Shown: piece after piece, positions 1 through 64,000 of the stretch | Numbering within the stretch: the first letter of the stretch is position 1 | How the letters are laid out: every line of letters begins with the position of its first letter | Assembly (NCBI GenBank): GCA_035559535.1 | Contig: DATMBG010000037.1 | Coordinates: 132,475 to 196,474, forward strand | Length of the DNA: 64,000 bases | Source of the DNA: Candidatus Limnocylindrales bacterium | GTDB taxonomy: Bacteria > Moduliflexota > Moduliflexia > Moduliflexales > JAUQPW01 | Direction of reading: 5' to 3' | Translations under genes and position numbers: made by a program | The notes under the pieces: generated by a model | What the model saw: only the letters and a program-made list of their open reading frames with translations | What the model was told of the DNA's origin: nothing | Databases searched by the model: none

Positions 1-507
1 CGGCTAACAGAGCCGCAAAGGTTCTGAGCTCTTCCTTTGCTTTTTTCACCTCTTGATCTACTTCAAACCTTACCTGGGTCATCAACCTTTCTGCCTGCGT
101 TTGAGCTTCGGCCAGAATTTTTTTCTTTTCCTCCAGAGCGTCTTGCTCGGCTTCTTGTTTTACTTTCAAAGCTTCTTCTTCTACAGAGAGCAGTTTAGTT
201 TGATAAGCCTCTGCTTTTTGGATAGCCTCCTCTTGAATTTCCTTGGCTTCCTTTAAAGCTTTCTGAATGTGTTCGGCATGATTATCCAGAAAATTCATCA
301 GAGGTTTTCTCAGGGCGACATAGAGAATTCCTGCGAAGATAACGAAATTGATCAACCGTTCCAGAGTTTCTGCCACAGATCCCCCTTCTGCCTGGGAATG
401 TCCTCCTTCTCTACTATCTTTCTCAGCCGCCAGGCTTAATCCGGCCGGCTGAACGACGCATAACAAACCTAAACAGATTAGAATTATAAACCCTTTTGTT
501 AACATTT
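1..507 (-). CDS. ATP synthase F0 subunit b/b' (second b-like copy). 5'-complete; the 3' end runs off the window start.
   Basis: Reverse-strand translation from the ATG at 505-507 gives MLTKGFIILICLG..ETLERLINFVIFAGILYVALRKPLMNFLD..KKAKEELRTFAALLA. This is an N-terminal hydrophobic segment followed by a charged coiled coil typical of b subunits. It lies directly downstream of atpF. No stop codon is reached within the window. Confidence 0.6.
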
Positions 508-581
508 TCTAAAAACAGAATACGGCGGGCAGTAAACAGAAAACCGTCACTTTAAAGGCCTTTTTTACCGCTTACCGTCCG

Positions 582-1001
582 TTATTTCTGCAGGATTTTC
601 TCCACAATCAGATTAGAAAAGGCTTCCACCTGTTGTCTAAGATCAGCCTTGGCCTTCTCCAGATCTGCCTGCATATCTGCTTTGGCCTTCTGAATTAACG
701 CTTCCCCTTTCCTTTGGGTTTCTTCAATGAGACGCATCTTTTCATTTAAAGCTTCGGTCTGGATCTTCTTACGAAGTTCTTGAGCTTCTTTTTTGGCTTC
801 CAGGAGTCTTTTCTGGTATTCCGTTTCCAGTTCCAGAGCTTTTTTTCTGGCCTCTTCGGCATCTTTAAATGCACTTTTAATGGCTTCTTCCCTTTTCTCG
901 AGCCAGTTTGTAATAGGCTTAAATACCAGTCGGGTCAAAATGAACATCAACACAAGGAAATTGATAATCTGAATTATGAGGGTATAATCTAGTTTAATCA
1001 C
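582..1001 (-). CDS. atpF: ATP synthase F0 subunit b
   Basis: A 139-aa protein with one N-terminal TM helix (IIQIINFLVLMFILTRLVF) and a long Lys/Glu/Ala-rich coiled coil, the classic b-subunit architecture. Confidence 0.75.
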   Translation of the reverse strand: MIKLDYTLIIQIINFLVLMFILTRLVFKPITNWLEKREEAIKSAFKDAEEARKKALELETEYQKRLLEAKKEAQELRKKIQTEALNEKMRLIEETQRKGEALIQKAKADMQADLEKAKADLRQQVEAFSNLIVEKILQK

Positions 1002-1383
1002 CTATTTGAATAAAGTCATAAACCTGCCCTTCTCCCTGAGACCAAACTTACCTGGCTACTTGATCAGGTTTATCCAGATCCCTATTCTCTGGATTCATTT
1101 ACTTCAACAAGGTAATTAAGCTATCCCAACAGGAGTGTAAGGCAGATTTCAAACTCTGAGACTTCTTTACCTTACTCGTTTCTTTGATATTCGTTGATAT
1201 TCTTACAGTTTCAGGAATCTCCCGGAAAAGTTCTTTTATATAATAACACCCTGCTACGATTTTTTCACATAGAAGATTTTTTCATGTCAAGTTTTTTTTA
1301 TGAATTTGCGTCCAAAGATTTAACTTTTCATTGACAAGCTGTCTTTTTCGTGGTTTCAAATAGTTAAAAAAGAGGAGAAGCTT

Positions 1384-2193
1384 ATGCCCGAACCAATTCC
1401 ACTTATTACATTGCTCACCGATTTTGGACTTCAGGATCACTACGTGGGGGTTATGAAGGGGGTTATCTATCAGATTAACCCTCAGGCTCGAATTGTAGAT
1501 CTTTGTCATAACGTCCGACCTCAGGATATCCTTCAGGCCGCCTTCTTATTAAGGGTTTCTTACAGTTACTTTCCCAAGAGAACGATCCATGTAGTGGTGG
1601 TCGACCCGGAAGTCGGAACCAAGCGACGCCCTATTCTGGTTTCGACGGAGTCCTATTACTTTATTGCGCCCGATAATGGGGTCCTTTCTTATATCTATCA
1701 AACAGAGCCTGTTGGGGAGATCCGTGAGATTACGGCCTCTCATTATTTTTTGCACCCGGTCAGTCAGACCTTTCACGGACGGGATATTTTTGCTCCTGTA
1801 GCTGCCTGGTTATCCCGGGGAGTTGCTCCGAGCTCCTGTGGGGAGCTTATTACCGATTATAAGAGATTTACTATTCCGGTTCCAACCCTGGTAAAAGAGG
1901 ATATCCTCCTGGGACGAATCCTTTATATAGATCGATTTGGTAACCTTGTTTCTAATATTACGCGAAAGGATTTCACAGAACATCTGGATAAATCACCGGG
2001 GAAACGCTTTGTGATCCGAATTGCTGACCGTAACCTGACCAGGATTTGTCATTCCTATACCGAGGGAAGCGAAGGAGAACTTATAGCCATCTTTGGAAGC
2101 TCGGATTTCCTAGAATTTAGTATCAATAAAGGAAATGCAGCTAAAACCCTTGGTCTGCAAATAGGGGCCGAGGTGCTTTGTAAAGTTGCTTAA
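1384..2193 (+). CDS. S-adenosyl-L-methionine hydroxide adenosyltransferase (DUF62; fluorinase/chlorinase-like SAM hydrolase)
   Basis: The N-terminus LITLLTDFGLQDHYVGVMKGVI and the length (269 aa) match the DUF62 SAM-hydrolase family. There is a good SD-like sequence (agaggagaag) upstream. Confidence 0.65.
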   Translation: MPEPIPLITLLTDFGLQDHYVGVMKGVIYQINPQARIVDLCHNVRPQDILQAAFLLRVSYSYFPKRTIHVVVVDPEVGTKRRPILVSTESYYFIAPDNGVLSYIYQTEPVGEIREITASHYFLHPVSQTFHGRDIFAPVAAWLSRGVAPSSCGELITDYKRFTIPVPTLVKEDILLGRILYIDRFGNLVSNITRKDFTEHLDKSPGKRFVIRIADRNLTRICHSYTEGSEGELIAIFGSSDFLEFSINKGNAAKTLGLQIGAEVLCKVA

Positions 2194-2373
2194 TACCCGC
2201 CACCTTACACTTACTGTGGGTTAGATAAGCGGCAGGTAGGGTAGACCTGGCAGTGAGCTTCCATTCGGGATTAGTAACTTTCTCGTCTCCTGGAGACGTT
2301 GTGTGCTTCGCCGGTAGTACGAATCGCTATTTCGTTCAACGGAATCTGTGATTCATATTCCGGTAAAACCCTT

Positions 2374-3159
2374 ATGTATCGTAGAACAACCTTTTTAGGA
2401 TTGATTTTCTTTTTGGGTTTGGTAGGTTTGTTGGCCACTCTATGTTATGCCGGACCGGGAGTAGATCGGGTCAAAAAGGCGGGGGTATTGAAAGTGGGAA
2501 GTGACATTACCTATCCCCCTTTTGAATACATGGAGGGGAATCAGCCTGTTGGGTTTGATGTGGATTTAGCCGAGGCCATTGCAAAGGAATTAGGAGTTAA
2601 ACTGGAGTATATCAACACGGCCTGGGATGGTATCTTTGCCGCCTTAAAGGCCGGAAAATTCGATATGCTCCTGTCTGGTATTACCATCACAGAGGAAAGG
2701 AAAAAAGCCTTTGATCTGGCTTTCTCCGACCCTTATTTTTTGTCCGGTCAAGGGGTAGCAGTGCGAAAGGATAATGATCAAATTAAAACTGAAGCCGATC
2801 TCAAAGGTAAAGTTGTGGGTGTCCAGATTAATACCACCGGTCAATATGCCGTGGAGAAAATAGCCGGGATCAAAGAAATCAAAAAATACGAAACGCTCCC
2901 GGAAACTTACATTGATCTGGCAGCGGGAAGATTGGATGCTGTGGTAGGGGATTATCCTGTCATCGCCGAGAACGTAAAAAATAATGATAAGATAAAAATC
3001 GTCGAAGGCCTTAAATTAGGGGAACCGGAGGCTTTAGGTATTCCGGTCCGGGCTTCCGAAAAAGATCTTTTGGAAGTCGTTAACAAGGTGATCCGAGATC
3101 TTAAGGCCAGTGGAGAATACGATAGGATGGTCCAAAAGTGGTTTGGAACTTCCCAGTAG
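2374..3159 (+). CDS. Polar amino acid ABC transporter substrate-binding protein (family 3 SBP)
   Basis: Signal peptide MYRRTTFLGLIFFLGLVGLLATLCYA, then a glutamine/histidine-binding-protein-like domain. It sits in a co-directional operon with a permease and an ATPase. I prefer the start at the internal ATG at 2374; the ORF track start at 2299 lacks a signal-peptide context. Confidence 0.8.
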   Translation: MYRRTTFLGLIFFLGLVGLLATLCYAGPGVDRVKKAGVLKVGSDITYPPFEYMEGNQPVGFDVDLAEAIAKELGVKLEYINTAWDGIFAALKAGKFDMLLSGITITEERKKAFDLAFSDPYFLSGQGVAVRKDNDQIKTEADLKGKVVGVQINTTGQYAVEKIAGIKEIKKYETLPETYIDLAAGRLDAVVGDYPVIAENVKNNDKIKIVEGLKLGEPEALGIPVRASEKDLLEVVNKVIRDLKASGEYDRMVQKWFGTSQ

Positions 3160-3177
3160 GAGTGTAGGTAGTTTTTA

Positions 3178-3843
3178 ATGGACTTCAAGCTTTCTATTCT
3201 GATAGAAGTCTTTCCTATTCTGCTTCAGGGAGCCTGGGTAACCCTTTACTTAACCGTCAGCTCCCTCACGATAGGGTTGGTCATCGGCCTAATCCTGGGG
3301 CTTATGCGGATCTCGGAAAACTGGATCTTAAGGACATTTTCACTGTGTTACGTAGAATTTATCCGGGGTACCCCTCTTCTGATGCATCTGGTAATTATCT
3401 ATTATGCTTTACCTTCTTTGCATCCCAGTCTGAATCTTCCGGCCATTGTAGCCGGGATTGTGGGTATGGCTTTAAATAGTGCCGCTTACATTGCCGAGAT
3501 TTTTCGTGCAGGTATTCAGTCCATCAGTAAAGGTCAGATGGAAGCGGCACGTTCTTTGGGAATGACCCATTTACAGGCCATGACCTATATTATTCTTCCC
3601 CAGGCTTTTCGGGTTTCTCTGCCGCCGCTCACCAATGAGTTTGTTGCTTTGTTAAAGGATTCTTCCCTGGTTTCTACCCTGGCTGTCTCCGAGTTACTGA
3701 GAAAAGGTCGTGAAATTGTAGCGTGGAAAGTAAACGTTTTTAGTCCCTACGTGGGAGTTGCCCTTCTTTATCTGGCCATGACCCTTCCCATGACCAAACT
3801 GGCCAGATACCTTGAAAAAAGGGTTAGTGTGGGTTATAGCTGA
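3178..3843 (+). CDS. Polar amino acid ABC transporter permease (HisM/GlnP family)
   Basis: A 221-aa polytopic membrane protein with the EAA-like loop region (MALNSAAYIAEIFRAGIQSI) typical of the PAAT permease family. It lies between the SBP and the ATPase. Confidence 0.8.
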   Translation: MDFKLSILIEVFPILLQGAWVTLYLTVSSLTIGLVIGLILGLMRISENWILRTFSLCYVEFIRGTPLLMHLVIIYYALPSLHPSLNLPAIVAGIVGMALNSAAYIAEIFRAGIQSISKGQMEAARSLGMTHLQAMTYIILPQAFRVSLPPLTNEFVALLKDSSLVSTLAVSELLRKGREIVAWKVNVFSPYVGVALLYLAMTLPMTKLARYLEKRVSVGYS

Positions 3844-3861
3844 GAAGATCTTGCCGGAAAG

Positions 3862-4605
3862 GTGAAGCCCATGATCGAAATTCAGAATGTTTATAAAACC
3901 TATAAAACCTCCCACGGTCCGGTCCGGGCTCTAATAAACGTTAGTAACTCAATTAAAAGAGGGGAAGTGGTGGTGATTATAGGTCCCAGCGGTTCGGGTA
4001 AGAGTACCCTGCTTCGCTGCTTAAATCGCCTGGAGGTCATCGATCAGGGTAAGATTATCATCGATGGGATTGTTTTGAATGATGTCGGGATAAATATTAA
4101 CAGAGTAAGGGAGGAAATTGGAATGGTTTTTCAACAGTTTAATCTTTTCCCCCACAAGACGGTTCTTCAGAACATCACGCTGGCTCAAAGGGTTGTAAGG
4201 AAGCGATCCCGAGAGGAAGCCGAACGAATTGCCCGGGAATTACTGGAAAAGGTGGGAATTCCCGAGAAGGCCTCTGCCTATCCTGCCCAACTTTCAGGAG
4301 GTCAACAGCAGCGGGTTGCCATAGCCAGGGCTTTGGCGATGCAGCCAAAAATTATGCTCTTTGATGAGCCTACCTCGGCTTTGGATCCGGAGATGATCGG
4401 CGAAGTCCTGGAAGTGATGAAAAATCTTGCCCGTGAGGGGATGACCATGGTCGTGGTGACCCACGAAATGGGATTTGCCCGCGAAGTCGCGGACCGTATC
4501 ATCTTTATGGATGAAGGACGGATCATCGAAGAGGGACCTCCGCAATTATTTTTCAAAACTCCGCAACAGGAGAGAACCAAACTTTTTTTAAGCCAGATCC
4601 TGTGA
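3862..4605 (+). CDS. Polar amino acid ABC transporter ATP-binding protein (GlnQ-like)
   Basis: Walker [13 protein letters not shown] signature [15 protein letters not shown], Walker [13 protein letters not shown] and H-loop VVVTHEM are all present. Confidence 0.85.
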
Positions 4606-4628
4606 TGGAATCGTACGCACTTTTCTCT

Positions 4629-4660
4629 TGACAAATCCGCGAGAAGTTTAGTATTCTTTA
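4629..4660 (+). promoter_or_regulatory. Candidate sigma-70 promoter for the tRNA-tilS-ftsH unit (TTGACA ... TAGTAT/GTATTC)
   Basis: A TTGACA hexamer at 4629-4634 is followed by an AT-rich -10-like hexamer about 15-17 nt downstream, roughly 100 nt upstream of the tRNA. Confidence 0.3.
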
Positions 4661-4758
4661 TACAACTCTGTCATTTTTGCCTGTAAATTTAGGAAGTTTA
4701 AACTGAGGCGAACGATTGAAATTAAGCGAAGGAACTTACCTCCCACCTATCGGAAGAC

Positions 4759-4835
4759 GGCGGTGTAGCTCAGTTGGTTAGAGCACGCGGCTCATATCCG
4801 CGGCGTCCGGGGTTCGAATCCCTGCACCGCCACCA
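4759..4835 (+). tRNA. tRNA with anticodon CAT, either an elongator tRNA-Met or tRNA-Ile2 (the lysidine substrate of TilS)
   Basis: A 77-nt cloverleaf GGCGGTG/CACCGCC acceptor stem, D-loop AGTTGGTTAGAGC, anticodon loop CT-CAT-AT, T-arm GGTTCGAATCC and an encoded CCA end. G1-C72 pairing argues against an initiator tRNA. Confidence 0.85.
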
Positions 4836-4884
4836 AATGTACGTGTGTTAATTAAACTCTTCCTCTTTCTTTCAAAAGAATAGC

Positions 4885-6582
4885 ATGCAGTTAACAGGTA
4901 CGAACAAGTCAAAATTTCTTGAAAAAATTCTCCATATTCTAAAAAAATATCCCATGCTGGAGGCGGGAGATAATCTCCTCGTAGGGGTCTCCGGGGGGAT
5001 GGATTCGGTATCACTTTTGCATGTTTTAAATCGATTAAAACCCACCTTAGGGTTTAGACTGCATGTGGCTCATTTTAATCATAATCTTCGGGGTGCAGAA
5101 TCCCTTCGAGATGCCAGGTTTGTAGAAAAGCTGGCCTGTGAATGGGGTCTTCCTTATACTTTAGGTTCCGATTCTGTCAAAGATTTTGCGCAATCCCAGA
5201 AAATGTCCCTTGAAGAAGCTGCCAGAACCCTTCGCTATCGGTTTTTTTATCGGACTGCCGAAAAGGTAGGGGCCAACAAAATTGCCACAGCCCATACGGC
5301 AGATGATCAGGCTGAAACTTTACTTCTTAGACTTTTGCAAGGGGCTGGACTGGATGGATTAAGCGGTATTCGCCCCATGTACAGCCACCTGGAAAACATC
5401 ACCCTTCCCTTGCAGGGAGGCGAGGAAGAGAAGGTTTCCTGGAGTGGACAGATTATTCGCCCTTTTCTTCAAATTACCCGGGAAGAGATCCGGTCCTTTG
5501 TTGAACAGGAAGGGCTGGAATATGTCCAGGACTCTTCTAACCTGGACAGGCGCTATCTACGGAATAAGATCCGATGGGATTTGCTGCCTTTGCTTAAACA
5601 AGAATTTAATCCAAACATTATAAAGCGATTGGCCGTCACGGCTGATTTACTTCGAGATGATCTCCATCTGCTCGAGGAATTAACCGAGGCCTGTGATCCT
5701 CAGGTTTGCAAGATGGAAAGGGAGGGAGAAATTCGGATCGAACTCCCTCGATTTGCCCGACTTCATCCGGCACTCCAAAAGCGTCTTCTACGAAGAAGTT
5801 TCGAAAAGTTGACCGGATTTATCCAGGGACTTAAGAGTACCCATGTGCAGGCTGCCGTGGAGTTGCTAAATTCTGGAGAAACCGGGAAATCTGTTCATCT
5901 GCCCGGAGGCGTAATCCTCCAACAGAGCTATGGACAGGGGATTATGCTAAAAAGACCTCCAGAAACTCAAAAATCTTCCTCTCTCCAATCTCCACTTTTA
6001 ACAGAAAATCCCGGAGGGGCCAGTTTATGGGGCAGGGAAGTCGCTTTATCCGAAGAAATCCTACAGGTTCCTGGCATACAGAACCAAAAAGGCTTGATCT
6101 TTCGCACCCAAGTTCTTAGTGTAAAAGATAGAGACGCCCAGAGTTTATTCGAAACCTTGCATAAGCAGTCCCAGGGTCTTACCTTTCCGTTTCTCTTCTT
6201 TTCTCAGGAGGGAAATAGGAAGGAGGTTGACTTTTGGAATAATAGACCGGATGGCTCTAAAAAGGTTCAGGTTCTACAACCTCAAAAAATTACCGTTTTT
6301 TTCGATTATCACAAGTTACGATTTCCTCTGAGAGTTCGAAAAAGAAAACCGGGAGATCATTTTCAGCCGTTGGGAATGAAGGGACGAAAAAAATTACAAG
6401 ATTTGCTGGTGGATCTTAAGGTTCCCAGGGAAAAGCGAGATTTAGTTCCCATCTTAGAAGACGAAGAGGGGATTATTTGGGTAACAGGTTATCGTATAGC
6501 CGAACGGGTTAAAGTAGACTCTACAACAGAAAAAATCCTGGTATGTACGGTAACGCCTTCTGAAAAGGACGACTTACCTTGA
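4885..6582 (+). CDS. tilS: tRNA(Ile)-lysidine synthetase
   Basis: N-terminal PP-loop ATPase motif LVGVSGGMDSVSLL. The C-terminal TilS_C-like region reads RVRKRKPGDHFQPLGMKGRKKLQDLLVDLKVPREKRDLVPIL..IIWVTGYRIAERV. At 565 aa it is unusually long, with an apparent central insertion. Confidence 0.8.
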   Translation: MQLTGTNKSKFLEKILHILKKYPMLEAGDNLLVGVSGGMDSVSLLHVLNRLKPTLGFRLHVAHFNHNLRGAESLRDARFVEKLACEWGLPYTLGSDSVKDFAQSQKMSLEEAARTLRYRFFYRTAEKVGANKIATAHTADDQAETLLLRLLQGAGLDGLSGIRPMYSHLENITLPLQGGEEEKVSWSGQIIRPFLQITREEIRSFVEQEGLEYVQDSSNLDRRYLRNKIRWDLLPLLKQEFNPNIIKRLAVTADLLRDDLHLLEELTEACDPQVCKMEREGEIRIELPRFARLHPALQKRLLRRSFEKLTGFIQGLKSTHVQAAVELLNSGETGKSVHLPGGVILQQSYGQGIMLKRPPETQKSSSLQSPLLTENPGGASLWGREVALSEEILQVPGIQNQKGLIFRTQVLSVKDRDAQSLFETLHKQSQGLTFPFLFFSQEGNRKEVDFWNNRPDGSKKVQVLQPQKITVFFDYHKLRFPLRVRKRKPGDHFQPLGMKGRKKLQDLLVDLKVPREKRDLVPILEDEEGIIWVTGYRIAERVKVDSTTEKILVCTVTPSEKDDLP

Positions 6583-6610
6583 AAGTATTTATGTAAAGGG
6601 GGTATAGACG

Positions 6611-8407
6611 TTGAACACTTCGTTTTATAAAAATCTTGCTTTATGGTTAGTGATTGTGGTCGTAACTATTTTACTTTTCGATTTATTTAACAGCAAACCT
6701 GAGACCTATCGCAGAATTGTTTTCAGTGAATTCATGGATCGTGTGGATGAGGGAAATATCAAAGAGGTGGTTATTTCGGGAAATTTAATCCGTGGAAGGT
6801 TAACCGATGGGTCCAAGTTTGAAACCTATGCCCTGGAGGATCCGGAACTTGTAAAAAAGTTACGCAAGCAAAAAGTCGAGATTATTGTAGAACCTGAGGA
6901 TAAAAGCTCCTGGTACCAATATTTATTAACCTGGTTACCGATGTTGGTCTTCCTGGGGGTCTGGTTTTTCTTTATGCGGCAGATGCAGATAGGAGGAAGC
7001 AAAGCTCTCTCCTTTGGTAAAAGCCGGGCCCGACTTATGAGTGATCAACAAAGAAAGGTGACATTTAAAGATGTTGCCGGAATTGATGAGGCTAAGGAAG
7101 AATTGGAGGAAATCATCGAGTTTCTCAAAGATCCTCATAAGTTTCAAAAGTTGGGGGGTAGAATCCCTAAGGGCGTTTTGTTAGTCGGACCTCCAGGAAC
7201 GGGTAAAACTTTATTAGCCCGGGCCATAGCTGGTGAAGCCGATGTTCCTTTCTTTAGTATCAGTGGGTCGGATTTTGTGGAGATGTTTGTTGGCGTGGGG
7301 GCTTCTCGGGTTCGAGACCTGTTTGAGCAGGGGAAGAAAAACGCACCCTGCATCATCTTTGTCGATGAAATTGATGCGGTGGGAAGACATCGTGGGGCCG
7401 GCCTGGGGGGTGGTCACGATGAACGCGAACAGACTTTAAACCAACTCCTGGTTGAAATGGATGGTTTCGAAACCAATGAAGGGGTTATTATCATAGCCGC
7501 TACAAATAGACCCGATGTTCTGGATCCTGCCCTCCTGCGTCCAGGACGTTTTGACCGTCAGGTGGTCGTTCCCAGCCCAGATTTGAAGGGACGTATAGAA
7601 ATTCTCAAGGTTCATACGCGAAAAGTCCCCTTGGCCAATAACGTAAATCTGGAGGTAATAGCCCGAGGAACTCCGGGTTTCTCCGGAGCCGATCTGGCCA
7701 ATCTCGTCAATGAAGCTGCCCTCCTGGCTGCCCGAAAGAATAAATCTGCTGTCGAAATGGTTGATTTTGAAGATGCCCGGGATAAAGTTCTAATGGGCTC
7801 AGAACGAAGAAGTCGGGTTATCACCGAGGAGGAAAAACTTGTTACGGCTTATCATGAAGCCGGACATGCCCTGGTTGCTAAGCTTCTACCGGAAACCGAC
7901 CCGGTCCATAAAGTCACCATTATTCCAAGAGGAATGGCTCTGGGAGTAACCCAATATCTACCGGTAGATGATCGCTATATGCGGTCTAAGACCTATTGCT
8001 TGAATGCAATCGCTTCGGCTCTGGGTGGCCGTGTGGCAGAAGAAATTATCTTCAAAGAAACAACCACCGGGGCCTCTAATGATCTGGAAAAAGCAACCGA
8101 GTTGGCCAGAAAAATGGTTTGTGAGTGGGGAATGAGCGAAAAAATGGGACCTATAGCCTTTGGTAAACGCGAGGAGCATATCTTCCTGGGTCGGGAATTT
8201 GCCCAACGTCAAAATTATAGCGAGGCAACTGCGGTTGAAATAGATAAAGAAGTACGAAGAATTGTTATGGAAAATCTGGAGCAGGCTAAAATGTTGTTAA
8301 CCAAGCATATCGATAAACTCCATGCCATTGCGAAAGCTCTCTTAGAGAAAGAGGTCTTAAATGGTGCCGAACTCGATAGTATCGTTTACGGAACCGCTAC
8401 GGTTTGA
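6611..8407 (+). CDS. ftsH: ATP-dependent zinc metalloprotease FtsH
   Basis: TTG start with an aaggggg SD. Contains two N-terminal TM segments, AAA+ Walker A GPPGTGKT, Walker [10 protein letters not shown], the SRH and the zinc protease HEAGHAL motif. tilS-ftsH synteny is conserved. Confidence 0.9.
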
Positions 8408-8534
8408 TTCGGTACTGAATAAAGAATACTGAAGGATGGGCGAGGATACCCCCGCTCCCAGGAGGGTAAGGAGGCTTACGCTTATTCAGGACTCTTTATT
8501 CAGTACCTCATACGTTGGTAGGAGGGCATGAAAA

Positions 8535-9068
8535 ATGGTTAAAGAAATAAAATTTCCACGGCGCGGAAAACTTGTCGTTGGAATTATGTCCTCCAATATA
8601 AACCTCATTGAAGATACAGAACAAAAATTAATCAAAAAATTCGGTAAAACAGATTTTGAAAGCTCTCTAATTCCCTTCAATCACACCGATTATTACACCG
8701 AAGAGATGGGAGAAGGATTACAAAAAAAATTTGTGAGTTTTTCAGAACTTATAGCCGTGGAAGATCTCCCGTATATTAAGATATTTACCAACGACCTGGA
8801 AAAACGAACTATGAAAGACGGTAAAAGACAGGTTAATATTGACCCAGGCTATCTGACTCACTCCCAATTGGTTCTGGGAACTACTAAAGCCTACGCCCAC
8901 CGAGTTTACCTCAAAGAAGGTATCTATGCAGATCTTACCTATATTTGTAAGAGAAAGAAACTTCAACCCCTGGATTGGACTTATCCTGATTTTAGAGACC
9001 CTAACGTTATCCTCTTTTTCCAGAAAGTACGGGAGCGATACTTAAAACAAATACGCGTAAGTCGATAA
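8535..9068 (+). CDS. Conserved hypothetical protein (possibly DUF4416-like)
   Basis: A 177-aa basic ORF with an ATG preceded by ggaggg. The family assignment is from memory only and is uncertain. Confidence 0.45.
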   Translation: MVKEIKFPRRGKLVVGIMSSNINLIEDTEQKLIKKFGKTDFESSLIPFNHTDYYTEEMGEGLQKKFVSFSELIAVEDLPYIKIFTNDLEKRTMKDGKRQVNIDPGYLTHSQLVLGTTKAYAHRVYLKEGIYADLTYICKRKKLQPLDWTYPDFRDPNVILFFQKVRERYLKQIRVSR

Positions 9069-9142
9069 TAAGGTTTAAAATGCCCTAAATCTCTTCTATA
9101 CGTTTGCAGTTTTTAACTGTTTATCCCCAAAGAACCCTGAAA

Positions 9143-9276
9143 AGTGTGGGAGTGTGGGGGTATGGAGGGTATGGGAATGTGGGAGTATGGGAGTAGGGGG
9201 GCGTAGGAGAGTATAATCCAATATTTCTTATCTCTACACTTCCACATTCCCATACCCTCCATACCCCCACACTCCC
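9143..9276. repeat. Hairpin-forming tandem octamer repeat element (TRTGGGAG units, then their reverse complement), copy 1
   Basis: The left arm (9143-9213) is about nine imperfect TRTGGGAG units. The right arm (9236-9276) is the reverse complement. The same architecture recurs at 21817-21994, 24909-25030 and 34367-34444. Confidence 0.8.
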
Positions 9277-9283
9277 CTTTTCT

Positions 9284-10639
9284 ATGAGAGTTGGCATTAT
9301 CGGAGGGGGTATTACCGGGTTGTTTATTGCTCATGCCCTTTCCCAAAATCACATTTCGGTTACTCTATTTGAGAAGTATGCCACTCTAGGGGGTCTCATA
9401 GGGGGTTTTAAACTGGGAAACGTCTATCTCGAGCGATATTACCACCATTTTTTCAAGAGTGATCTTCCCCTCCTCCGACTTCTCGAGCAATTGGGCCTCC
9501 AGGATAGACTATTTTGGCGGGAAGCAAAAATGGGATTTTACTATCGTGGCCCACAGGATCCGACAGGTCATCTCTATGGGTTTGGAACTCCTGTCGACCT
9601 CCTGAAATTTACTCCCTTAAGTCTGATAGATCGTTTGAGATTTGGATTTTCCATGGTCTATCTTCAACGAGTGAAAAAATGGGAAGGACTGGAAAATATT
9701 AAAGTTCAGGATTGGGCTATTCGCTACCAGGGTCGGCGAGTTTATGAGGTAATCTGGCAGCCTCTGTTAAAGGCCAAGTTTGGAGAAGATTATGAAAATA
9801 TCTCGGCTTCCTGGCTCTGGGGTCGGGTTCATGCCCGGGGAAATTCCCGAAGTAAAGGAGGTAGTAAAGAAGAACTGGGCTATATAAGGGGCGGGTTTCA
9901 GCAACTGGCTATGGCTCTTGAGATCAGTATTTTAAAAAATGGAGGCCAAATCTTTAAAAGTACCCCTGTGGATCATATAACCCGTAATGGCCGGGATCCT
10001 TTTACCTTGACAACCCGAAAGGGTTCTTTTGCCTTTGATAAAGTGGTATTTTGTGTTCCGATCCCGGACTTTTTGAAAACGCTGGGTCTGGATCATCCCT
10101 ATCCAGTGGAAAGGAAGAATCGGTCCCTGGAGTTGCCTGAGGAGTATATAAATCAATTGAAAAAAATCAAGTACCGTGCGGCCATTTGTCTGATTTTGAA
10201 ACTCAAACAACCGCTTAGCGATATTTATTGGCTTAATATCAGTGATTCAGAAGTTCCCTTTGGAGGAATCATTGAGCATACTAATTTTGTTCCCCCCTCT
10301 GAATATCAGGGATCCCATATCGTCTATATTTTTAATTACTTGAATCACCAGCATCCTTTCTTGAATATGTCTAAACTTCAACTTCTTCAAACTTACCTCC
10401 CGGCCCTTCAAAAAATCTTCCCGGACTTTAAAGAGTCCTGGATCGAGCAATCCTTTTTAACACGAGCAGATTACGCAACTCCGGTCTATACTTTTCAGTA
10501 TTCGCTGATAAGACCTCCCTTTGAGACGCCTATTAAAGATCTCTATCTGGCCAATACCAGCCAAATCTATCCTGAAGATCGAAATACAAGCAATGGAATC
10601 GCTATCGGGATGGAAGTGGTAAAGCGATTACTCTCTTGA
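9284..10639 (+). CDS. FAD/NAD(P)-binding oxidoreductase (amine oxidase / phytoene desaturase / protoporphyrinogen oxidase superfamily)
   Basis: N-terminal dinucleotide-binding fold MRVGIIGGGITGLFIAHAL..VTLFEKYATLGG. The length (451 aa) is consistent with the CrtI/HemY/HpnE-like family. Confidence 0.65.
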   Translation: MRVGIIGGGITGLFIAHALSQNHISVTLFEKYATLGGLIGGFKLGNVYLERYYHHFFKSDLPLLRLLEQLGLQDRLFWREAKMGFYYRGPQDPTGHLYGFGTPVDLLKFTPLSLIDRLRFGFSMVYLQRVKKWEGLENIKVQDWAIRYQGRRVYEVIWQPLLKAKFGEDYENISASWLWGRVHARGNSRSKGGSKEELGYIRGGFQQLAMALEISILKNGGQIFKSTPVDHITRNGRDPFTLTTRKGSFAFDKVVFCVPIPDFLKTLGLDHPYPVERKNRSLELPEEYINQLKKIKYRAAICLILKLKQPLSDIYWLNISDSEVPFGGIIEHTNFVPPSEYQGSHIVYIFNYLNHQHPFLNMSKLQLLQTYLPALQKIFPDFKESWIEQSFLTRADYATPVYTFQYSLIRPPFETPIKDLYLANTSQIYPEDRNTSNGIAIGMEVVKRLLS

Positions 10640-10657
10640 GTAAAAGAGTTAACCCTT

Positions 10658-12385
10658 ATGAACTCAAATACTTACCAGAAAGCAAAACCTATCCTTTGTA
10701 GGATTATTGATTCGGTAATTATCTTTTACTTTCTTCTTTTATGGGTATTTTATTATACCGGTGGCTTCGTCTATGAATTTTTCGGTATTACCCTTAAGCT
10801 CACCCATATCAAAAACCCTTTGATTATTATAACAACTTTATGGTTGATCAAGCACCTTCTGCTTTTTGATTCCTTGAGATCTGTCCTGCGCTTTTTTCAT
10901 AAGGCCTTTCTTTTTGCAACTTTCCTTCTTTCCCTTCACTTAGCGAATTATATAGGGTATGGGTATTATCTCAATGCAACCTTAGCCAGGTTCGATGCCT
11001 ATAAAAAATTTGCCGATACTCCCTCTGAGGGAATAAAATCCGATAAAGGCTGGAATGTGATTCTGATCAGTATCGATACCCTTCGGGCAGACCACCTTCA
11101 TAGCTATGGATATGAAAGGAATACCTCTCCTCATATCGATAAACTGGCTTCTGAAGGGGTTTTGTTCACAAACCACATTGCCGCCGCCCCGGCTACTCTC
11201 ATCTCCCATGCTTCGATGTTTACTTCCTTAAATCCTTCTGTTCATAAAGCCGAAGCACGAACCCGGACTGTTTTAGATGGTAGATTTATTACTCTGGCTG
11301 AGTTCTTAAAAAAAGAAGGATTTATAACAACTGCCTTTACCGGGGGTGGACAGATGAATAAGGCGTTTAGACTGGATCAGGGTTTTGACAGGTATGATGA
11401 TGAGAACGATGGAAACGGACTTCCCGATGCAATAGATAAGGTACTCAACTGGCTAAAGCGACATAAAAACCAGCGTTTTTTTCTGTTCTTCCATACCTAT
11501 CAGGTCCATGCTCCTTATAGTCCTCCTCCACCCTATGATGAACTTTTCTACCCTGAATATAGAGGAAGTTTAGGAAAAAAAATAGAAGGTGAGATCCTGA
11601 CTCAAATTAATGAAAAAGTCTTACCCATCGAGCAGGAGGATCTAAGACATATTATAGCCCTTTATGACGGTGAAATTGCGTTTACAGACGCCCAATTAGG
11701 GCGCTTATTTGACGAGCTTAAAGCCCTGGGTCTCTGGGAAAAGACCCTCATGGTTCTTACTTCTGACCATGGAGAAGAATTTAACGAGCATGGCATTGTA
11801 GGACACCACGGTCATACTCTGTATGAGGAACTCTTAAAAATTCCGCTTATTATTAAATTTCCAGATTCATCTTTTCGGGGAGTTATTGTTCACCAACAAT
11901 CCAGGGGAATTGATATTTTTCCTACTATTGTTGATATACTGGGATTTCGAAAACCCGAACCGATCCAGGGTATCTCTTTACTTCCTCTGATAAAAAATCC
12001 TCAGATGAAACTGGCTCTTCCCGCTCTAAGTGAGAAGGAAGGCCATGAATTAAAATCCCTCCGAATAAACGGCTACAAACTCCATGTAGGCTCTAGAAAA
12101 AGCAAATCGGTAACCTTTGAAACCCCCTGGACAAAAATGTTCTTTTATCGAATCCCTGAATATCATTCAAGATTAAAAGAACAGGCCTTCTATGATTTAA
12201 AAACAGATCCAGGAGAAACCCGGAATCTTCATAAATCCCAGGTCCGGTTGGTCAGGGTTTTTGAGAGAAAAATAAAACAGCTAGAAGAAGAAAACTCTCT
12301 TTTGGCCGGTTCCTTTAAACCCGGTAAAGCCCAGGAAGATCAGGAGCTTGTTAAACAACTTAAAGGATTAGGCTATCTTCAATAG
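10658..12385 (+). CDS. Membrane-anchored sulfatase-like (alkaline phosphatase superfamily) hydrolase/transferase
   Basis: About 110 N-terminal residues with several hydrophobic helices, followed by a sulfatase-fold domain (ILISIDTLRADHL, SDHGEEFNEHGIVGHHG). The canonical C/S-x-P-x-R formylglycine motif is not obvious, so this is more likely a transferase-like member. Confidence 0.6.
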   Translation: MNSNTYQKAKPILCRIIDSVIIFYFLLLWVFYYTGGFVYEFFGITLKLTHIKNPLIIITTLWLIKHLLLFDSLRSVLRFFHKAFLFATFLLSLHLANYIGYGYYLNATLARFDAYKKFADTPSEGIKSDKGWNVILISIDTLRADHLHSYGYERNTSPHIDKLASEGVLFTNHIAAAPATLISHASMFTSLNPSVHKAEARTRTVLDGRFITLAEFLKKEGFITTAFTGGGQMNKAFRLDQGFDRYDDENDGNGLPDAIDKVLNWLKRHKNQRFFLFFHTYQVHAPYSPPPPYDELFYPEYRGSLGKKIEGEILTQINEKVLPIEQEDLRHIIALYDGEIAFTDAQLGRLFDELKALGLWEKTLMVLTSDHGEEFNEHGIVGHHGHTLYEELLKIPLIIKFPDSSFRGVIVHQQSRGIDIFPTIVDILGFRKPEPIQGISLLPLIKNPQMKLALPALSEKEGHELKSLRINGYKLHVGSRKSKSVTFETPWTKMFFYRIPEYHSRLKEQAFYDLKTDPGETRNLHKSQVRLVRVFERKIKQLEEENSLLAGSFKPGKAQEDQELVKQLKGLGYLQ

Positions 12386-12386
12386 G

Positions 12387-13496
12387 TTAACCTCGTTTAT
12401 AGAAAATTCGGTAAATGACCCCTCCCTTATCATCTGAAACATAGAGGGCCCCGTCTTTTCCAACCACCACATCCACAGGGCGTCCCCAGGCACTGCTTCC
12501 CTGCAGCCAGCCGGTAGCAAAATCCTCAATCTTTTCAGGTTGACCATCTTTGAACTTAATTCTAATCACTTTGTACCCGGTGGGAACGGTACGATTCCAG
12601 GAACCATGGAAGGCAACAAAAAGATTACCCTGATATTCCTCGGGAAATTGGTTTCCGGTATAGAAGGTAAGTCCCAAAGGGGCAGAATGGGCTTGCAAGG
12701 AAATCACCGGGGGAATGGTTTTTTTACAAAAATCAATTCGATCTTTAAATTCTGGATTGGGCTTTTGATCTCCATAACAATAGGGCCAACCGTAATGGCC
12801 TCCTTCTTTAAGAATATTAATTTCTTCAGGCGGAAGATCATCTCCCAGCATATCCCTTCCATTGTCGGCTGCCCATAATTCTTGAGTTTGGGGGTGCCAG
12901 GTCAGGCCGACCGAGTTTCGAAGTCCCTTTGCAAAAATCTTTTCTCCAGTACCATCGGCATTGTATTGGAGAATAGCTGCGCGTCTCGGATCTCTTTCCT
13001 CACAAACATTGCACGAAGAACCTATCGAAACATACATTTTCCCATCGGGTCCAAAACTAATCGTTTTGGTTGAGTGTCCTCCCATCGGGAGTCCTGAAAC
13101 CAGAACCTTTTTATCTTCACCTTTGAGGTCTCCATCTTTATCTGTAAATCGAACCACCCCATCCAGAACCGAGATATAAATCCCATCTTCAAAAAAGGCA
13201 ATACTATGGGGGCCTTTCAAACCTTCGGCAAATAGGATCTTTTGATCTGCTTTTCCATCTCCATCTTTGTCCGGGAGAACGAAAACTTTTCCACCGCTCA
13301 TATCTGCTACAAATAGATCTCCTGCTGGACTTACGGCCATGTGTCGGGGAGTACCCAGATCGGAGGCAAAAATTTGAATTTCGAAACCGGCCGGAAGATC
13401 AATTTTCTGAGCGGCAAGACATCCTTGGGAGGTGAGGAGAAACAGTAAAAGATAAAAAGCAAAAAAAGGAAATTTATCAGCTAATTTCATTTTCAT
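12387..13496 (-). CDS. Soluble quinoprotein glucose/sorbosone dehydrogenase family protein (beta-propeller)
   Basis: Signal peptide, then GSDH-family motifs (PRHMAVSPAGDLFVAD, GGHYGWPYCYG). Converges with the sulfatase-like gene with a 1-bp gap. Confidence 0.75.
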   Translation of the reverse strand: MKMKLADKFPFFAFYLLLFLLTSQGCLAAQKIDLPAGFEIQIFASDLGTPRHMAVSPAGDLFVADMSGGKVFVLPDKDGDGKADQKILFAEGLKGPHSIAFFEDGIYISVLDGVVRFTDKDGDLKGEDKKVLVSGLPMGGHSTKTISFGPDGKMYVSIGSSCNVCEERDPRRAAILQYNADGTGEKIFAKGLRNSVGLTWHPQTQELWAADNGRDMLGDDLPPEEINILKEGGHYGWPYCYGDQKPNPEFKDRIDFCKKTIPPVISLQAHSAPLGLTFYTGNQFPEEYQGNLFVAFHGSWNRTVPTGYKVIRIKFKDGQPEKIEDFATGWLQGSSAWGRPVDVVVGKDGALYVSDDKGGVIYRIFYKRG

Positions 13497-13581
13497 CCAG
13501 AAAGAAGATTATACTTATCAAGGCCTTAAATTCTAAATTTGATAAGCATAAACGACTTAAAGCACTAGAGTTATAAATCGA

Positions 13582-13612
13582 GAAGCCCGTTTTCTTAGGG
13601 AAAACGGGCTTC
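13582..13612 (-). terminator. Intrinsic terminator-like hairpin downstream of the RND pump gene
   Basis: A perfect 12-bp stem GAAGCCCGTTTT/AAAACGGGCTTC with a 7-nt loop, followed on the minus-strand transcript by a T-rich tract (TCGATTTATAAC). Confidence 0.5.
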
Positions 13613-13647
13613 AAAGGTACTTCTACAAAAACACCGAGCCTACAGAA

Positions 13648-16600
13648 TCAGTGTTTTTTGTCCGGTTGGGTCAGATCCAGAACTGCCGGGGGGTTATTCC
13701 CGTCAGAACCGTTACTTCCGGTTGTAGCGTCCCTATCTCCATCCCCCGAAACCGGTATAAGCTCCATATCCAGGAGGGGGGCTTCATGGATAGATTCCAT
13801 CCCAGAGGAAGTAGCCGGTTCCATTTCCTTTCTTCTTCTGATTCCGGCTCGCAGTTGTGATATCCATTTAGGAACTTTCGTCTGGATATCATCAAAGACG
13901 GTATAAGTAACCGGGGTAATAAGGAGGGTCATAAGTAAACTGAGGGCCTGGCCCCAGATAATAACATTGGCCATCGAAGCCCGCGATGCAGATCCGGCTC
14001 CTTTACCGAACACCAGGGGAAGCATTCCGGCAATGAGGGTTAAAGTGGTCATGAGGATTGGACGCAGTCGTGCATGGTTTGCCTCGAGGATGGCTTTATC
14101 CCGCTCCATCCCTTCCGCCCTTAACGTATTGGTATAGTCCACCTGAAGGATACCGTTTTTCTTTACAACTCCCAATAACATGAAAAGTCCCAGGTCGCTG
14201 AAAATATTGAGGGTAGGATCCCGGGTAAGGTTAAAATCCCTCATAAGAATCAGCGAAACCATGGCAGCGCTCCAGGTCAAGGGAAGAGCCATCATAATAC
14301 TGATGGGAAGGGTAAAGCTCTCAAACTGAGCAGCCAGAATCATATACATAAAAACCAGACTGGTCTGAATGGCCATGATAAACCCCCAGTTGGCATCCAC
14401 TAAGGTTTTAGCCCAACCCGAAAAATCCGTTTGATAGGTGATGGGTAAATTCAATTCCTTAGTAGCCCGGGTGAGGTGCTGGATAGCTTCGCTAAGGGAC
14501 AACACCGGGGTTACGTTGGCCAGGATGGTAATTTGTCGTTGGCGATTCTGACGATCGATCTGGGCGGGTCCTCTGGCTTCGGTCAGGGTAGCTACGTTGG
14601 CTAACTTAACCAGTCCTACCTTCTTCGAGGGGATCGTAAGTTGATAAATTACTTCTGGGTTGTTACGAAATTCTTCCTGAGCCCGAATCCAGACGTCATA
14701 TTGATCTGCTCCTTCTTTGAATTTGGATACCGGTTCTCCTTGCACAAAGGTTCTCAAGCTGGAGGTAATGTCTTCAACCGTAACACCCAGATCGGAAGCT
14801 TTCTCCCGGTTGATATTAACCCTCAACTCGGGTTGTCGGAGGGAGAGCGTCGTATCGAGATCGACAAATCCGGGGATATCCCGTACCTTAGCAATAATTT
14901 GCTCGGCATATTTCTGCAATTGCTCCAGATCCGGACCTCGGATGTTATAGGCTATCATTTGAGGTCGGTTACCGCTTCCACTCACCAGGCTAACCGGTTG
15001 AACACTGGTTCTGAGATCCGGGAACTTCCGAAGCATTTTTCTTGCATCCAGCATGACATCATCTTGGGAGAAATTGGGTTTCTCAGGTACATTTAGTTTT
15101 AAAAGATCGTTAAGGACAAAATATGCGATGGTTTCGAACGGATTATGGGATCGCTCCCTGACAGGAATCAAACCTACGTAAATATTTCCTGCAGTGACTT
15201 TAGTTCCGTCTACATCTCCGATAGAGGTTAACACATGGGTCACACCTCGCAGCTTGACCACTTCTTGCTCGATTTTGCGGAAGTATTCATCGGTTTTCTC
15301 CAGGGTACTTCCTTCGGGAACCTCTACAGAAATCTCAAATTGATCTTGATCATCGCGGGGAATGAGGCTTTGACCGATCTGCCTCAATAAAGGTCCAGGA
15401 GTACCCAGGATTGCATAGTAGAAAAGGTCGTAACATAGAAAGGCGGAGATCAATAAGATGACCCATCTATGACGGAGAGACCAGGCCAGAATCCATCCAT
15501 AGGATCGGTCGATAAGGGAGTAAAACCGGGATTCCTTGGCACTTTTCCCGGAATGTTTGAGTTTCAAGAACCGGGAACAAAGCATTGGTGTCAATGTAAA
15601 GGCAACCAGGAGGGAAATCATAATGGAGAAAGCGACGGTCAATCCGAAGCTCGCGAAAAACTTACCAACTCGGGTTTGCATAAAAGACAAGGGGATGAAA
15701 ATGATAACCAGGGAGAGGGTGGTGGCCATAACGGCCAGGGATATTTCTCGAGTCCCTGTGGAAGCTGCAATTCTGGGAGCCAGCTTTTTTTCTTCCATAT
15801 GTCGGAAGATATTTTCCAGAACTACGATGGCGTCATCAATAACAATTCCAATAGCCAGAATTAACCCCAGCATCGTGATATAATTCAGCGTATATCCGAA
15901 CAGGTACATCAAGGTAAAAGTAGAAATAATAGAGGTTGGGATGGCCAGGGACGCGATTAAGGTACTTCGAATATCCCACATAAAGATAAGAACGGCTAAA
16001 CTGGCCAATATAACTCCGAGTTTTAGATCGAATTCGACCTCTTCCAGGGAGTTAAGGACAAAGGTAGACTGATCCCGAATCAATTGAATCTGAATATCTG
16101 GGGGGAGAATACGTTTGATCTTTTCCAGACGCGCTTTGATTCTATTAACAACCTCAACGGTGTTGGTACCCGACTGCTTCTGGACAATGAGTTGAACCGC
16201 GTTATTTCCATCCAGTCGCGAAAGGGTTCTCGGTTCTTCAATCCCGTCTTCCACATACCCGACATCTTTAATTCGGATCGGCGTGTTGTTAAAGTTGGCC
16301 AGAATGAGATTATTGAAATCCTCAACCCGATAGAATCGCCCCATGGTCCTTAACATGAGCTCTTGCTGCCCTTGCTCAACCCGTCCGGCCGGTAATTCTA
16401 TATTTTGAGCTGCTAACGCGGTCTTAACCTGACTGATGGAGATGTTGTAGGCACTGAGTTTATCTGGATTGAGCCAGACATTGATAGCACGTTTTCGGCC
16501 TCCGATGATATCAACAGAGCCGATCCCATCCAAAGTTTCTATATCTTCTTTGATCATTTTCTGGGCAATCTCCGTTACTTCCTTAAGATCCCTCTTTCCG

Positions 16601-17031
16601 GAGACCACGATACTGATAACCGGCACCGCATCCACATCAAACTTACTTACAACGGGTGGGTCTGTTCCTTCAGGTAATTTAGACAAGACGGTACTGATTT
16701 TATCTCGAATATCCTGGGCTGCTTCTGCAGCTTTTCTGTGCAGTTGAAAGACAACGGTTATTCTCGAAACCCCCTCTATAGAGGAGGACCGTAACTCGTC
16801 AATTCCATTAACGGTATTGATAACCTCTTCCAGGGGTTTGGTGACCTCTGTTTCAATTTCTTCCGGACTGGCTCCTTTAAGGGTTGTTGTAACCGTTACA
16901 ACCGGAAGATCCACATTGGGAAGAAAATCTACCCCAAGCTTCTGATATGAATACCACCCTAAAACAACCAGGGCTAGAATAAGCATCGTGGCAAAAACAG
17001 GTCGTTTAATACAAATATCGGCAAGAGACAT
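13648..17031 (-). CDS. RND family efflux transporter (AcrB/HAE1-like), 1127 aa with a low-complexity C-terminal tail
   Basis: Typical AcrB architecture: 12 TM segments and two large periplasmic loops (ADICIKRPVFATMLILALVVLG at the N-terminus). No membrane fusion protein or outer membrane factor gene is adjacent. The last ~100 residues are Ser/Gly/Asp-rich. Confidence 0.85.
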   Translation of the reverse strand: MSLADICIKRPVFATMLILALVVLGWYSYQKLGVDFLPNVDLPVVTVTTTLKGASPEEIETEVTKPLEEVINTVNGIDELRSSSIEGVSRITVVFQLHRKAAEAAQDIRDKISTVLSKLPEGTDPPVVSKFDVDAVPVISIVVSGKRDLKEVTEIAQKMIKEDIETLDGIGSVDIIGGRKRAINVWLNPDKLSAYNISISQVKTALAAQNIELPAGRVEQGQQELMLRTMGRFYRVEDFNNLILANFNNTPIRIKDVGYVEDGIEEPRTLSRLDGNNAVQLIVQKQSGTNTVEVVNRIKARLEKIKRILPPDIQIQLIRDQSTFVLNSLEEVEFDLKLGVILASLAVLIFMWDIRSTLIASLAIPTSIISTFTLMYLFGYTLNYITMLGLILAIGIVIDDAIVVLENIFRHMEEKKLAPRIAASTGTREISLAVMATTLSLVIIFIPLSFMQTRVGKFFASFGLTVAFSIMISLLVAFTLTPMLCSRFLKLKHSGKSAKESRFYSLIDRSYGWILAWSLRHRWVILLISAFLCYDLFYYAILGTPGPLLRQIGQSLIPRDDQDQFEISVEVPEGSTLEKTDEYFRKIEQEVVKLRGVTHVLTSIGDVDGTKVTAGNIYVGLIPVRERSHNPFETIAYFVLNDLLKLNVPEKPNFSQDDVMLDARKMLRKFPDLRTSVQPVSLVSGSGNRPQMIAYNIRGPDLEQLQKYAEQIIAKVRDIPGFVDLDTTLSLRQPELRVNINREKASDLGVTVEDITSSLRTFVQGEPVSKFKEGADQYDVWIRAQEEFRNNPEVIYQLTIPSKKVGLVKLANVATLTEARGPAQIDRQNRQRQITILANVTPVLSLSEAIQHLTRATKELNLPITYQTDFSGWAKTLVDANWGFIMAIQTSLVFMYMILAAQFESFTLPISIMMALPLTWSAAMVSLILMRDFNLTRDPTLNIFSDLGLFMLLGVVKKNGILQVDYTNTLRAEGMERDKAILEANHARLRPILMTTLTLIAGMLPLVFGKGAGSASRASMANVIIWGQALSLLMTLLITPVTYTVFDDIQTKVPKWISQLRAGIRRRKEMEPATSSGMESIHEAPLLDMELIPVSGDGDRDATTGSNGSDGNNPPAVLDLTQPDKKH

Positions 17032-17300
17032 ACTCTTATAACAGGGAATAAGGGGTTAGGGTTGGGAGCGGAGAGGGCTCCGGCTCTGTGATCCTAAATT
17101 CTAATTCCCAGTCCTTATTTTATCTTGCAAGACCTTTATCCCAGTCATTAGACTATGAAGAGAGCTTCGGAAAGAGAAATGATGATTCAATATAAAAATC
17201 ACCATTCAAACTTAATACAACGGAGTAAAATTCTTGTCAAGAATATTTATAAATTTTCAGATTTCTCCCGTAGAAGACCATTTCAAGTTAATTAATTTTT

Positions 17301-18551
17301 CTAAATAACTGGTCCCTGTTTATTATTGGATTGAGCCTGCTGCAGGAACTGTATGAGCAACTTACTTACCTCCTCCGGCTTCTCTTGCTGCACCCAGTGC
17401 CCAGCTCCTTCCACCAGGTGAACCCCCAGCATTTGCCTGCAGGCACTCTCCTTCATTTTCTCTAGATGGCCGGGTCTCTGATAGACCCCCCAGTCACTGG
17501 CCCCTGCAATGAAACTTGCGGGTACCTCAATGGCTCGACCGGAGAATATCTCGAGCTCGGCTGCGTACTTGGGGTCCGTTAGGCAACGATACCACTGCAG
17601 ACCCCCCTGGAACCCAGTCCTGGCGAACTCTGAGCTATACACCCGCAACTCTTCTTCGGTCAGCCATTTGCAGGCTGCGATCTCAGAGTCAGATGGCATC
17701 TCCGGGGCTACGGTCTCTGCCATTCCCTTGTCCAGATCCATGATATAGTAAGGGGGGAGTTTAGCCAGCTCGGTCGCTGTCCAGGATTTGAGCGGGAAAG
17801 GTTTATTTTGCTTCCAGTCCGCACTCTTGACGTGGTAGTAGGCCCGAAGGAAGTTATGAACCCCCTGGGGGCAGTGAAGCATGTTATCGTTGGCCTCACG
17901 GGTAGAGTAGTACCATTGATAATGCTTGCGCGGTCGGGGTAGCGCTGCCAGTTCTTCGTGGATGTCAGGACCGGATGAGACATTGCTTTGTGGGGACTCG
18001 TTAGCCGTGTTGAAGGGTAGCAATGGTGGACCTGCAAAGGGCGCACTCATCAGCACCACAGAACGAAACACGTCCGGCCGTATCAAGGCACACCAGGCCG
18101 CGACAGGGGAGCCAAAATCGTGCCCTACGACGGCTGCCACCGAGCGGTAACCAAGCGCGAAGACGAGCCCCAAAGTGTCCCTGACCAGATTGAGAAAACG
18201 GAAAGAACCGACATCGCCGTCATAATTGCCATCCCAACCTGTAGTGGGTCCATAGCCTCGTTGATCAGGAGCGACTACGTGGAACCCGGCCTGAGCGAGC
18301 GGCAGCATCACCTTTCTCCAGCTGTAGGCAAGCTCTGGGAAGCCATGGAGAAGTAAGACACAGGGATGATCTTTGACCTCGAAGCCGGCTTCCAGCAGGT
18401 GCATAGTGAGACCATTGATGTCGTTCACGAAGCGGGAGCGTATTCCGGCGGGAAGGGTGGTCTCGCCATAAGCCACATCCTTGTTCTTCCTCTCGGTTGA
18501 TTCTTCAACATCGTTCATCGTTCGACCCTGAATAGTTAAATGCATAAGCAT
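17301..18551 (-). CDS. Alpha/beta hydrolase, epoxide hydrolase-like
   Basis: Core motifs VLLLHGFPELAYSWRKV, the nucleophile elbow GHDFGS and a C-terminal EGAGHWVQQEKPEEV. The true start may be at the internal MNDVEEST. Confidence 0.7.
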   Translation of the reverse strand: MLMHLTIQGRTMNDVEESTERKNKDVAYGETTLPAGIRSRFVNDINGLTMHLLEAGFEVKDHPCVLLLHGFPELAYSWRKVMLPLAQAGFHVVAPDQRGYGPTTGWDGNYDGDVGSFRFLNLVRDTLGLVFALGYRSVAAVVGHDFGSPVAAWCALIRPDVFRSVVLMSAPFAGPPLLPFNTANESPQSNVSSGPDIHEELAALPRPRKHYQWYYSTREANDNMLHCPQGVHNFLRAYYHVKSADWKQNKPFPLKSWTATELAKLPPYYIMDLDKGMAETVAPEMPSDSEIAACKWLTEEELRVYSSEFARTGFQGGLQWYRCLTDPKYAAELEIFSGRAIEVPASFIAGASDWGVYQRPGHLEKMKESACRQMLGVHLVEGAGHWVQQEKPEEVSKLLIQFLQQAQSNNKQGPVI

Positions 18552-18688
18552 TTGTTGCCATCATGGCATGGGCAAGGACGGTGAAGACTCCTTGCATGCG
18601 TAAACGGCGTGTGAGAACTCTGCTCTCAGATAAGATAATAAGATTATCTAGGGTTTTATGTAGGGCTTCTCCTCTGTTAAGTGCCACT

Positions 18689-19054
18689 CTAGTCTCGTTT
18701 GTGTCTTCCAAGGTGCTCTGATGCTTTCTGAATGGTGTAGCTATTTTCTTTGATTTTTATCGAAGATAGGTCTCCAGCCAGTTTGTTGGTGTGGATAAAC
18801 AGGAAGAATAGTTTACAAAGCCTTCCCGCATAGGTAAGCTTTGAAGGGTTCCTTTCTTTGCCCTTTGATATCCCTGCTGCCAGATACTCTAACCCATCGA
18901 AGATTGTGCTCCGCATACTGCGGATACAGGTTTTATCATCCAGCTTACCGGGCTCAATGGCAATTAAGTGCTGGTAGTTCATACGTATGAAGGTAATCCG
19001 CAGGTTGCTGGATGTCAAGAACGGAGCAGGAATTGCGGGTTGGGAGGTATCCAA
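18689..19054 (-). pseudogene. Short ORF(s) of unknown origin inside a 1-kb gene-poor gap; possible remnant of a degraded gene
   Basis: Only 60-120-codon ORFs in two frames (18505-18711 and 18689-19054), with no recognisable domain and no RBS. Confidence 0.2.
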
Positions 19055-19265
19055 AAAATTGTGTAAACTAAACCCGAAATCAACTATTATAATTTATTTA
19101 AGGTTATTGTCTGAAAAGAACCGATAAAAATTCATCTTTACCCTATCATGATTTTATCCAAAGAATGGTGGAGGAAATCTCTGAGAAGTCTTCACAGGGA
19201 AAGAAATCTGCTTTGAGCTATTTAGAGATAAACGTATCCGTATCCATTTAGTAGGTGGAAAAAGA

Positions 19266-19349
19266 AACACTCCCTGGCCCCCCTCCAGGGGGGACTGATG
19301 TAGGGTTGCTGCCGCTGAAGTCCCCCCTGGAGGGGGGCCAGGGAGTGTT
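19266..19349. repeat. 31-bp perfect inverted repeat (GC-rich) forming a long hairpin with a 22-nt loop
   Basis: AACACTCCCTGGCCCCCCTCCAGGGGGGACT at 19266-19296 and its exact reverse complement at 19319-19349. Confidence 0.85.
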
Positions 19350-19582
19350 CAGATAGAAAAAGTAACACCTGCTAGATGGTTACAGTTACGAGATAAACTT
19401 TTTTTCTTGACCCTTTTTCCTTAATCTGTTAAACTTTTACAAAAATCTGTTCAATTTAAATTAAATAGGTTTATGGAACATTTAGATGCTATATTTAATA
19501 GAAGGTATATGTTACCTGTTTATATCAGGATAATTTTCCTGATAACTCCAGTTTGCTACCCTCAAAGAGTGGGAGGAAAGGT

Positions 19583-20752
19583 ATGTCATCGGATCTCTTA
19601 AACGAGGCAAAATTACCTGCAATTGTTTTACTGACCCTCTTATTTACCTTGATGGTTATCGGCGTCATTGTTTATTTTGCTGTTGGCGCTCATCGGCCCG
19701 GATTTGCCATCGCCATGCTGGTTATAATAGCTTTTCTGGCCATAGCAGTAACCATTCTTTATCTCTGGAAGGGTGTGATTACCGTTGAAGAAAAGCGGGC
19801 CATGGTTGTGGAGCGATTGGGGCAATTCCATGCGGTTTATGGTGCCGGAGTTCATATTTTACTTCCTTTTATTGATCGGCCCCGGAAGCTCCAGGTCAGA
19901 AGTGTAAATGGGGAGTTTATACAGGTTGAAGATATCGATTTAAGGGAGAGGACTGTAGATCTGCCTGCACAGGTCGTTATTACCAAGGATAACTGGCAGG
20001 TCGAAGTCGATAGTGTAGCTCAGTATCAGATTGTGGATCCCAAACAAGCCGTTTATGGAACAGCCAACGTGGTTCTGGCTATGGAAGAGTTGATCAAAAC
20101 TTCTCTAAGGGATGTTATCGGAGGGATCACTTTGCAGGATTTGCTGGGTGGACGAGAGAAGATTAATGCGGAATTAAAACTACGGATCAGCAAAACCAGT
20201 GCAGATTGGGGAGTTCAAGTTCGTGAAGTGGGGTTGCAAAGGATTAATCCACCTGCCGCCTACATTGAGTCCATGAGCAGGAAGCAGGCGGCTATTGCAG
20301 AAGCGGAGGGTAAGAAACAAGCAGCCATTGCAGAAGCGGAGGGTAAGAAACAGGCAGCTATTCTGGAAGCCGAAGGGGAACGGGCAAAGATCAATGCCTA
20401 TGAAAGTACCGATGTTCTTTTAAGAGTCAAATACCTGGAAGCCTTGGGGAGGATCGCAAACGGTAACGCAACTAAGGTATTTATTCCTTTCCCCAACGAT
20501 CCGAGTCAGGCAAATCTTTTCAGTAATATTATGAATGTAATGGCCGGCGTGGGAGAAGCCTTTTCTACCAAAGATTTTAATACCCCGGCTGGTGGACAGG
20601 GTTCCAAACCGTCTCCTGAAAGTACTACCAAACCTTCGGTCCATAAACCCGAACCTGCCAAATCAGATCCCCATAAACTTGGGCAACGACCCCTAGTCAA
20701 AAGACCTGTACCCCCCTCATCTCCACAATCCCCTCCAAAGGCAGAATCCTAA
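19583..20752 (+). CDS. SPFH/band 7 (stomatin/flotillin-like) membrane protein with C-terminal repeats
   Basis: ATG at 19583 preceded by gggaggaaagg. One N-terminal TM helix, then an SPFH domain (VEEKRAMVVERLGQFHAVYGAGVHILLPFID). Three tandem KQAAIAEAEGK heptad-like repeats, then a Pro/Ser-rich tail. Confidence 0.75.
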   Translation: MSSDLLNEAKLPAIVLLTLLFTLMVIGVIVYFAVGAHRPGFAIAMLVIIAFLAIAVTILYLWKGVITVEEKRAMVVERLGQFHAVYGAGVHILLPFIDRPRKLQVRSVNGEFIQVEDIDLRERTVDLPAQVVITKDNWQVEVDSVAQYQIVDPKQAVYGTANVVLAMEELIKTSLRDVIGGITLQDLLGGREKINAELKLRISKTSADWGVQVREVGLQRINPPAAYIESMSRKQAAIAEAEGKKQAAIAEAEGKKQAAILEAEGERAKINAYESTDVLLRVKYLEALGRIANGNATKVFIPFPNDPSQANLFSNIMNVMAGVGEAFSTKDFNTPAGGQGSKPSPESTTKPSVHKPEPAKSDPHKLGQRPLVKRPVPPSSPQSPPKAES

Positions 20753-20819
20753 CCCCCCTCGAGAGGATGTGGAAGCAGAATAGGAACCCCTATTTTCATC
20801 CTACATCCCAGGTTCCAGC

Positions 20820-21815
20820 GTGAGAAAGGTCTCCATTCCTCTGAATAAGATTTCATCCCAGGATATTAACCTGGCTAAAAATCCTAAGGCCATGGAAGAG
20901 GTGACCGCTATTCTAAAATTGTCCCAGGAAGAGCGAAACGCCAGGTTATCAGAGATTTCTCAGAGAATTACCCAGGGAACTGCTACCCTCTACGAAGAAA
21001 AAGTCCTGGCAAAGCTACTTTCTCCAGGTCAGGCAGAATGGATCTACTTGCTTAATAAAAACCTCTCTAAGATTGAGGCCCAAGGGACCGGTCTGGAAGA
21101 AGAAAAGCCTTCCTCATCAGAGGATGAACTAAAGCAGGAGGAAAGGACTCCTACTTCTTCCTCTACCCAAACTGAGGAACCTCCGGATCGAGTTTCCAGA
21201 ACAATCTTTTCAAACCGAAGTTTAGAAAAGGAACAATCAGACCTCAAAATCCTGCCTTCTCCATCTGAAATAGGATCTTACATGAAAGGTTTTTTAACTG
21301 GAGTTATCGGGGCCGGTCTCTTAATTCTGGGAATATGGAAAACTTTTAATTCCCCTGAAAGCTCAAAGTTTGAGGTAACCTTCTCTTCTCGATCTTCCTC
21401 GACCCCTTCTCTCCCTGCAGATACCCTTCAGGTTCTTCAGACCCAATTAGAAAAAGGACAGCAGGAGATCCGAATGGGTAATTTTAACCGGGGAGAGTCT
21501 GAACTGAAGGAAATTATGGTAAAATATCCGGAGACTTCCCAGGCTGAGGAAGCTTATCTGACACTGGCAGAAGCCTATCGATATCGGAGCCAAAAGCCGG
21601 ATCAAGCCCTCCAGCTTTATCAAGCTTTTTTAGAAAAATATCCCCATAGTTCCCGAACCGGTCTGGTTCTCTTAAAAATGGGATTCTGTTATGAAGACAT
21701 GGAGGATCGGGGGAATGCAGTAGCCATGTACCAATCTGTTATCCAACGCAACGGTGAAAAAAGTCGACTAGGGCAGCTAGCGGCTGAGAGATTGAAAACT
21801 CTAACAAAAGAGTAA
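20820..21815 (+). CDS. Hypothetical protein with a C-terminal TPR/YbgF(CpoB)-like domain
   Basis: The C-terminal ~110 aa (AEEAYLTLAEAYRYRSQKPDQALQLYQAFLEKYPHSSRTGLVLLKMGFCYEDM) looks like tetratricopeptide repeats similar to the YbgF C-terminus. The middle is low-complexity Ser/Thr/Glu. The GTG start is uncertain. Confidence 0.45.
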   Translation: MRKVSIPLNKISSQDINLAKNPKAMEEVTAILKLSQEERNARLSEISQRITQGTATLYEEKVLAKLLSPGQAEWIYLLNKNLSKIEAQGTGLEEEKPSSSEDELKQEERTPTSSSTQTEEPPDRVSRTIFSNRSLEKEQSDLKILPSPSEIGSYMKGFLTGVIGAGLLILGIWKTFNSPESSKFEVTFSSRSSSTPSLPADTLQVLQTQLEKGQQEIRMGNFNRGESELKEIMVKYPETSQAEEAYLTLAEAYRYRSQKPDQALQLYQAFLEKYPHSSRTGLVLLKMGFCYEDMEDRGNAVAMYQSVIQRNGEKSRLGQLAAERLKTLTKE

Positions 21816-21816
21816 G

Positions 21817-21994
21817 AGTGTGGGCGTGTGAAGGTATGAGAGTATGGGAGTGTGGAAGTAGGGAAGTATGGGAGTATGGAAGTGTGGGGGTGTGGGAGTG
21901 TGGACGTGGGGAGTAAATTCTCCCCTACTCCCCTACTCTCATACTCCTATACTCCCATACTTCCACACTCTCATAACTTCCACACTCCCATACT
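21817..21994. repeat. Hairpin-forming tandem octamer repeat element, copy 2 (the longest)
   Basis: About 12 TRTGGGAG-like units (21817-21913), the loop AAATTC, then the reverse-complement CTCCCAYA units (21920-21994). Confidence 0.8.
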
Positions 21995-22004
21995 TTATAA
22001 AGAA

Positions 22005-22811
22005 ATGCTATCACCTGAGATCCGAGATACCATTGTGCGGAGTAGTAAAATTTATGACCTTGGCCAGCCTATATATATGGGAATGCCTGTTTATCCTACC
22101 CATCCACCCTATATTTTTACCATGGTCCGACGACACGGGGATGTCTTTCGAGAAAATGGATTCAGCGGAGCTAACGAGCTCCTGGTTATGTGCGGACATA
22201 CGGGAACACATCTCGATGGATTAGGGCATATTTCCCAGAATTGTAAGCTCTACGGAGGAGTGGATGCGATAGAAACGCAAACTGGCGGAAAGGGATTAAA
22301 ATCCCATGGAATGGAAACGGTCGCCCCTATTCTTTGTCCGGGAGTTTTGTTAGATGTTCCGGCGTATCAAAATATAGAAGTCTTACCCCCTACCTATGAA
22401 ATTTCATCGGCAGAGTTAGAAGCTGTAGCAAAGTTTGAAGGGGTCTCTATTAATCCGGGCGATGCCGTTTTCATTCGTACGGGTTGGATCAGGCACTGGA
22501 ATACCCCCCAGACTTATATCGGACAGGATACCGGCCTTCCGGGTCCCAATAACGATGCGGCGGAATGGCTGGCCAGTAAGAAAATTCGCGTGACCGGAAG
22601 CGATACCATTACCTATGAATGTGTGAAGCCCAACACCAATCGGATGCCGGTTCATATGACTTTACTGGTCAAAAATGGTATTCATATTATTGAAATGATT
22701 AACCTTGAAGAATTATCTCGAGATCGTATTTATTCCTTTCTTACAATTATATCCCCACTTAAGATTGTCGGAGCAACCGGTTCCCCGATTCGACCTCTGG
22801 CTATCGTTTAA
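22005..22811 (+). CDS. Cyclase family protein (kynurenine formamidase/arylformamidase-like, PF04199)
   Basis: The metal-binding motif MCGHTGTHLDGLGH is present. I prefer the internal ATG at 22005, because the ORF-track start at 21852 lies inside the repeat element. Confidence 0.75.
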   Translation: MLSPEIRDTIVRSSKIYDLGQPIYMGMPVYPTHPPYIFTMVRRHGDVFRENGFSGANELLVMCGHTGTHLDGLGHISQNCKLYGGVDAIETQTGGKGLKSHGMETVAPILCPGVLLDVPAYQNIEVLPPTYEISSAELEAVAKFEGVSINPGDAVFIRTGWIRHWNTPQTYIGQDTGLPGPNNDAAEWLASKKIRVTGSDTITYECVKPNTNRMPVHMTLLVKNGIHIIEMINLEELSRDRIYSFLTIISPLKIVGATGSPIRPLAIV

Positions 22812-22827
22812 AATTAAAGGAACTTTC

Positions 22828-24108
22828 GTGTCGAAGAAGGCAAGTAATTTAGAAATTTTTAGCTGGTGCATGTATGATTTTGCTAATTCCTCCTTTACGA
22901 CCGTCATCGTCACCGCTTTTTACGTCCTTTACTTTAAAGAGGTCGTACTTAAGGGTTACTCTCCCGAAGAAGGGGATTTTTTCTGGGGGTTGAACATTTC
23001 CTTATCTATGTTATTTGTAGCCCTGTCTTCACCGATATTAGGTGCCATAGCCGATTATTCCGGGGCCAAGAAAAAATTTCTCCGATTTTATTCCCTTCAG
23101 TGTATCCTTTTTACCGCACTTCTGTTCTTTGTGAAGGAGGGAGATCTTTTACCTGGAATGCTATTTTTCATTCTGGCCAATATCGGATTTGAAGGCGGGA
23201 TTGTTTTTTATAATGCTTTTTTGCCCGAGATTGCAACCTCTGAAAATATAGGACGTATTTCAGGTTATGGGTGGGCTCTGGGATATTTGGGCGGTCTGGC
23301 TTCCTTAGTGATGGTCCTCCCTCTCGTCAAGGGAGGATTCACCCCGGAAAATCTCTTGAACTGTCGACTGAGTTTCGTGGTCATCGCCCTCTGTTTTTTA
23401 GTTTTTTCACTTCCTACCTTTATTTTTTTAAAAGAGCGGGCAATGCCTAGAACTCCCCCGGCCGGGCAAAGCTATATTCAGGCCGGTTTTTCAACACTGG
23501 CTGGTACTTTTCGGGAGATAAAACGATATCGAGAACTGCTCAAGTTTCTTCTGGCCTTTTTTCTTTTTAATGATGCCATTGCCACAACCATCGCCTTTAG
23601 TGCCGCCTATGCCCAGGATACCTTGCATTTTACCGTGAGCGAGAATATTACTTTAATTATCGTGATTAATATAACGGCAGCCATCGGTGCCTTCCTGTTC
23701 GGTTTTGTGGTCGACCGGATCGGAGCCAAAAAAACTATCAGTATTACCCTGTTGATCTGGATTATGGTTGTCATCAGCGCTTATTTTAGTGAGACTAAGA
23801 CGAGTTTCTGGATTATTGCTAATATAGCCGGAACAGCCATCGGTGCTTCCCAATCTGCCAGTCGTAGTTTGATCGGTAGCTTTTCACCGAAAGAAAGAAG
23901 TGCGGAGTTCTTCGGATTCGAGGCAGTCTGTGGGAGGTTTTCGGCTATTTTTGGACCTCTGGTCTTTGGGACCGTATCTTCCTGGACAGGTAATCAACGG
24001 TATGCCGTACTTTCGATAGGTTTTTTCTTTACCCTGGGTTTAATCTTACTCCAGCGGGTTAATGAAAAGGAAGGAATCGAGGCAGCAAGAATCGGAAATG
24101 CCGGTTAA
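22828..24108 (+). CDS. MFS transporter, Atg22-like (UMF1) family
   Basis: About 12 predicted TM helices; the N-terminal IFSWCMYDFANSSFTTVIVTAFY motif is typical of the Atg22/UMF1 clan. A GTG start at 22828, just after the cyclase stop, is preferred over the overlapping upstream ATG. Confidence 0.6.
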   Translation: MSKKASNLEIFSWCMYDFANSSFTTVIVTAFYVLYFKEVVLKGYSPEEGDFFWGLNISLSMLFVALSSPILGAIADYSGAKKKFLRFYSLQCILFTALLFFVKEGDLLPGMLFFILANIGFEGGIVFYNAFLPEIATSENIGRISGYGWALGYLGGLASLVMVLPLVKGGFTPENLLNCRLSFVVIALCFLVFSLPTFIFLKERAMPRTPPAGQSYIQAGFSTLAGTFREIKRYRELLKFLLAFFLFNDAIATTIAFSAAYAQDTLHFTVSENITLIIVINITAAIGAFLFGFVVDRIGAKKTISITLLIWIMVVISAYFSETKTSFWIIANIAGTAIGASQSASRSLIGSFSPKERSAEFFGFEAVCGRFSAIFGPLVFGTVSSWTGNQRYAVLSIGFFFTLGLILLQRVNEKEGIEAARIGNAG

Positions 24109-24218
24109 TGAAGAAGGAAGAATAAAGGAATGCTTAGGATTCATGGTTTTAGGAAGCGATTGACGATTGGCGATTGGGAGGTTACCCATCGTCGCTCGCT
24201 GTTCGCTGAAGATAACTC

Positions 24219-24908
24219 TTGTTAAAGGTTTTAGGAATTGATACCTCCACCATGACCGGAAGTGTCGGGCTTCTTAATGATCGGGAATTAATGGGGGAAT
24301 ATACAATAGGTAATCTGGCTAATCATTCCGAACGGTTGATGACGATGATAGACCTTTTGCTGAAGGAAGTAAACTTAAAGCCGGAAGAAATAGATGGAAT
24401 AGCGGTTGCCCTGGGACCCGGATCTTTTACAGGACTACGCATTGGGGTAACTACAGCAAAGGCCCTGGCTTACAGTCTGAAGAAACCGATTGTCGGGATT
24501 CCTACTCTAGATGCCCTGGCCCAGCATTTTACTTTAACAGACAGGTTGATCTGTCCCATTCTGGATGCCAGAAAACAGGAAGTATACTCGGCTTTTTATC
24601 GGTCTGATGGTCATAAAGCTCAGAGAATATCGGATTATCAGGTGAGTTCAATTGAAAAAGTTCTGGAGAAAATTCAAGAGCCCGTGGTATTTTTAGGAAA
24701 TGGCCTGATTCTTTATCAATCCCATATTGCAAAGGCTTTGGGTGAAAAGGCTCTTTTTGCAGACCCGGCCCATTCTTCCCCAAGGGGTGGCTTAATCGCC
24801 TGGTTAGGTCTTCAACGTCTGACCCAACAAGATCAGGATGATCCTTTCTCTCTGGTCCCTCTGTATGTGCGGAGGTCGGACGCAGAGATCTTTTGGGAGA
24901 AACGGTAG
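24219..24908 (+). CDS. tsaB: tRNA threonylcarbamoyladenosine biosynthesis protein TsaB (YeaZ)
   Basis: The N-terminus ILGIDTSTMTGSVGLL matches the inactive Kae1/YeaZ-like fold. The length is 229 aa and the start is TTG. Confidence 0.75.
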   Translation: MLKVLGIDTSTMTGSVGLLNDRELMGEYTIGNLANHSERLMTMIDLLLKEVNLKPEEIDGIAVALGPGSFTGLRIGVTTAKALAYSLKKPIVGIPTLDALAQHFTLTDRLICPILDARKQEVYSAFYRSDGHKAQRISDYQVSSIEKVLEKIQEPVVFLGNGLILYQSHIAKALGEKALFADPAHSSPRGGLIAWLGLQRLTQQDQDDPFSLVPLYVRRSDAEIFWEKR

Positions 24909-25030
24909 AGAGAGTATAGGAATGTGGGGGTATGGGAGTATAGGAGTGTGGAAGTATGGGAGTGTGGGAGTATGGAGGTGAATTCTCCCTTACTTCCATA
25001 CTTCCATACCCCCACACTCCCATACCATCA
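24909..25030. repeat. Hairpin-forming tandem octamer repeat element, copy 3
   Basis: Eight TRTGGGAG-like units, the loop GAATTC, then reverse-complement units. It exactly fills the tsaB-hemB intergenic space. Confidence 0.8.
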
Positions 25031-25034
25031 ACTT

Positions 25035-26003
25035 ATGAGTTTTCCTATTTATCGTCCTCGACGACTTAGAAAAAACGAGAGTTTTCGTCGTATGATACGA
25101 GAAACTCGTATTTCTGTGGATGATCTGGTTTATCCTTTGTTTGTGGTTCCCGGAAGTCATATTAAGAGTGAAATACCCTCCATGCCGGGAAATTATCATT
25201 TTTCTGTGGATCGGTTGGTGGAAGAGGTGAAAGAGGTTTATGATTTGCGGATTCCCGCGGTTTTGCTCTTTGGAATTCCTGAAAGTAAGGATAGTGTGGG
25301 TTCTGGAGCCTATGATGAAAACGGGATTATCCAGAGAGCTGTACGAGCTATCAAAGAGAGAGTACCCAACATGATGGTTATTACCGATATTTGTCTGTGC
25401 GAGTACACCGATCATGGCCATTGTGGAGTAGTTCTAGATGGAGAGATTCAAAATGATGAAACGTTAAAGCTTCTTCAAAAAACAGCCTTATCCCACGTGA
25501 AAGCCGGTGCGGATATGGTAGCACCTTCCGACATGATGGATGGAAGGGTTAAGGCGATTCGAGAAATTCTCGATAATACCGGGTATTCCCATATTCCTAT
25601 CATGGCTTATTCGGCTAAATATGCCTCAAGCTTTTATGGACCTTTTCGCGATGCCGCCCACTCCGCTCCACAATTTGGAGATCGCCGGTCTTATCAAATG
25701 GATCCCGGGAACAGCCAGGAAGCAATTCGGGAAACCCTGCTGGATATTGAAGAAGGTGCCGATATCGTCATGGTCAAACCGGCTCTTCCTTATTTAGATG
25801 TGATATATCGAGTTAAAACCGAGCTGGGTATGCCCACAGCGGCCTATAATGTAAGCGGTGAATACTGTATGGTTAAAGCGGCTGCGTCCCGGGGATGGAT
25901 TGATGGGGAGCGGGCTATGATGGAGATGTTACTGGGGATTAAACGAGCGGGGGCAGATATTATCCTGACTTACTTTGCCAAGGAGGTGGCCGCACGATTA
26001 TAA
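25035..26003 (+). CDS. hemB: Porphobilinogen synthase (delta-aminolevulinic acid dehydratase)
   Basis: The [25 protein letters not shown]-terminus, the active-site region with the cysteine-rich zinc site [14 protein letters not shown], and the Schiff-base lysine region ([11 protein letters not shown]) are all present. Confidence 0.9.
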
Positions 26004-26017
26004 AACTCCTTGACAAA

Positions 26018-26047
26018 AAGATCTCCCTTTCTGTATGTTAAAACTAC
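26018..26047 (+). promoter_or_regulatory. Candidate sigma-70 promoter (TTGACA-18-TATGTT) upstream of lepB, followed by the palindrome GAATGAG-TGTACG-CTCATTC (26066-26085)
   Basis: A consensus -35 hexamer and a plausible -10. The downstream 7-bp-arm palindrome could be an operator. Confidence 0.3.
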
Positions 26048-26140
26048 TGTGGTTATGAGGTAGAATGAGTGTACGCTCATTCAGAATTTTAGGTTTCTGG
26101 AGATATTAACCGTAGCTAATTCTGATTCTTTTCAACAAGA

Positions 26141-26740
26141 ATGGACAGAGCTATTCAAAGGATTGTACTGGTTATGCAACAATATATAAAAATCTTAGAA
26201 CACTGGAAAGCTGACATGACTAAAGGTTACAAGGGCGTTATTCTGGAGTGGATTAAAACCGGAGTTATTGCTATTATTCTTTCCTTCATTATCAAGGCTA
26301 CCGTTGTAGAAGCCTACCTGGTACCCAGTAGTTCCATGGTACCGACCATCCAAATTGGAGATCGTATTCTGGGAAATAAGTTTATTTATTGGTTTACAGA
26401 CCCCAAACCCGGAGACATCGTTGTTTTTCGTCCTCCTCCAGAGGCCCACACCAATGTTCCACGATATGTTAAAAGAGTGGTAGCCGTAGAAGGAGATCTT
26501 GTGGAAATAAAAAATGGCATGTTATATGTTAACGGAAAACCTCGAAAGGAAGATTATATCAAGGAACCTCCAGAATACACCTTTGGACCTAAGCGGGTTC
26601 CAAAGGGCCACATATTCGTCTTAGGAGACAATCGGAATAACAGCCATGACGGTCATGTTTGGGAATTCCTTCCTAAAGAAAATCTACTGGCCAAGGTATT
26701 TTTCCGATTCTGGCCACCGAGCCGGATAGGAGTGCTATAA
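26141..26740 (+). CDS. lepB: Signal peptidase I
   Basis: S26 motifs SSSMVPTIQIGDRIL (Ser nucleophile), the KRVVAVEGD Lys box and GDNRNNSHDG are present. Confidence 0.8.
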   Translation: MDRAIQRIVLVMQQYIKILEHWKADMTKGYKGVILEWIKTGVIAIILSFIIKATVVEAYLVPSSSMVPTIQIGDRILGNKFIYWFTDPKPGDIVVFRPPPEAHTNVPRYVKRVVAVEGDLVEIKNGMLYVNGKPRKEDYIKEPPEYTFGPKRVPKGHIFVLGDNRNNSHDGHVWEFLPKENLLAKVFFRFWPPSRIGVL

Positions 26741-27028
26741 ATAAGGGCATAGGGGCGATCCCAGAGATCGCCCTCACCAGATCTCACTATACTCTTCCAC
26801 CGAATTTAAGGTGCAGGACTGACCTGTCTTAAATTTCTCTGGCAAGGCGAAACCTCCAGATAGGTATTCCCAGACTCTATCTGGGAATAAAGTTAGGAAC
26901 AGAAATAGTAGAGAACCTTACAAAAGTAAAGTCATTAAGAGAATTTATTCCTCACCCGAACTTACCTGAGTTTCCGATCTGCTTACCTTCATCTTGACAT
27001 CCCCTTTTCCCTTAGAGTATATAAAATT

Positions 27029-28711
27029 ATGCAATCTTTTTTGATTCAAAGGTTTAAGGGTTTTTTTCCACAAACCTTTACGTTTCTCAAAAATTTGCAG
27101 GCCCATAATACCCGAGAATGGTTTGCAGCCCACAGGGAAGAGTTTTATCGCTACCTGGATCAACCCCTTCGAGCTCTTCTTAGGGATTTGGGTCCCTTTA
27201 TCTCCCAAACCTTTCCCGCCTTCAAATGGGAAACCACTCCCAAAACGGGGAAGTGCCTTTCCCGGATTCATATCCAGGGTAAGTCAGGAGTAAACTTATA
27301 CTATACCCATTACTGGGGAGCATTTTATCGTCAAAGTCAAACCAAACAGCGTGATGCCCAGCTTTTTATCAGCCTTCATCCTGAAAAGGTTCGGATAGGA
27401 TTTCATCTGGGATCTGAAGCTAGGCTGGTATGGATGCGGTTTCAAAAAAATATTAAAAAGAATCCCCATTTTTTTCAATCCCTGCTGAGGGAATTAGTTT
27501 TAAAGGAATCCTATATCTTCGAAACCCTTAAGAAATCCAAGGAGGTTCCCCATCCACTTCCTGAAGTACACGATTTAGAAGCCTTAAAAACCTGGGCTCA
27601 GGCCCGAGAAATGACAATAGCCCGGGAGTTAGATCTGCAAGAACCCCGCCTCTATCAACCTGAGCTGGTTCAGGTAGTAGAGGAGATTTTTAAAGATCTT
27701 TATCCCTTTTATGTGTTTGTTACAACTCCGGACCCCATTTCTAAGCTAAATGGCCGAATACGAGTGGCTGACCGACCTGCTTTATCTTTGACCAAAGCCC
27801 TCCGAGGTCTGGTTAAAGAAGAACCCACGCCCTATCCTTCCACGACGTCTTTACCGGCTTATACCTTTCAGCAACTTCTGGAAGAAACTTACCTGGAAGA
27901 ATCCTTCCTTAGAAGTATAGAAAACTTATTAAGCTCTGGGAAAAAGCAGGCGATTTTTACAGGGCCTCCTGGAACCGGAAAGACCTATGTGGCTCAAAAG
28001 TTTGCCAGATATCTACAAGGATCTGAGGGTCGGGTGCAACTTATTCAATTTCACCCTACTTATGGGTATGAAGAATTTATGGAAGGAATCCGACCTCAAC
28101 TGGTTCAAACCCGGGAGGGTTTCCACGAGGTAACTTATGAAGTAGAAGCGGGTGTTTTTAAAGCGTTTTGCGAGGAAGCTCGGGGGAGAAAGGGAAATTA
28201 CGTTTTTATTATCGATGAAATCAATCGTGGAAATCTTTCTCGAGTTTTTGGAGAATTACTCTACCTGCTGGAATATCGGGATCAAGAGATCATTCTCCCC
28301 TACTCACGCCAGCGCTTCTCCATTCCAGAGAATGTTTATATCTTGGGGACTATGAACACAGCCGACCGTTCCATTGCTTTGGTCGACTTTGCATTACGTC
28401 GACGGTTCCATTTTGTTTCCTTCGAAGCCGACCAGGCCGTTTTAAAACGCTGGCTTGAAAAGAATTGTCCTTCCATGATGGAATCGGCATTAGAGATTTT
28501 TACCCTCCTGGATCGAGCCATTGAAGATAAGCACTTCAAGATCGGGTTTAGCTATTTTATGGATCCGGAATTGGATCAGGACAAACTTCGACTTCTCTGG
28601 AACTATACCCTTCGACCTTATCTGGACGAATACTGGTTTAACGATCCCTCGCGGGTTTCTAAACTTGAGGAGAAGGTCAGGAAGATCCTCTCCAAAGAAA
28701 AGAGCTCGTAA
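27029..28711 (+). CDS. DUF2461 (TIGR02453-like) domain fused to a McrB-family AAA+ GTPase domain
   Basis: The N-terminal ~230 aa begin FKGFFPQTFTFLKNLQAHNTREWFAAHREEF, the DUF2461 signature. The C-terminal half has Walker A GPPGTGKT, the McrB-specific motifs QFHPTYGYEEFMEGIRP and MNTADRSIALVDFALRRRF, and Walker B FIIDEINRGN. There is a TTGACA-17-GTATAT promoter ending about 5 nt before the ATG, which suggests a leaderless mRNA. Confidence 0.8.
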   Translation: MQSFLIQRFKGFFPQTFTFLKNLQAHNTREWFAAHREEFYRYLDQPLRALLRDLGPFISQTFPAFKWETTPKTGKCLSRIHIQGKSGVNLYYTHYWGAFYRQSQTKQRDAQLFISLHPEKVRIGFHLGSEARLVWMRFQKNIKKNPHFFQSLLRELVLKESYIFETLKKSKEVPHPLPEVHDLEALKTWAQAREMTIARELDLQEPRLYQPELVQVVEEIFKDLYPFYVFVTTPDPISKLNGRIRVADRPALSLTKALRGLVKEEPTPYPSTTSLPAYTFQQLLEETYLEESFLRSIENLLSSGKKQAIFTGPPGTGKTYVAQKFARYLQGSEGRVQLIQFHPTYGYEEFMEGIRPQLVQTREGFHEVTYEVEAGVFKAFCEEARGRKGNYVFIIDEINRGNLSRVFGELLYLLEYRDQEIILPYSRQRFSIPENVYILGTMNTADRSIALVDFALRRRFHFVSFEADQAVLKRWLEKNCPSMMESALEIFTLLDRAIEDKHFKIGFSYFMDPELDQDKLRLLWNYTLRPYLDEYWFNDPSRVSKLEEKVRKILSKEKSS

Positions 28712-28933
28712 ATTTTTCCTGCCCATTGGGTTCTTGGGGAACGACCTGTTCTGGATCCGATCAAACAGGTCCTCCCTACCGGGGTTCAACCAACCCCAAA
28801 AAAAGCCACGGACCCCTATCCCTGACACATACAAAGTGGAAAAGGGGCCAGGTTTGAGCACCTGGACCCGTATAGAACGGAAGGGTATTATCCATAAAAA
28901 CTTAGAAGCCTCCTTTTAGGGAAAAGGATATAA

Positions 28934-29398
28934 TTACCCTTCTACTTCCACAATCATCTCGATTTCTACGGGTATATTTCGAGGTAAAGAACCCATTCCA
29001 ACAGCCGAACGTGCATGCCTGCCCCGATCTCCAAAGATAGCCACCAGGAGATCTGAACAACCGTTTATGACTTCAGGATGATTGGTAAAAGACGGATCGG
29101 CATTGACCATACCCAACACTTTGACAATCCGTTTAACTTTGTTCAGATCTCCGATTTCGGCTTTAAGGGAAGATAGCAGGTTGATGGCCACCAGCCGTGC
29201 CGCTTCTTTTCCCTGCTCCAAATCTATCTCACGTCCCACCTTACCGATTACCATGCCCCCTTCCGGCTTTCTCGGTCCATGTCCGGCAAGAAAGATCAGA
29301 TTTCCGGTACGTACTGCATGGACATAATTTGCCAGAGGGCGGTCCGGGGTATGAAGGGTTACTCCTAATTCCTTGAGCCGCTGCTCAACATCGACCAT
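28934..29398 (-). CDS. RidA/YjgF/TdcF family reactive-intermediate deaminase
   Basis: A 154-aa protein with the conserved FLAGHGPRKPEGGMV and ARLVAINLL region and a C-terminal PVEIE. The length and motifs fit the chorismate-mutase-like RidA fold. Confidence 0.8.
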   Translation of the reverse strand: MVDVEQRLKELGVTLHTPDRPLANYVHAVRTGNLIFLAGHGPRKPEGGMVIGKVGREIDLEQGKEAARLVAINLLSSLKAEIGDLNKVKRIVKVLGMVNADPSFTNHPEVINGCSDLLVAIFGDRGRHARSAVGMGSLPRNIPVEIEMIVEVEG

Positions 29399-29546
29399 AC
29401 GTTTTTATCCTTTCAGGGTTCTGGCTTTGCCTGGTTTTTGTTTAAGACCAGACAAAATCAACAGTCTTATCCTTTTAGTCTCCTGAGTGAATCTTATCAA
29501 CTCTTCCAAAAAGACAAACGAGGACGTTTGTCCTACTCTTACTTGT

Positions 29547-31184
29547 TTAGGGAAATAAAGAAAACGTAATTTCTTTGGCAGTAAGGAATTCCAGTAAGAC
29601 GGGAATGCCCTCTTTTGTTTTCTGGATACCTCGTTTGATGGCCGGGATGATTTCATCGGGGGTAGAAATCCGTTCTCCGTATCCACCGAAGGCTTTGGCC
29701 ATATCGGCATAATTCCCGGATATATCGGTACTGCGATATTTCTCTGTAGAGATCGGCATAACCGGCAGCTCCATGGCCATGGAGAAGTTGTTGAATAGAA
29801 TAGAAAGGATAGGTATGCGTTCCCGGACTGCGGTTTCAAAATCCATACCTGTAAAACCAATGGCAGCATCTCCCCAGACGTTGATGCACAACTTGTCCGG
29901 TTTGGCCAGCTTGGCACCCATGATCAGCCCGAGTCCGTAGCCCAGTTGGGTGGTCTTACCCCAACCCAGATAAGAAAGAGGGGTAACCGATTCCCAGAAA
30001 GGTGAAAGCTGATCTCGGGGACTTCCTGCATCATGGGTAATGATGGTATTGGCCACATCGACTGTGTGTAACAGATCCCAGATTACTCGATAAGGAGAAA
30101 GGGGAACATCCTTAGAAGTTAGCTTGGGCATCCATTTGGCCAGCCATTCCCCCTTGATGGTTTTGATTTCTTGAATTACCTGCTCTGCACGACCTCGGGG
30201 TTTACCTCCTAACTGGTCTCGAATTTCGGTTACTAAGGCCTCGAGGGTCAATCGGGCATCTCCGATCAGAGCATATTCTACTGCCACATCTTTGTTAATA
30301 TCCGCCGGATCCAGCGTAGCCTGGATAATGGTTTTGCCTTTGGGTATCTTCACCCCAAAGTTAGTGGTACTGAAACTACATCCAATACCAAAAATCACAT
30401 CGGCCTTCTGGAGGAAGTCATAAACCGTTTGGGGCATGGACTTACCGCCAGAACCTAAGGACAGAGGATGATTTTCCGGAAAAGCACTTTTACCTCCCAG
30501 GCTGGTAGTAACCGGCGCTTCTAGTAGTTCCGCTAATTCACGCAAAGCCTGCCAGCCTTTTGCATAATGAACCCCCTGTCCTGCATAGATAACCGGTCGC
30601 TGGGCATTGAGTAAAACCCGGGCCACCCTTTGGACTTCGAGTACGTCGGGTGCATAGCGCAATTTAGGTGTGGGACGATAATTTAAAGGTTCCGGGACTT
30701 CCTCTGCAAAAAGATCACTGGGAATTTCTACCAATGCCGGACGCGGTCGACCGTTTTTCACCTGGGTAAAAGCACGGCGTAAGGCATCCGGTAAGGCTTG
30801 AGGTAGAATAACCTGTTCACAAGACTTGGTCACATGGCGATAATTAATAAAAGAATTGAAATTAGGAGGGATATTGGTTATGGTACGGGGATACCCCATG
30901 GGCAGTACCACGATAGGTACCGAATCCCCGTAGGCCTGGGCTACCCCCCCAAAAGCGTTTTCCGACCCGGGCCCGCTTTGCATGCAGAACACCCCGATTT
31001 TCTCACCTGACGTCACCCGACTGAGGGCATCGGCCATATGAAGGCCTACACGCTCCTGACGGACGATGATGGGACGAATCCCTACCTTTGCGGCACCCTC
31101 GATAATATGGTTGACCGGATAAGCAAACAGGTATTCTACCCCCTCTATCTTTAAAATTTGACCGATGGCATCAGCAACTTTCAT
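29547..31184 (-). CDS. Thiamine pyrophosphate-dependent enzyme (acetolactate synthase / sulfoacetaldehyde acetyltransferase-like)
   Basis: An N-terminal pyrimidine-binding domain, a central domain and a C-terminal TPP-binding region (GDAAIGFTGMDFETAV). The length is 545 aa. The specific substrate cannot be determined from sequence alone. Confidence 0.7.
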   Translation of the reverse strand: MKVADAIGQILKIEGVEYLFAYPVNHIIEGAAKVGIRPIIVRQERVGLHMADALSRVTSGEKIGVFCMQSGPGSENAFGGVAQAYGDSVPIVVLPMGYPRTITNIPPNFNSFINYRHVTKSCEQVILPQALPDALRRAFTQVKNGRPRPALVEIPSDLFAEEVPEPLNYRPTPKLRYAPDVLEVQRVARVLLNAQRPVIYAGQGVHYAKGWQALRELAELLEAPVTTSLGGKSAFPENHPLSLGSGGKSMPQTVYDFLQKADVIFGIGCSFSTTNFGVKIPKGKTIIQATLDPADINKDVAVEYALIGDARLTLEALVTEIRDQLGGKPRGRAEQVIQEIKTIKGEWLAKWMPKLTSKDVPLSPYRVIWDLLHTVDVANTIITHDAGSPRDQLSPFWESVTPLSYLGWGKTTQLGYGLGLIMGAKLAKPDKLCINVWGDAAIGFTGMDFETAVRERIPILSILFNNFSMAMELPVMPISTEKYRSTDISGNYADMAKAFGGYGERISTPDEIIPAIKRGIQKTKEGIPVLLEFLTAKEITFSLFP

Positions 31185-31287
31185 TCTCTTTCTCCTTTCC
31201 GTAATACTTCATTTATAGCCATAAAAGCCTTTCTACACCTGGGGACGACCCGTGGGTCACTTCCCCCCGCGTTATATCCAAAGTACA

Positions 31288-31310
31288 GGCGGAAGGCCTT
31301 CCGCCCCTAC
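31288..31310. repeat. GC-rich REP-like palindrome GGCGGAAGGCCTTCCGCC + CCTAC
   Basis: An 18-nt perfect palindrome. It shares the motif GGCGG(A/G)AGGCCT(T/C)CCGCCCCTAC with the 44-nt palindrome at 37960-38003. Confidence 0.7.
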
Positions 31311-31457
31311 GGTAATGTCATAGCCTTTTCATAGGAATGGGTATTTTTGGGAATAAAAGAGGATCAAGCAAAAAGGTATGTTTCATGGGAGTAATTGTCA
31401 AGGAAAATGGGTTTTTCTACGCTTTAGCTATCTATTCCATGGACCTGAGCCATGCCG

Positions 31458-32798
31458 TTAATATCCCATGTCTTCTGCTAACGCGTCATTCAAGCTGGTA
31501 TTGAACCGATCCAGGTGTTCTCCCGTCATAGCCGTCGAGATACAGCCCAACCCTCTGGAAGCCAGGAAGATCCCTCGATTCAGGAGAGAGAAGAAAAGTT
31601 GATTTCGGCTTTTCATATCTCCTCGTTGGGCCGATCGATAATCCAGGATTTCTTCTGTTGAGAAGTGGATATTAAAGAGAGAGCCAACCCCGGTCACCTG
31701 AGCCTTAACACCCCGTTTTTTGAAGGTCTCGGTGATCATAGTTCGGAGTTTTTCTCCCATCTGGTTAATTCGATCCATGGCTTCAGGGGTCAACGCCTCC
31801 ATAGCGGCCAATCCGGCGGCCATACCTACGGGAGTTCCATTAAAGGTACCGCTGTGGGGAATTCTGGGAGTTCCATTTCTTGGATCCATCAGGGCCATAA
31901 TGTCTTCGCATCCACCAAAAGCTGCAACTGGATAACCCCCGCTGATAATTTTTCCTAAAGTCGTCAGATCGGGGCGAATGCCATACATTTCTTGAGCTCC
32001 ACCCAAACGGACCCGGAAGGAGATGATCTCGTCGAAAATCAATAAGATTCCATATTGTCGGGTAATCTCTCGAAGGAACTGCAGGTATTCTTTCCTGGCC
32101 GGGATTATACCCCCTGCTCCCAGGATGGGTTCGATAAGCACACAGGCAAGCTCATGTTTATGTTTCATAATCAGACGCTCGCTGTTTTTCTGATCATTGA
32201 AGGGAAGGATAACCATCTGCCCGGGGATGGCCGGTGAGATTCCTACAGCATCCGGGATAACAGCCGGAGATTCCACAGGACCGACCTGATCTAAAGGAGG
32301 ATGCATACTCATAAGGGCATAATCGTAAGAGCCATGAAACCCTCCTTCAATCTTGGCGATCTTGTGTCTTCCTGTAAATCCTTGAGCCAGTCGAAGGGCA
32401 AACATAATGGCCTCTGAACCGGAGGAAGCAAAGCGGATCCGTTCGATGGAAGGAACCCGCGAGATGAGAAGTTCGGCAAGTTTGATCTCCTGTTCCGTTG
32501 GAGCACCAAAGCACGACCCTTTTTGGATTTGTCTGGCAACGGCTTCTGTGATTTTTGGATGATGGTATCCATGGATCAGGGAGGTATAATTACCCAGGAA
32601 ATCTACACGCTCGTTTCCATCCACATCGTAAAGCATACAACCCTCCCCACGTTCCATATACACAGGAAAAGGCTGGAAATAAGTACTGGTTCGTGTAATA
32701 CCTCCTGCAAGGGAATTTTGGGCCCTTTGGTAGAGCTGCATCGACTTTTTATTCTTCTCTATATACCGTTGGACAACTTTTTCTATGGGAATGTCCAT
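31458..32798 (-). CDS. Class III (omega) aminotransferase, glutamate-1-semialdehyde aminomutase-like
   Basis: PLP fold-type I class III motifs are present: SGSEAIMFALRLA and DEIISFRVRLGGAQEMYGI, with the lysine region GKIISGG. Confidence 0.8.
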   Translation of the reverse strand: MDIPIEKVVQRYIEKNKKSMQLYQRAQNSLAGGITRTSTYFQPFPVYMERGEGCMLYDVDGNERVDFLGNYTSLIHGYHHPKITEAVARQIQKGSCFGAPTEQEIKLAELLISRVPSIERIRFASSGSEAIMFALRLAQGFTGRHKIAKIEGGFHGSYDYALMSMHPPLDQVGPVESPAVIPDAVGISPAIPGQMVILPFNDQKNSERLIMKHKHELACVLIEPILGAGGIIPARKEYLQFLREITRQYGILLIFDEIISFRVRLGGAQEMYGIRPDLTTLGKIISGGYPVAAFGGCEDIMALMDPRNGTPRIPHSGTFNGTPVGMAAGLAAMEALTPEAMDRINQMGEKLRTMITETFKKRGVKAQVTGVGSLFNIHFSTEEILDYRSAQRGDMKSRNQLFFSLLNRGIFLASRGLGCISTAMTGEHLDRFNTSLNDALAEDMGY

Positions 32799-32897
32799 AA
32801 TTTAAAGGGTCAAAAATTGGAAGCCAGAAGAAGGAATCTTGACCGACCTTCGACGTCTGATTTCTAACTTCTAACCCCTGCTGCCTGCGTTTCCTGA

Positions 32898-33602
32898 TTA
32901 TACGGCCAGATATCGCCTCTTGATTTCTTCGTTTTCGGAAAGCTCTTGAATATTCCCGTGATAACGGATCCGTCCATCGTCGATGACATAACCACGATCT
33001 GATAGCTTCATGGCAAATTTAGAATTTTGCTCGGCCAGAAGGACGGTAACTCCTTCCTGTTTGATCCGTTGGATAAGTTCTCCAAGCATTTTAACAATGA
33101 GCGGGGCCAGACCCTCCGAAGGTTCATCCAACAGAAGGAGGTCCGGATTTCCCATCAACGTACGGGCAATGGTCAACATTTGCTGCTCGCCGCCACTGAG
33201 GTGAAGACCTCGTCGCGCCTGGAGTTGCTGAAGCTTTGGAAAGATCTCAAAGATCTTCTCAATCGTCCACTCCTCTCGGCCATTCCGGGGTTTTCGCTGG
33301 GCTACTTTTAAGTTTTCAAGTACCGTTAAATCTGAGTAGATCCTTCGATCTTCAGGGACAAAACCAATTCCCAATCGGGCGATTTGAAAAGGACGCTTTC
33401 CGACGATTTCAATACCTTTAAATCGGATACTTCCGGATCTTGGAGGAGTTAAACCCATGATACTCCGAAAAGTGGTGGTCTTCCCGGCACCATTTCGACC
33501 CAACAGACAAACGGTTTCCCCTTTATCAACCTGGAGAGAAACATCATGCAAGATATGACTCATCCCATAAAACGTGTTAATATGTGAAACTTCCAAAATC
33601 AC
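32898..33602 (-). CDS. livF: Branched-chain amino acid ABC transporter ATP-binding protein
   Basis: GRNGAGKTT Walker A and LSGGEQQML signature. The 4-bp overlap with livG is typical of livG/livF. Confidence 0.85.
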   Translation of the reverse strand: MILEVSHINTFYGMSHILHDVSLQVDKGETVCLLGRNGAGKTTTFRSIMGLTPPRSGSIRFKGIEIVGKRPFQIARLGIGFVPEDRRIYSDLTVLENLKVAQRKPRNGREEWTIEKIFEIFPKLQQLQARRGLHLSGGEQQMLTIARTLMGNPDLLLLDEPSEGLAPLIVKMLGELIQRIKQEGVTVLLAEQNSKFAMKLSDRGYVIDDGRIRYHGNIQELSENEEIKRRYLAV

Positions 33603-34351
33603 GGAACCTCTCCCAAATAGGCTTCAATAACCCGTTCGTTATATCGAATATCTTGAGGTTTTCCCTCTGCAATAATGCGGCCTTGATGCAAAACCGAAAT
33701 TCTATCTGAAATGGAGAAAACAATCTCCATATCGTGTTCGGTAAAAACAATGGTAATTGCCAGCTCTTGACAAACTTTTTTGATAAGCTCTACGGTTTGA
33801 GCAGTATCTTCTGGGGACATTCCTGCCGTGGGTTCGTCTAAGAGCATCAACGTGGGTTGATTGGCCAGAGCTATAGCCATCTCCAACCGTTTCTGATCCC
33901 CGTGGGACAGAGCAGTAGCGGGGAGATAGGCCTTCTCCGTCAGACCGATACTCTCCAAAACCTTATAAACTTCTTCATTTACCTTGGGAATTTTCTTGGC
34001 CGGGGTGATAAAATTCAGACTTTTTCCAATACGAGATAGTACCGGAATCATGACATTTTCAAAGACGGTTAACTTGGGGAAGATATTGGTGATCTGAAAA
34101 GATCGGCTGATTCCATAACGGAGGATTTTAGGAACCGGAAGGTTTGTAATATCTTCTCCCCGGAAGAGGATTTGTCCGGAGTCTACCGGAATTCGTCCGG
34201 AGATCAGGTTGAAAAGGGTTGTCTTTCCGGCCCCATTGGGGCCGATAATGGCCCGGATTTCTCCTTCCTCAACCGAAAGATTTACCTGATCTACAGCCCG
34301 GAGCTCTCCAAAGCTTTTCGTCAATTGTTTGGTTTCAAGAATAACCGCCAC
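33599..34351 (-). CDS. livG: Branched-chain amino acid ABC transporter ATP-binding protein
   Basis: GPNGAGKTT, LSHGDQKRLEMAIAL and LLDEPTAGM motifs. It has the LivG-type C-terminal extension and a GTG start. Confidence 0.85.
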   Translation of the reverse strand: MAVILETKQLTKSFGELRAVDQVNLSVEEGEIRAIIGPNGAGKTTLFNLISGRIPVDSGQILFRGEDITNLPVPKILRYGISRSFQITNIFPKLTVFENVMIPVLSRIGKSLNFITPAKKIPKVNEEVYKVLESIGLTEKAYLPATALSHGDQKRLEMAIALANQPTLMLLDEPTAGMSPEDTAQTVELIKKVCQELAITIVFTEHDMEIVFSISDRISVLHQGRIIAEGKPQDIRYNERVIEAYLGEVP

Positions 34352-34366
34352 GGCCCAGGAACTACC

Positions 34367-34444
34367 TTGTATGGGAGTGGGAGAGTATGGGGTATAGGAA
34401 GATTTACATCCTTACTCCCCCACTCCCATACTCCCATACCCCCC
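34367..34444. repeat. Hairpin-forming tandem octamer repeat element, copy 4 (short), inside the liv operon between livM and livG
   Basis: TGTATGGGAGTGGGAGAGTATGGGGTATAGGAAG, the loop ATTTACAT, then the reverse complement. Confidence 0.8.
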
Positions 34445-34446
34445 TT

Positions 34447-35424
34447 CTACACGCCTATCCTTCTACCCCCTCGCGCTATTCTACTCCACAGAGTTCTCAA
34501 GAATCCCATCACTCCACCGGGTAAGAAAATGACCAGGAAAACAAGGGTTACACCGAAGTAAATTTCCCAGAAATCGGTATGGGAGATGATATAATCTTTT
34601 AACAGAAGAAACAGCCAGGATCCCAAGATAGGACCAAGAAATACTTCACTTCCGCCCAGAAGGGTCATTAAAACAGGCTCTGCAGATTTCGTCCAGCCCA
34701 CCACATCCGGGGATACAGTACTGGCGAAGGGTGCATAAAGCGCCCCGGCCAATCCAGCAAAGCAACCTGCAATGGAAAAGGCGATCAATTGAAATTTTTT
34801 CACTTCAAGACCTGAGAAATTTACCCTTTCTAAATTCTCTCGAATTCCCCGTAATATATATCCCAGAGGAGAATGTACTATTTTCCAAAGCAGAAAGGTA
34901 GAAAGGATAAAAAAGACCAGGACAAAATAATAATAATACAGAGGAGAAGCCAAATCCAGGGAGATCAATCCAAAAAAGCTAACAGTGGGTTTAGGAACCC
35001 CCACCAGGCCATTATCTCCACCAGTCACATCGTACCATTTAAAAGCGATGGCATAAACCATCTGACCAAAGGCGAGGGTCAGCATGGAAAAGTAGATCCC
35101 GGTCAATCGTACGCAGAAAAATCCTATAGCGAATGCCGAGAGGGTTGCAAAAATAACCCCCACTAAAATGGCCAGCCAGAAGGAAGAAGAAATCTTCATC
35201 AACATAAGTCCACAGACATAAGCGCCGATACCAAAGTAAGCAGCCTGTCCAAAGGAGAGGAGACCTGTATAGCCGAACAGCAGATTAAAGCTGGTGGCTA
35301 AAAGGGCCATGATGAGGATTTCAATATAAAGAAGAAGTTTAAATGCGGAAACCCAGTAAGGCAAATAAATCCACACACCTATGAATAGAAGCCAGCCGAT
35401 CAGGGGGAAAGAGGAAGATTTCAA
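34447..35424 (-). CDS. livM: Branched-chain amino acid ABC transporter permease
   Basis: A polytopic membrane protein of 325 aa with LivM-like conserved segments (LLFGYTGLLSFGQAAYFGIGAY). It sits between livH and livG. Confidence 0.8.
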   Translation of the reverse strand: MKSSSFPLIGWLLFIGVWIYLPYWVSAFKLLLYIEILIMALLATSFNLLFGYTGLLSFGQAAYFGIGAYVCGLMLMKISSSFWLAILVGVIFATLSAFAIGFFCVRLTGIYFSMLTLAFGQMVYAIAFKWYDVTGGDNGLVGVPKPTVSFFGLISLDLASPLYYYYFVLVFFILSTFLLWKIVHSPLGYILRGIRENLERVNFSGLEVKKFQLIAFSIAGCFAGLAGALYAPFASTVSPDVVGWTKSAEPVLMTLLGGSEVFLGPILGSWLFLLLKDYIISHTDFWEIYFGVTLVFLVIFLPGGVMGFLRTLWSRIARGGRRIGV

Positions 35425-35497
35425 TTTCTCTGTCCTATATCACAGGTAACATTTAATCCAGGTAACCGACTATAGTTTACCTATGACCTTTTATTCT

Positions 35498-36373
35498 TTA
35501 AATCCTTGCTTTTCCAACCAATCCTTGAGGTCTTGTAATTAAGATAATCGCCGTCAAAATAAAAATGAAAGCAATATTAAATCGGGGGATAATCAAAATT
35601 CCGAAAGATTCCAACTGACCTATGATTAAAGAGCCCAGAAAAGCCCCTTGTAAATTTCCCAGTCCGCCTACAATGACTACCACAAAGGCATCGATAATGA
35701 TATTGATTCCCATACCGGGAGAAACCGTCCGAATGGGGCCAACCAGTGCACCACCCAGTGCAGCCAGACAAGAGCCCAGCATAAATACCAGGGTAAATAA
35801 GGCGGGAACATTGATCCCGAGGGCATCGGTCATTTCCCGATCTAAGGAAGCAGCCCGAATAAACATCCCCAACCTGGTTTTATAGACGAGCACCCAGAGT
35901 CCCAGGGCTACCAGGGGGCCTAGGAAGATGATAAACAGGTCGTAGGCCGGGTAGGCGTCTCCAAAAAATTTTACAGATCCCGACAGAGCCTGAGGCTTTG
36001 GAACAACTTTATAATCGGTCCCCCAGGTCATTTTTACTAAATCGTCCAGGATGAGAATCAATCCGTAGGTCAAAAGAAGTTGATAGGCATGGGGGCGGCG
36101 ATAAACGGGTCGGAGGAAGACAATTTCGATAATCCCACCTATGATTCCTACACTTAGAACCGACAGCAAAAGGGCAAGCCAGAATCCCATGGAAAGATTC
36201 TGGAAGTATTGAAGAAACGTAAAAGCGCCATAAGCCCCCAACATATATAAGGAACCATGGGCAAAATTCAAAACGCCGAGAACTCCGAATACCAGGCTTA
36301 ATCCAGATGAAATCAAAGACAAGACCATCCCATAGTTAAGCCCGTTTAGGAACTGAAGGAAGAGAAAGGCCAT
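35498..36373 (-). CDS. livH: Branched-chain amino acid ABC transporter permease
   Basis: LivH-like N-terminus (FLQFLNGLNYGMVLSLISSGLSLVFGVLGVLNFAHGS) starting at the internal Met. The ORF-track start at 36472 would run into the octamer repeat array. Confidence 0.75.
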   Translation of the reverse strand: MAFLFLQFLNGLNYGMVLSLISSGLSLVFGVLGVLNFAHGSLYMLGAYGAFTFLQYFQNLSMGFWLALLLSVLSVGIIGGIIEIVFLRPVYRRPHAYQLLLTYGLILILDDLVKMTWGTDYKVVPKPQALSGSVKFFGDAYPAYDLFIIFLGPLVALGLWVLVYKTRLGMFIRAASLDREMTDALGINVPALFTLVFMLGSCLAALGGALVGPIRTVSPGMGINIIIDAFVVVIVGGLGNLQGAFLGSLIIGQLESFGILIIPRFNIAFIFILTAIILITRPQGLVGKARI

Positions 36374-36465
36374 TAGTATTTGGGACGCGGAGACACGGGG
36401 ATGCAGAAATGCGAGGACAAAGAGATAAGAAAAAAGATGATTACCAATACCTTCATGCCCTTGAA

Positions 36466-36547
36466 TCCCCACGTCTCATATCCCCGTGTCCCTGTGTTTC
36501 CGTGTCCCCATGTCCCCGTGTCTCCGCGTCCCCGTGTCCCCGCGTCT
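36466..36547. repeat. Tandem octamer array (CCGTGTCC / CCCCGTGT units, about 9 copies), single arm
   Basis: CCCACGTCTCATATCCCCGTGTCCCTGTGTTTCCGTGTCCCCATGTCCCCGTGTCTCCGCGTCCCCGTGTCCCCGCGTCTC. The C4-N4 periodicity gives G4-N4 runs on the minus strand. Confidence 0.8.
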
Positions 36548-36552
36548 CTAAA

Positions 36553-37806
36553 TTACTGCATCTTACACCCTGTTTCCTCTACCGGCGGAGTTGCCTTCGA
36601 ACCCGGAACGATTACGTACTCGACCAATGCTGGGAAGGGGTATTTTTTACTGGGCCCTAACCGTCCCCAGACCACATCTTCTACGACTTGATGATCTTCC
36701 GGTCGGATGTATTTTGTACCTTCCGGAGCTTCAAAACTAAGCCCTTCTCCGGCTTTGATCAGTGCCTCTACATCGAGACTACCTGCTTTTTCTACCATGG
36801 CTTTGATAAAATAGATCCCGGCATAAGTTTCTTCAGCAAGATACTCGGGGTAATCCCCATAAGCTGCTTTATAGGCTTCTATAAACTCTCGATTTTTGGG
36901 CGTATCGGGAATTAATTTATCCTCGGCGAAGGGAAAGTAGCGGCTACTTCCCCAATACTTATCAAAGGGAATTTCGTTGCCCAGGGTTTTAACGACTTCA
37001 TACATAAGTCCGGCCCCGATGGCAAACAACTGAATTTTGTCAAAGAAACCATGGGGTTTGGCCTGTTTAACAAAGTTAATATTTCCTGCAGACCAAAGGG
37101 CTGAGAAAACTGCTTCCGGTTGGGCTTGAAGGACCTGGGTAATATAAGGCGAGTAATCTTCTGCGTTTAACTTGGGCCAGGCCTCTGCTACTACTTCCAC
37201 ATCCGGTTTAAGTTTTTTCAAAGTCCCTATGAAATTATCCCACATGGAATGACCGTACTCATAATCCGGAGCTATGACGGCCCATTTCTTATAAGGTTTT
37301 TCGGCCATAATAAAAGCCGCAGATCGAGAATCCTGAGCGGCATTGTTAGAGGTTCTGAAAAAATACTTATTGCATTTTTCACCGGTAGCCCGGGCCGTAG
37401 CTGCATCCGTTCCAACCAGAATGGTTTTGTTCTCCTTAGCAATCTCCATAACTGCCAAAAGTACTGCGCTGCTGGTGACCCCTATCAGAAAATTGACTTT
37501 ATCTTCCAGAATTAACCTTCTGGCCTGTCGTACGCCGGTATCAGGTTTGGCTTCATCATCTCGAACGATATACTCTACCTTTCTTCCTAAAATCCCTCCT
37601 TTCGCATTGATTTCCTTAACGGCCAGTTCGGCTCCCATGGGGCCTGTTTTCCCGTAACCTGAAAGAGGACCTGATAGAATGGCCAGACCACCAATCTTAA
37701 TAGGAGACTGATCCTGTGCTGCGCTTTGGCCGGGTAAGAAACTTGCTGAAAGAAAAGCAATAGCCGATATAACAGCAATAAAGCATTTAACGGTTTTTAT
37801 AGACAT
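36553..37806 (-). CDS. Branched-chain amino acid ABC transporter substrate-binding protein (LivK/LivJ-like, type I PBP)
   Basis: Signal peptide MSIKTVKCFIAVISAIAFLSASFLPGQSAA, then a Leu/Ile/Val-binding-protein-like fold (GGLAILSGPLSGYGKTGPMGAELAVKEINAKGGILGRKV). It is the first gene of the liv operon. Confidence 0.8.
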   Translation of the reverse strand: MSIKTVKCFIAVISAIAFLSASFLPGQSAAQDQSPIKIGGLAILSGPLSGYGKTGPMGAELAVKEINAKGGILGRKVEYIVRDDEAKPDTGVRQARRLILEDKVNFLIGVTSSAVLLAVMEIAKENKTILVGTDAATARATGEKCNKYFFRTSNNAAQDSRSAAFIMAEKPYKKWAVIAPDYEYGHSMWDNFIGTLKKLKPDVEVVAEAWPKLNAEDYSPYITQVLQAQPEAVFSALWSAGNINFVKQAKPHGFFDKIQLFAIGAGLMYEVVKTLGNEIPFDKYWGSSRYFPFAEDKLIPDTPKNREFIEAYKAAYGDYPEYLAEETYAGIYFIKAMVEKAGSLDVEALIKAGEGLSFEAPEGTKYIRPEDHQVVEDVVWGRLGPSKKYPFPALVEYVIVPGSKATPPVEETGCKMQ

Positions 37807-37899
37807 ATCCTCTCCTTTTCTTGCTTAAATAGTTATTTTACTTTACCCTGAACCTTGATACTTTGTAACGCTGTGTAACTCTCTGTCCTCACCCCCGGG

Positions 37900-38003
37900 C
37901 CCCTCTCCCACAGCGTGGGAGAGGGGAGCCGGCAAATCTCCAGATCAACCCCCCAAGTGCCCCCTCTGTAGGGGCGGGAGGCCTCCCGCCCCTACAGAGG
38001 GGG
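37900..38003. repeat. Cluster of GC-rich perfect palindromes upstream of the liv operon
   Basis: CCCCTCTCCCAC-AGC-GTGGGAGAGGGG at 37900-37926 (12-bp stem). A 44-nt perfect palindrome CCCCCTCTGTAGGGGCGGGAGG|CCTCCCGCCCCTACAGAGGGGG at 37960-38003. Confidence 0.85.
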
Positions 38004-38554
38004 TTGGAAGGGGAGGGTAACTTAAAAATTACGCAAGACGAAGTAAACAAAGTATTAATTTAAAGTTACCCCCTACCTTTAGAAGGTATACCAGGAATGA
38101 TCTTCATAAAGAAGGGCACGTTGTACGTGCCCGCCTCTGGATAACAAATTTCACCAATAAACTCAATATAAGAGTTAAAAAGATCTGATAAAAAATCTTG
38201 CAAAAACTTAATAGGGTGTCAAGAAAAAAGTAAGGTTTTGAACCTGGACCTGACATTTCGGTCTGCGACCTGTTTTTCTCATTCTTGGGTTCTATCTGAG
38301 AATGCGGATGCAGTGATTCTACCTCGCTGTAAAAAGGATTCCCGGCATAGAGTTTCAAGGTATTGACTGGAGGGTGTATGAAAGCTGCGTATCTTTTAGC
38401 TCCATCAGGGGCTATCTTAGGGATAATCAAAGGAAGCTTAACGGGCCACTCCGGTGAGGCCTTGAGAGTTTTGAGATCTTATAACCAGAACTGAGTTGTT
38501 CGTACAGGATTTAATCTTTAACTTGGGGATAAAAAGTTGGGCTTTCCGGGATTT

Positions 38555-41209
38555 TTACCTGGAGTTGAGGACCTCTGCCAGGGTTTTCAAGAGCTTTTCT
38601 GCAGTGTACGGCTTTGACAAAAATGTTTTAATGCCTCCTTCGGCCATTTCAACTGCTTTCCCATTCATCTTCAATCCACTGGCAGCTATGATTTTGACCT
38701 GTGGATTAAGCTTCTGTAACGCTCGAATCGTCGCAGGACCATCCATATACGGCATCATCATGTCCAGGAGTACCACCTGAATTTTCTCTTTGTTCTCTGC
38801 GTACAGCGCTACCGCCTCGGCACCGTCACTTGCCGTCAACACCTTATAGCCATAGCTCTCCAGCGTCTCTTTGGTAACCTCCTGGATCGGTACCTCATCA
38901 TCGACTACCAGAATTAACTCTCCGTGGCCCATCGGTAACTCGGGATGCTTTTCTTCCCTTTGCTCCGTCCCCTCCGTCTTTATCGCAGGTAGATAGATTT
39001 TGAACCGGGTCCCTTTTCCTATCTCACTATAAACATTGATAAATCCACCATGACCTTTCACAATCCCTAAAGCCGTGGACAATCCCAACCCCGTCCCCTG
39101 ACCATGTTCTTTGGTAGTAAAAAAAGGTTCGAAAATCTTATCCAGAATGGAAGCCGGGATTCCCACTCCGGTATCGGTCACAGTGATAAGAACAAACGGA
39201 CCCGATTTGGCTTCCAGATGCATGCGGGCATAGCTTGCATCTAACTGTATATTCTCGGCTTCTAGGGTCAGCTTACCCCCTTTGGGCATGGCATCTCGTG
39301 CATTAACACAAAGGTTCATTAAGACTTGATACAACTGGGTTGCATCTCCATGGATGGACCACAGGTCTTCTGGGATAATCGTGTGAATCTGAATCGATTT
39401 CGGCAACGTCTCCTTCAGAATTTTCTCTATTTCCTTGATTAAATGCCTGGGTTGAAGCACGATATGTTCCCCTTCGGCCCCTCGGGCAAATGAAAGCAAT
39501 TGATTGATTATGCCAGCCCCACGTTCGGCGCTGCTTCGAAGGGTTGCAAGTAAACGTTGACTCTGCTCATCAGTGAACTTCCGCTGGAGAAGCTTAATCG
39601 CCATAAGGATTGGAGCCAAAACGTTGTTCAGGTCATGGGCAATTCCCCCTGCCAGTGTGCCAAGGCTCTCCATCCGCTGAGCCCTGAGAAATTGGGCTTC
39701 AAGTTTTTTCTTCTCCGTAACGTCCGTATTGATGACAAGGACCGATTTAGGTAGACCTTTATCATCGCGTACCAGGGCCCAGTGGCCTTCTACTATAATC
39801 TCCTTGCCGTCCTTGGTTAATTGCTTCAACTCCCCTCGCCATTCTCCTTTCTCCATCAATGTCCGATGAGCTTCTTCAAATTGAGAGAGGTCTCCTCGAT
39901 ACAAAAGTTCCTGAATATTCTTACCGATAACCTCTGCTGCTGTCCAGCCGTAGATACGTTCAGCACTTTTATTCCAAAAAAGAACCCGGTGCTTTAAATC
40001 CCGAACAACAATGGCATCCTGTGCCTGGTTAAGCAGAGTAGCCTGCTCACGTAATTGCTCCTCGGCCCGCTTACGTTCGGTAATATCACGCACGATCCCG
40101 GTAAATATCCGTCTGTTTCCCAGGTGCACTTCACTTACGGCCAGATCAATGGGGAATGTCGTCCCATCCTTATGTTGTCCTAGGACCTCACGACCGATGC
40201 CAATAATCTTTTTCTTACCTGTTTCCAGATAATTCCTCATATATCGATTGTGTTCTTCCCGATAAGGTGGCGGCATCAATATGGATACATTTTGGCCTAT
40301 GACCTCTTCGGCCCGGTAACCAAATATCCGTTCGGCTGCTTTATTGAACAGTTCAATACTTCCCCTCTCATCGATGGTAATGATTCCATCAACGCTGGTA
40401 TCTACAATGGCCCGGGCTCTTTCCTCACTTTGCCTGAGGGCCTCCTCCACCTGCTTCCGTTCCGTGATATCCACAGCCGAGGCTATGAGATGACTGACCT
40501 GTCCTGCCGGATCAAACTCTGGAACAAGAGCAAAGTCCACGGTGATGAAATGACCCTCTCCTACACGCATCACAACATCGTAGCGGGATTTCTCTCCCTG
40601 GGCAGCCCGTTGAATCGCCGCTCGAAGTTGAACCTGGATGAGAGGCGAGTAAGACCACCAGTAGGTCTCTTCAAAGAATTTTCCGATGACCTCCTCAGGC
40701 TTCAGTAAAGCTGCCTCTAACGCAGTCTGATTGACTTCGATGAGTACTCCATCGGGGGTCAACACACCGACGAATACCAACAAACTGTTGAGAATATTCC
40801 TCAGATGGTGTTCATTTCTCCGTATTTCCTCTTCTATTTGTCTCTCCCTGATAAGATCCTTTGAAGAAAGAAGAATATACTTCCCTTCTGGTGTGTCCAT
40901 GGCATGGGCCAGGATCAATACAGGAATTCTGGCTCCATCTTTTCTTAGGGCTTCTATTTCAAAGTGGTTCTTCCTGGTCCCAAACAAGGATTGATGAAGC
41001 AGAGAGATGGGGTCTACTTCGGCTGGAAACAGAATATTTATCTTTCGTCCCAATATCTCTTCTCGCCTGTAACCGTACAATTCGCATGTCTGGCGATTCA
41101 CTTCCAGGATGGTAAACTCAGAATCCAGTATAGAGAAGGCAACCTCTGCACTTTCAAAAACCGCACCGTAGAGGCTCTTAGGAAGGCGGAAAACAGTTCG
41201 TCGTTTCAT
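38555..41209 (-). CDS. Multi-PAS hybrid sensor histidine kinase (PAS x4-5, HisKA, HATPase_c, C-terminal receiver)
   Basis: Repeated PAS signatures, a phospho-acceptor H-box (LAGGIAHDLNNVL), N/G boxes (LMNLCVNARDAM, DTGVGI, GTGLGLS) and a C-terminal receiver with ILVVDDE..D..MP. Confidence 0.85.
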   Translation of the reverse strand: MKRRTVFRLPKSLYGAVFESAEVAFSILDSEFTILEVNRQTCELYGYRREEILGRKINILFPAEVDPISLLHQSLFGTRKNHFEIEALRKDGARIPVLILAHAMDTPEGKYILLSSKDLIRERQIEEEIRRNEHHLRNILNSLLVFVGVLTPDGVLIEVNQTALEAALLKPEEVIGKFFEETYWWSYSPLIQVQLRAAIQRAAQGEKSRYDVVMRVGEGHFITVDFALVPEFDPAGQVSHLIASAVDITERKQVEEALRQSEERARAIVDTSVDGIITIDERGSIELFNKAAERIFGYRAEEVIGQNVSILMPPPYREEHNRYMRNYLETGKKKIIGIGREVLGQHKDGTTFPIDLAVSEVHLGNRRIFTGIVRDITERKRAEEQLREQATLLNQAQDAIVVRDLKHRVLFWNKSAERIYGWTAAEVIGKNIQELLYRGDLSQFEEAHRTLMEKGEWRGELKQLTKDGKEIIVEGHWALVRDDKGLPKSVLVINTDVTEKKKLEAQFLRAQRMESLGTLAGGIAHDLNNVLAPILMAIKLLQRKFTDEQSQRLLATLRSSAERGAGIINQLLSFARGAEGEHIVLQPRHLIKEIEKILKETLPKSIQIHTIIPEDLWSIHGDATQLYQVLMNLCVNARDAMPKGGKLTLEAENIQLDASYARMHLEAKSGPFVLITVTDTGVGIPASILDKIFEPFFTTKEHGQGTGLGLSTALGIVKGHGGFINVYSEIGKGTRFKIYLPAIKTEGTEQREEKHPELPMGHGELILVVDDEVPIQEVTKETLESYGYKVLTASDGAEAVALYAENKEKIQVVLLDMMMPYMDGPATIRALQKLNPQVKIIAASGLKMNGKAVEMAEGGIKTFLSKPYTAEKLLKTLAEVLNSR

Positions 41210-41334
41210 GTATCCTTTGTTTGGCCTATACCCATTTGCATTTCTTAAAAAATAGATTTGGTTTCCTCTCTAGAGGACGTGAATAATGACCATAGGGAAG
41301 GCAAATAGGTATTCACAGTTGTCTTATGAAAAGC

Positions 41335-42711
41335 TCAAGCAGAAATTCCATACTGCTTCATCTTTCGGTAGAGGGAATCTCGAGAAATTCCCAAAATCTC
41401 AGCCGCCCTGGATTTATTCCCTTCAGCTATTCGCAAGGCCTGCTCAATGGCAAACCTCTCCAGCTTCTCCAGGGAAAGGGTTGAAGCATGGTAAAGGGGA
41501 ACACCTTTCCGGCCCTCTAAGCTTTCTTCTGAAGAAGCTCCCTTTAACACAGATTTAAGATCCTGGACCGTCACACTCCTCTGGTCATCGGCTGTGGCTG
41601 CAATCCCTTCAATAATATGCTCTAACTCCCGCACGTTCCCAGGAAATGAATAATCCATCAGGAGACCGAGGGCCTCTTTTTCTAACTTTAATTTATGTCC
41701 GTACTTCTCTCCGTACTTTCTCAAAAACCTCTCCACAAGTAACGGAATATCCTCCCGCCTTTCTCGAAGAGGTGGGATCAGAATCGTCAATGTTGAAATT
41801 CGATAATACAGATCCTCACGGATCCATCGACCTTTAAGCTCTTCCACCGGACGATTAGAAGCGGATAAGATCCGTACATCTACTTCCACTTCTCGCGTCT
41901 CTCCAAGAGCCCGAACTCTTCTATCCTGAAGAACTCGAAGCAGCTTCACCTGGGCATCTTTAGGCATCTCGCTGATCTCATCTAAAAACAAAGTCCCTCC
42001 ACTGGCCGTTACAAAGAGCCCCTTATGATCGTGTAAAGCCCCGGTAAAGGCTCCCTTCTTGTATCCAAAAAGTTCGCTCTCGATCAACTCTTGGGGTAAG
42101 GCGCCACAGTTGATGGGTACAAAGGGTTTATCCCGCCTCCGACTCCGGCGATGGATCATTCTGGCCAAAACCTCCTTACCGGTACCCGTCTCTCCAACGA
42201 GTAACACCGGAACATCGGACCGAGAAGCTGCAACCACCTTTTCCATAACCCCTCGCATGGCCCTTGAGGTTGCTATGGGTTCCTCAAACCCCGAAGCACC
42301 ATCCAGCAGATCCTGAAGTTGGACCACTTTCTTCTTCAGCTCGTACATCTCCATGGCCCGACCCACCTTCTTCAAGATCATATCCTCATCGAAGGGTTTC
42401 AAAATGTAGTCATCAGCTCCTCGCTTGATGGCTTCCACAGCGGTCTGGATGGTTCCATAGCCGGTCATGATAATGACAGTGATGTCGGAATCTACTTCTT
42501 TGATCCTCTCCATGAGGGTAATCCCATCCAGCAGAGGCATCATCAGATCCACAAGGGCCAGGCCGATATCCTCCTGACCCTTGAGAGTCTCAAGGGCTTC
42601 GTTCCCGGATAGAGCTACCAGGGTCATGTAACCGTGGTTTTCGAAGAGGAGGGAGAGGGTGAGGGCCATTTCTTTGTTGTCATCGACGATTAAAATTTTA
42701 GGAGAGTTCAT
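41335..42711 (-). CDS. Sigma-54-dependent response regulator (NtrC family: receiver + AAA+ + Fis-type HTH)
   Basis: Receiver ILIVDDN..ALVDLMMP. Sigma-54 interaction domain with Walker A GETGTGKE, GAFTGA loop (GYKKGAFTGA) and Walker B LFLDEISEM. C-terminal HTH AAEILGISRDSLYRKMK. Confidence 0.9.
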   Translation of the reverse strand: MNSPKILIVDDNKEMALTLSLLFENHGYMTLVALSGNEALETLKGQEDIGLALVDLMMPLLDGITLMERIKEVDSDITVIIMTGYGTIQTAVEAIKRGADDYILKPFDEDMILKKVGRAMEMYELKKKVVQLQDLLDGASGFEEPIATSRAMRGVMEKVVAASRSDVPVLLVGETGTGKEVLARMIHRRSRRRDKPFVPINCGALPQELIESELFGYKKGAFTGALHDHKGLFVTASGGTLFLDEISEMPKDAQVKLLRVLQDRRVRALGETREVEVDVRILSASNRPVEELKGRWIREDLYYRISTLTILIPPLRERREDIPLLVERFLRKYGEKYGHKLKLEKEALGLLMDYSFPGNVRELEHIIEGIAATADDQRSVTVQDLKSVLKGASSEESLEGRKGVPLYHASTLSLEKLERFAIEQALRIAEGNKSRAAEILGISRDSLYRKMKQYGISA

Positions 42712-43369
42712 GGGATTTTATCCTTACCTCTAAAAGTTCCGGTCGTTTCGAAAAGTAGGAAGGGGAATTACCTCAACCTTCTAAGACAGAAGGGAGATAT
42801 TTCATTTTCTCCCCCTTAAAACACCACGTAAACCGCAAGGAGCAATCCCTCACGGCTACCTTGTTTAAGGATAGTCCTTATAATCATCCCTACGTCATCA
42901 GGTAATAGTTTCATAGGGTATGAATGCGATAACTTACCTTCTCAAATATAGGGGTCTTTCCCCCCGGATGTCAAGCAACTTCATCTCAGGTTGATCAACT
43001 TGTTATGAATTTATACTTTCGACCTTTCTTCCCCATGAGGTAGGGGTTTTGTATAGATAAATCCCTTAGCAAAGTTAATTGATCCCAGGATCAAACAAAA
43101 GGCGTTTTGGTTTCTTTGAAAGATTACTGCTTTCTAAAATTAATTAAAACTAACTTTACAAGAACTTATGGAACTGCCAATCGGGTTATAATAGATTTAT
43201 ACAAAAAGATAGACCCCTAATTTTAGGGTTAACTTATTTTTAAGTTAGTTCAAATTACGTATTAACTAGAGGTACAATATCTTCTGCGATGACTTAGCCG
43301 AATGGAGGATAGTACTGGCCTACCCATGGCAATATTTCCATTCGGGACTTTGGTATAAGCTCTAAGAGT

Positions 43370-44131
43370 ATGAACTTTAACTATCGCCGCAAAGAACTCG
43401 AGGCGGAACATATTCCCGAAGCCATAGCACAACGACTGGCAGCTAAAAAGAAGCATAGCTATCTGGGTGATGCAGTTCTGGGAGCTATCGATGGTTGTGT
43501 CACAACATTCGCTGTTGTGTCAGGTGTGGTGGGTGCAAACCTTCCCCAGGGTATAGCCATGATACTCGGTCTGGCTAATTTGCTGGCGGATGGCTTTAGC
43601 ATGGCTGTCAGCAACTACCAACGGGCCAAGAGTGATAAAGAGCAAACAGAGAGGGCTCGTCGAATAGAAGAAAAACATATCGATGAGGTTCCAGAGGGGG
43701 AGCGTGAAGAGATACGGCAGATCTTCTCCCGCAAAGGCTTTGAAGGGCTTGTCCTTGATGAAATTGTTCAGGTCATTACCCGGGATCGTAGGCGGTGGGT
43801 TGATACGATGCTCACCGAGGAACTAGGGCTTCAACTTGAGAGCCCAGCACCCCTCAAGGCAGGGATAGTCACATTTATCGGATTTTTCCTCGCCGGCCTG
43901 ATTCCGCTCCTGCCATTTTTACTGGCAACGTACCTGACCGGACAGGGAATCTTTTTCATGAGTATTTCTGCGACAGGATTGTCATTCTTTCTGATTGGAG
44001 TCCTCAAAGGATGGGTGCTGGATCGCCCGCTTTTAATTTCAGGCTTGGAAACACTTCTGGTCGGTGGTTGTGCAGCAACTCTGGCTTACCTAGTGGGAGT
44101 CTGGTTAAGGGATTTCGCCGGGACTTTTTAA
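43370..44131 (+). CDS. VIT1/CCC1 family iron/manganese transporter
   Basis: The N-terminal HSYLGDAVLGAIDGCVTTFAVVSGVVGA motif and the length (253 aa) with C-terminal TM helices are typical of the VIT family. Confidence 0.75.
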   Translation: MNFNYRRKELEAEHIPEAIAQRLAAKKKHSYLGDAVLGAIDGCVTTFAVVSGVVGANLPQGIAMILGLANLLADGFSMAVSNYQRAKSDKEQTERARRIEEKHIDEVPEGEREEIRQIFSRKGFEGLVLDEIVQVITRDRRRWVDTMLTEELGLQLESPAPLKAGIVTFIGFFLAGLIPLLPFLLATYLTGQGIFFMSISATGLSFFLIGVLKGWVLDRPLLISGLETLLVGGCAATLAYLVGVWLRDFAGTF

Positions 44132-44760
44132 TCAACTCTATGGAAGGACAAGTTTTCTCACCCCTGGCAGAGGGGTCCCTTGATATATCGATCTCAGGTG
44201 TCTTGAAAGGCTTAGAGTAGAGAGCAGGAGTCTTCTCCGAATTACTCCCAAAAACCTGTTTTGTAAGCTATGGAGTTTGGACTGTCTTTTGTCTTAACCT
44301 CTGACGTCACCTCGCTTATCCCATAAATATGGGACTTCCATGGATGTCGTAAGATTCCAGGACAGATATCAGGGTTTCAAAGACCCTATTCTTGCATCTG
44401 ATTCATTGGATGTAATTATCGATATTACAATATCTTACGCATGTTTCGGGAAATATGGAATGCCCATTGCATGAGCTCAAGTTGATATTAAACCCATTTC
44501 TGTGGGAGGGATAGGGACGAAGCAATCTCCCTCATCCCAAAGGTTGCTTCGTTCCTATCAACGCTTAAGGTGGTAAGTCAGAATAGCCTTTTCAAGTTGA
44601 AAGAGCATTCTGGAGAAGGGATATGGCACCAAAATCTGTAAAGGCGATGGGTTAGTCGTCCTTATAAGCGGTTGCATATGTTCTCTCTTTATTTGTGTAA
44701 GGGTGCTGCAACCGTTTTATCGGATAACAAGATAAGAAAGGAGGTGAATGGCTTTAACTT

Positions 44761-45435
44761 ATGTTAAGCTGGTTACCGGAGAATATTTCCACTTACGGAG
44801 GGGATATTGATTCCCTTATGTATCACATCTATTACATCACGGGCGTATGGTTTTTCTTAACTTATGGGGTGATTATTGTTTTTTTGCTCCGATATCGTCG
44901 CCAAGAGGGTCAGAAGGCAGCCTACGTCCGGGGGGATAGTCTGACGCAGGCCGGCTGGCTACTTGTTCCTCTCTTGATCGTACTGGCTCTGGATCTGTGG
45001 ATTGATTTTCAGGGTTCGGAGGTTTGGGCCAAGATCAAGATTGATGCGCCGTCCAGCGACCTGCTGGTAGGAGTCACCGGGAAGCAGTTCAATTGGGAGA
45101 TCGCGTATCCAGGACCAGATGGAAAATTAGGAACGGCAGATGATCTTGAGATGGAGAACGAACTGCATGTTCCGGTGAATAAGGTTGTACACGTGGTCCT
45201 CAGGTCAAAAGACGTCATTCATAGTTTCTTTCTCCCGAATCTTCGCCTCAAGCAGGATGTGATGCCGGGACGAACTATTGAAGCCTGGTTTGAGGCAACA
45301 AAGCCAGGTCGTTATCCCCTGCCTTGCGCCGAACTATGTGGTTTTGGACATTCCGGTATGGAAGGTTCTTTAATTGTGCATTCTCTCGATGAATATGAGA
45401 AATGGGTACAGAAAAACTGGCCCCATAAACCCTGA
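44761..45435 (+). CDS. coxB: Cytochrome c oxidase subunit II (CuA centre)
   Basis: Two N-terminal TM helices and a cupredoxin domain with the CuA ligands H..C.ELCG.GHS.M (HSFF..CAELCGFGHSGM). There is no cytochrome c domain, so this is an aa3-type oxidase. Confidence 0.85.
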   Translation: MLSWLPENISTYGGDIDSLMYHIYYITGVWFFLTYGVIIVFLLRYRRQEGQKAAYVRGDSLTQAGWLLVPLLIVLALDLWIDFQGSEVWAKIKIDAPSSDLLVGVTGKQFNWEIAYPGPDGKLGTADDLEMENELHVPVNKVVHVVLRSKDVIHSFFLPNLRLKQDVMPGRTIEAWFEATKPGRYPLPCAELCGFGHSGMEGSLIVHSLDEYEKWVQKNWPHKP

Positions 45436-45501
45436 TGTATGAGGAGGCCAAGGGCAGAGACGCCTACTTGCTCTCTGCTTTTTGCTTCTAGGAGGTGATC
45501 C

Positions 45502-47241
45502 ATGAGTAATATTCTTGGGGATGTTACGCAAGGAACTTATCATGAGGAAAAGGGTTTCTGGCGTACGTATGTCTTTTCCACTGACCATAAGGTCATTGCC
45601 AAGCAGTATCTCGCTTTAAGCTTATTCTGGGCGGTCCTGGGTGGGTTTGCAGCATATCTGATCCGTTGGCAGCTCGCTTATCCTGAAACGGCGGCACCTG
45701 GGGCCAGTTGGATCCCGGAACCCTTCATGTATGAAGGAGTTGTTCCGCCCGAATTTTACAATGTGCTCATCACCATGCATGGGACGATTATGGTCTTTTT
45801 CGTAGCCATGCCCCTCCTCCTGGCGGTCTTCGGGAACTATCTTATCCCTCTGATGATTGGAGCTCGGGATATGGCCTTTCCCCGGCTCAACATGCTTTCT
45901 GTTTGGGTCTTTACCCTTGCGTCGCTGGTGTTGTTGATTTCTCTCTTTGTACCAGGAGGGGCTGCATCTGCAGGCTGGACCGGGTATCCACCCCTCTCTG
46001 CCAAGGCAATCTACACAGGTGTAAACTGGGGCATGAACCTCTGGATTGTGGCCATTGCCCTAGAGTTTGCCGCCTTCCTTATGGGAGGAATTAACTTTCT
46101 GACTACAACCCTCAATATGCGGGCACCTGGAATGACCCTCTTCCGTTTACCCCTCATCGTTTGGATGCAAATAACCGCAGGTGTTGTCTTCATGCTCTCT
46201 GTGGGACCCTTGATAGCTGGAGCTGTGATGCTTCTGCTAGATCGCGTGATAGGGACAACCTTTTATGTTCCGGAAGGTGGTGGACAACCTCTCCTGTGGC
46301 AACATCTGTTCTGGTTCTTCGGCCATCCAGAAGTTTATGTCATTCTTCTGCCTGCCCTTGGAATTATTCTGGAGATCTTACCTGTCTTCAGCCGAAAGCC
46401 GATTTTCGGTTATCGCCCAATTATCTACTCCACAATTGTGGCTGGCATCCTCAGCTTCATCGTCTGGGCACACCATCAATATGTAAGTGGTATAGACCCC
46501 CGACTTGCCATGCCTTTCAGCATTACTACCATTCTTATCTCTGTTCCCTTTGCCCTTATTGTATTTGCCCTGATCGCCACTCTGTGGAAAGGATCAATTA
46601 GCTTCCCAACCCCCATGCTCTTCGCCCTTGGTACTTTAGGAGTGTTTCTTATCGGAGGCTTAACGGGTATTTTTGTGGGTTCAGCACCTGTAGACATTTA
46701 CTTCCATGATACCTACTTCGTCGTAGCCCATTTCCATTATACCCTTTTCAGTGCCGTGTTCTTTGGTGGATTTGCCGGACTCTACTTCTGGTTTCCAAAG
46801 ATGTTTGGACGGATGATGAACGAGACACTGGGAAAAATCCACTTCGTGCTAACCTTTATTCTCTTCAACACCACCTTCTTCCCCATGTTCTTCCTGGGTA
46901 TTGGAGGGATGATGCGACGGATTGCGAACCCGATGCAGTATGAGTTCTTGCAGCCGTTGCAACCCATCAACGTGTTCATCACCGGTTCTGCGATTCTTCT
47001 CCTGATTAGTCAGGGAATCTTCGCAATCAACTTCTTCTGGAGTCTGTTTCGTGGGAGAATAGCCGGACCAAATCCATGGCAGGCAAATACTTTAGAATGG
47101 AGTACCTCATCGCCACCACCCCACGAAAATTTCCATAAAATACCGACGGTCTACCGGGGTCCTTATGAGTATAGCTTACCTGAGACCGCCGAAGACTGGC
47201 TCCCCCAGAATCAACCTGAACTAGAGGAGGTAAAAAAATGA
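45502..47241 (+). CDS. ctaD: Cytochrome c oxidase subunit I
   Basis: Heme-copper oxidase signature with 12 TM helices (WFFGHPEVYILILP, the HH pair in HHMF/YVVAHFHY). Length 579 aa. Confidence 0.95.
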   Translation: MSNILGDVTQGTYHEEKGFWRTYVFSTDHKVIAKQYLALSLFWAVLGGFAAYLIRWQLAYPETAAPGASWIPEPFMYEGVVPPEFYNVLITMHGTIMVFFVAMPLLLAVFGNYLIPLMIGARDMAFPRLNMLSVWVFTLASLVLLISLFVPGGAASAGWTGYPPLSAKAIYTGVNWGMNLWIVAIALEFAAFLMGGINFLTTTLNMRAPGMTLFRLPLIVWMQITAGVVFMLSVGPLIAGAVMLLLDRVIGTTFYVPEGGGQPLLWQHLFWFFGHPEVYVILLPALGIILEILPVFSRKPIFGYRPIIYSTIVAGILSFIVWAHHQYVSGIDPRLAMPFSITTILISVPFALIVFALIATLWKGSISFPTPMLFALGTLGVFLIGGLTGIFVGSAPVDIYFHDTYFVVAHFHYTLFSAVFFGGFAGLYFWFPKMFGRMMNETLGKIHFVLTFILFNTTFFPMFFLGIGGMMRRIANPMQYEFLQPLQPINVFITGSAILLLISQGIFAINFFWSLFRGRIAGPNPWQANTLEWSTSSPPPHENFHKIPTVYRGPYEYSLPETAEDWLPQNQPELEEVKK

Positions 47242-47831
47242 AAGATGCTCTTAACATGAAAATAGAATCCATGACCTTAACCGGTACCGGTATCCCCAGT
47301 GGAAAGGCAGGAGTATGGTGTTTTCTCGCCTCAGAGATTACAGTCTTTGGAGGGTTGATCGGTTCCTACCTCGTAGTTCGTCTTGGTAGTGGAGGATGGC
47401 CAGAAGCGGCAGCACATCTGAGCTTTTCCCTTGCCTTATTCAACACGCTGGTCCTCCTTACCAGTAGTATGACCATGGTGTTAGCCTTTGATGCCGTGGA
47501 AAAGGGGGACTCCAAAAAACTTCGAACCTTTCTATTTCTTACTATCCTCCTGGGCCTGGTTTTTTTAGGCGTTAAAGCTTTTGAATATGCCGGTAAACTC
47601 GCCCATGGCTTTACGCCGGGTACCGGAGTCTTCTGGTCCTTTTACTATGGGATGACCGGCCTCCACGCTCTTCATGTCCTGGCCGGGGTCATCGTCAATA
47701 TTATTCTTTTTATGGAGGCCCTTGGAAATGCCCTAAAACCAAATGAGCATCGTGTGGAACTGGCCGGTTTATACTGGCATTTTGTCGATATAGTCTGGAT
47801 CTTCCTCTTTCCACTTCTTTACCTAACTTGA
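47238..47831 (+). CDS. ctaE: Cytochrome c oxidase subunit III
   Basis: A 4-bp overlap with ctaD, about 5 TM helices and the conserved YWHFVDIVWIFLFPLLYL C-terminus. Confidence 0.85.
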   Translation: MKDALNMKIESMTLTGTGIPSGKAGVWCFLASEITVFGGLIGSYLVVRLGSGGWPEAAAHLSFSLALFNTLVLLTSSMTMVLAFDAVEKGDSKKLRTFLFLTILLGLVFLGVKAFEYAGKLAHGFTPGTGVFWSFYYGMTGLHALHVLAGVIVNIILFMEALGNALKPNEHRVELAGLYWHFVDIVWIFLFPLLYLT

Positions 47832-47986
47832 CAGTCCGGATATCGTTTTGGGTTGATAATGAAATTATACCTTATCCGTAGAGGCAGGTTTAAAACCTGC
47901 CTCTACTGAACAGGTTAAGGGAAGATTTTTACTCCGCATAGAGTTAGAGTCTTCGCTTTGCTTGGAGCAACGTTAGACGAAAGAAA

Positions 47987-48259
47987 ATGGAAGATAAACA
48001 TCATCCCAATTACTTTCTTATATGGGTCTGGCTCATGGCCCTGGTAGTTGTCTCAGTTCTATCCAGTCTGATCTTGCCAAAATCTCTGGCAAGTTTTCTA
48101 ATTTTTACTGCTGCTGGAATCAAGGCTTTGTTGGTTATTCTAAACTACATGCACCTGAAATATGAGAAACCTTTAATTTATGCCTTTGTGATCGTTCCGC
48201 TCCTGTTCGCCTTGATTCTGACGCTTCTCCTTTTCCCCGACTTTGTTTTCCACGGCTGA
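47987..48259 (+). CDS. Cytochrome c oxidase subunit IV (bacterial CtaF/CoxD-type, PF03626-like)
   Basis: A 90-aa protein with three TM helices, immediately downstream of ctaE. The N-terminal HHPNYFLIWVWL resembles Bacillus-type subunit IV. Confidence 0.6.
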   Translation: MEDKHHPNYFLIWVWLMALVVVSVLSSLILPKSLASFLIFTAAGIKALLVILNYMHLKYEKPLIYAFVIVPLLFALILTLLLFPDFVFHG

Positions 48260-48391
48260 ATTTATACCAAATTTATTTTGAATAGATGAGGGGTACCTTG
48301 CAACATGGCCTACAAACTCTATTGAACTTCAATGTGAAGATAGTGCTATAAAGTCCGGGGTTAGTAGAACCAACTGGGTGTGGTAGCCCCA

Positions 48392-48416
48392 GAGCGGGGC
48401 TATGTCCCCGCTTTTA
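48392..48416 (+). terminator. Rho-independent terminator of the cox operon
   Basis: GAGCGGGG-CTATGT-CCCCGCT followed by TTTTAT. Confidence 0.55.
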
Positions 48417-49592
48417 TGTCTCAAGAATGTGCCGGATCTCTAGAAAGCGGAGCAGTCCTGTTTTAGTAATCATCCCGACCATCTTATCTTCGCGCACCAC
48501 CAACAGGCGACTTACTCCTTCTTGAACCATCTTCTTTAAGGCCTCTGCCAGAGAGGCTTCCGGAGCAATGAGGATGCTGTTACTTATGGGAATCATGACT
48601 TCTTCTACAGTTCTGTTCCCATCTTCCCCTTCAAGGAAATCCTTTACATCAGCAATGGAGACAATCCCGAGCACTTTTCCTTCTTGAACCACCGGAAATC
48701 CTCGATATCCATATCGAAGGAAGTACTCGTTGATCAGATGCCTGAGGGGTAACTCAGGTGGGATGCTTATCACCTCCTGGATCATCACTTCTTGAACTTG
48801 AACACCTTCCAAAGACTGCTTTATAATCAGCTCCTGATAACCACTCTCAGCAATTCCTCGTAGGAACATCCCGATGAAAATGAACCATAAGCCTCCTATC
48901 AAAGCTCCCATAAAAATTTGAAACCCACCCAAGATCATAAGGGTCAGGGCGAATCCTTTCCCTATATTGGAGGCTACTTGAGTAGCCCGGGTTAAGGAAC
49001 CGGTCCTCCACCACCAAAGGGCTCGTAAAATCCGTCCTCCATCCAGTGGAAATCCCGGGATAAGGTTAAAAATACCAACAGCCACATTGATCCAGATCAG
49101 ATAATCCAAAACAACCAGGCTCAAGGAGGGTTGGCTTCCCTCCAGACCCATCTTCATTCCCCGGAAAATCAGGGCCAGAGCAAAGCTACTCAGAGGTCCG
49201 ACAAAGGCTATTTTTAACTCCGTTTTCGGATCTTTGGCCTCCTCTGAAAGCCGAGAGATCCCCCCGAAAATAAAAAGGATAATCTCGGGAATCTTAATTC
49301 CAAAACGGATGGCCACGAGAGAATGGGAAAGTTCATGGATCAGAATGGAGAGAAAAAATAGAAAAGCTGCAATAAGCCCCGCAATCCAATAAGCCTGATT
49401 GCTTTGACCTGGATAATAATGGGGAAAATAACCGGCGGAAAGGCTCCAAACCACTAAAGCGAAGACGATAAGCCAGGAATAGTCTAAGGTAATTTGAATT
49501 CCGGCTATCTTAAAAAGATGGAACCCGGCTCTGTTTTCTTCTTCTATCATTTTTGCAGCCATATAAACCCCCTCTTCCTTAAATTTTCTCAT
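48414..49592 (-). CDS. Site-2 protease family (M50) zinc metalloprotease with tandem CBS domains
   Basis: HExxH (IHELSHSLVAIRFG) in a TM helix, a second conserved GGxxDG region (PGFPLDGGRILRAL), and a C-terminal CBS pair (VISIPPELPL..GFPVV, LLVV..DKMVGMITKTGLLRF). Confidence 0.8.
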   Translation of the reverse strand: MRKFKEEGVYMAAKMIEEENRAGFHLFKIAGIQITLDYSWLIVFALVVWSLSAGYFPHYYPGQSNQAYWIAGLIAAFLFFLSILIHELSHSLVAIRFGIKIPEIILFIFGGISRLSEEAKDPKTELKIAFVGPLSSFALALIFRGMKMGLEGSQPSLSLVVLDYLIWINVAVGIFNLIPGFPLDGGRILRALWWWRTGSLTRATQVASNIGKGFALTLMILGGFQIFMGALIGGLWFIFIGMFLRGIAESGYQELIIKQSLEGVQVQEVMIQEVISIPPELPLRHLINEYFLRYGYRGFPVVQEGKVLGIVSIADVKDFLEGEDGNRTVEEVMIPISNSILIAPEASLAEALKKMVQEGVSRLLVVREDKMVGMITKTGLLRFLEIRHILET

Positions 49593-49848
49593 TCATTAAG
49601 TTTCTGAAATTCATCAAACTTTTGAAAAAGAGATGCATTTCCGGTACCATTCTTCTCTCCTTCGTCATAGATAGAAGGTTTCCTGCAATAACATTTACCT
49701 ACAGAGTCTGATATCCTTTCTATTGGATAGAATGGGGTTCCCCAGGTCTCCCTTTTTAGGATTCCTTGGCTAATTTAGAGATTCTTCTTTTAACTAAACT
49801 TCGGTTACCGTTCTTTTTCTCTTATTAAGATCAAATTGCAGGTAGGTT

Positions 49849-49946
49849 AATTTTGTCTTGATTTTTAGCATTATCTGAACATCCTATCCCTATAAAGTCT
49901 TCCCTCTATTTGAAGAATTTTTGTCTTGATTTTTGACATTGTCTAA
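49849..49946. promoter_or_regulatory. Two about 31-bp direct repeats (AATTTTGTCTTGATTTTTRRCATTRTCTRA) about 35 nt apart upstream of the usp gene
   Basis: Repeat 1 is at 49849-49879 and repeat 2 at 49916-49946. Repeat 2 contains TTGACA. They lie 340-440 bp upstream of the usp start, in a 700-bp non-coding region. Confidence 0.5.
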
Positions 49947-50288
49947 TAAGCCAGCAGATATTGGAATTTTGCTGATACCGTAAGATTTTAGGACAAACAA
50001 GCCCGCTCTTATTTTCCTGTAGGGATCTGTGATGCTATCCACCTTCCTTTACCCGGGACTTATAACCCTCCGGGTAGCAGCAGGATCTTCATAATTGGAG
50101 GTTTTGGCACAGGTATTGCGGTATCTCCTTGGCAGTTAGGGAAGATCCATAAAAACACGTTTGACGAATAGGGAAGGATTCGTTTAGGGCGAACAAAACC
50201 AGCGTAAATTAGTAAAGAATTCAAGAGAGGATATAGAGAGAGAAGTTGCAATCCACAATCCTCGATCTCGAATTTAAGGAGGAAAGGT

Positions 50289-51230
50289 ATGTATCGATCT
50301 ATTCTTGTACCCCTCGATGGCTCGACATTCGCAGAATACGCACTGCCTGTAGCGCGAAGCATTGCGCGTCGGGCAGGTGCAACACTCCAACTGGCACGGG
50401 TGCATGTGCCCATCCCGGCAAGATACGTAGAAGGTATGGTCATCTTCGATAAGGAACTCGAAGCCCGGAATCGGGAGCATGAACAAGCCTACCTGGCTGA
50501 AGTGGTCAAACGTCTGGCAACCGATTCGGAAGTTCCTGTTACTTCTGTATTACTGGATGGGGAGATTGGGAAGATCTCTGAGGTACTCAATGACCATGTA
50601 AGGGCTATAGGCGCAGATCTCATAGTGATGTCAACTCACGGGCGAGGAGCTCTATCTCGCTTTTGGCTTGGAAGTGTGGCAGATAAGCTGGTGCGGCAAG
50701 GGTTAGTACCTATCTTGTTGGTACGGCCCTTAGAAGAGAAGGAAGATGGTCCAGATCTTGCCCATGAACCGGTCTTCCAACACATATTGATTCCCCTTGA
50801 TGGATCGGCGTTGTCCGAGCAAATCCTGGAACCCGCAGTAGCACTGGGTAAACTGATGCAGGCCGATTATACCTTGTTACGAGTCTTGGAGCCCTGGATG
50901 CCTATCGGTTATCCACCTACTGAATACTCCATCAGGCTGGACCACCAGTTGCAAGAGCAATTGCAGAGAGAGGCCGAAGAGTATCTGGAAGGGGTAGCTG
51001 GACGGTTGAGGGCCCAATCGCTTCAAGTCCAGGTAAGAGTGGTTTTCAGCCGATTTGCATCCACAGCCATCCTTGAGGAGGCAGGTAAGCAGGGAATTGA
51101 TCTGATTGCCATGGAGACACACGGGTGGGGAGGTTTAACACGGTTGCTTATAGGCAGCGTCGCCGATAAGGTGCTACGAGGTGCTTCCGTACCAATACTG
51201 TTACAACGTCCCCACGGAGAAACCCCGTGA
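50289..51230 (+). CDS. Universal stress protein, tandem UspA domains
   Basis: Two about 150-aa Usp domains, each starting ILVPLDGS and ending GSVADKV(L)R...VPILLV with the ATP-binding G-x2-G-x9-G(S/T)-like motifs ([40 protein letters not shown]). Confidence 0.8.
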
Positions 51231-51498
51231 TCGTAGGGAAGCAGGGAGAGATCCTCGAAGGGGAGAATGAAGAAAGCTTCAGGTAATGGGTAATTTTTTA
51301 AGTTGCCCATGAAATAAGAGTGCGAAGCCCTCCACCAGCAGAAAACAAAAGACAAGCTGGTTTTTACAGTGAAAAAGAGTAGAGGGATAGGGAAGTCTAT
51401 CCTGGTACTTCTCGAGGGTTCCAGTTTTTTCAGAACATGCACTAAGGGTGGATCATAGTTTTAAAGGCTTCAAAGATTATATTCCCTATTTTTAGGGT

Positions 51499-51514
51499 TG
51501 GCACCTCAATTGCT
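51499..51514 (+). promoter_or_regulatory. Sigma-54 (RpoN) promoter: TGGCAC-N5-TTGCT
   Basis: Exact -24 GG (TGGCAC at 51499-51504) and -12 GC (TTGC at 51510-51513) with the canonical 5-nt spacing, about 115 nt upstream of the AMP-ligase start at 51631. Confidence 0.6.
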
Positions 51515-51630
51515 ATCCTAAGAGGGAAAATACTTTGAGAAATGGCCTTTTTGATCTTACTGGAAGTCAAAGTAAGGGGATCTAGACATCAGAAGAGCTT
51601 ACGGATTCTGGTAGCTAGATAGGCCCTAAC

Positions 51631-53418
51631 ATGAAAGCGAAAGGAAGCCCTGTGAATTGGAAACCGATCAAGAAATTTCCAAATACCTGGACTGTTAAGC
51701 CAAATCTCTTGGACTATGACAAAACCTATGCTACCTTTTCCTGGGAAGAGGTACGTCGGGAACTTGACGGCTTGCCAGATGGCAAAGGTCTGAACATAGC
51801 CCATGAGGCTATTGACCGACACGCCACTGGTCCAAGACGTGATCACCTGGCCATCCGATGGTTAAGTAGGGAGGGGTCAGTCCGCGACTTTACTTATGGA
51901 GATCTCAGGGAGCAGAGTAATCGTTTTGCCAACGTGCTTAGGGGACTGGGTGTGGGGAAGGGTGATCGGGTATTTGTCCTGGCTGGCCGCATTCCCAGCC
52001 TTTACATTGCTGCGCTTGGTTCCCTAAAGAACACCAGCGTCTTCTGTCCTTTGTTTTCTGCCTTTGGTCCGGAGCCTATCTTCCAGCGGCTGAGCAGAGG
52101 AGATGCCAAAGTTTTGGTGACTACCGAACGGTTGTATCGGCAGAAAGTTGCCGACATGCGGGAGCGCCTACCGCAATTACAACATGTATTGTTGGCAGAT
52201 ATAGACGAAGATATAAACCCGGGTACCTGGTCCCTACCGAAACGGCTGAAGGAAGCAGCCAGTGAGTTTACAATCCCTCCGACGGATCCAGAGGATATGG
52301 CACTTTTACATTTTACCAGCGGTACCACCGGAATGCCTAAGGGAGCCATTCATGTACATGAGGCTGTGTTAACCCATTATGTGACCGGAAAGTATGTATT
52401 GGACTTCCATCCCGAGGATATCTTCTGGTGTACAGCCGACCCTGGATGGGTAACCGGTACTTCCTATGGGATCATTGCGCCTCTGGTCCACGGTATTACC
52501 AACCTTATTGATGAAGCCGATTTTGATGCAACCCGTTGGTATCGCATCCTGGAAGAGCAAAGGGTAACCATATGGTATACAGCTCCCACAGCGATTCGTA
52601 GGTTGATGCGTATGGAGATCGAGCCACGCCAGCAGTACGACCTGAGTCATTTGCGGCTCATTCATAGTGTTGGTGAACCACTTAATCCCGAAGCAGTTGT
52701 TTGGGGCGAGCAGGTACTGGGGCTACCGATTCATGATAACTGGTGGCAGACCGAAACCGGTGGGATCATGATCGCCAACTTTCCTTCCATGGAGATCCGA
52801 CCCGGCTCGATGGGACGCCCCTTGCCTGGGATCGAAGCAGCTATCGTCCGACGGATAAATGAGGATAAAGATGAGGTAGAAGTAGTGAAGGAGCCTCATG
52901 TCGAAGGAGAGCTGGCGCTTAAGCCCGGTTGGCCTTCCATGTTCCGGGGATATCTTCATGAGGAGAAGCGCTACCAGAAGTGCTTTGTAGGGGGTTGGTA
53001 CCTTACCGGTGACCTGGCCAGACGTGATGAAGATGGTTACTTTTGGTTTATAGGACGGGCTGATGATATCATTAAAACCTCTGGACACATGGTGGGTCCG
53101 TTCGAAGTAGAGAGTGTGCTAATGGAGCATCCAACTGTGGCTGAAGCAGCTGTAATCGGCAAACCTGAGCCATTGATCGGCGAGCTGGTCAAAGCCTTTG
53201 TTTCTCTTAAACCTGGCATAGAACCTAGCGAGAAACTTCGTCTGGAACTTCTAGGTTTCGCCCGTTCCAGGTTGGGGTCAGCAGTAGCACCTAAAGAAAT
53301 CGAATTTCAAGCCAATCTGCCCAGGACCCGCAGTGGTAAGATTATGCGCCGGTTGCTTAAGGCGCGCGAGCTGGGGTTACCGGAGGGCGATATATCCACT
53401 TTGGAGACAAGTGAATGA
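51631..53418 (+). CDS. AMP-forming acyl-CoA/acetyl-CoA synthetase (short ACS-like, ANL superfamily)
   Basis: AMP-binding motif [16 protein letters not shown] and the adenylation core (YGxTE-like [28 protein letters not shown], the C-terminal [11 protein letters not shown] Lys motif). Length 595 aa. Confidence 0.8.
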
Positions 53419-54449
53419 GTCCAGAAACCATCATAAAGCCAACGAATACAGAGACAATACCCTCACAGAGGATAGTCCCTATCAGTCGTGAACATGCCCT
53501 GCATCTGCTATACCAGATGATTCGGATTCGGCGTTTTGAAGCAAAGTCGGCTGAATTGTATGGGGCCATGAAGATCCGTGGTTTCCTGCACCTGTACGAT
53601 GGTGAGGAGGCGGTGGCCGTGGGGGTGATGGAAGCTCTCAGACCTGAAGATGCCGTCGTGGCCACCTATCGGGAACATGGTCATGCCCTGGCACGGGGGA
53701 TTCCTGCGGGTGCGATTATGGCAGAGATGTATGGTAAACAGGAGGGTTGCAGTCGGGGTCGGGGGGGGTCCATGCACCTCTTTGATGCTAAGACGCGTTT
53801 CTATGGAGGTAATGCCATTGTTGGTGGCGGTTTGCCCCTCGCAGTAGGATTGGCTCTGGCAGACAAGATGCAGGGTAAGCGACGTGTAACCTGTTGCTTC
53901 TTTGGAGATGGTGCTGTTGCCGAAGGGGAATTCCATGAATCCATGAATCTTGCGGCTCTCTGGCAGCTTCCGGTTTTATTTATTTGTGAGAATAATCTAT
54001 ACGCCATGGGAACTGCCTTGCAATTATCTCAGTCCATTACGGATCTAGCCAAGAAGGCAGCCGGCTATGCCGTGGCTGCTGAAGCTGTGGATGGGATGGA
54101 TGTACTGGCTGTAGAGGTAGCAGCCAAAAAAGCAGTTGAGATCGTGCGAGCCGGCGAAGGGCCCTATTTTCTAGAGTGTCGGACCTACCGTTTCCGAGGT
54201 CATTCGGCGTTTGATACAGAGTTATATCGGACTAAAGCTGAGGTTGAGGAATGGAAGAAACGGGACCCCATTAAGACCTTCATCGAGTATCTTAAAAACC
54301 AGGGGCTTGTCAGTGAGATGGACTTAAATGAGCTGGAACGGAAAGTAGCCGACGAAATTAAAGAAGCTGTAGACTTTGCAGAAGCGGGGACTTGGGAACC
54401 TGTAGAAGATCTGACACGCTTTGTTTACTCAGAACGGAGGGAGGTATGA
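53415..54449 (+). CDS. 2-oxoacid (pyruvate/acetoin) dehydrogenase E1 component alpha subunit (TPP-binding)
   Basis: The TPP motif [31 protein letters not shown] and the phosphorylation-loop-like region YRFRGHS are present. A 4-bp overlap with the AMP-ligase stop. Confidence 0.85.
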
Positions 54450-55441
54450 AGGAAAATCCACAGATGATCCGACTGACTTATCGAGAAGCAGTACGGGAAG
54501 CGATCCGGGAGGCCTTACGCAAGGACGATCGGGTGTTTTTGATGGGTGAGGATGTTGGCCGCTATGGTGGCTGTTTTGCCGTCAGCAAAGGTTTACTCCA
54601 GGAGTTCGGTCCGGAGCGTATCCGTGATACTCCGTTGTCGGAATCAGCTTTTGTCGGTGCCGGGATAGGTGCTGCGATGGGCGGCATGCGCCCTATTGTG
54701 GAGATCATGACGGTGAATTTCAGTCTCCTGGCTGCCGATCAAATCCTCAACAACGCCGCTACGATTCTTCACATGTCGGGCGGTCAGTTTAACATTCCAC
54801 TGGTCATTCGAATGGCAACCGGTGGGGGTCGACAAGTAGCAGCCCAACATTCCCACAGTCTGGAAGGTTGGTATGCCCATATCCCGGGGATCAAAGTGTT
54901 AACTCCGGCAACGCTGGAAGATGCCCGGGGTATGCTTTGGACTGCCCTTGAGGATCCAGATCCCGTGCTGATCTTTGAAAATTCCAACCTCTACAATATG
55001 GAAGGTCAGCTACCTGCCGATGCAGGTCCGGTGGATATCCACCGGGCCCGTGTGCGGAGGCCAGGGAGTGATGTAACGATCATTACCTATAGTGCAAGCC
55101 TCTTCAAAGCCCTGGATGCGGCAGAAATTCTGGCAAGGGAAGGGATTGATGCTGAAGTTATTGATCTGCGCACGCTACGCCCTTTAGACCAGGAAACCTT
55201 TTTGGCCTCAGTGACCAAGACTCACCGTGCAGTGATCGTGGACGAAGGCTGGCGCAGTGGGAGCATCTCGGCTGAGATCGCCGCACGTATCATGGAGGGT
55301 GCTTTCTACGAGTTAGACGCTCCAGTTGAACGCATTTGTAGTGCAGAGGTTCCCATGCCTTATGCCAAACATCTGGAGCAGGCGGCATTACCCCAAACCG
55401 AGACCATTGTAGCAACGATTAAAAGAATGATGCATTCCTGA
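54446..55441 (+). CDS. 2-oxoacid dehydrogenase E1 component beta subunit
   Basis: Transketolase-like pyrimidine-binding and C-terminal domains ([33 protein letters not shown]). ATG at 54446 overlaps the E1 alpha stop (ATGA) and is preceded by ggaggg. Confidence 0.85.
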
Positions 55442-55514
55442 GTGGTGAATTCAGACTTTAGAATAACAAGTCAGATCGCTCATCATTCAGCAGGCATCGT
55501 TCATCATTGGCAAG

Positions 55515-56753
55515 ATGGCTGAGTTTCGTATGCCCAGTTTGGGTGCTGATATGAAAGCAGGTACTTTGGTTGCCTGGAGGGTCAAACCCGGTGATCGCGT
55601 CAAGCGTGGTGATATCATCGCCGAAGTAGAGACAGAAAAAGGGCTTGTTGAAGTGGAGGTCTTCGAAGAGGGTGTGGTGGATCAGATTTTCGTTCAGCCT
55701 GGGGAGAAAGTTCCTGTGGAGACGGTGCTGGCCATGATTCGTCCTGAGGGAATGCCGGCGGTATCTGCCCCCGCAGAGGTCCCACAAGCAGCAGTAAAAG
55801 AGCATGTTCCAGCGGAGGCAGGACCGGAGGTAAAACCAGGCCTCGAAGTCTCGCACCTGCCGGGTCAACCCCCGCAGAGACGTATCCGGGTTTCGCCCCT
55901 GGCCCGCAAATTGGCGGCTGAGCTTGGAATTGATCTGAGTACCGTGCAGGGAACAGGTCCTATGGGAGCCATCGAGCGAGCCGATGTTGAGCGTGCCGCA
56001 GCGAAAAGACTCGCAGAAAAAGCTCCCACACCATCAGTTTCGGAGAAACCTGGACCACCTACTATGGAAAAGCCTGCCGTCACCGAGTTCCAGATTGGTA
56101 TGCGACGAGCCATCGCCGCAGCCATGTCTCGCTCCAATCGCGAGATCCCTCATTATTACTTAGAGACCCGTATCGATATGAGTCGTGCCCTCCGATGGTT
56201 AGAAGCGGAAAATCAAAGGCGCTCCATCAAGGAGCGACTCTTACCTGCTGTATTGCTGATCAAGGCAGTAGCACGGGCATTAGGGGAAGTACCTGAACTC
56301 AATGGTTATTGGATCGATGACCGCCTTCAACCTCAGGAAGCGATACACATTGGCTTTGCCATCTCGCTCCGGCAAGGCGGATTGGTTGTGCCCGCCATTC
56401 ACCATGTAGACTTGAAGAGTTTAGATGAACTGATGGAGGCACTGCGAGATCTGATTACGCGAGTACGGGCCGGTCGTCTGCGTAGTCCTGAAATGACCGA
56501 TGCAACCATTACTATAACGAATCTGGGCGACCTGGGTGTCGAGAAGGTCTTTGGAGTCATCTATCCACCCCAGGTGGCACTGGTAGGCTTTGGCAAAATC
56601 ACAGAGCAGCCCTGGGCAGAGAATGGTATGATCGGAATCCGACCGGTTCTGACAGCAACCCTGGCGGCAGATCATCGTGCCACCGATGGGCACCAGGGAG
56701 GTCGGTTCCTGGAAGCCCTCAACCGTCACCTGCAGGAGGCAGCCAAGTTATGA
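55515..56753 (+). CDS. Dihydrolipoamide acyltransferase E2 component (lipoyl domain + E3-binding domain + catalytic domain)
   Basis: N-terminal lipoyl domain with the ETEKG lysine, an Ala/Pro-rich linker, a PSBD ([25 protein letters not shown]) and a catalytic domain with the DHRATDG active-site His. Confidence 0.85.
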
Positions 56754-56995
56754 CCGAAGCACAGATTAAGGAGACTATCTTTAAGGTCCTGGGACGGATC
56801 GCCCCGGAAGCCCAGTTGGATAAACTTGCACCTAATGACAACCTCCGAGAAACATTGGACATTGACTCCTTCGATTACCTCCAGTTCCTTATCGGTCTCA
56901 ATGAGGAACTGGGCGTGGAGATCCCAGAAGCAGACTACGGACAGTTGACTACCCTGGCCGATCTTATCCGTTACCTTTCGGCTCGTGTCCGTTGA
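56750..56995 (+). CDS. Acyl carrier protein-like (phosphopantetheine-binding), translationally coupled to E2
   Basis: 81 aa with a four-helix ACP-like pattern and a candidate 4'-phosphopantetheine Ser in [11 protein letters not shown]. The start overlaps the E2 stop by 4 nt. Confidence 0.55.
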
Positions 56996-57101
56996 CGCTT
57001 CAGGGAAAAAGTTTAAGGAATCATCTTTATAAGATGTCTCGTCGATTCGAAAAGTCAACCTCTAAGAAATGATCCTGATTTTTAGGAAAGGAGCCTATAA
57101 C

Positions 57102-58274
57102 ATGAAATTACTGATCAGGGATGAACTCAAGATCCTCCTGGAAGAACATGAAAAACCCTGTCTATCAATTTTTATGCCTATGTACCGGACCGGAGCTGAA
57201 ATTCAACAAAATCCCGTCCGATTTAAGAATATGCTTCGGGAAGCCGAAGAACGTCTGATCACAAGTGGTCAGGAAGAACAAGATGTTAAAGAACTCCTGG
57301 ATCCGGTCCAGGAGTTGTTGAAGGAGGATGATTTTTGGCAACATCCCCTCAATGGGTTGGCGGTATACCGCTCTCCAGACTTCTTTCGTTACTATCGCCT
57401 TCCCTTTGATCTTCAAGAGCTGATAATCATTGCCGATCACTTTTATATCAAACCACTTCTCCCTATATTCTATGCTGAAAAGCGATTCTATATATTGGCT
57501 CTTAGCCAGAACCAAGTCAAGTTGTTTCAAGCCACCCGTTATAGTATCAATGAGGTCGAATTAAAAGGTATCCCTCAAAGTCTTGCCGAAGCTCTTAAAT
57601 ATGAATATCCTGAAAAGCAACCTCAATTCCGTACCAGTGCACCAGGAGGGAAACAACACCCAGGTCCGCGACGAGCAGCTGTTTTTTATGCTTATGGAGT
57701 AGATATCGATGATGCTAAAGGTCGGATCCTACGCTATTTTCGGGAGATTGACGCAGGATTGCATGGATTGTTTAGGGATGAACAAGTACCCCTCATACTG
57801 GCAAGCGTTGAGTATCTATTTCCGATTTACCGAGAAGCAAATACCTATCCTTATCTGATGGAGAAAGGAATCCCCGGAAACCCCGAGTTGCTGAGTGCAG
57901 AAGAATTACATAAGCAAGCCTGGGCTATTGCACAGCCTTATTTTCAGAAGGCACAAGAGGAAGCTGCAGCCCGGTACCGGGAGTTGGCAGGGAGTGGCCG
58001 GGTTTCCAATAACATTAGAGAGATCATCCCGGCTGCCCACTATGGACGGGTCGAATCCTTGTTTGTTGCTGCGGGCTATCAACAATGGGGGACCTTTGAT
58101 CCGGATACCAATCGGATTGATCTACACCAGAGTGCTGAACCGGGAGATGAGGATCTACTGGATTTAGCAGTTATTCAAACCCTTCTGCATGGTGGAAGCG
58201 TTTATACCGTTAGTCTGGAAGAAATGCCTGATGGGCAAAAGCGGGAACCGTTAGCTGCTATATTTCGCTATTAA
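57102..58274 (+). CDS. Hypothetical protein, probable baeRF (bacterial-archaeal eRF1-like) family
   Basis: ATG at 57102 preceded by aggaaaggag. The N-terminus (LEEHEKPCLSIFMPMYRTG) resembles baeRF/Rv2629-like proteins, and the C-terminus (LLDLAVIQTLLHGGSVYTV) resembles the eRF1/Pelota domain 3. The family call is from memory only. Confidence 0.45.
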   Translation: MKLLIRDELKILLEEHEKPCLSIFMPMYRTGAEIQQNPVRFKNMLREAEERLITSGQEEQDVKELLDPVQELLKEDDFWQHPLNGLAVYRSPDFFRYYRLPFDLQELIIIADHFYIKPLLPIFYAEKRFYILALSQNQVKLFQATRYSINEVELKGIPQSLAEALKYEYPEKQPQFRTSAPGGKQHPGPRRAAVFYAYGVDIDDAKGRILRYFREIDAGLHGLFRDEQVPLILASVEYLFPIYREANTYPYLMEKGIPGNPELLSAEELHKQAWAIAQPYFQKAQEEAAARYRELAGSGRVSNNIREIIPAAHYGRVESLFVAAGYQQWGTFDPDTNRIDLHQSAEPGDEDLLDLAVIQTLLHGGSVYTVSLEEMPDGQKREPLAAIFRY

Positions 58275-58296
58275 ATAAGAGTGTACTTCCAACTTT

Positions 58297-58740
58297 TCAA
58301 CTTTCTTTTAATTTAATGAGTAACCAATCCCGAGAGCGACCTTTTATACGTACCAATACATAGGGACCCTTTAACTTTTGACCCTGTAAGGTGAACTTGA
58401 GTTGGTCCGGCCCGGCTTTCTCCAGCGAATAGGTTCCTTGATCCCAGATATGGACCATCCCTGCTCCATACAGACCTTCAGGGATAACCCCTTCAAAATT
58501 AATATAATCTACGGGATGGTCCTCTACTTGCACGGCCAGGCGACGTATGCCGGGTTTTTGGGGTGGACCCTTGGGCACGGCCCAACTCCGCAGTACCCCT
58601 GCCATCTCCAGTCGGAAGTCATAGTGTAAGTGACTGGCCTGATGCTCCTGCACAACGAAGCGGTGCTGTTTGTTATCCAGCCTCATACTCCAGGGCTTTG
58701 GTGATTTCACAGAATTTTGTTTTGGATGATAGGTTGCCAA
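58297..58740 (-). CDS. Stand-alone DNA ligase D 3'-phosphoesterase (LigD-PE) domain protein
   Basis: FVVQEHQASHLHYDFRLE..GVLRSWAVPKGPP..GKPYVLVRIKG, the diagnostic LigD PE-domain motifs. Only 147 aa, with no ligase or polymerase domains. Confidence 0.75.
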   Translation of the reverse strand: MATYHPKQNSVKSPKPWSMRLDNKQHRFVVQEHQASHLHYDFRLEMAGVLRSWAVPKGPPQKPGIRRLAVQVEDHPVDYINFEGVIPEGLYGAGMVHIWDQGTYSLEKAGPDQLKFTLQGQKLKGPYVLVRIKGRSRDWLLIKLKES

Positions 58741-58769
58741 GGTTATAATTTCCTCTCGGACTTTAATGC

Positions 58770-61205
58770 CTACGGTTTCTGAATCTCTTTTGACCCGCGT
58801 CCTAACTCTTCTTCCAGTTTCAAGACATTTAGTGTAGTCTTTAGGACACTGTCCGGATTCAAGCTTATGGAGTCAATACCAAGCCGTACCAGGTATTCTG
58901 CCATTTCTGGATAGTCCGAAGGGGCCTGACCGCAAATACCTGAATGGCGATGGTTTCGATGTGCTCCTTCTACGGTCTGACGTATCATCTCCTTGACTCC
59001 GGGGTCCCGTTCATCAAAATCGAAAGCTACGATCTCCGAATCGCGGTCCACACCTAAAACAAGCTGGGTTAGATCATTAGAGCCAATGGAGAAACCATCA
59101 AAGATACGAGAAAAGGCATCGATCTGAATTACATTGTTGGGGATCTCGCACATCACATAGATTTCAAGACCGTTCTCGCCCTGCCTTAATCCATACCCGG
59201 CCATGGCCTGGAGTACTTTCTCTCCTTCTTCTACCCGGCGACAGAAAGGTATCATGAGTTTTACATTGGTTAATCCCATTTCTTCGCGTACCCGACGCAT
59301 AGCGGCGCACTCCAAGGCAAAACCTTCGGCATAAGCAGGATGAGCGTAGCGTGAAGCACCCCGGAAGCCAAGCATAGGATTGGCTTCCACAGGCTCGAAG
59401 TATTTACCTCCCAGGAGACGGGCATACTCGTTGGTCTTGAAATCAGACATGCGTACAATTACAGGCTTTGGGTAAAAGGCGGCTGCGATAGTCCCTACCC
59501 CTTCGGAGAGTTTTTCCACAAAGAAATCGGCCGGTTTAGTATGGTGCCGGGTGAGGGCTTCCAACTCTGCACGCTCCTTGGGATCTTCGACCTTCTCCGG
59601 GTATAACAAAGCCATGGGATGGGCCTTGATGTACTCGCTGATAATGAACTCCATACGAGCCAGTCCTACCCCATCATTGGGAAGGAAGCTGGTCTCAAAA
59701 GCTGTTTCTGGATTGCCGATATTAATCATGATCTTGGTAACCGGTCGTCTGAGTTGGCTGAGGTCAATTCTGTGCACCTCAAAGGGGAGGCTACCTTCAT
59801 AGACCTTGCCTATGTCCCCTTCTGCGCAGGAAACCGTGACGGTACTACCACTCTTGATTCGTTCGGTAGCTCCACCTGCTCCTACCACAGCTGGAATCCC
59901 TAACTCCCGAGCAACAATGGCAGCATGACAGGTACGACCTCCCCGGTTGGTAACAATAGCCGACGCTTTCTTCATCACCGGCCCCCAATCTGGGGTAGTG
60001 GTATCAGCAACCAAAACTTCTCCTTCCTTAAATTCTCGAAGATGGGATACATTGGAGATTACATGAGCTATCCCGGTGGCAATCTTAGTCCCTACCGAAC
60101 GACCGGTAACTAAAACTGGACCTCTGCTCTTTAGCTCATACTCCTCAAGGATATGCCCTTTTTTCTGTGAAGCCACCGTCTCAGGTCGGGCCTGTACCAA
60201 ATAAAGTTTTCCATCCAGGCCATCCTTAGCCCATTCCATATCCATAGGCATTTCATGTCCTGCCTTGGTGCTGTAGTGCTGCTCTACCTGGATGGCATAG
60301 TCTGCCAGGGTTAATACCTCTTCATCGTTGATGCAGAAACGCTCCCGGTCTGCACGAGGGGTGGGGATATTCCGCGTTGCTTCCCGGGTCCCTCCTTCTG
60401 CATAAATCATTTTGATCTGCTTCTCTCCCAGGTTTCGGCGCAATACCGCGCGATATCCTTTCTTGAAGGTAGGTTTATGGACATACCACTCATCCGGGTC
60501 CAACGCACCCTGCACTACGTTCTCACCAAGACCATAAGCGCCTGTAATGAATACCACATCCCGAAAACCGGACTCTGTATCCAGGGAGAACATAACCCCA
60601 CTGGCAGCCAAATCTGAACGCACCATTTTCATGATACCGATGGATAGAGCAACCTTGAAATGATCGAAACCATGGTTGATCCGATAATGAATGGCACGGT
60701 TGGTAAAGAGACTTGCAAAGCAGCGTCGACAGGCATCTAAAAGTACTGCGTCCCCTTTGATATGAAGGTAAGTCTCATGTTGCCCGGCAAAACTGGCTGT
60801 GGGCAGGTCTTCGGCAGTAGCCGAACTACGTACCGCTACGGTCATCTCTGGATCATATTCTTCCTGGAGCCGATGATAAGCAGTAAGAATCTCGTCCCGC
60901 AGATCCTCCGGAAGGCCAGCTCCGTAAATAATATCCCGAGCCTGCTTACCTCGATGTGCCAGATCTTGGATATTCTTGGGGTCCAGGCTTTCCAGGATAT
61001 TTCGTAATTGATTCCAGGCTTTAGCGCTATCCAGGATATAACGATAGGCATCGGCCGTAATAGCAAAACCATTGGGTACCAGCACCCCTTTTGGAGTCAG
61101 TTCCCGGTACATCTCCCCTAAAGAAGCGTTTTTACCCCCGACAAGGGGTATATCGCTCAGACTTATTTCCCGGAAAAAGCGAATATATTTAAATGACTTA
61201 GACAT
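58770..61205 (-). CDS. ppsA: Phosphoenolpyruvate synthase (pyruvate, water dikinase)
   Basis: 811 aa with an N-terminal ATP-grasp, a central phosphohistidine domain (GGRTCHAAIVARELGIPAVVG) and a C-terminal PEP-utilising TIM barrel. Confidence 0.9.
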   Translation of the reverse strand: MSKSFKYIRFFREISLSDIPLVGGKNASLGEMYRELTPKGVLVPNGFAITADAYRYILDSAKAWNQLRNILESLDPKNIQDLAHRGKQARDIIYGAGLPEDLRDEILTAYHRLQEEYDPEMTVAVRSSATAEDLPTASFAGQHETYLHIKGDAVLLDACRRCFASLFTNRAIHYRINHGFDHFKVALSIGIMKMVRSDLAASGVMFSLDTESGFRDVVFITGAYGLGENVVQGALDPDEWYVHKPTFKKGYRAVLRRNLGEKQIKMIYAEGGTREATRNIPTPRADRERFCINDEEVLTLADYAIQVEQHYSTKAGHEMPMDMEWAKDGLDGKLYLVQARPETVASQKKGHILEEYELKSRGPVLVTGRSVGTKIATGIAHVISNVSHLREFKEGEVLVADTTTPDWGPVMKKASAIVTNRGGRTCHAAIVARELGIPAVVGAGGATERIKSGSTVTVSCAEGDIGKVYEGSLPFEVHRIDLSQLRRPVTKIMINIGNPETAFETSFLPNDGVGLARMEFIISEYIKAHPMALLYPEKVEDPKERAELEALTRHHTKPADFFVEKLSEGVGTIAAAFYPKPVIVRMSDFKTNEYARLLGGKYFEPVEANPMLGFRGASRYAHPAYAEGFALECAAMRRVREEMGLTNVKLMIPFCRRVEEGEKVLQAMAGYGLRQGENGLEIYVMCEIPNNVIQIDAFSRIFDGFSIGSNDLTQLVLGVDRDSEIVAFDFDERDPGVKEMIRQTVEGAHRNHRHSGICGQAPSDYPEMAEYLVRLGIDSISLNPDSVLKTTLNVLKLEEELGRGSKEIQKP

Positions 61206-61559
61206 CTTAATTTAATCCTTCCTACGGAGAGTGGGGGATGTGAAGTCACTATCTCATCCCTCACCACAGGATTTGAAAATTCCTCCTTTTTCGTTATTTC
61301 TGCTTCCCAAGTCTTTTAATTTCTTTTACAATAAGTATGCCAAACCGTTTTTCGATTTCTAGGCTGTGGAGTTTCTAACAGAGAGACCCAGAGAAGGATT
61401 TGACAAAAAACAGGAGACTTCAAATAATCCTGCTGAAAAAACTTGTCAGGAACTTCCTCACGAAATAAATAATCTAAAAAGAGCGATGGGAGTTGAGGCA
61501 AGCCTTTCGTTGAGCGTTCAAACTATTTTAGTCAAAGCCATTTTGCGGAGAGGTGATTC

Positions 61560-62363
61560 ATGATTATTGCCCTGGCATCACCGCGTATCGCCACAACCCT
61601 TGAGGAGGGTTTAGATAAGATCAAGCGGCTTTTATCCGAAGCTTCAGCCCAAGGGGCAGAAATCGCGTGTTTCCCAGAAGCCTATCTCCCAGGTCTGCGG
61701 GGACAGGATTTTGAAGTGTTGCCCTTTGATCACGCCCAGCAGGAGCGGGTACTTCAGACCGTAGCCCAATGGGCACGGACGTATGCAATAGCCGCTATCC
61801 TCGGGATGGAAAGGCTCACAGAGGTGGGCCGACAGATTGTTGCCTTTGTCATTGACGCCCAGGGCCAGATTCAAGGATACCAAACCAAAAACCAACTGGC
61901 CCCGACCGAAGATCGGTTCTATGTGCCCGGAAATACCCGACGCCTCTTCGAGATCCGGGGGATTAAATTTGGCGTGGTAATTTGCCATGAGGGGTGGCGC
62001 TATCCCGAGACGGTGCGATGGGCGGCGGTGCGGGGAGCCAAAATCGTCTTTCACCCCCACCATACAGGGAGTGATCAAGGGGGTGTTCGTCTGACGCAGT
62101 GGGGGGCGGTCCATGGGCCTTACTACGAGAAGGCGATGATGCTTCGTAGCCTGGAGAACACCATCTACTTTGCCAGTGTCAATTACGCCTTGCGGTTCCA
62201 AGAATCGGCGACCAGTTTGATCACTCCATCCGGGCAGTGCCAGGCATACTTGCCCTATGGAGAAGAAGGAGTATTGGTCCAGGCGATCAACGTGGAGGAA
62301 GCAACGGGATTGCTGGCCCTGCGATATGCTCCCGAGCGTTATCAAGAATTCAGGATGGAATGA
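61560..62363 (+). CDS. Carbon-nitrogen hydrolase family protein (nitrilase/amidase-like)
   Basis: The Glu-Lys-Cys catalytic triad context is present: CFPEAYLPG (Glu), a mid-region Lys and FGVVICHEGWRYPE (Cys). Confidence 0.75.
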   Translation: MIIALASPRIATTLEEGLDKIKRLLSEASAQGAEIACFPEAYLPGLRGQDFEVLPFDHAQQERVLQTVAQWARTYAIAAILGMERLTEVGRQIVAFVIDAQGQIQGYQTKNQLAPTEDRFYVPGNTRRLFEIRGIKFGVVICHEGWRYPETVRWAAVRGAKIVFHPHHTGSDQGGVRLTQWGAVHGPYYEKAMMLRSLENTIYFASVNYALRFQESATSLITPSGQCQAYLPYGEEGVLVQAINVEEATGLLALRYAPERYQEFRME

Positions 62364-62401
62364 GTGCCTGGCACCCTATGCAACACCAGCTTTACAGGGT
62401 A

Positions 62402-63280
62402 CTAATCGGTATCCTTCTTGGGTTTAAAGGTCCTTTCCATCAACTCAAACTTTGTAATCCGATCCAGCCGGAAATTTCGAACTTCCTGACGGAGATGGCA
62501 GTAGCCTTTTAAATAAATCTGCTCATCGAGTTTAAGAAAAAAATAAGGATCTACCAGCCGTCCCACCTTCTCTTTCTGCTTCGTAGACTTGTATTCTATA
62601 AAAACGGAGCGTCGTTCTTGAGCAGCCTTTCGAAGTCCCTGGATCAGATCCAGGGGATAGCGTTTAAAGGCCTGATTCTCCCACAGGGGGAATCGGTAAA
62701 AAGGACCATGTCGCTTGAGCAATCCACCCAGAGTAAATATCCCTTCTGCCTGAAGCTTATCCAGGAAAATGTTAAATAGATCCTTTGTAACCAGGGCATC
62801 TCCCAACCCCCGATGAGCCTGGGGATGCGTAATATTGAATCTTTGCCTTAACTCATCCAGATTATGATGTTTGTATTGAGGATAAAGGACCCGGGATAAG
62901 GTAAGGGTATCGAGGGTTTTGTTATCAGTGGGGGTTAGCTTTTCTTTCTCGAAGGCAACGGCCAGAAAACTCAGATCATAGGGTGCATTATGGGCAACCA
63001 GCAGAGTATCCTGGATAAACTCCACAAACCTCGGAAGCACTTCTTTCAGGGGCGGGGCCTCTGCCACCATATCGTTGGTAATATGGGTAAGGGCGGAAAC
63101 TTCGGAGGAGATAGAACAGCCTGGATTCACCAGTTGATTAAAAATTCCCAGGATTTCCTTATCTTTAAACTTAACGGCTCCAATCTCGCAAATTTGATCC
63201 CCCGAAAGGGGATCTAAACCCGTTGTTTCCAAATCGAAGGCTACAAAGGTAATATCTTTAAAATGCGTTGAAGGTTCCAC
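62402..63280 (-). CDS. DnaQ-like DEDDh 3'-5' exonuclease fused to a C-terminal WYL domain
   Basis: Exo I FVAFDLETTGL, Exo II LVAHNAPYDLSFL and Exo III H-x4-D (HRGLGDALVT). The C-terminal about 90 aa carry the WYL-domain signature (GRLVDPYFFLKLDEQIYLKGYCHLRQEVRNFRLDRI). Confidence 0.7.
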   Translation of the reverse strand: MEPSTHFKDITFVAFDLETTGLDPLSGDQICEIGAVKFKDKEILGIFNQLVNPGCSISSEVSALTHITNDMVAEAPPLKEVLPRFVEFIQDTLLVAHNAPYDLSFLAVAFEKEKLTPTDNKTLDTLTLSRVLYPQYKHHNLDELRQRFNITHPQAHRGLGDALVTKDLFNIFLDKLQAEGIFTLGGLLKRHGPFYRFPLWENQAFKRYPLDLIQGLRKAAQERRSVFIEYKSTKQKEKVGRLVDPYFFLKLDEQIYLKGYCHLRQEVRNFRLDRITKFELMERTFKPKKDTD

Positions 63281-63450
63281 ATAGATAATATATGGCAGAA
63301 GGGTCTTAAATTTCTATGAACTTTATCCTGTTTTATCCTAAAAACTTATCCAGGAGGGAATTTTGTCGTAAAACAAAGAGCCAAAATGAGGGGAGGAAGG
63401 TCCTGGTTGTTCCGCTCATTTTGGCTTTTTAAGAAGGGGGAAGGGATTTA

Positions 63451-64000
63451 CTAAGCAACCCCATACTTCTTAAACCATTCTTGCAGACGTTTCCAGCCAT
63501 CTTCGGCTGCTTCCTTACGATAACTGGGTCGATAGTCAGCATGGAAGCCGTGGGGGGCCTCGGGATAGACTATGATTTCGGAGGGATTACCCGCAGCTTT
63601 CAGGGCCTGACGCATCTGTTCAACGGTATCCAGGGGAATACCCTGATCTTTTCCACCATAGAGGCCTAAAACCGGTACCTTAAGGAACGGGGCTATATCG
63701 ATAGGATGCTTTGGTTGAAGTTCGTTGGGCTGACCCACCAAACGGCCATACCAGGCAACCCCTGCCTTTACCTTTGGATTATGGGCAGCATAGAGCCATA
63801 CAATTCGCCCACCCCAGCAAAATCCGGTAATTCCAAGCCTGGACACATCCCCCTTACCGGATTTCTCAGCCCAACTAACGGTGGCATCCAGATCGGACAT
63901 AACCTGTGCATCCGGGACCTTGGAAACGACCTTGGAGAGGATTTCTCCTATATCGGTCATTTTGGATACATCTCCTTGTCGGGCATACAGATCGGGTGCC
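63451..64000 (-). CDS. Dienelactone hydrolase family protein (N-terminus beyond the window end)
   Basis: The ORF is still open at the window edge. Upstream in-frame codons read [10 protein letters not shown], a DLH motif. The nucleophile elbow is GFCWGG, and the C-terminal His region is EAPHGF. Confidence 0.7.

Follow-up and report, generated by a model that had tools for sequence, protein, structure and literature searches.

Does a spacer made up of a short repeated unit and its complement act as a general signal at the boundary between cistrons, or is it junk that the genome tolerates? The DNA analysed here, a stretch of 64,000 nucleotides referred to as the window, makes this question testable.

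Architecture of the octamer-repeat sites

Octamer-repeat hairpins are present at all four sites listed in the original prediction. As described there, each site has TRTGGGAG-like units in a run, then a short loop, which is rich in A/T, and a complementary run. The design of a site is that of two convergent octamer arrays: the first extends from the upstream stop codon, and its complement reaches to a few bases before the next start. A fifth site at 36380-36552, absent from the original prediction, has a like architecture and is built from a different octamer, CACGGGGA. The arms of the five sites are:

9143-9209, + strand: G-rich arm of site 1, about 8 TRTGGGAG-like units, 74 nt past the stop of a DUF4416 gene (8535-9068)
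9234-9279, + strand: C-rich arm of site 1, about 5 CTCCCAYA units, 4 nt before the ATG (9284) of an amine-oxidase gene
21816-21913, + strand: G-rich arm of site 2, about 11 units, from the first base past the TAA of a TPR/YfiO-like gene (20820-21815)
21917-21994, + strand: C-rich arm of site 2, about 9 units, 10 nt before the ATG (22005) of a cyclase gene
24909-24979, + strand: G-rich arm of site 3, about 8 units, from the first base past the TAG of a TsaB-like gene (24219-24908)
24982-25028, + strand: C-rich arm of site 3, about 5 units, 6 nt before the ATG of hemB (25035-26003)
34367-34446, - strand: whole hairpin of site 4, about 4 units in one arm and 3-4 in the other, flanked by two liv-type ABC transporter genes
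36474-36552, - strand: G-rich arm of site 5, about 8 CACGGGGA units on the coding strand, right past the stop of a binding-protein gene
36380-36404, - strand: short complementary arm of site 5, CCCCGTGTCTCCGCGTCCC on the coding strand, 7 nt before the ATG (36373) of a permease gene

The hairpin of site 4 begins right past the stop at 34447 and leaves 15 nt to the GTG with which the next gene starts (34351). Site 5 is preceded by a periplasmic binding-protein gene (36553-37806), and the pyrimidine-rich stretch between its arms pairs weakly with the remainder of the G arm. At the four sites the whole elements measure 78-178 nt, with lengths and loops that are different at each of them, and the number of units, previously put at 5-12, is about 3-11 per arm by our count. 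The arrays of these sites stop 4-15 nt short of the next start. The copies had been expected to fill the space between two genes and to lie within about 20 nt of a flanking codon. All five spacers are indeed filled, with the reservation that the array of site 1 begins only 74 nt past the stop; the expected distance applies to sites 2-4, which start 0 nt past it, and not to site 1. All five sites lie in co-directional spacers, of which the window has 27, and none of its five divergent spacers contains an array.

The unit is a C-free, purine-rich octamer, T-R-T-G-G-G-A-G. A profile of 52 units (T50 R52 T44 G47 G48 G39 A40 G47) identifies A-G-T-R-T-G as the conserved part, and the G-tract varies between G and A. 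Allowing up to two mismatches, TRTGGGAGTRTGG had 45 matches in the window compared to 4.0 ± 1.9 in shuffled sequences, and 41 of these 45 were located inside the four sites. Tandem Repeats Finder reported period-8 arrays at 9143-9199, 21834-21903, 21920-21994, 24912-24975, 24985-25025 and 34413-34443, each with 3.9-9.2 copies of imperfect units arranged head to tail. The units within an array are homogeneous, and the arrays differ between one another. When an inverted-repeat search was applied, the arms paired over 59 nt at 78% for site 2, over 45 nt at 82% for site 3 and over 22 nt at 91% for site 4. At site 1, positions 9238-9276 mirror 9148-9186 at 97% over 39 nt, including the order of variant units; such a mirrored order was seen at this site only. 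Compared with shuffled sequence, the 8-nt periodicity and the capacity to form hairpins both have solid statistical support.

The G strand of the arrays is almost free of C, and the arrays are almost free of stop codons. The spurious ORFs that had been predicted do occur: public gene models of hemB give 351 aa and 354 aa, as opposed to the true 322 aa, and are mis-started because the arrays nearly lack stops. Contigs from short-read assemblies of the same organism break in or at the elements. One of them (L001) starts within the C arm of site 1, at window position 9247, and another (L124) starts just past the C arm of site 3.

Predicted folding of the spacers

Predicted RNA folds reached −97.4 kcal/mol for site 1 (z −12.0), −116.4 kcal/mol for site 2 (z −12.5), −67.3 kcal/mol for site 3 (z −7.1) and −47.4 kcal/mol for site 4 (z −3.3), with z-scores calculated relative to shuffled sequence. 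Per nucleotide, the five sites had the lowest folding energies among all 36 spacers of the window (−0.44 to −0.59); the remaining 31 ranged from −0.15 to −0.45, and most of these fell between −0.15 and −0.34. For sites 2 and 3 the start codon is predicted to lie inside or next to the basal helix; at site 2 the AUG is paired in this helix. No Shine-Dalgarno sequence is found in the last 20 nt before the downstream starts of the sites, and an AGGAGG Shine-Dalgarno sequence is present at another gene of the window (start at 8535).

The arms were no more complementary to their own partners than to arms of other sites (best-register identity of 0.77 versus 0.74). Co-evolution of the arms was discarded on this ground, and the pairing may thus simply follow from the use of one unit in both arrays. 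The sense RNA was predicted to fold more stably than the antisense RNA at five of five sites in the window, at two of four sites in the related genome L122 and at four of 14 sites in other phyla. Since the advantage is not kept in L122 and the other phyla, it does not point robustly to selection acting on the RNA. Lone arrays showed a weak enrichment for a small 3′ fold-back (stems of 5 bp or more in 16 versus 8).

We also considered known element types. The sites do not resemble intrinsic terminators. A scan of positions 20000-38500 for such terminators reported none of sites 2-5; site 1 lies outside this region and is directly followed by CUUUUCU, as read from the sequence. Integron attC sites were dismissed, as the flanks are syntenic housekeeping genes and no GTTRRRY core was seen by reading. 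A cyanobacterial origin was rejected in view of the absence of HIP1 sites from the window. Rfam covariance models did not match any of the sites, their only match in the window being a tRNA (4759-4832).

Position and polarity in other genomes

The elements had been proposed to belong to a dispersed family, and this is supported by five sites in 64 kb, all of them intergenic, and by the presence of the TRTGGGAG octamer at at least 120 loci elsewhere. These loci are spread across many phyla (Bacteroidota, Armatimonadota, Chloroflexota, Planctomycetota, Acidobacteriota, Cyanobacteria and others), and several genomes have 5-13 loci each among the matches listed.

Within 15 nt past a stop codon the G-rich strand of the octamer family was the coding strand in 66 cases versus 1 among the matches listed (p = 9e-19). 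Other, unrelated units of 7-9 nt in the same position had G on the coding strand in 29 cases versus 2. This G-sense polarity holds in convergent spacers too, including lone arrays that follow the last gene of a convergent pair. Among the close pairs in the matches listed, a G-arm was followed by a C-arm in 33 cases and the opposite order did not occur (0). The arrays start 0-13 nt past the stop, while their far end has a median distance of 83 nt to the next gene. When ORFs of at least 90 aa were used as gene proxies, the multi-phylum matches listed had co-directional flanks in 151 cases, convergent flanks in 96 and divergent flanks in 19. The copies in Bacteroidota mostly consist of a single array of four units that has no partner arm, and the copies of this phylum have conserved ends, RAAAG at the 5′ side and GTGAAA at the 3′ side. 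Since a partner arm is missing from most of these copies, the hairpin does not define the class.

The anchoring to the stop codon and the strict G-then-C polarity, both absent from the original prediction, are the most informative features of these elements.

Turnover between related genomes

Differences in unit number between strains had been suggested as a check, and they were found at sites 2, 3 and 4 when the window was compared with genomes of 94-95% identity (L122 and L123). Site 2 has about 11 + 9 units in the window versus about 5 + 3 in L122 (94-95% nucleotide identity), and at site 5 the window and L122 have wholly different unit families. In more distant relatives (87% HemB identity), the orthologous spacers carry heptamer hairpins (GATGAAC, CAGTGGG) or nested repeats. 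Every relative's spacer shows the order of stop, stem, 6-12 nt and start; what is conserved is this geometry and not the sequence. In one orthologous spacer this stop-stem-start geometry was rebuilt by three different unit families. No empty site was encountered, as all orthologous spacers examined were occupied. Both length polymorphism of the arrays and homogeneity within arrays are observed.

Possible origin and function

We tentatively favour, with somewhat less than even confidence, the view that the elements are slippage-generated intercistronic RNA hairpins that act in a REP-like manner and link the upstream stop to the downstream start. Arrays would grow, shrink and be homogenised locally through replication slippage or unequal exchange, and whole spacers would turn over quickly, apparently without transposition. 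We infer that transcription would run through the spacers, and that processing and translational coupling may follow. A spacer co-transcribed with its flanking genes is predicted to fold into a hairpin of 40-70 bp, the base of which would put the upstream stop next to the downstream start. The stem would bury the initiation region of the downstream gene, which lacks a Shine-Dalgarno sequence, and a ribosome terminating upstream would be needed to open the basal helix. The result would be structure-mediated translational coupling. As in REP/BIME elements, the stem could also block 3′ exonucleases and serve as a substrate for RNase III. This may set the relative expression of neighbouring cistrons, such as the binding-protein gene and the permease genes in the liv-type operon. 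The G-first order may help to avoid loading of Rho, as the G-free C-rich arm would never be single-stranded in the nascent RNA. Coupling cannot apply to site 1, given its distance of 74 nt from the upstream stop; the argument on Rho leaves unexplained why lone arrays behind the final gene of a convergent pair are G-sense as well.

The same arrays could also be functionless, slippage-prone satellites that form and lengthen by replication slippage at any available seed and persist only in places and orientations that are harmless; a hairpin would then simply result when two arrays of one genome-wide unit meet in a spacer. We regard this as rather unlikely. It would agree with an arm complementarity that is no higher within than between sites, with the inconsistent folding advantage of the sense strand outside the window, with the rapid change of unit number and family between close relatives, with arrays that are internally homogeneous and mutually different, and with the avoidance of divergent (promoter) spacers. 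The heptamer analogues are likewise without assignable function (Rehm et al., PMC4692102). A passive filter, however, hardly explains why arrays are anchored 0-13 nt past the stop when the far end has a median distance of 83 nt. It also leaves unexplained the 66-to-1 polarity, which holds even in convergent spacers, the fixed four-unit form of Bacteroidota with its conserved ends, and the three unit families that rebuild stop, stem and start in one orthologous spacer. Quite unlikely in our view is a G-quadruplex in the non-template DNA or the RNA just past the stop that acts as a pause or termination signal or protects the 3′ end, and with which the hairpin would compete. The octamer does space its tracts as G3-N5, Bacteroidota strongly prefer exactly four units, and the heptamer analogues share this preference and form quadruplexes in vitro (Rehm et al., PMC4692102). 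The canonical four-tract motif, (G3+N1-7)x3 G3+, had been predicted for the arms in general. It is present in three of the eight window arms of the four sites (1G, 1C and 4C) and not in the other five, because many units have GG or GA and not GGG. Moreover, the conserved part of the unit is A-G-T-R-T-G with a tract that varies between G and A, arrays of GTGTGGTA, GTGTGAGA, GTATAAGA, GATGAAC and CAGTGGG obey the same rules of position and polarity although they cannot form a quadruplex, and each G arm in the window faces a complementary arm that would out-compete it.

Very unlikely is a set of non-autonomous mobile elements of the MITE or REPIN type that prefer gene 3′ ends and depend on an enzyme encoded elsewhere. 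The octamer at many sites per genome in many phyla, the conserved RAAAG and GTGAAA ends of the Bacteroidota copies, and a site 5 whose family differs between two 95%-identical genomes would all fit such elements; the G-then-C order is what one terminal-inverted-repeat definition would give, and the location resembles that of REP/BIME. The MITE-like nature that had been proposed is nevertheless contradicted by the sites, which have neither target-site duplication, nor fixed length, nor conserved internal sequence, nor a transposase in the ORFs scanned. No direct repeat flanks the five window sites or 83 junctions in other genomes, at which the array adjoins or includes the stop codon. Element length is variable (78-178 nt in the window), the centres of wide pairs in Bacteroidota are unique and A/T-rich, and a Pfam scan of 20 of the about 49 window ORFs revealed no transposase or RAYT. 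The pattern is nearly absent from 2.9 million viral contigs (3 matches), and the orthologous spacers examined were all occupied. We give hardly any credence to arrays that bind a sequence-specific protein, be it a CsrA-, S1- or Csp-like RNA binder or, as a Chi-like signal, a nuclease of the RecBCD/AddAB type. In the latter version the neighbouring gene would be shielded, through the orientation of the array, from degradation coming from the spacer. The A-G-T-R-T-G core is conserved at a fixed spacing of 8 nt, the polarity can be expressed at the DNA level alone, with the 5′ end of the G strand facing the ORF, and RNA-binding proteins were proposed for TAACTGA arrays (MacGregor, PMC4679880). 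The many unrelated units that share the post-stop rule are, however, hard to fit to one specific binder, and no candidate protein was identified.

Beyond the REP-like intercistronic hairpin that we favour, a dedicated mechanism common to several phyla, and not passive slippage, could write or maintain purine-rich 7-9-nt arrays exactly where cistrons end, their G strand pointing away from the ORF in the 5′ to 3′ direction, which seems improbable to us. If true, the arrays would be a general "end-of-cistron" signal, and the hairpins in the window its two-sided form. Such a signal could, for example, provide factor-independent pausing or termination and protect mRNA ends in lineages poor in classical terminators. 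Facing G-rich repeats on both strands may also be expected from templated 3′-end extension on both sides of a break, followed by joining.

Several aspects of these findings are new. The octamer family is apparently undescribed and is common to many phyla, and the strand rule is very strong and extends to unrelated units (66 versus 1 and 29 versus 2). The window shows the extreme case of an operon spacer taken up entirely by two arrays, with the stop tied to the start by a predicted stem of 40-70 bp. Orthologous spacers swap the repeat unit and yet keep the architecture. In practice, stop-free arrays break short-read assemblies and mislead start-codon calls, as seen for hemB.

Relation to known repeat families

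The arrays are an octamer member of the gene-end-anchored short tandem repeats with a period of 7-9. They share with this class units of 6-9 nt arranged head to tail, dispersed non-coding copies of which few lie between divergent ORFs, a G-rich coding strand past the stop, convergent pairs, and a unit number that varies at kept sites. The described members are heptamers; the period here is 8 and not 7, and we therefore file the arrays as a new variant and not in a described family. The octamer family, shared by many phyla, is apparently undescribed: the literature searched gave nothing relevant for the exact octamer in any rotation or for "octamer repeat" phrases. Arrays of 7-nt repeats at gene ends of cyanobacteria have been known since 1990. 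The GGGGA(C/T)T unit of Nostoc is reportedly the STRR1 heptamer described by Mazel et al. in 1990.

Heptamers were analysed by Rehm et al. in 2015, namely GGGAATC in Xanthomonas and GGGGA(C/T)T in Nostoc PCC 7120 (PMC4692102). The Xanthomonas arrays have been known since 2015 and, like the cyanobacterial ones, have no function assigned. In that study each Xanthomonas genome had 70-75 inverted pairs termed "convergent", arrays of four units were preferred, quadruplexes formed in vitro, unit number differed between related genomes, and no function could be assigned to the heptamers (PMC4692102). The octamer arrays resemble these heptamers in their dispersed head-to-tail units, positional rules, four-unit preference and variable unit number. 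They differ in the period of 8, in the unit sequence and in the many units without a G3 tract. The window copies are, in addition, all long two-armed hairpins that fill the spacer (up to 11 + 9 units), and the octamer occurs in many phyla. Direct TAACTGA repeats were described in Beggiatoaceae, Cyanobacteria and Bacteroidetes, with a patchy spread over phyla that suggests horizontal transfer without a known vehicle (MacGregor 2015, PMC4679880). They too form intergenic tandem arrays a few nt from ORF boundaries in a patchy set of phyla, but are mostly located just upstream of starts (on the coding strand), are not G-rich and form an inverted pair once. Prokaryotic satellites such as (AGGGGAGT)2 in Mesorhizobium ciceri and (GATAGRA)n in Chloroflexus, reported by Subirana and Messeguer 2019 (PMC6749651), are likewise genome-specific tandem families of short units, one of them a similar G-rich octamer; the passages searched in that paper do not describe a hairpin arrangement, stop anchoring or polarity.

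The original prediction also likened the elements to REP sequences. REP, BIME and REPIN elements are extragenic, dispersed and species-specific, lie at gene 3′ ends and between co-transcribed genes, and form stable RNA hairpins. A REP is a single imperfect palindrome of 20-40 nt with a GTAG or CGTC head, and is linked to RAYT transposases. Termination and translation are affected by REPs that lie no more than about 15 nt from a stop codon. Classic sites lie in malE-malF and hisJ-hisQ, in both cases between a binding-protein gene and the permease gene that follows. These features were reportedly described by Newbury in 1987, Bertels and Rainey in 2011 and Liang in 2015. GTAG-headed palindromes occur separately in the window, at 31283-31310, 37960-38003 and 47869-47915, and therefore a REP-like family coexists with the octamer hairpins. 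Unlike REPs, the octamer elements have arms built of octamers and a length of 78-178 nt, no conserved head, and no RAYT in the ORFs scanned; with neither a 20-40-nt unit nor a GTAG or CGTC head, they do not belong to the REP family itself. They are REP-like in position and probably in mode of action, and, like the REPs of malE-malF and hisJ-hisQ, site 5 sits between a binding-protein gene and a permease gene.

Anatomy of the octamer elements

Each of the four intergenic sites originally predicted consists of a TRTGGGAG-like run (G arm), a short A/T-rich turn and a complementary CTCCCAYA run (C arm), as read from the sequence. The predicted octamer periodicity was recovered by Tandem Repeats Finder as period-8 arrays in all arms long enough for scoring, and an inverted-repeat search paired the arms of each site. 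With a fifth site that had been overlooked, the elements occupy these spacers, all between co-directional genes:

9143-9276: site 1, between a DUF4416 gene and an amine oxidase gene
21817-21994: site 2, between a TPR/YfiO-like gene and a cyclase gene
24909-25030: site 3, between a TsaB-like gene and the HemB gene
34367-34444, minus strand: site 4, a junction within a liv-type ABC transporter operon
36380-36552, minus strand: site 5, a second junction of the same operon, separating a periplasmic binding-protein gene from a permease gene

A two-unit pattern matched 45 times in the window (4.0 +/- 1.9 in shuffled sequence), with 41 of the 45 matches inside sites 1-4. The profile of 52 units is T-R-T-G-G-(G/A)-(A/G)-G, and the G strand is almost devoid of C (0-2 per arm). 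Predicted RNA folds of sites 1-4 reach -97.4, -116.4, -67.3 and -47.4 kcal/mol (z -12.0, -12.5, -7.1 and -3.3). Site 5 uses another octamer (coding strand: CACGGGGA), with 8 units after the stop codon and a short complementary arm ahead of the permease start (-80.4 kcal/mol, z -6.8). The five element spacers have the lowest folding energy per nucleotide among the 36 window spacers of at least 35 nt; the 5 divergent and 3 convergent window spacers hold no arrays.

The arrays were claimed to start within about 20 nt of a flanking start or stop codon. This does not hold for site 1, where 74 nt separate the array from the upstream stop; at all other sites the array starts at the base directly 3′ of the stop. 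All arrays end 4-15 nt upstream of the next start. At sites 2 and 3 the AUG forms part of the predicted basal helix; at site 1 the helix stops 2 nt short of it. On the other side of this helix, the stop of the upstream gene is 0-7 nt away at sites 2-5. No Shine-Dalgarno sequence occurs in the final 20 nt ahead of the downstream starts; AGGAGG is present ahead of another window gene (start 8535). No octamer site resembles an intrinsic terminator: a terminator scan of 20000-38500 picked up none of sites 2-5, and site 1 is followed by CUUUUCU on reading the sequence. The single Rfam match in the window was a tRNA.

Orthologous spacers in relatives

Syntenic contigs were available from relatives at 94-95% nucleotide identity (L122/L123), 90% HemB identity (L132) and 87% HemB identity (L125-L127). 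Every orthologous spacer examined contains a tandem-repeat hairpin, with differing contents. As the original note had suggested, unit number is polymorphic: the TPR/cyclase spacer has ~11+9 octamer units in the window versus ~5+3 in L122. In L125 the same spacer holds a hairpin of GATGAAC heptamers, and the L127 spacer, 49 nt long, is taken up wholly by one of CAGTGGG heptamers. In the TsaB/HemB spacer, L122 and L132 keep the TRTGGGAG family with different unit counts, L125 has diverged octamers and L127 three nested repeat hairpins. At site 5 the unit families differ between two 95% identical genomes, and the swapped segment spans the upstream gene's last codon(s) to the downstream gene's first codons. 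The remaining 7-10-nt array pairs of L125 and L127 are all G-rich, then C-rich. Since orthologous spacers keep a hairpin with changed content, it is the architecture (stop, stem, 6-12 nt, start) and not the sequence that is conserved.

Spread and strand rules

A search with the exact pattern TRTGGGAGTRTGGGAGTRTGG, using one genome per species, returned at least 120 loci, which together with the five window sites bears out the proposed dispersed family. Taxa among the matches listed are Bacteroidota (Puia and several closed soil MAGs, with up to at least 13 loci per genome), Armatimonadota, Anaerolineales, Planctomycetota, Acidobacteriota, Verrucomicrobiota, Gemmatimonadota, Ignavibacteria, Rhodothermales and Cyanobacteria (Calothrix PCC 7716, Brasilonema, Chamaesiphon). 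Mis-binning cannot account for this spread, because many matches lie on megabase contigs. Viral contigs gave only 3 matches to the octamer pattern.

Position and strand were counted by custom scripts, with ORFs of at least 90 aa as gene proxies. Of 67 octamer arrays within 15 nt after a stop, 66 have the G-rich strand as coding strand (p 9e-19), and of 31 arrays of unrelated 7-9-nt units in the same loci, 29 do (p 5e-7). Ahead of putative starts, octamer arrays have the C-rich strand as coding strand in 23 cases and the G-rich one in 5; other units show no bias (6 versus 6). Close pairs run from G arm to C arm in 33 cases, and never in reverse. For lone arrays, the median distance to a gene boundary is 7 nt at the 5′ end of the G strand; from the 3′ end to the next boundary it is 83 nt. 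Flanking genes are co-directional in 151, convergent in 96 and divergent in 19 cases.

The first unit is often in register with the stop codon, e.g., tagTATGGGAG or GTAtgaGAGTATGGGAG. Bacteroidota copies usually take the form of a discrete element (stop, RAAAG, (TATGGGAG)x4, TGAAA); convergent genes there each have their own copy, and sister arrays at equivalent positions consist of GTGTGGTA, GTGTGAGA, GTATAAGA or TTATGGG. Spacers of Bacteroidota loci (L003, L010, L053, L093, L102 and others) also hold several different 7-8-nt arrays in succession, often directly 3′ of the four-unit element, with units such as GTCAACG/GTCATCG, TGTCATC and CTCTAAT; TTTACGC forms a run of ~25 units in L053 (3605-3790).

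Gene models and taxonomic label

For the window hemB product, NCBI has an identical record, HWP48132.1, whose source is a 237-kb contig from a MAG with the label Candidatus Limnocylindrales. The absence of stop codons from the arrays has led to wrong starts in public gene models: HWP48132.1 (351 aa) has a 29-aa extension reaching into the C arm, the model of another public hemB product, P0004 (354 aa), overlaps the upstream gene, and JGI models have 303 aa. The Pfam ALAD match favours 322 aa for hemB (25035-26003). The label Candidatus Limnocylindrales (Chloroflexota) looks doubtful, given the BamA- and BamD-type genes of syntenic relatives. BamA-type (POTRA/Omp85) proteins occur in syntenic relatives including L125, and a BamD/YfiO-like protein in the window. 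G+C content is ~46%, and the best non-self HemB matches (~72-74%) are from Nitrospinota, Binatia and Tectomicrobia.

Other repeats and indels in the window

A second, REP-like family consists of GC-rich perfect palindromes with a GTAG head (GTAGGGGCGGRAGGCC...CCCCTAC; 5 pattern matches in the window versus 0.9 expected):

31283-31310: palindrome, an indel, since it is absent from the 94-95% identical L122
37960-38003: palindrome
47869-47915: palindrome

A 31-nt perfect inverted repeat (AACACTCCCTGGCCCCCCTCCAGGGGGGACT ... complement; hairpin 19266-19349) lies in a 157-nt segment (19234-19390) that is not in L122. The adjoining 594-nt segment 18537-19130, whose minus-strand ORF 18689-19054 has no Pfam match, is likewise not in L122. 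L001, a short-read contig of the same organism, stops 4 nt ahead of this hairpin. L122 also lacks the 1,426-nt segment 31406-32831 with a class-III aminotransferase gene (31458-32798, minus strand); the direct repeat AAGGAA (6 nt) at both junctions suggests microhomology-mediated deletion or insertion. An inverted repeat (8411-8507; GGTACTGAATAAAGAATACTGAA / TTCAGGACTCTTTATTCAGTACC, 23 nt, 91%) with an arm of ~7-nt units lies in the spacer that separates a 598-aa gene from the DUF4416 gene. A 33-nt tandem repeat (20281-20362; 2.5 copies, 87% matches) lies within a Band_7-type gene (19553-20752). The minus-strand region 58297-61205, where a LigD 3′-phosphoesterase domain gene adjoins an 811-aa ORF, is probably an NHEJ ligase locus; the domain scan covered only the small gene.

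Possible origin and function

Our model starts from the observed anatomy, polarity, anchoring, length polymorphism, unit-family turnover and predicted stability. Units are more alike within than between arrays and transposition signatures are lacking, which suggests that arrays are made and homogenised in place by slippage or unequal exchange. In the window lineage the two-armed form may be co-transcribed and work as an intercistronic hairpin, hiding the downstream gene's SD-less initiation region until a ribosome terminating at the adjacent stop opens it. By analogy with REP/BIME, the stem could also block 3′ exonucleases and serve as RNase III substrate; site 5, with its binding-protein/permease junction, occupies the classical REP position. 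The G-first order is perhaps enforced because, in the opposite order, the arm to emerge first would be long, C-rich and free of G, and so ideal for Rho loading.

The main rival explanation is that the arrays are tolerated satellites without function. Arm complementarity is no higher within a site (0.77) than with arms of other sites (0.74), which counts against the hairpin mechanism. This mechanism is further weakened by lone arrays without a hairpin, by convergent gene ends, which are outside the reach of the Rho argument, and by the failure of the sense-strand folding advantage, found at 5 of 5 window sites, to recur elsewhere. Other readings are weaker, among them protein binding and G-quadruplexes; the canonical four-tract motif claimed for the unit is present in 3 of the 8 arms and absent from the remainder. 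A mobile element is also a weaker reading. None of the 20 window ORFs scanned is a transposase, and wide pairs are not MITEs with a conserved core, because their centres are unique in sequence. The original note likened the octamer family to REP/MITE elements; it is neither a MITE nor a REP.

Relation to known repeats

The positional rules match those that Rehm et al. (2015; PMC4692102) described for two heptamers, GGGAATC of Xanthomonas and GGGGA(C/T)T of Nostoc. These lie between aligned ORFs and seldom between divergent ones. They occupy the coding strand when up to 50 bp past a stop, and the non-coding strand when immediately upstream; 70-75 convergent inverted pairs occur per Xanthomonas genome, four units are favoured and length is polymorphic. 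They are transcribed and formed G4 in vitro; no function could be assigned to them. TAACTGA heptamers lie close to start codons in Beggiatoaceae, Cyanobacteria and Bacteroidetes (MacGregor 2015; PMC4679880), and Subirana and Messeguer (2019; PMC6749651) list a (AGGGGAGT)2 satellite in Mesorhizobium. The repeat class is already known, without an explanation. Since neither octamer-repeat phrases nor the octamer itself, in all rotations, led to any relevant paper in a literature search, we regard the octamer as an apparently undescribed variant of this class. New here are the octamer family itself and its spread over phyla, the near-absolute post-stop strand rule, which holds for unrelated units too, and an architecture kept across relatives while the repeat sequence changes.

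Follow-up and report, generated by a model that had tools for sequence, protein, structure and literature searches.

What does a restriction motor do when it has long been kept under selection among housekeeping genes without its nuclease? The question arises from one gene in the stretch of DNA analyzed here, a 64-kb window that is part of a 237-kb contig. A sequence-only reading of the window had described this gene as a fusion of an N-terminal DUF2461 domain to an McrB-family GTPase, lying between lepB and a convergent ridA and having no McrC partner on either flank. The open reading frame was found exactly as described, the peptides quoted from it occur in its translation, and the two neighbors are those that had been named:

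26141..26740, forward strand: signal peptidase S26 (lepB), upstream flank
27029..28711, forward strand: coding sequence for a DUF2461-linker-McrB GTPase of 560 aa; the identical protein is deposited as HWP48134.1, from a Candidatus Limnocylindrales bacterium MAG, under the name "DUF2461 family protein"
28934..29398, reverse strand: RidA, downstream flank, convergent

In the 560-aa protein a flexible linker joins a full-length DUF2461 domain (aa 15-230) to a complete AAA+ motor of the McrB type (aa ~285-549). Its parts are as follows:

27071..27718, forward strand: DUF2461 domain (aa 15-230), YktB/DUF1054-like alpha+beta fold
27734..27880, forward strand: flexible linker (aa 236-284), from pLDDT, dN/dS and alignment to EcMcrB
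27881..28675, forward strand: McrB-type AAA+ GTPase domain plus lid (aa 285-549), from NCBIfam McrB, PDB alignments and McrB_lid on homologs
27962..27985, forward strand: Walker A GPPGTGKT (aa 312-319), from alignment to EcMcrB/TgMcrB
28214..28228, forward strand: Walker B DEINR (aa 396-400), from the sequence and alignment to EcMcrB
28352..28369, forward strand: McrB signature loop MNTADR (aa 442-447), with the NxxD form found in canonical GTP-specific McrBs, from the sequence and alignment
28397..28408, forward strand: sensor II/arginine finger RRRF (aa 457-460), from the sequence and alignment

All of the McrB motifs claimed for the C-terminal half are present, and alignment to EcMcrB and TgMcrB indicated that the catalytic motifs, whose roles have been described (Walker A/B, signature loop, RRRF; PMC7680126), are intact. 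Walker A is followed by Y320, which aligns with the guanine-stacking residue of EcMcrB and TgMcrB; the role of an aromatic residue at this point is also described in PMC7680126. Pfam placed AAA_5 at aa 309-460 (E=2e-18), and the NCBIfam McrB model PRK11331 matched aa 275-549 over profile positions 165-454 of 459 (E=8e-49). The latter score, 166.6 bits, lies under the 637-bit equivalog cut-off, which applies to the whole E. coli-type protein including DUF3578; this is expected, since the N-domain here is DUF2461. The AAA+ domain aligned end to end with EcMcrB (PDB 6hz4/6ut6; aa 277-549, E=8e-50) and also matched TgMcrB (E=4e-43), and close homologs of the protein carry precomputed matches to PF28529 (McrB_lid). 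The motifs predict a McrB-type, GTP-specific AAA+ motor that would form hexamers.

The closest point of reference is McrB of the E. coli K-12 Type IV system McrBC (6hz4, 6ut6, 7vsr), which has the same Walker A, Walker B, MNTADR, RRRF and lid, and likewise carries an N-terminal accessory domain on a flexible linker. The segment PAYTFQQLLEETYLEE (aa 276-291), which spans the junction of linker and AAA+ domain, aligned with the guanine-reading loop of EcMcrB (166-181), in which D176 and F178 have been assigned a role in reading the base (PMC7680126). The two proteins differ in the N-domain, which is DUF3578/ADAM in E. coli and DUF2461 in the window protein, and in that the window gene has no adjacent mcrC. 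The guanine-stacking His of TgMcrB, H501, is replaced by Phe507. Membership in the CoCoNuT (CnuB/CnuC) group was considered and set aside: the motif is NTAD, thus NxxD and not NxD, a distinction drawn among McrBs in PMC11090510, and the protein has no coiled-coil insert and the gene no nuclease genes alongside.

The N-terminal assignment held up in profile searches. Pfam PF09365 (DUF2461) matched aa 15-230 over its full length (1-208 of 208) with E=3e-22 and 79.9 bits against a cut-off of 22.8, while NCBIfam TIGR02453 matched aa 14-231 at 64.6 bits, under a trusted cut-off of 105.4 that describes the stand-alone subfamily. The domain bears the signature of a fused DUF2461 subfamily (E68, Y91, W96, A98-F99-Y100-R101, K106, D109, Q111, L112). 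Within it, Q111, D109, Y100 and E68 set the fused subfamily apart from stand-alone members; Q111 was unchanging across 179 DUF2461 fusions, and all of the fusion-specific residues, Q111, D109, Y100, E68 and F17, are kept in the window protein.

The domain superposes on the YktB/DUF1054 (UPF0637) structural-genomics structures 2a8e and 3mqz, which share only 9-16% identity with it; those proteins are stand-alone, of about 205-210 aa, and lack an NTPase fusion. The earlier comparison with EVE and YTH readers found no support. The same YktB/DUF1054 structures are the published nearest structural neighbors of DNA-bound McrB-N. Kinship of DUF2461 with the classical McrB N-domain is at the level of fold only: the 5mC-binding domain of E. 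coli McrB (3ssc/3ssd) has about 160 aa compared with about 220 aa for DUF2461, and hhalign of a DUF2461 profile (231 sequences) against EcMcrB-N (aa 1-161; DUF3578/ADAM) gave a probability of 0.2%, with no sequence or profile similarity. On that value, remote homology of DUF2461 with DUF3578 was dropped.

The linker has pLDDT below 50 at aa 249-267, and among the McrC-less orthologs described below it has a dN/dS of 0.27-1.0 and an amino-acid identity of 25-64%. With its DUF2461 domain tethered by a disordered, fast-evolving linker, the protein repeats the layout in which E. coli McrB carries its DNA reader.

The fusion itself turned out to be widespread. Most of the best 120 database matches carry DUF2461, McrB_lid and AAA_5 together, and 179 of the 230 DUF2461 domains that we collected belong to proteins 450 aa or longer; clustered at 50% identity, the DUF2461 family that we retrieved numbered about 1000 representatives. 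The best match to the window protein in a scan of reference genomes was only 40% identical. We found no published description of DUF2461-McrB; none of the four papers in which DUF2461 appeared concerns McrB, and DUF2461 is absent from the text and supplements of a 2024 McrBC census. The suggestion that the fusion is undescribed therefore stands as regards the literature, but the fusion is not rare: it is a large unpublished branch of McrB, annotated automatically as "DUF2461 family protein" or "McrB".

Most of this branch has its nuclease. Of the 18 distinct contexts that we examined, 11 have a McrC gene that abuts the 3' end of the DUF2461-bearing gene or overlaps it (L004, L010, L011, L012, L015, L020, L027, L046, L067, L090, L102), often within defense islands. 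Three such systems illustrate the arrangement: Leptolyngbya boryana NIES-2135 plasmid2 (BAY59737.1/BAY59738.1), an Acidobacteria MAG (GCA_017303955.1, L004), and the P0007 locus (L090). They share the core and the DUF2461 signature with the window protein, and differ from it in having McrC at the 3' end, often an extra N-terminal module of ~400 aa (DUF8426), and a location in defense islands or on a megaplasmid. P0007 is the nearest relative that is not an orphan (45% identity), and its locus adjoins a Type I R-M system; the next relatives are located in DISARM-like/KAP islands. In a separate case (L097), a 433-aa unannotated protein upstream of a McrB lacking the DUF was considered as a possible split-off DUF2461/DUF8426 module; it had no Pfam matches and no similarity to P0007, and the idea was rejected.

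The window locus encodes no such partner, that is, no McrC (DUF2357 plus PD-(D/E)xK) in the same operon. Translated in six frames, the 64-kb window yields 1510 stop-to-stop segments that are 25 aa or longer. We searched all of these with filters off, and the best hits were at E=3.3 for an HMM trained on over 70 McrCs from the DUF2461-McrB branch and at E=0.64 for E. coli McrC. The absence of McrC from the flanks thus extends to the entire window, fragments included. PADLOC reported nothing in the window beyond generic REase_II-type AAA matches. The possibility that a frameshifted McrC persists just downstream was likewise rejected: the spacer 3' of the gene is only 222 nt, too short to contain a decayed McrC, and the six-frame search there was empty.

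The orphan state is shared. The window gene belongs to a narrow McrC-less clade of 68-95% identity found in at least four genomic contexts (window/L093, L091, L001, L008) and monophyletic in a rough neighbor-joining tree of the AAA+ domain. McrC was not found within 7-10 kb of the orthologs at L001, L008, L091 and L093, where flanks of up to 10 kb were inspected. The gene sits beside tsaB-hemB-lepB in this clade. Its GC and GC3 match those of neighboring genes, and its divergence is near that of the flanking tsaB/hemB/lepB (90% identity compared with 90-96% in one pair, 95% compared with 96-99% in another). The gene is vertically inherited beside housekeeping genes; given this composition, the conserved synteny and the nature of the neighbors, recent horizontal transfer and a defense-island location were both rejected. 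A second McrC-less case is a planctomycete DUF2461-McrB clade in housekeeping contexts (L014, L100). A 417-aa ORF downstream of the L014 gene was examined as a divergent McrC and discarded, as it gave no HMM, hhalign or Pfam signal and looks secreted. For the family, the survey of public genomes showed a common fusion with a McrC partner in most contexts, one of the outcomes that the sequence-only reading had itself named as refuting its view; the orphan state is nevertheless real and conserved for the window clade and also for the planctomycete clade. What is special to the window is this narrow monophyletic McrC-less clade, rather than the DUF2461-McrB fusion.

Since relatives normally have McrC and the window gene does not, the gene might be a remnant of McrBC from which McrC was deleted and which is becoming a pseudogene. 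This explanation is largely refuted, and we regard it as very improbable. The reading frame is intact in all five of the orphan-clade lineages examined, and in pairs with unsaturated synonymous sites dN/dS was 0.09-0.11 for DUF2461 and about 0.09 for the AAA+ domain; both domains are under purifying selection. The clade is moreover so deep that synonymous sites have become saturated, the layout of the promoter has been conserved (see below), and McrC fragments were not found in the window.

We favor, at roughly even odds (a probability of about 0.5), the reading that the window gene is a solo descendant of the DUF2461-type McrBC branch, domesticated as a GTP-dependent nucleic-acid-binding motor without a nuclease of its own. 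The lineage retains the motor alone among housekeeping genes, and so the motor probably works without its own nuclease. DUF2461 would serve as the module that recognizes a nucleic-acid target, because it is the only N-terminal domain in short McrC-linked relatives and because its fold family is the nearest to the 5mC-flipping N-domain of McrB. With GTP bound, the protein may assemble into a hexamer able to bind DNA with a particular feature and perhaps to translocate on it. Rather than serving as a restriction endonuclease, the solo protein would use GTP to bind or remodel foreign or modified DNA, or to act as a roadblock on it, working at the basal GTPase rate. McrB hexamers without McrC hold the full machinery for basal GTP hydrolysis (PMC7680126), but E. 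coli McrB without McrC stimulation is slow, at 0.5-1 GTP turnovers per min (PMC7680126); such a rate would be weak for a motor and would count against this solo-motor reading.

DUF2461 could instead bind a protein or a ligand, in which case the whole would be a GTP-driven AAA+ protein that remodels or senses a target other than DNA. We consider this decidedly unlikely. The 537-aa L004 protein has DUF2461 as the sole N-terminal domain of the McrB in a canonical McrBC operon, a place in which the studied homologs all have a DNA-binding domain. The published structural neighborhood of DNA-bound McrB-N, given above, and the defense-island setting of the relatives also point toward nucleic-acid targets.

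A further alternative is that the protein continues to serve as the B subunit of an active restriction enzyme, using in trans a McrC or another PD-(D/E)xK or HNH nuclease encoded elsewhere, possibly shared with a second McrBC. The catalytic residues are all retained, and those by which TgMcrB anchors McrC are kept or conservatively replaced (R447, D500, F537, N538), so that the protein still looks able to dock McrC. The McrC-contact residues double as inter-subunit contacts (PMC7680126), however, and because the same residues form subunit interfaces their conservation is uninformative between the explanations. A precedent has been proposed in Bacillus anthracis, where the McrB homolog McrB3P (BA_2283) is encoded apart from any mcrC gene and a McrBP-McrC operon elsewhere in the genome is the proposed source of McrC (PMC4722110); McrB3P differs from the window protein in its N-domain, and it is not known to belong to a conserved orphan clade or to share synteny with housekeeping genes. 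Linkage can also be loose, as at L101, where McrC lies 4 kb downstream of DUF2461-McrB with other genes between, and our inspection covered part of each genome (64 kb of the 237-kb contig here, flanks of up to 10 kb in relatives). Yet McrB and McrC are nearly always adjacent and often overlapping, with McrC no more than 500 bp downstream at 75 of 80 McrB loci in reference genomes. The orphan state, moreover, recurs across the clade's contexts with McrC absent within 7-35 kb, and the neighborhood is one of housekeeping rather than defense. On balance we hold an enzyme completed in trans to be somewhat unlikely.

The uncharacterized DUF2461 gains a concrete context, since it forms the N-terminal part of an extensive McrBC branch missing from published censuses, and the structural tie linking DUF2461, YktB/DUF1054 and the 5mC-reading domain of E. 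coli McrB provides a testable hypothesis for three families. The McrC-linked form has an entry point in a culturable organism, namely the pair on Leptolyngbya boryana NIES-2135 plasmid2. More speculatively, DUF2461, DUF1054/YktB and the McrB N-domain may make up one superfamily of nucleic-acid readers, possibly base-flipping, and, jointly with this, the solo DUF2461-McrB clades of this Chloroflexota-labelled lineage and of planctomycetes may be domesticated nuclease-free GTP motors with a chromosomal role outside defense, such as the detection or removal of DNA modifications or lesions. We think it unlikely that this combination holds in full; if it did, it would provide the first functional assignment for two widespread DUF families and the first McrB motor recruited out of restriction.

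Finally, the gene appears to have its own start of transcription, at a promoter with two putative elements:

26994..26999, forward strand: -35-like hexamer TTGACA, read from the sequence, its position conserved in orthologs
27018..27023, forward strand: -10-like hexamer TATATA, 18-nt spacer from TTGACA, ending 5 nt before the ATG

The promoter had been called a consensus one ending about 5 nt before the ATG. Its placement stands and its -35 is perfect, but the -10 is weak by E. coli rules, agreeing with TATAAT at 4 of 6 positions and lacking the T at position 6, and it is this lack that accounts for the omission of the TTGACA/TATATA pair from a sigma-70 consensus promoter scan. The argument for a promoter therefore rests on conservation of TTGACA, which all five orthologs (window, L093, L091, L001, L008) have 29-30 nt upstream of the ATG despite their differing surroundings; two of the five have saturated synonymous sites. 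We judged correct the earlier view of independent, probably leaderless transcription. A -10 ending 5 nt before the ATG leaves no space for a Shine-Dalgarno leader, and with TTGACA at a fixed distance the transcript is plausibly leaderless.

The gene examined here encodes a 560-aa protein identical to HWP48134.1 ('DUF2461 family protein'), from a 237-kb contig of a Candidatus Limnocylindrales bacterium MAG. The features of the locus are:

26141-26740, + strand, signal peptidase S26 gene (lepB), upstream flank, spacer of 288 nt
26994-26999, + strand, -35-like TTGACA, 18 nt before the TATATA
27018-27023, + strand, -10-like TATATA, 5 nt before the ATG
27029-28711, + strand, DUF2461-McrB coding sequence, 560 aa
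28934-29398, - strand, RidA gene, convergent, downstream flank, spacer of 222 nt

Pfam assigned aa 15-230 to DUF2461 (PF09365; E=3e-22; score of 79.9 bits, cut-off 22.8; all 208 profile positions matched) and aa 309-460 to AAA_5. Among the NCBIfam models, that of E. coli McrB matched aa 275-549 (profile positions 165-454 of 459, E=8e-49) below its equivalog cut-off, and TIGR02453 matched aa 14-231 at 64.6 bits, short of its cut-off of 105.4. Among solved structures, the AAA+ domain of E. coli McrB (E=8e-50) and T. gammatolerans McrB (E=4e-43) both aligned end to end with aa 277-549. The set of catalytic motifs is complete, comprising Walker A GPPGTGKT, Walker B DEINR, the signature loop MNTADR, and a sensor II/arginine finger RRRF. 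The NxxD motif is of the type found in canonical GTP-specific McrBs, whereas CoCoNuT systems have NxD (PMC11090510). The loop just before the AAA+ domain that reads the guanine base (PMC7680126) also aligns, with ETY for DLF. Every sequence criterion tested places the protein in the McrB GTPase family, and the earlier sequence-only reading of a 560-aa ORF with a DUF2461 N-domain and McrB motifs was confirmed. We hold this identity, and the evolutionary origin described below, with high confidence.

The same reading had placed no McrC, the nuclease partner of McrB, on either flank, and this was borne out across the whole 64-kb window. The flanking genes are lepB and ridA, and the spacers are too short to leave room for a decayed McrC. 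Over 70 McrC ORFs of the same McrB branch went into an McrC HMM, which recovered even truncated McrCs in the fetched loci at E 3e-30 or better. Six-frame translation of the window gave 1510 stop-to-stop segments of 25 aa or longer; searched against all of them with HMMER filters off, this HMM gave a best E of 3.3 and E. coli McrC a best E of 0.64, both noise. The frameshifted downstream remnant that had been envisaged was found neither here nor in the 222-nt spacer. As the defining partner is absent, the window locus is not a McrBC system.

A search of approximately 5.8 billion proteins returned 8000 matches, and most of the best 120 of these combine PF09365 with PF28529 (McrB_lid) and AAA_5. 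Two size classes are present among the best 120, of ~520-570 aa and ~900-960 aa. In the long forms an extra N-terminal module of ~400 aa, PF28530 (DUF8426), precedes DUF2461, and because this module is confined to them the conserved core is DUF2461-linker-McrB. The PF28530 assignment, for P0007 (aa 1-400; L090 6001-7230) and other long forms, comes from precomputed annotation, with no local Pfam match; the module carries a 'YWKIAPGENAWNW...GFIAIGW' segment. The N-domain alone, searched against 1.84 billion cluster representatives, gave 982 matches at E<=1e-3 and 149 at E<=1e-10. The nearest were almost all long fusion proteins, and stand-alone DUF2461 proteins (~220-250 aa) surfaced at 25-30% identity. 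DUF2461 was called on database proteins with our own HMM at E<=1e-3; of the 230 domains extracted at E<=1e-5, 179 belong to proteins 450 aa or longer. Stand-alone DUF2461-like ORFs were also seen in short unannotated enterobacterial 'phage' records (OR845309.1, OR851046.1, MT840007.1) and a Salmonella contig, at 23-27% identity over ~90% of the N-domain.

In 75 of 80 McrB loci from reference genomes, a collection without the window's species, an McrC ORF lies no more than 500 bp downstream and often overlaps the McrB stop codon. An acidobacterial protein of 537 aa (locus L004) matches the window protein in its short architecture and has an adjacent McrC. DUF2461-bearing McrBs with adjacent McrC also occur at loci L010, L011, L012, L015, L020, L027, L046, and L067, and at L090, where P0007 and its McrC lie beside a Type I R-M system. 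On plasmid2 of the cultured cyanobacterium Leptolyngbya boryana NIES-2135, BAY59737.1 ('ATPase', 869 aa) adjoins BAY59738.1 ('McrBC ... component-like'). We found no published description of the DUF2461-McrB architecture and nothing tying DUF2461 to McrB in the literature retrieved, nor any paper using the term 'TIGR02453'; the term DUF2461 is absent from the 2024 McrBC census and its supplements. As far as the literature searched shows, the architecture is abundant in databases yet unpublished. The sequence-only reading had proposed an undescribed fusion, perhaps a rare new sensor-motor arrangement, and had named a common, McrC-partnered fusion as the outcome counting against it. The fusion does appear undescribed, no paper having been found; it is not rare, and McrC normally stands alongside, so that for the family (most of the best 120 matches; McrC-linked loci such as L004 and L090) the fusion is indeed common and partnered.

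The absence of McrC is therefore a property to be placed within this family. In a rough neighbor-joining tree of AAA+ domains, P0001-P0006, homologs with 68-95% identity to the window protein, form a tight monophyletic group. The sister of the orphan clade is P0007, with McrC, and the next group out comprises DUF-less McrBs of ~450 aa, with McrC, in DISARM-like, KAP NTPase, and REase-ARP islands. The orphan clade collapses to a single representative at 50% clustering. No McrC was found within the available 7-10 kb flanks in its four contexts (window/L093, L091, L001, L008). The relatives at 90-95% identity have the upstream order cyclase-MFS-tsaB-hemB-lepB in common and differ on the downstream side.

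For unsaturated pairs (Nei-Gojobori), dN/dS was 0.09-0.11 in DUF2461, ~0.09 in the AAA+ domain, and 0.27-1.0 in the linker; synonymous sites were saturated between the window gene and L001 or L008. The window gene has a GC of 44% and GC3 of 43%, like neighboring genes. Its product is 90% identical to that of L091 and 95% to that of L093, for which flanking housekeeping proteins are 90-96% and 96-99% identical, respectively. Recent import was considered and rejected on this match in composition and a divergence near that of the flanking proteins. Together with the selection on both domains, the same observations speak against a decaying remnant, which we regard as essentially excluded, and point to a functional two-domain protein that has long been inherited vertically. 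Within the flanks available, the orphan state of the window's clade is genuine and conserved. The 95% ortholog (L093 7740-9422, JGI 3300039489, and L094) appears in the JGI gene calls cut short to 473 aa, without DUF2461, while in L093 the full 560-aa frame is intact. A 109-aa antisense ORF in the JGI annotation overlies its true N-terminus; the counterpart in the window, 26945-27271 (-), is probably spurious.

No solved structure of DUF2461 was detectable by sequence. An AlphaFold2 model of aa 1-275 from a 52-sequence alignment was confident (mean pLDDT 88, pTM 0.84), with only the linker at aa 249-267 disordered. Foldseek against the PDB matched the DUF2461 model to 2a8e (B. subtilis YktB, E=1.8e-6) and 3mqz (DUF1054, E=0.01). 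T3SS-chaperone structures ranked higher, which favors DUF2461 binding a protein or ligand and not nucleic acid; we consider this unlikely. The closest structural neighbors of McrB-N are 2a8e (z=6.2), 2ffg, and '3mgz' (z=5.5), whose DNA binding the McrB-N structure paper left open (PMC3424535); '3mgz' is presumably 3mqz. These shared YktB/DUF1054 neighbors make the DUF2461 fold family the nearest to the classical McrB reader, which occupies the same place in the polypeptide. The likeness is structural only, a 231-sequence DUF2461 profile aligning with EcMcrB aa 1-161 at an hhalign probability of 0.2%. DUF2461 is probably the target-recognition module, since short McrC-linked systems such as L004 have no other domain at the N-terminus.

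Fused and stand-alone DUF2461s have a common core of F12, F19, N27, W31, P46, Y91, W96, F99, G124, and P226. Q111 is invariant in the 179 fusions, whereas only 24% of stand-alones have Ala there; D109 occurs in 84% of fusions versus 18% of stand-alones, and Y100, E68, and F17 are likewise specific to the McrB-fused subfamily. This fusion-specific signature is borne by a beta-hairpin at aa 95-116, and the window protein keeps every one of these residues. The DUF2461-McrB architecture provides DUF2461, and by extension YktB/DUF1054, with a concrete, testable nucleic-acid context.

The full machinery for basal GTP hydrolysis lies within McrB hexamers, McrC serving only as stimulator (30-40-fold in E. 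coli) and nuclease (PMC7680126). In this lineage the motor may have been domesticated to work with no nuclease of its own, and the solo protein would then depend on GTP to bind or remodel particular DNA or to act as a roadblock on it. We give this reading as a whole an even chance (roughly 0.5); it rests on a complete McrB GTPase, a complete and selected DUF2461 on a flexible tether, the lack of a nearby McrC, and housekeeping synteny. As the main alternative, the window protein might use a nuclease encoded elsewhere, an arrangement already proposed for B. anthracis McrB3P (PMC4722110). The McrC-anchoring residues of TgMcrB map to R447, D500, F537, and N538, all retained or conservatively replaced, but these double as subunit contacts and their retention is not decisive; we view such a partnership as possible though somewhat doubtful. 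With domestication or otherwise, a solo clade conserved among housekeeping genes adds a further variation to the unpublished DUF2461-McrB architecture, and raises the question of the role of McrB motors without McrC.

Expression of the window gene was also considered. The sequence-only reading had given it its own consensus promoter and a leaderless start. 'Consensus' overstates the case, since a sigma-70 consensus scan, which accepts only -10 boxes with T at position 6, did not list the site with its weak -10. No Shine-Dalgarno sequence lies between the TATATA and the ATG. A (C)TTGACA is found 29-30 nt 5' of the ATG in five of five orthologs, including L001 and L008 with otherwise unrelated upstream regions; this is the geometry expected if the transcript begins on the A of the ATG or beside it, which makes leaderless, independent expression plausible.

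The orphan state is not unique to the window's clade. A second, independent solo clade is made up of planctomycete long-form DUF2461-McrBs of 925-992 aa without McrC (L014 8651-11629, L100 7001-9778), which have uvrB, infA, and genes for secreted proteins as neighbors. At L101, of the planctomycete group, McrC lies 4 kb downstream, past a DCD-domain gene and two unannotated ones, perhaps because genes were inserted into a McrBC operon and expanded it. The same-strand order there (4051-12354, GCA_973374125.1) is the long-form DUF2461-McrB P0081, a 100-aa ORF, the DCD-domain protein (PF22769), unannotated proteins of 526 and 483 aa, and McrC (PF10117). Chloroflexota McrBs of 551-563 aa without McrC occur in Promineifilaceae (L032 9131-10822) and Ardenticatenaceae (L043 9233-10888); their N-terminal half is not DUF2461 and their AAA+ part is 45-48% identical. 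About 1 kb downstream of the L032 McrB is a signal peptidase S26 gene, which recalls the lepB neighbor in the window.

Elsewhere in the window, intergenic elements at ~9142-9282, 21832-21970, 24912-25027, and 34367-34449 consist of a tandem 8-bp unit, GAGTATGG (~3-9 copies), followed by a reverse-complement array. Such arrays would fold into long imperfect hairpins and may represent a REP/MITE-like or terminator element specific to the lineage; they also account for spurious 'MGVWKYGSMEVW...' entries in the ORF list. A class-III aminotransferase gene (31458-32798, -) between a TPP-enzyme gene and livF is missing at the same position in L093, the 95% relative, indicating a recent local indel. 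A single tRNA gene (4759-4832, +) is the window's only Rfam match at the gathering threshold.

Follow-up and report, generated by a model that had tools for sequence, protein, structure and literature searches.

Published precedents for the locus analysed here are the QncN/QncL/QncM system of quinocarcin and the SclQ1-4 system of scleric acid, in which an E1/E2-like system loads an acyl carrier protein (ACP) (PMC6335953). In these glycolicacyl-ACP systems a C2 acyl group is received by a small free-standing ACP; the other components are a ThDP-dependent E1 alpha-/beta-like pair and an E2-like acyltransferase that bears lipoyl (PMC6335953). The likeness to our operon is one of architecture as described, not of compared protein sequences. 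The Qnc and Scl systems are part of NRPS clusters that include a PPTase; their donor is a ketose phosphate and they give a glycolicacyl product, whereas our operon has a PDH-type E1, an added acetate ligase and an E2 with a subunit-binding domain, and stands in a stress/dormancy setting with no NRPS, PKS or PPTase genes nearby.

Two conventional enzymes are also close relatives: the heterotetrameric-E1 pyruvate dehydrogenase (PDH) complex of Gram-positive bacteria and mitochondria (PdhA/PdhB/PdhC/PdhD), and the AMP-forming, AcsA-type acetyl-CoA synthetase (ACS). One member of the latter family, SaAcs1 of Syntrophus aciditrophicus, runs toward ATP; when energy is limiting, it is proposed to form ATP by consuming an acetyl-thioester together with AMP and PPi (PMC13404658). 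However, the substrate of SaAcs1 is acetyl-CoA, and G196/T197 in the CoA-binding loop are considered the source of its bias (PMC13404658); the ligases of our cassette are of the short type without that loop insertion and differ at Arg526 instead, and their direction we only infer.

Layout and distribution of the five-gene operon

The window (the whole 64-kb stretch of DNA that was analysed) contains five genes on the + strand between positions 51631 and 56995. They encode an AcsA-type AMP-forming acetate ligase (595 aa; 51631-53418), a PDH-type E1 alpha (344 aa; 53415-54449), E1 beta (331 aa; 54446-55441), an E2 dihydrolipoyl acyltransferase (412 aa; 55515-56753) and an 81-aa ACP (56750-56995). 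Reading the ORFs and junctions in the sequence confirmed the coordinates given by the first-pass annotation and its three 4-bp overlaps (ATGA), located at ligase/E1 alpha, E1 alpha/E1 beta and E2/ACP. The sole non-overlapping junction separates E1 beta and E2 by 73 nt. The start of E1 beta was set at ATG 54446, which has GGAGG ahead of it, instead of the TTG at 54392 of the automatic ORF list. This five-gene operon is real.

Wherever the DNA was long enough, each genome locus seeded with the ACP carries the ligase, E1 alpha, E1 beta, E2 and ACP genes, and the arrangement is far beyond chance because the same five genes appear in the same order at every such locus. When metagenome loci were seeded with E2, the ligase was present in 25/25 and the ACP in 76/76; the ACP, which the first-pass annotation had counted as part of the operon, is thus inseparable from it across genomes. 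Junction overlaps are mostly 4-8 bp across loci, and E2 and ACP overlap by 4 bp in 55 of 82. We detected the operon in at least 251 species representatives, drawn from over ten bacterial phyla. Cultured bacteria also carry it on plasmids, including conjugative ones, where it is flanked by toxin-antitoxin and transfer genes. Between phyla, the ligase is 66-81% and the ACP 60-80% identical. Fusions of the ACP with E2 or with the ligase were absent from the best 150 of 715 representatives. The five genes are one conserved, horizontally mobile operon and an obligate unit, and since this operon travels alone, the ACP must work mainly with partners inside it.

Carrier protein, dehydrogenase subunits and ligase

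The 81-aa ORF is a genuine ACP. As the first-pass annotation had proposed, it is a PP-binding protein: it passes PF00550 (38.4 bits; cutoff 20.8) and keeps the serine of the LDIDS motif. This residue, Ser40, is the predicted phosphopantetheine site and lies within LDIDSFD (LDIDS(F/Y)D in the family). The motifs LDIDS.D and PE.DYG are invariant in the family alignment; the strict pattern of the serine motif was found in 149/161 and the motif is invariant in the A1 alignment. The AF2 model is a four-helix fold (pLDDT 93.4) in which Ser40 opens helix II, and it matches FAS-type ACPs with Foldseek TM values of 0.75-0.89, complex I-bound mitochondrial ACPs being among its best structural matches. 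A dN/dS of ~0.27 indicates purifying selection, and relatives at 45-51% identity are found behind a cassette-type E2 or within the same kind of island.

Both E1 subunits pass PDH equivalogs. E1 alpha scores 462 bits with TIGR03182 (cutoff 394), and its best solved relative is human PDH E1 alpha (269 bits, vs 140 for BCKDH E1 alpha), while E1 beta, with Transket_pyr and Transketolase_C domains, scores 430 bits with NF006667 (cutoff 321). Like the E2 of PDH complexes, that of the operon has a lipoyl domain (Biotin_lipoyl; K42), a peripheral-subunit-binding domain (E3_binding) and a catalytic domain (2-oxoacid_dh; T335, H387 and D391) in Pfam searches. K42, the catalytic Thr and DHRA(T/S)DG show no variation in 140 clade members, and the invariance of the Lys, Thr, His and Asp predicts a catalytically intact enzyme. 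In contrast to known PDH complexes, this E2 falls under the cutoff of every NCBIfam E2 equivalog, has DHRA(T/S)DG in place of the DHRVVDG of human E2p, and ends 2 aa short of the human C-terminus; its gene is translationally coupled to that of an ACP, an acetate ligase gene comes first, and no E3 gene lies in or near the operon in 166 loci.

The missing E3 gene had been noted in the first-pass annotation, and our searches bear this out. Using E. coli Lpd as a tblastn query (a query sequence that may be approximate), we obtained no match in the window or in the 1.72 Mb of the 166 related loci, and a Pfam scan gave no Pyr_redox protein among the large ORFs of the window. Dihydrolipoyl-E2 would then be re-oxidised by a housekeeping E3 encoded elsewhere in the genome. 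Some aco operons also encode E1 alpha/beta and E2 without E3 and are thus similar. We rejected the explanation that the locus is simply an acoABC acetoin dehydrogenase operon whose small ORF is unrelated to it or due to chance, which would have undone the first-pass proposal and which we consider practically excluded: the AcoC model NF011457 covers only the lipoyl domain of E2 (83 bits; cutoff 307), E1 alpha is a PDH equivalog, and the small ORF passes PF00550, is under purifying selection and occurs in 76/76 loci.

The ligase passes the acetate--CoA ligase equivalog NF003313 (950 bits vs a cutoff of 729) and its best PDB match is the acetyl-CoA synthetase 9g79 (586 bits). It shares with AcsA-type enzymes invariant equivalents of SeAcs W414 (acetate-pocket Trp), D517 (hinge Asp), G524 (A8 Gly), K609 (catalytic/acetylatable Lys) and R584. 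The Trp that limits the pocket to acetate is kept in 86/86 full-length copies. By these residues the ligase is predicted to be acetate-specific and catalytically intact. It differs from AcsA-type enzymes in several respects: the position of SeAcs Arg526, an Arg in three solved ACS enzymes, is occupied by Met in 104/104 copies; two positions past the R584 equivalent stands an additional invariant Lys/Arg; an invariant Arg occupies position 76; and the gene is always the first of a PDH-ACP operon. Ligase-specific changes gather at the thioester half-site. In SeAcs, R526 stabilises the thioester-forming state (PMC10455477).

The same proteins could be read as a conventional PDH and a conventional acetyl-CoA synthetase, both making acetyl-CoA (from pyruvate and acetate, respectively) for survival metabolism, with the ACP being a subunit of structural or regulatory function, like mitochondrial ACP in several complexes, and not an acyl acceptor. 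The PGAP gene names are acsA and pdhA, in line with the HMM equivalogs passed, the E2 retains its subunit-binding domain, the complex I-bound ACPs match the ACP model, and the co-evolution of the ACP is shared among several partners; moreover, the retained Arg584 equivalent, the residue contacting the CoA 3'-phosphate, fits continued CoA use. We nevertheless find this reading unlikely: an invariant phosphopantetheine serine motif is unneeded for a purely structural role, ordinary CoA kinetics are disfavoured because the Arg526Met change is invariant, and the E2 is under every E2 cutoff with a clade-specific DHRA(T/S)DG. Partners of mitochondrial ACP do bind acyl-pantetheine, which qualifies the argument drawn from the serine motif.

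It is very unlikely that the ACP, with the ligase, provides the octanoyl or lipoyl groups with which the E2 of the operon is lipoylated. The donor of LipB is octanoyl-ACP, and a lipoate-protein ligase gene lies 3' of the ACP on a Desulfotalea plasmid and in one other locus (L107). Yet LplA is adjacent in only 2/174 loci, genes for LipA, LipB and FAS are not nearby, and the acetate-restricting Trp is present in all 86 full-length ligases.

Genomic neighbourhood and promoters

A predicted sigma-54-type -24/-12 promoter element (TGGCACCTCAATTGC; 51499..51513, + strand) lies upstream of the ligase gene, 118 nt before its ATG, and a close relative (L007) has the same site. The window has only two exact matches to TGGCAY-N5-TTGC (0.12 expected; none of 100 shuffles reached two). 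The other is the predicted promoter (50105-50119) of a tandem-domain universal stress protein (USP) gene (50289..51230, + strand; two Pfam Usp domains). Clustering identified USP as the operon's commonest neighbour (20/87 loci). On the other side, 73 nt past the ACP, is a baeRF/Balon-like putative ribosome hibernation factor (57069..58274, + strand; PF18845, 167 bits), which scores 171 bits with NF052287 of the AOC03_06830 family, under the cutoff of 330. A convergent phosphoenolpyruvate synthase gene, identified from its ORF and translation, follows (PpsA; 58770..61205, - strand), with a candidate sigma-54-type site bearing one mismatch 123 nt upstream of it (61328-61342, - strand). In 8 loci a PpsA homologue borders the operon.

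The island in the window thus comprises USP, the Balon-like factor, PpsA and LigD-PE. Across the loci, the neighbours include USP, HSP20, CBS, NAPRTase, PRTase, hibernation factors, Hox hydrogenase, PpsA and malic enzyme. A DosS/DosR-like pair stands beside the operon in Rhodococcus, and the USP/acsA promoter of Streptomyces fungicidicus has OsdR/DevR boxes (cf. PMC5069765). A simple search recovered a recognisable stress-type neighbour in 38 of 74 loci of at least 12 kb, i.e., in only about half. These neighbourhoods place the operon in stress islands of the low-oxygen/dormancy type. The first-pass annotation had placed it in a central-metabolism context and likened it to specialised lipid or polyketide biosynthesis; neither setting was borne out, as the neighbours are stress genes of this type and PKS, NRPS, FAS and PPTase genes do not recur nearby.

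The first-pass proposal of starter-unit supply holds that E1/E2 and/or the ligase form acetyl-S-ACP, with which host enzymes prime a storage lipid, PHA or another condensation product, a biosynthetic and not an energy-yielding role. The Qnc/Scl precedent has the same E1 alpha/E1 beta/E2/ACP architecture, WS/DGAT genes are close to the operon in a few loci, and storage-lipid/PHA synthesis is part of DosR responses. It is also a known part of the lxa response (PMC3721108). We regard this as possible though on balance doubtful: neither ketosynthase and acyltransferase nor PKS, NRPS and FAS genes recur beside the operon in 177 loci, an ACP 60-80% identical between phyla is hard to square with varied host enzymes, and the operon moves alone on plasmids.

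A possible ACP-tethered acetyl relay

The first-pass idea that the ACP receives an acyl group or primes from it is still the reading that explains the operon most economically. In partial Mantel tests the known contacts were recovered (E1 alpha-E1 beta, 0.40; E1 beta-E2, 0.42), and ligase and E2 correlated at 0.36. The strongest partial correlation of the ACP was with the ligase (0.30); its co-evolution with E2 is weak (0.11), and at the domain level its signal is diffuse and spread over several partners.

The ACP-ligase correlation would fit a ligase that loads the ACP with acetate (an acetate:ACP ligase), comparable to DltA with DltC or the citrate lyase ligase with its ACP; E2 would use CoA as usual, and acetyl-ACP would serve as acetyl donor or store. 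Small free-standing carrier proteins are commonly loaded by ANL enzymes, models of two such carriers (DltC and AsbD) are among the weak NCBIfam matches of our ACP, and the ligase-specific changes cluster at the thioester half-site. This alternative is nonetheless quite improbable, as the ACP gene is coupled to E2 with the ligase at the opposite end of the operon, a consumer of acetyl-ACP is not encoded, and the obligatory PDH genes are left unexplained.

We tentatively favor, at a probability of roughly one in three, an ACP-tethered acetyl relay that under anoxia would convert pyruvate to acetyl-S-ACP and then to acetate and ATP. Acetyl as the cargo of the ACP, the identity of its loading and unloading enzymes and the flux direction are points that we infer. 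E1 would decarboxylate pyruvate and acetylate the lipoyl arm of E2, from which the acetyl would move to the phosphopantetheine thiol of the co-translated ACP, either in place of free CoA or in addition to it. The acetyl-thioester so tethered would then be the substrate of the ACS-type ligase, which would most probably work toward ATP (acetyl-S-ACP + AMP + PPi -> acetate + ATP + holo-ACP). Overall, pyruvate would give acetate, CO2, reducing equivalents and ATP with the CoA pool untouched, and NADH disposal would be left to host means such as the Hox hydrogenase that adjoins the operon in some lineages.

In favour of the relay we count the obligate co-occurrence of the five genes and their transfer as a unit, the genuine ACP, the intact residues of E2 and ligase, the Arg526Met change, the Qnc/Scl and Syntrophus precedents, the setting among stress genes and the partial Mantel correlations. 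Several points speak against this relay. Operation toward ATP requires PPi together with high AMP and has been documented for very few organisms, and acetate scavenging is the default expectation for an AcsA homologue. The CoA site of a canonical E2 core faces the interior of the assembly, which makes access of the ACP uncertain. The kept Arg584 equivalent, the weak ACP-E2 co-evolution, the lack of ACP fusions among the best 150 of 715 representatives and the finding of stress-type neighbours at only about half of the loci of 12 kb or longer also count against it. We found no earlier description of the five-gene operon in the literature; if true, the relay would constitute an undescribed, carrier-protein-dependent handling of acetyl groups for survival without oxygen.

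At the equivalent metabolic step, the low-oxygen-activated (lxa) locus of Burkholderia cenocepacia has ackA-pta, whose products can likewise give acetate and ATP from an acetyl-thioester (PMC3721108). The lxa locus and the DosR/OsdR regulons represent the same type of island, with USPs, HSP20, alcohol dehydrogenases, nitroreductase and NAPRTase (PMC3721108, PMC5069765). However, the lxa locus and the regulon of OsdR in S. coelicolor are without the five-gene operon, which forms an alternative module in other members of the same genera, namely Burkholderia savannae and Streptomyces fungicidicus.

Gene content of the operon and its acyl carrier protein

The first-pass annotation had described five coupled genes at 51631-56995, and we recovered these five ORFs on the + strand, reading the junctions directly from the sequence. 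They encode, in order, an AcsA-type ligase, E1 alpha, E1 beta, E2 and an 81-aa acyl carrier protein (ACP). The tetranucleotide ATGA at 53415-53418 combines the stop of the ligase with the start of E1 alpha; the same overlap, preceded by GGAGG, is common to E1 alpha and E1 beta (54446-54449) and is found again between E2 and the ACP (56750-56753). The gap between E1 beta and E2 is 73 nt in the window. NF003313, an NCBIfam equivalog, identifies the ligase as acetate--CoA ligase (950 bits; cutoff 729), and both E1 subunits also score above equivalog cutoffs (E1 alpha, TIGR03182, 462 vs 394; E1 beta, NF006667, 430 vs 321). E1 alpha is of the pyruvate dehydrogenase (PDH) type, as its score is 269 bits with human PDH E1 alpha vs 140 with BCKDH E1 alpha. 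E2 presents the Pfam domains Biotin_lipoyl, E3_binding and 2-oxoacid_dh and falls under every NCBIfam E2 equivalog cutoff (best 261 vs 445). The absence of E3 that had been claimed is confirmed: the 64-kb window has no gene for dihydrolipoamide dehydrogenase. Searches limited to an E. coli Lpd query and to AcpS/Sfp queries detected no E3 (Lpd) homologue in any of 166 related loci (1.72 Mb) and no AcpS/Sfp (PPTase) homologue near the operon in these 166 loci; an E3 may be encoded elsewhere in the genome.

The first-pass annotation had itself raised the possibility of an acoABC acetoin dehydrogenase operon followed by an unrelated small ORF, and this reading is ruled out. The AcoC model NF011457 covers only residues 3-162 of E2 (83.5 bits vs 307) and E1 alpha meets the PDH equivalog instead, such that the operon has neither the AcoC-type E2 nor the aco-specific E1 of AcoABC. 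A chance ORF is rejected likewise, since the 81-aa ORF is a PP-binding match, is under purifying selection and is kept with the operon.

Its proposed identity as a carrier protein stood up to both checks: it matches PF00550 with 38.4 bits (gathering score 20.8), and the expected DSL/DSF-type serine is found within LDIDS(F/Y)D in 148/161 ACP copies. In the ACP family alignment, L36-D37-I38-D39-S40, D42 and P59-E60-x-D62-Y63-G64 are invariant, Ser40 being the predicted phosphopantetheine site. The AlphaFold2 model (mean pLDDT 93.4) has a helix II that spans residues 40-54 and begins at Ser40, and it resembles solved FAS-type and mitochondrial ACPs (TM 0.75-0.89). Synonymous sites have reached saturation among 100 orthologues (median pS 0.75; pN 0.26), and dN/dS is ~0.27 over the 378 unsaturated pairs. 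The small ORF thus encodes a genuine ACP dedicated to the operon, which would carry phosphopantetheine and an acyl group. It scores under all NCBIfam ACP equivalog cutoffs (best 41.5 vs 70) and is therefore outside every named ACP subfamily. More than 1000 clusters match it, the best 120 being all at least 70% identical. A profile search of 1.84 billion representatives returned 715 representatives (50%-identity) at E <= 1e-10, and no E2-ACP or ligase-ACP fusion was found in the best 150 of these 715 (lengths 43-146 aa). One 143-aa protein of the representative library (P0330) is a chimeric ORF made of the N-terminus of E1 beta, the C-terminus of E2 and a complete ACP, and it appears to be what a deletion in the operon left behind, not a functional fusion. 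Two Desulfobacterota loci encode a second ACP paralogue near the cassette ACP, 40-44% identical to the ACP of the window (L039, 10375-10611; L016, 3079-3321, - strand).

Distribution, mobility and genomic surroundings

We searched for the operon with an ACP-seeded scan based on one genome per species and two exact peptide patterns, which gives a lower bound. At least 251 species representatives carry the operon, and the best 80 loci are distributed among Chloroflexota, Acidobacteriota, Verrucomicrobiota, Desulfobacterota, Nitrospirota, Cyanobacteria, Planctomycetota, Eremiobacterota, Bacteroidota and Pseudomonadota. The co-occurrence of the five genes across genomes, which the first-pass annotation had put forward as a check, is borne out by tblastn: every locus with enough upstream DNA presents ligase-E1 alpha-E1 beta-E2-ACP on one strand, with identities to the window proteins of 66-81% (ligase), 72-88% (E1 beta) and 54-71% (E2). 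On metagenome contigs seeded with E2, the ACP is present in 76/76 loci with downstream room and the ligase in 25/25 loci with >4.2 kb upstream. The junctions recur as well: a spacing of -4 was observed for E2/ACP in 55/82 loci, for ligase/E1 alpha in 34/57 and for E1 alpha/E1 beta in 40/61, and a spacing of -8 for E1 beta/E2 in 51/71. Even ACP relatives at 45-51% identity are still located behind a cassette-type E2 or inside a similar island. The five genes form an obligate unit.

A protein search of a plasmid collection revealed the operon on plasmids or chromids of Cupriavidus, Burkholderia, Paraburkholderia, Ralstonia, Azospirillum, Methylocystis, Sinorhizobium, Leisingera, Rhodococcus and Streptomyces. 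On the conjugative large plasmid NC_006139 of the strict anaerobe Desulfotalea psychrophila LSv54, the operon and a lipoate-protein ligase gene that follows it occupy 37566-43895, with toxin-antitoxin genes (RnlAB/RelE) on one side and traI/traJ on the other. The operon is thus mobile, and cultured bacteria carry it. In the window, the G+C peak coincides with the operon (0.515-0.531 at 52001-56000, vs ~0.46 overall and 0.43-0.49 in the flanks), which is compatible with horizontal acquisition. Two loci (L005, 6401-10246, and L006) contain a decayed copy, in which only 109 aa from the C-terminus of the ligase are left, a single 523-aa ORF combines E1 beta with the lipoyl domain, the catalytic domain of E2 is in two pieces and the ACP ORF is intact.

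The five-gene unit as such is not recognized by PGAP, which names its members acsA, pdhA, "alpha-ketoacid dehydrogenase subunit beta", "dihydrolipoamide acetyltransferase family protein" and "acyl carrier protein". Separate labels of this kind (acsA, pdhA, "acyl carrier protein ... fatty acid biosynthetic process") conceal the unit. The full-text literature that we searched, which leaves most subscription journals outside its scope, contains no prior description of the unit and no account of PDH-to-ACP transfer in primary metabolism. The sole mention concerns the E1/E2 genes of the Desulfotalea plasmid (DPPB38-40), presented as a putative cold-shock PDH without ACP or ligase (PMC4224046).

We further surveyed the neighbours of the operon by clustering flanking ORFs, scanning cluster representatives with Pfam and using precomputed annotations. 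The commonest recurrent neighbours are tandem universal stress proteins (USPs), which the window also encodes. The other recurrent neighbours are phosphoribosyltransferase, nicotinate phosphoribosyltransferase, CBS-pair proteins, HSP20, S30AE-type hibernation factors, BON proteins, Lon-like ATPases, P-type ATPases, WS/DGAT, malic enzyme, phosphoenolpyruvate synthase (PpsA) and [NiFe]-hydrogenase, and stress-type neighbours were found in at least 38/74 long loci. In two Nostocales genomes, hoxUYH adjoins the operon. In a Nostocaceae genome (L083, 10334-14987), hoxU, hoxY and hoxH are directly upstream of the operon, and the P-type ATPase gene downstream of it is interrupted by an insertion of an IS605-family TnpB (OrfB_IS605 and Cas12f1-like TNB). 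This gene content is that of the mycobacterial DosR regulon. The OsdR regulon of Streptomyces (PMC5069765) and the low-oxygen-activated (lxa) locus of Burkholderia cenocepacia (PMC3721108) likewise correspond to it. Neither, as described, is the home of the operon, which is absent from the S. coelicolor OsdR regulon (PMC5069765) and from the lxa locus, where ackA and pta are found instead (PMC3721108).

The first-pass annotation had likened the operon to starter-unit systems of specialized lipid or polyketide biosynthesis. The likeness does not extend to its surroundings, which are a stress island and not a biosynthetic cluster: no PKS, NRPS or FAS genes recur beside the operon in 177 loci. 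By architecture, the closest known systems, compared by description, are QncN/L/M (quinocarcin) and SclQ1-4 (scleric acid), where E1 alpha-like, E1 beta-like and lipoyl-E2-like proteins and a free ACP are encoded together (PMC6335953). Those systems sit in NRPS/PKS clusters that use the acyl-ACP, whereas the operon has no such recurring neighbours in the 177 loci. Acetyl-ACP could nonetheless serve as a primer for host biosynthesis, a reading that we consider unlikely, if worth taking seriously.

Several other genes of the window deserve mention. Located 73 nt past the ACP, the gene at 57069-58274 (+) encodes a 401-aa baeRF-family protein (PF18845/PF18849) that scores 171 bits against the Balon-like NCBIfam "AOC03_06830 family ribosome hibernation factor", under the cutoff of 330. 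This Balon-like gene may share the operon transcript because no terminator was found between them. It is separated from ppsA by a gene for a free-standing 147-aa LigD 3'-phosphoesterase domain (58297-58740, -; TIGR02777, 183 bits vs 144) without ligase or polymerase domains. The stress genes are preceded, at a distance of a few kb, by a cytochrome oxidase gene set (44761-47831, +), including subunit I (COX1, 484 bits) at 45502-47241, which indicates that the organism is respiratory.

Promoters and candidate regulators

The sigma-54 consensus TGGCAY-N5-TTGC has only two exact matches in the window, both on the + strand, for 0.12 expected. One (50105-50119) is 170 nt upstream of the USP gene and the other (51499-51513) is 118 nt upstream of the ligase gene; a third site with one mismatch (61328-61342, -) precedes ppsA by 123 nt. 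Two genes located 9-13 kb upstream encode an NtrC-type sigma-54 activator (41335-42711, -) and a PAS-rich hybrid histidine kinase (38555-41209, -), both being candidates for the control of a small stress regulon in the lineage of the window. An exact sigma-54 site precedes the ligase in only 3/85 other loci. We therefore reject sigma-54 control as a general feature of the operon and regard it as lineage-specific.

Other lineages present other arrangements. On plasmid pDK1 of Rhodococcus sp. DK17, the operon adjoins a USP gene, a GAF sensor kinase and a response regulator (a DosS/DosR-like pair). On plasmid p1 of Streptomyces fungicidicus it lies amid four USPs, alcohol dehydrogenase, NAPRTase, HSP20 and nitroreductase, and the divergent USP/acsA promoter contains two exact GGGCCGTC(A/C)GGCCC cores, one of them with the same sequence as the core of the OsdR site predicted for SCO0215 in S. 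coelicolor (PMC5069765). Exact OsdR-box matches in this locus number three vs 1.2 expected, a count that is not significant, and all three are in promoters. Taken from sequence, the regulatory evidence points to a low-oxygen or dormancy context, with control that would differ lineage by lineage.

Scans for intrinsic terminators and sigma-70 promoters gave background levels, and no palindromic operator common to the promoters of the window was found. Upstream of the USP gene, in the M50-peptidase/USP intergenic region, a stretch of ~28 bp is imperfectly repeated in direct orientation (49848-49876 and 49916-49944); its exact core TTTTGTCTTGATTTTT starts at 49851 and 49919. The sequence TCCTGATTTTTAGGA, related to this core, is found just upstream of the Balon-like gene (57072).

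Enzyme residues and a possible route for the acetyl group

The 2-oxoacid dehydrogenase complexes are CoA-dependent machines and, to our knowledge, a carrier-protein branch for the acyl groups of E1/E2 is so far limited to two natural-product pathways. A PDH-type E1/E2 that is always accompanied by a dedicated ACP and an acetate ligase, but in no case by an E3 gene, would add such a branch to primary acetyl metabolism. Since the ACP travels only with the four enzymes, across phyla and plasmids and without an acyl-ACP consumer, its partners must be inside the operon.

By sequence, the closest relative is the PDH complex with heterotetrameric E1, which the operon resembles in the type of E1 alpha/beta, the lipoyl-Lys of E2, the subunit-binding domain and the catalytic Thr-His-Asp. 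The PDH complex has an E3, whereas the operon has no E3 gene and an ACP always coupled to E2. K42 (lipoyl), T335, H387 and D391 of E2 are invariant in 140 clade sequences, all of which present the motif DHRA(T/S)DG (DHRVVDG in human E2p). The C-terminus extends 27 residues past the Asp of this motif and is two residues longer in human E2p.

The ligase is most closely related to AcsA (nearest solved structure 9g79, 586 bits). All full-length cassette ligases (86/86) keep the equivalents of the acetate-pocket Trp (W414) and the catalytic Lys (K609), as well as the hinge Asp, the A8 Gly and the Arg584 equivalent (SeAcs numbering). Besides always being encoded by the first gene, the ligase differs from AcsA by Arg526Met, found in 104/104 cassette ligases within the motif GHMVGP. 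This is the only non-conservative clade-invariant change at positions where three solved acetyl-CoA synthetases (ACS) agree. The R191 equivalent is variable among cassette ligases (Glu is also found in 9g79), and the set of three conserved thioester-half Arg (R191, R526 and R584) is thus incomplete. Two further residues are invariant in the cassette ligases, a Lys/Arg two positions past the Arg584 equivalent and, at position 76, an Arg. Arg526 touches the adenylate phosphate in the conformation that forms the thioester, and replacing its equivalent in Methanothermobacter ACS lowers kcat 130- to 326-fold (PMC10455477). Given the residues that are kept and the Arg526Met change, the adenylation half appears ordinary and the thioester half specifically altered.

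These features bear on three alternatives. The conserved residues of E2 and of the ligase would be expected of a conventional PDH and ACS to which the ACP is added as a structural or regulatory subunit; set beside the altered thioester half, this reading seems improbable to us. The ligase could instead be an acetate:ACP ligase, with E2 using CoA, which we judge quite unlikely. A role in lipoylation is very improbable, as a lipoate-protein ligase gene (LplA) adjoins the operon in only 2/174 loci and the ligase pocket is acetate-sized.

The reading that we prefer is a three-step scheme. E1 and E2 would convert pyruvate to an acetyl group on the lipoyl arm, E2 would hand this acetyl to the pantetheine thiol of the ACP, and the ACS-type ligase would act on acetyl-S-ACP. 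That the ACP receives the acetyl group, which enzymes take part and which way the reaction runs are all inferred, and we assign this scheme, running in the ATP-forming direction, a probability of about 0.35. That direction is the most attractive because of the low-oxygen context, the analogy with ackA-pta of the lxa locus (PMC3721108) and the ATP-forming ACS documented in Syntrophus (PMC13404658). The PpsA, malic enzyme and Hox hydrogenase neighbours (pyruvate, AMP and reducing equivalents) favour the same direction. The chief points against the scheme are the invariant Arg584 equivalent and the absence of fusions. Since cultured carriers exist, among them Rhodococcus sp. DK17 (pDK1), Cupriavidus sp. 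USMAHM13, Methylocystis rosea (pGW6_1) and D. psychrophila, the idea is directly testable.

More speculatively, the operon could be a self-contained, CoA-independent energy module, in which E1/E2 would load the ACP as a swinging arm and an E2-bound ligase would convert acetyl-S-ACP, AMP and PPi to acetate and ATP. We view this full form with considerable doubt. If true, it would provide substrate-level ATP during anoxic dormancy to otherwise aerobic bacteria of many phyla, and to some anaerobes, as a ready-made survival cassette spread by plasmids. Widespread, mobile on plasmids and located in probable anoxia-survival islands, the operon may be an overlooked general part of dormancy physiology, both in bacteria of soil, sediment and wastewater and among pathogen relatives.

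Finally, we conducted an exploratory mirror-tree analysis (partial Mantel) on 78 loci. The known contacts were recovered (E1 alpha-E1 beta, 0.40; E1 beta-E2, 0.42), and the other correlations were 0.36 for ligase-E2, 0.30 for ACP-ligase, 0.24 for ACP-E1 alpha and 0.11 for ACP-E2. At the domain level, the ACP signal is diffuse and does not pick out a single partner. This covariation hints that the ligase may be part of the E1/E2 assembly.
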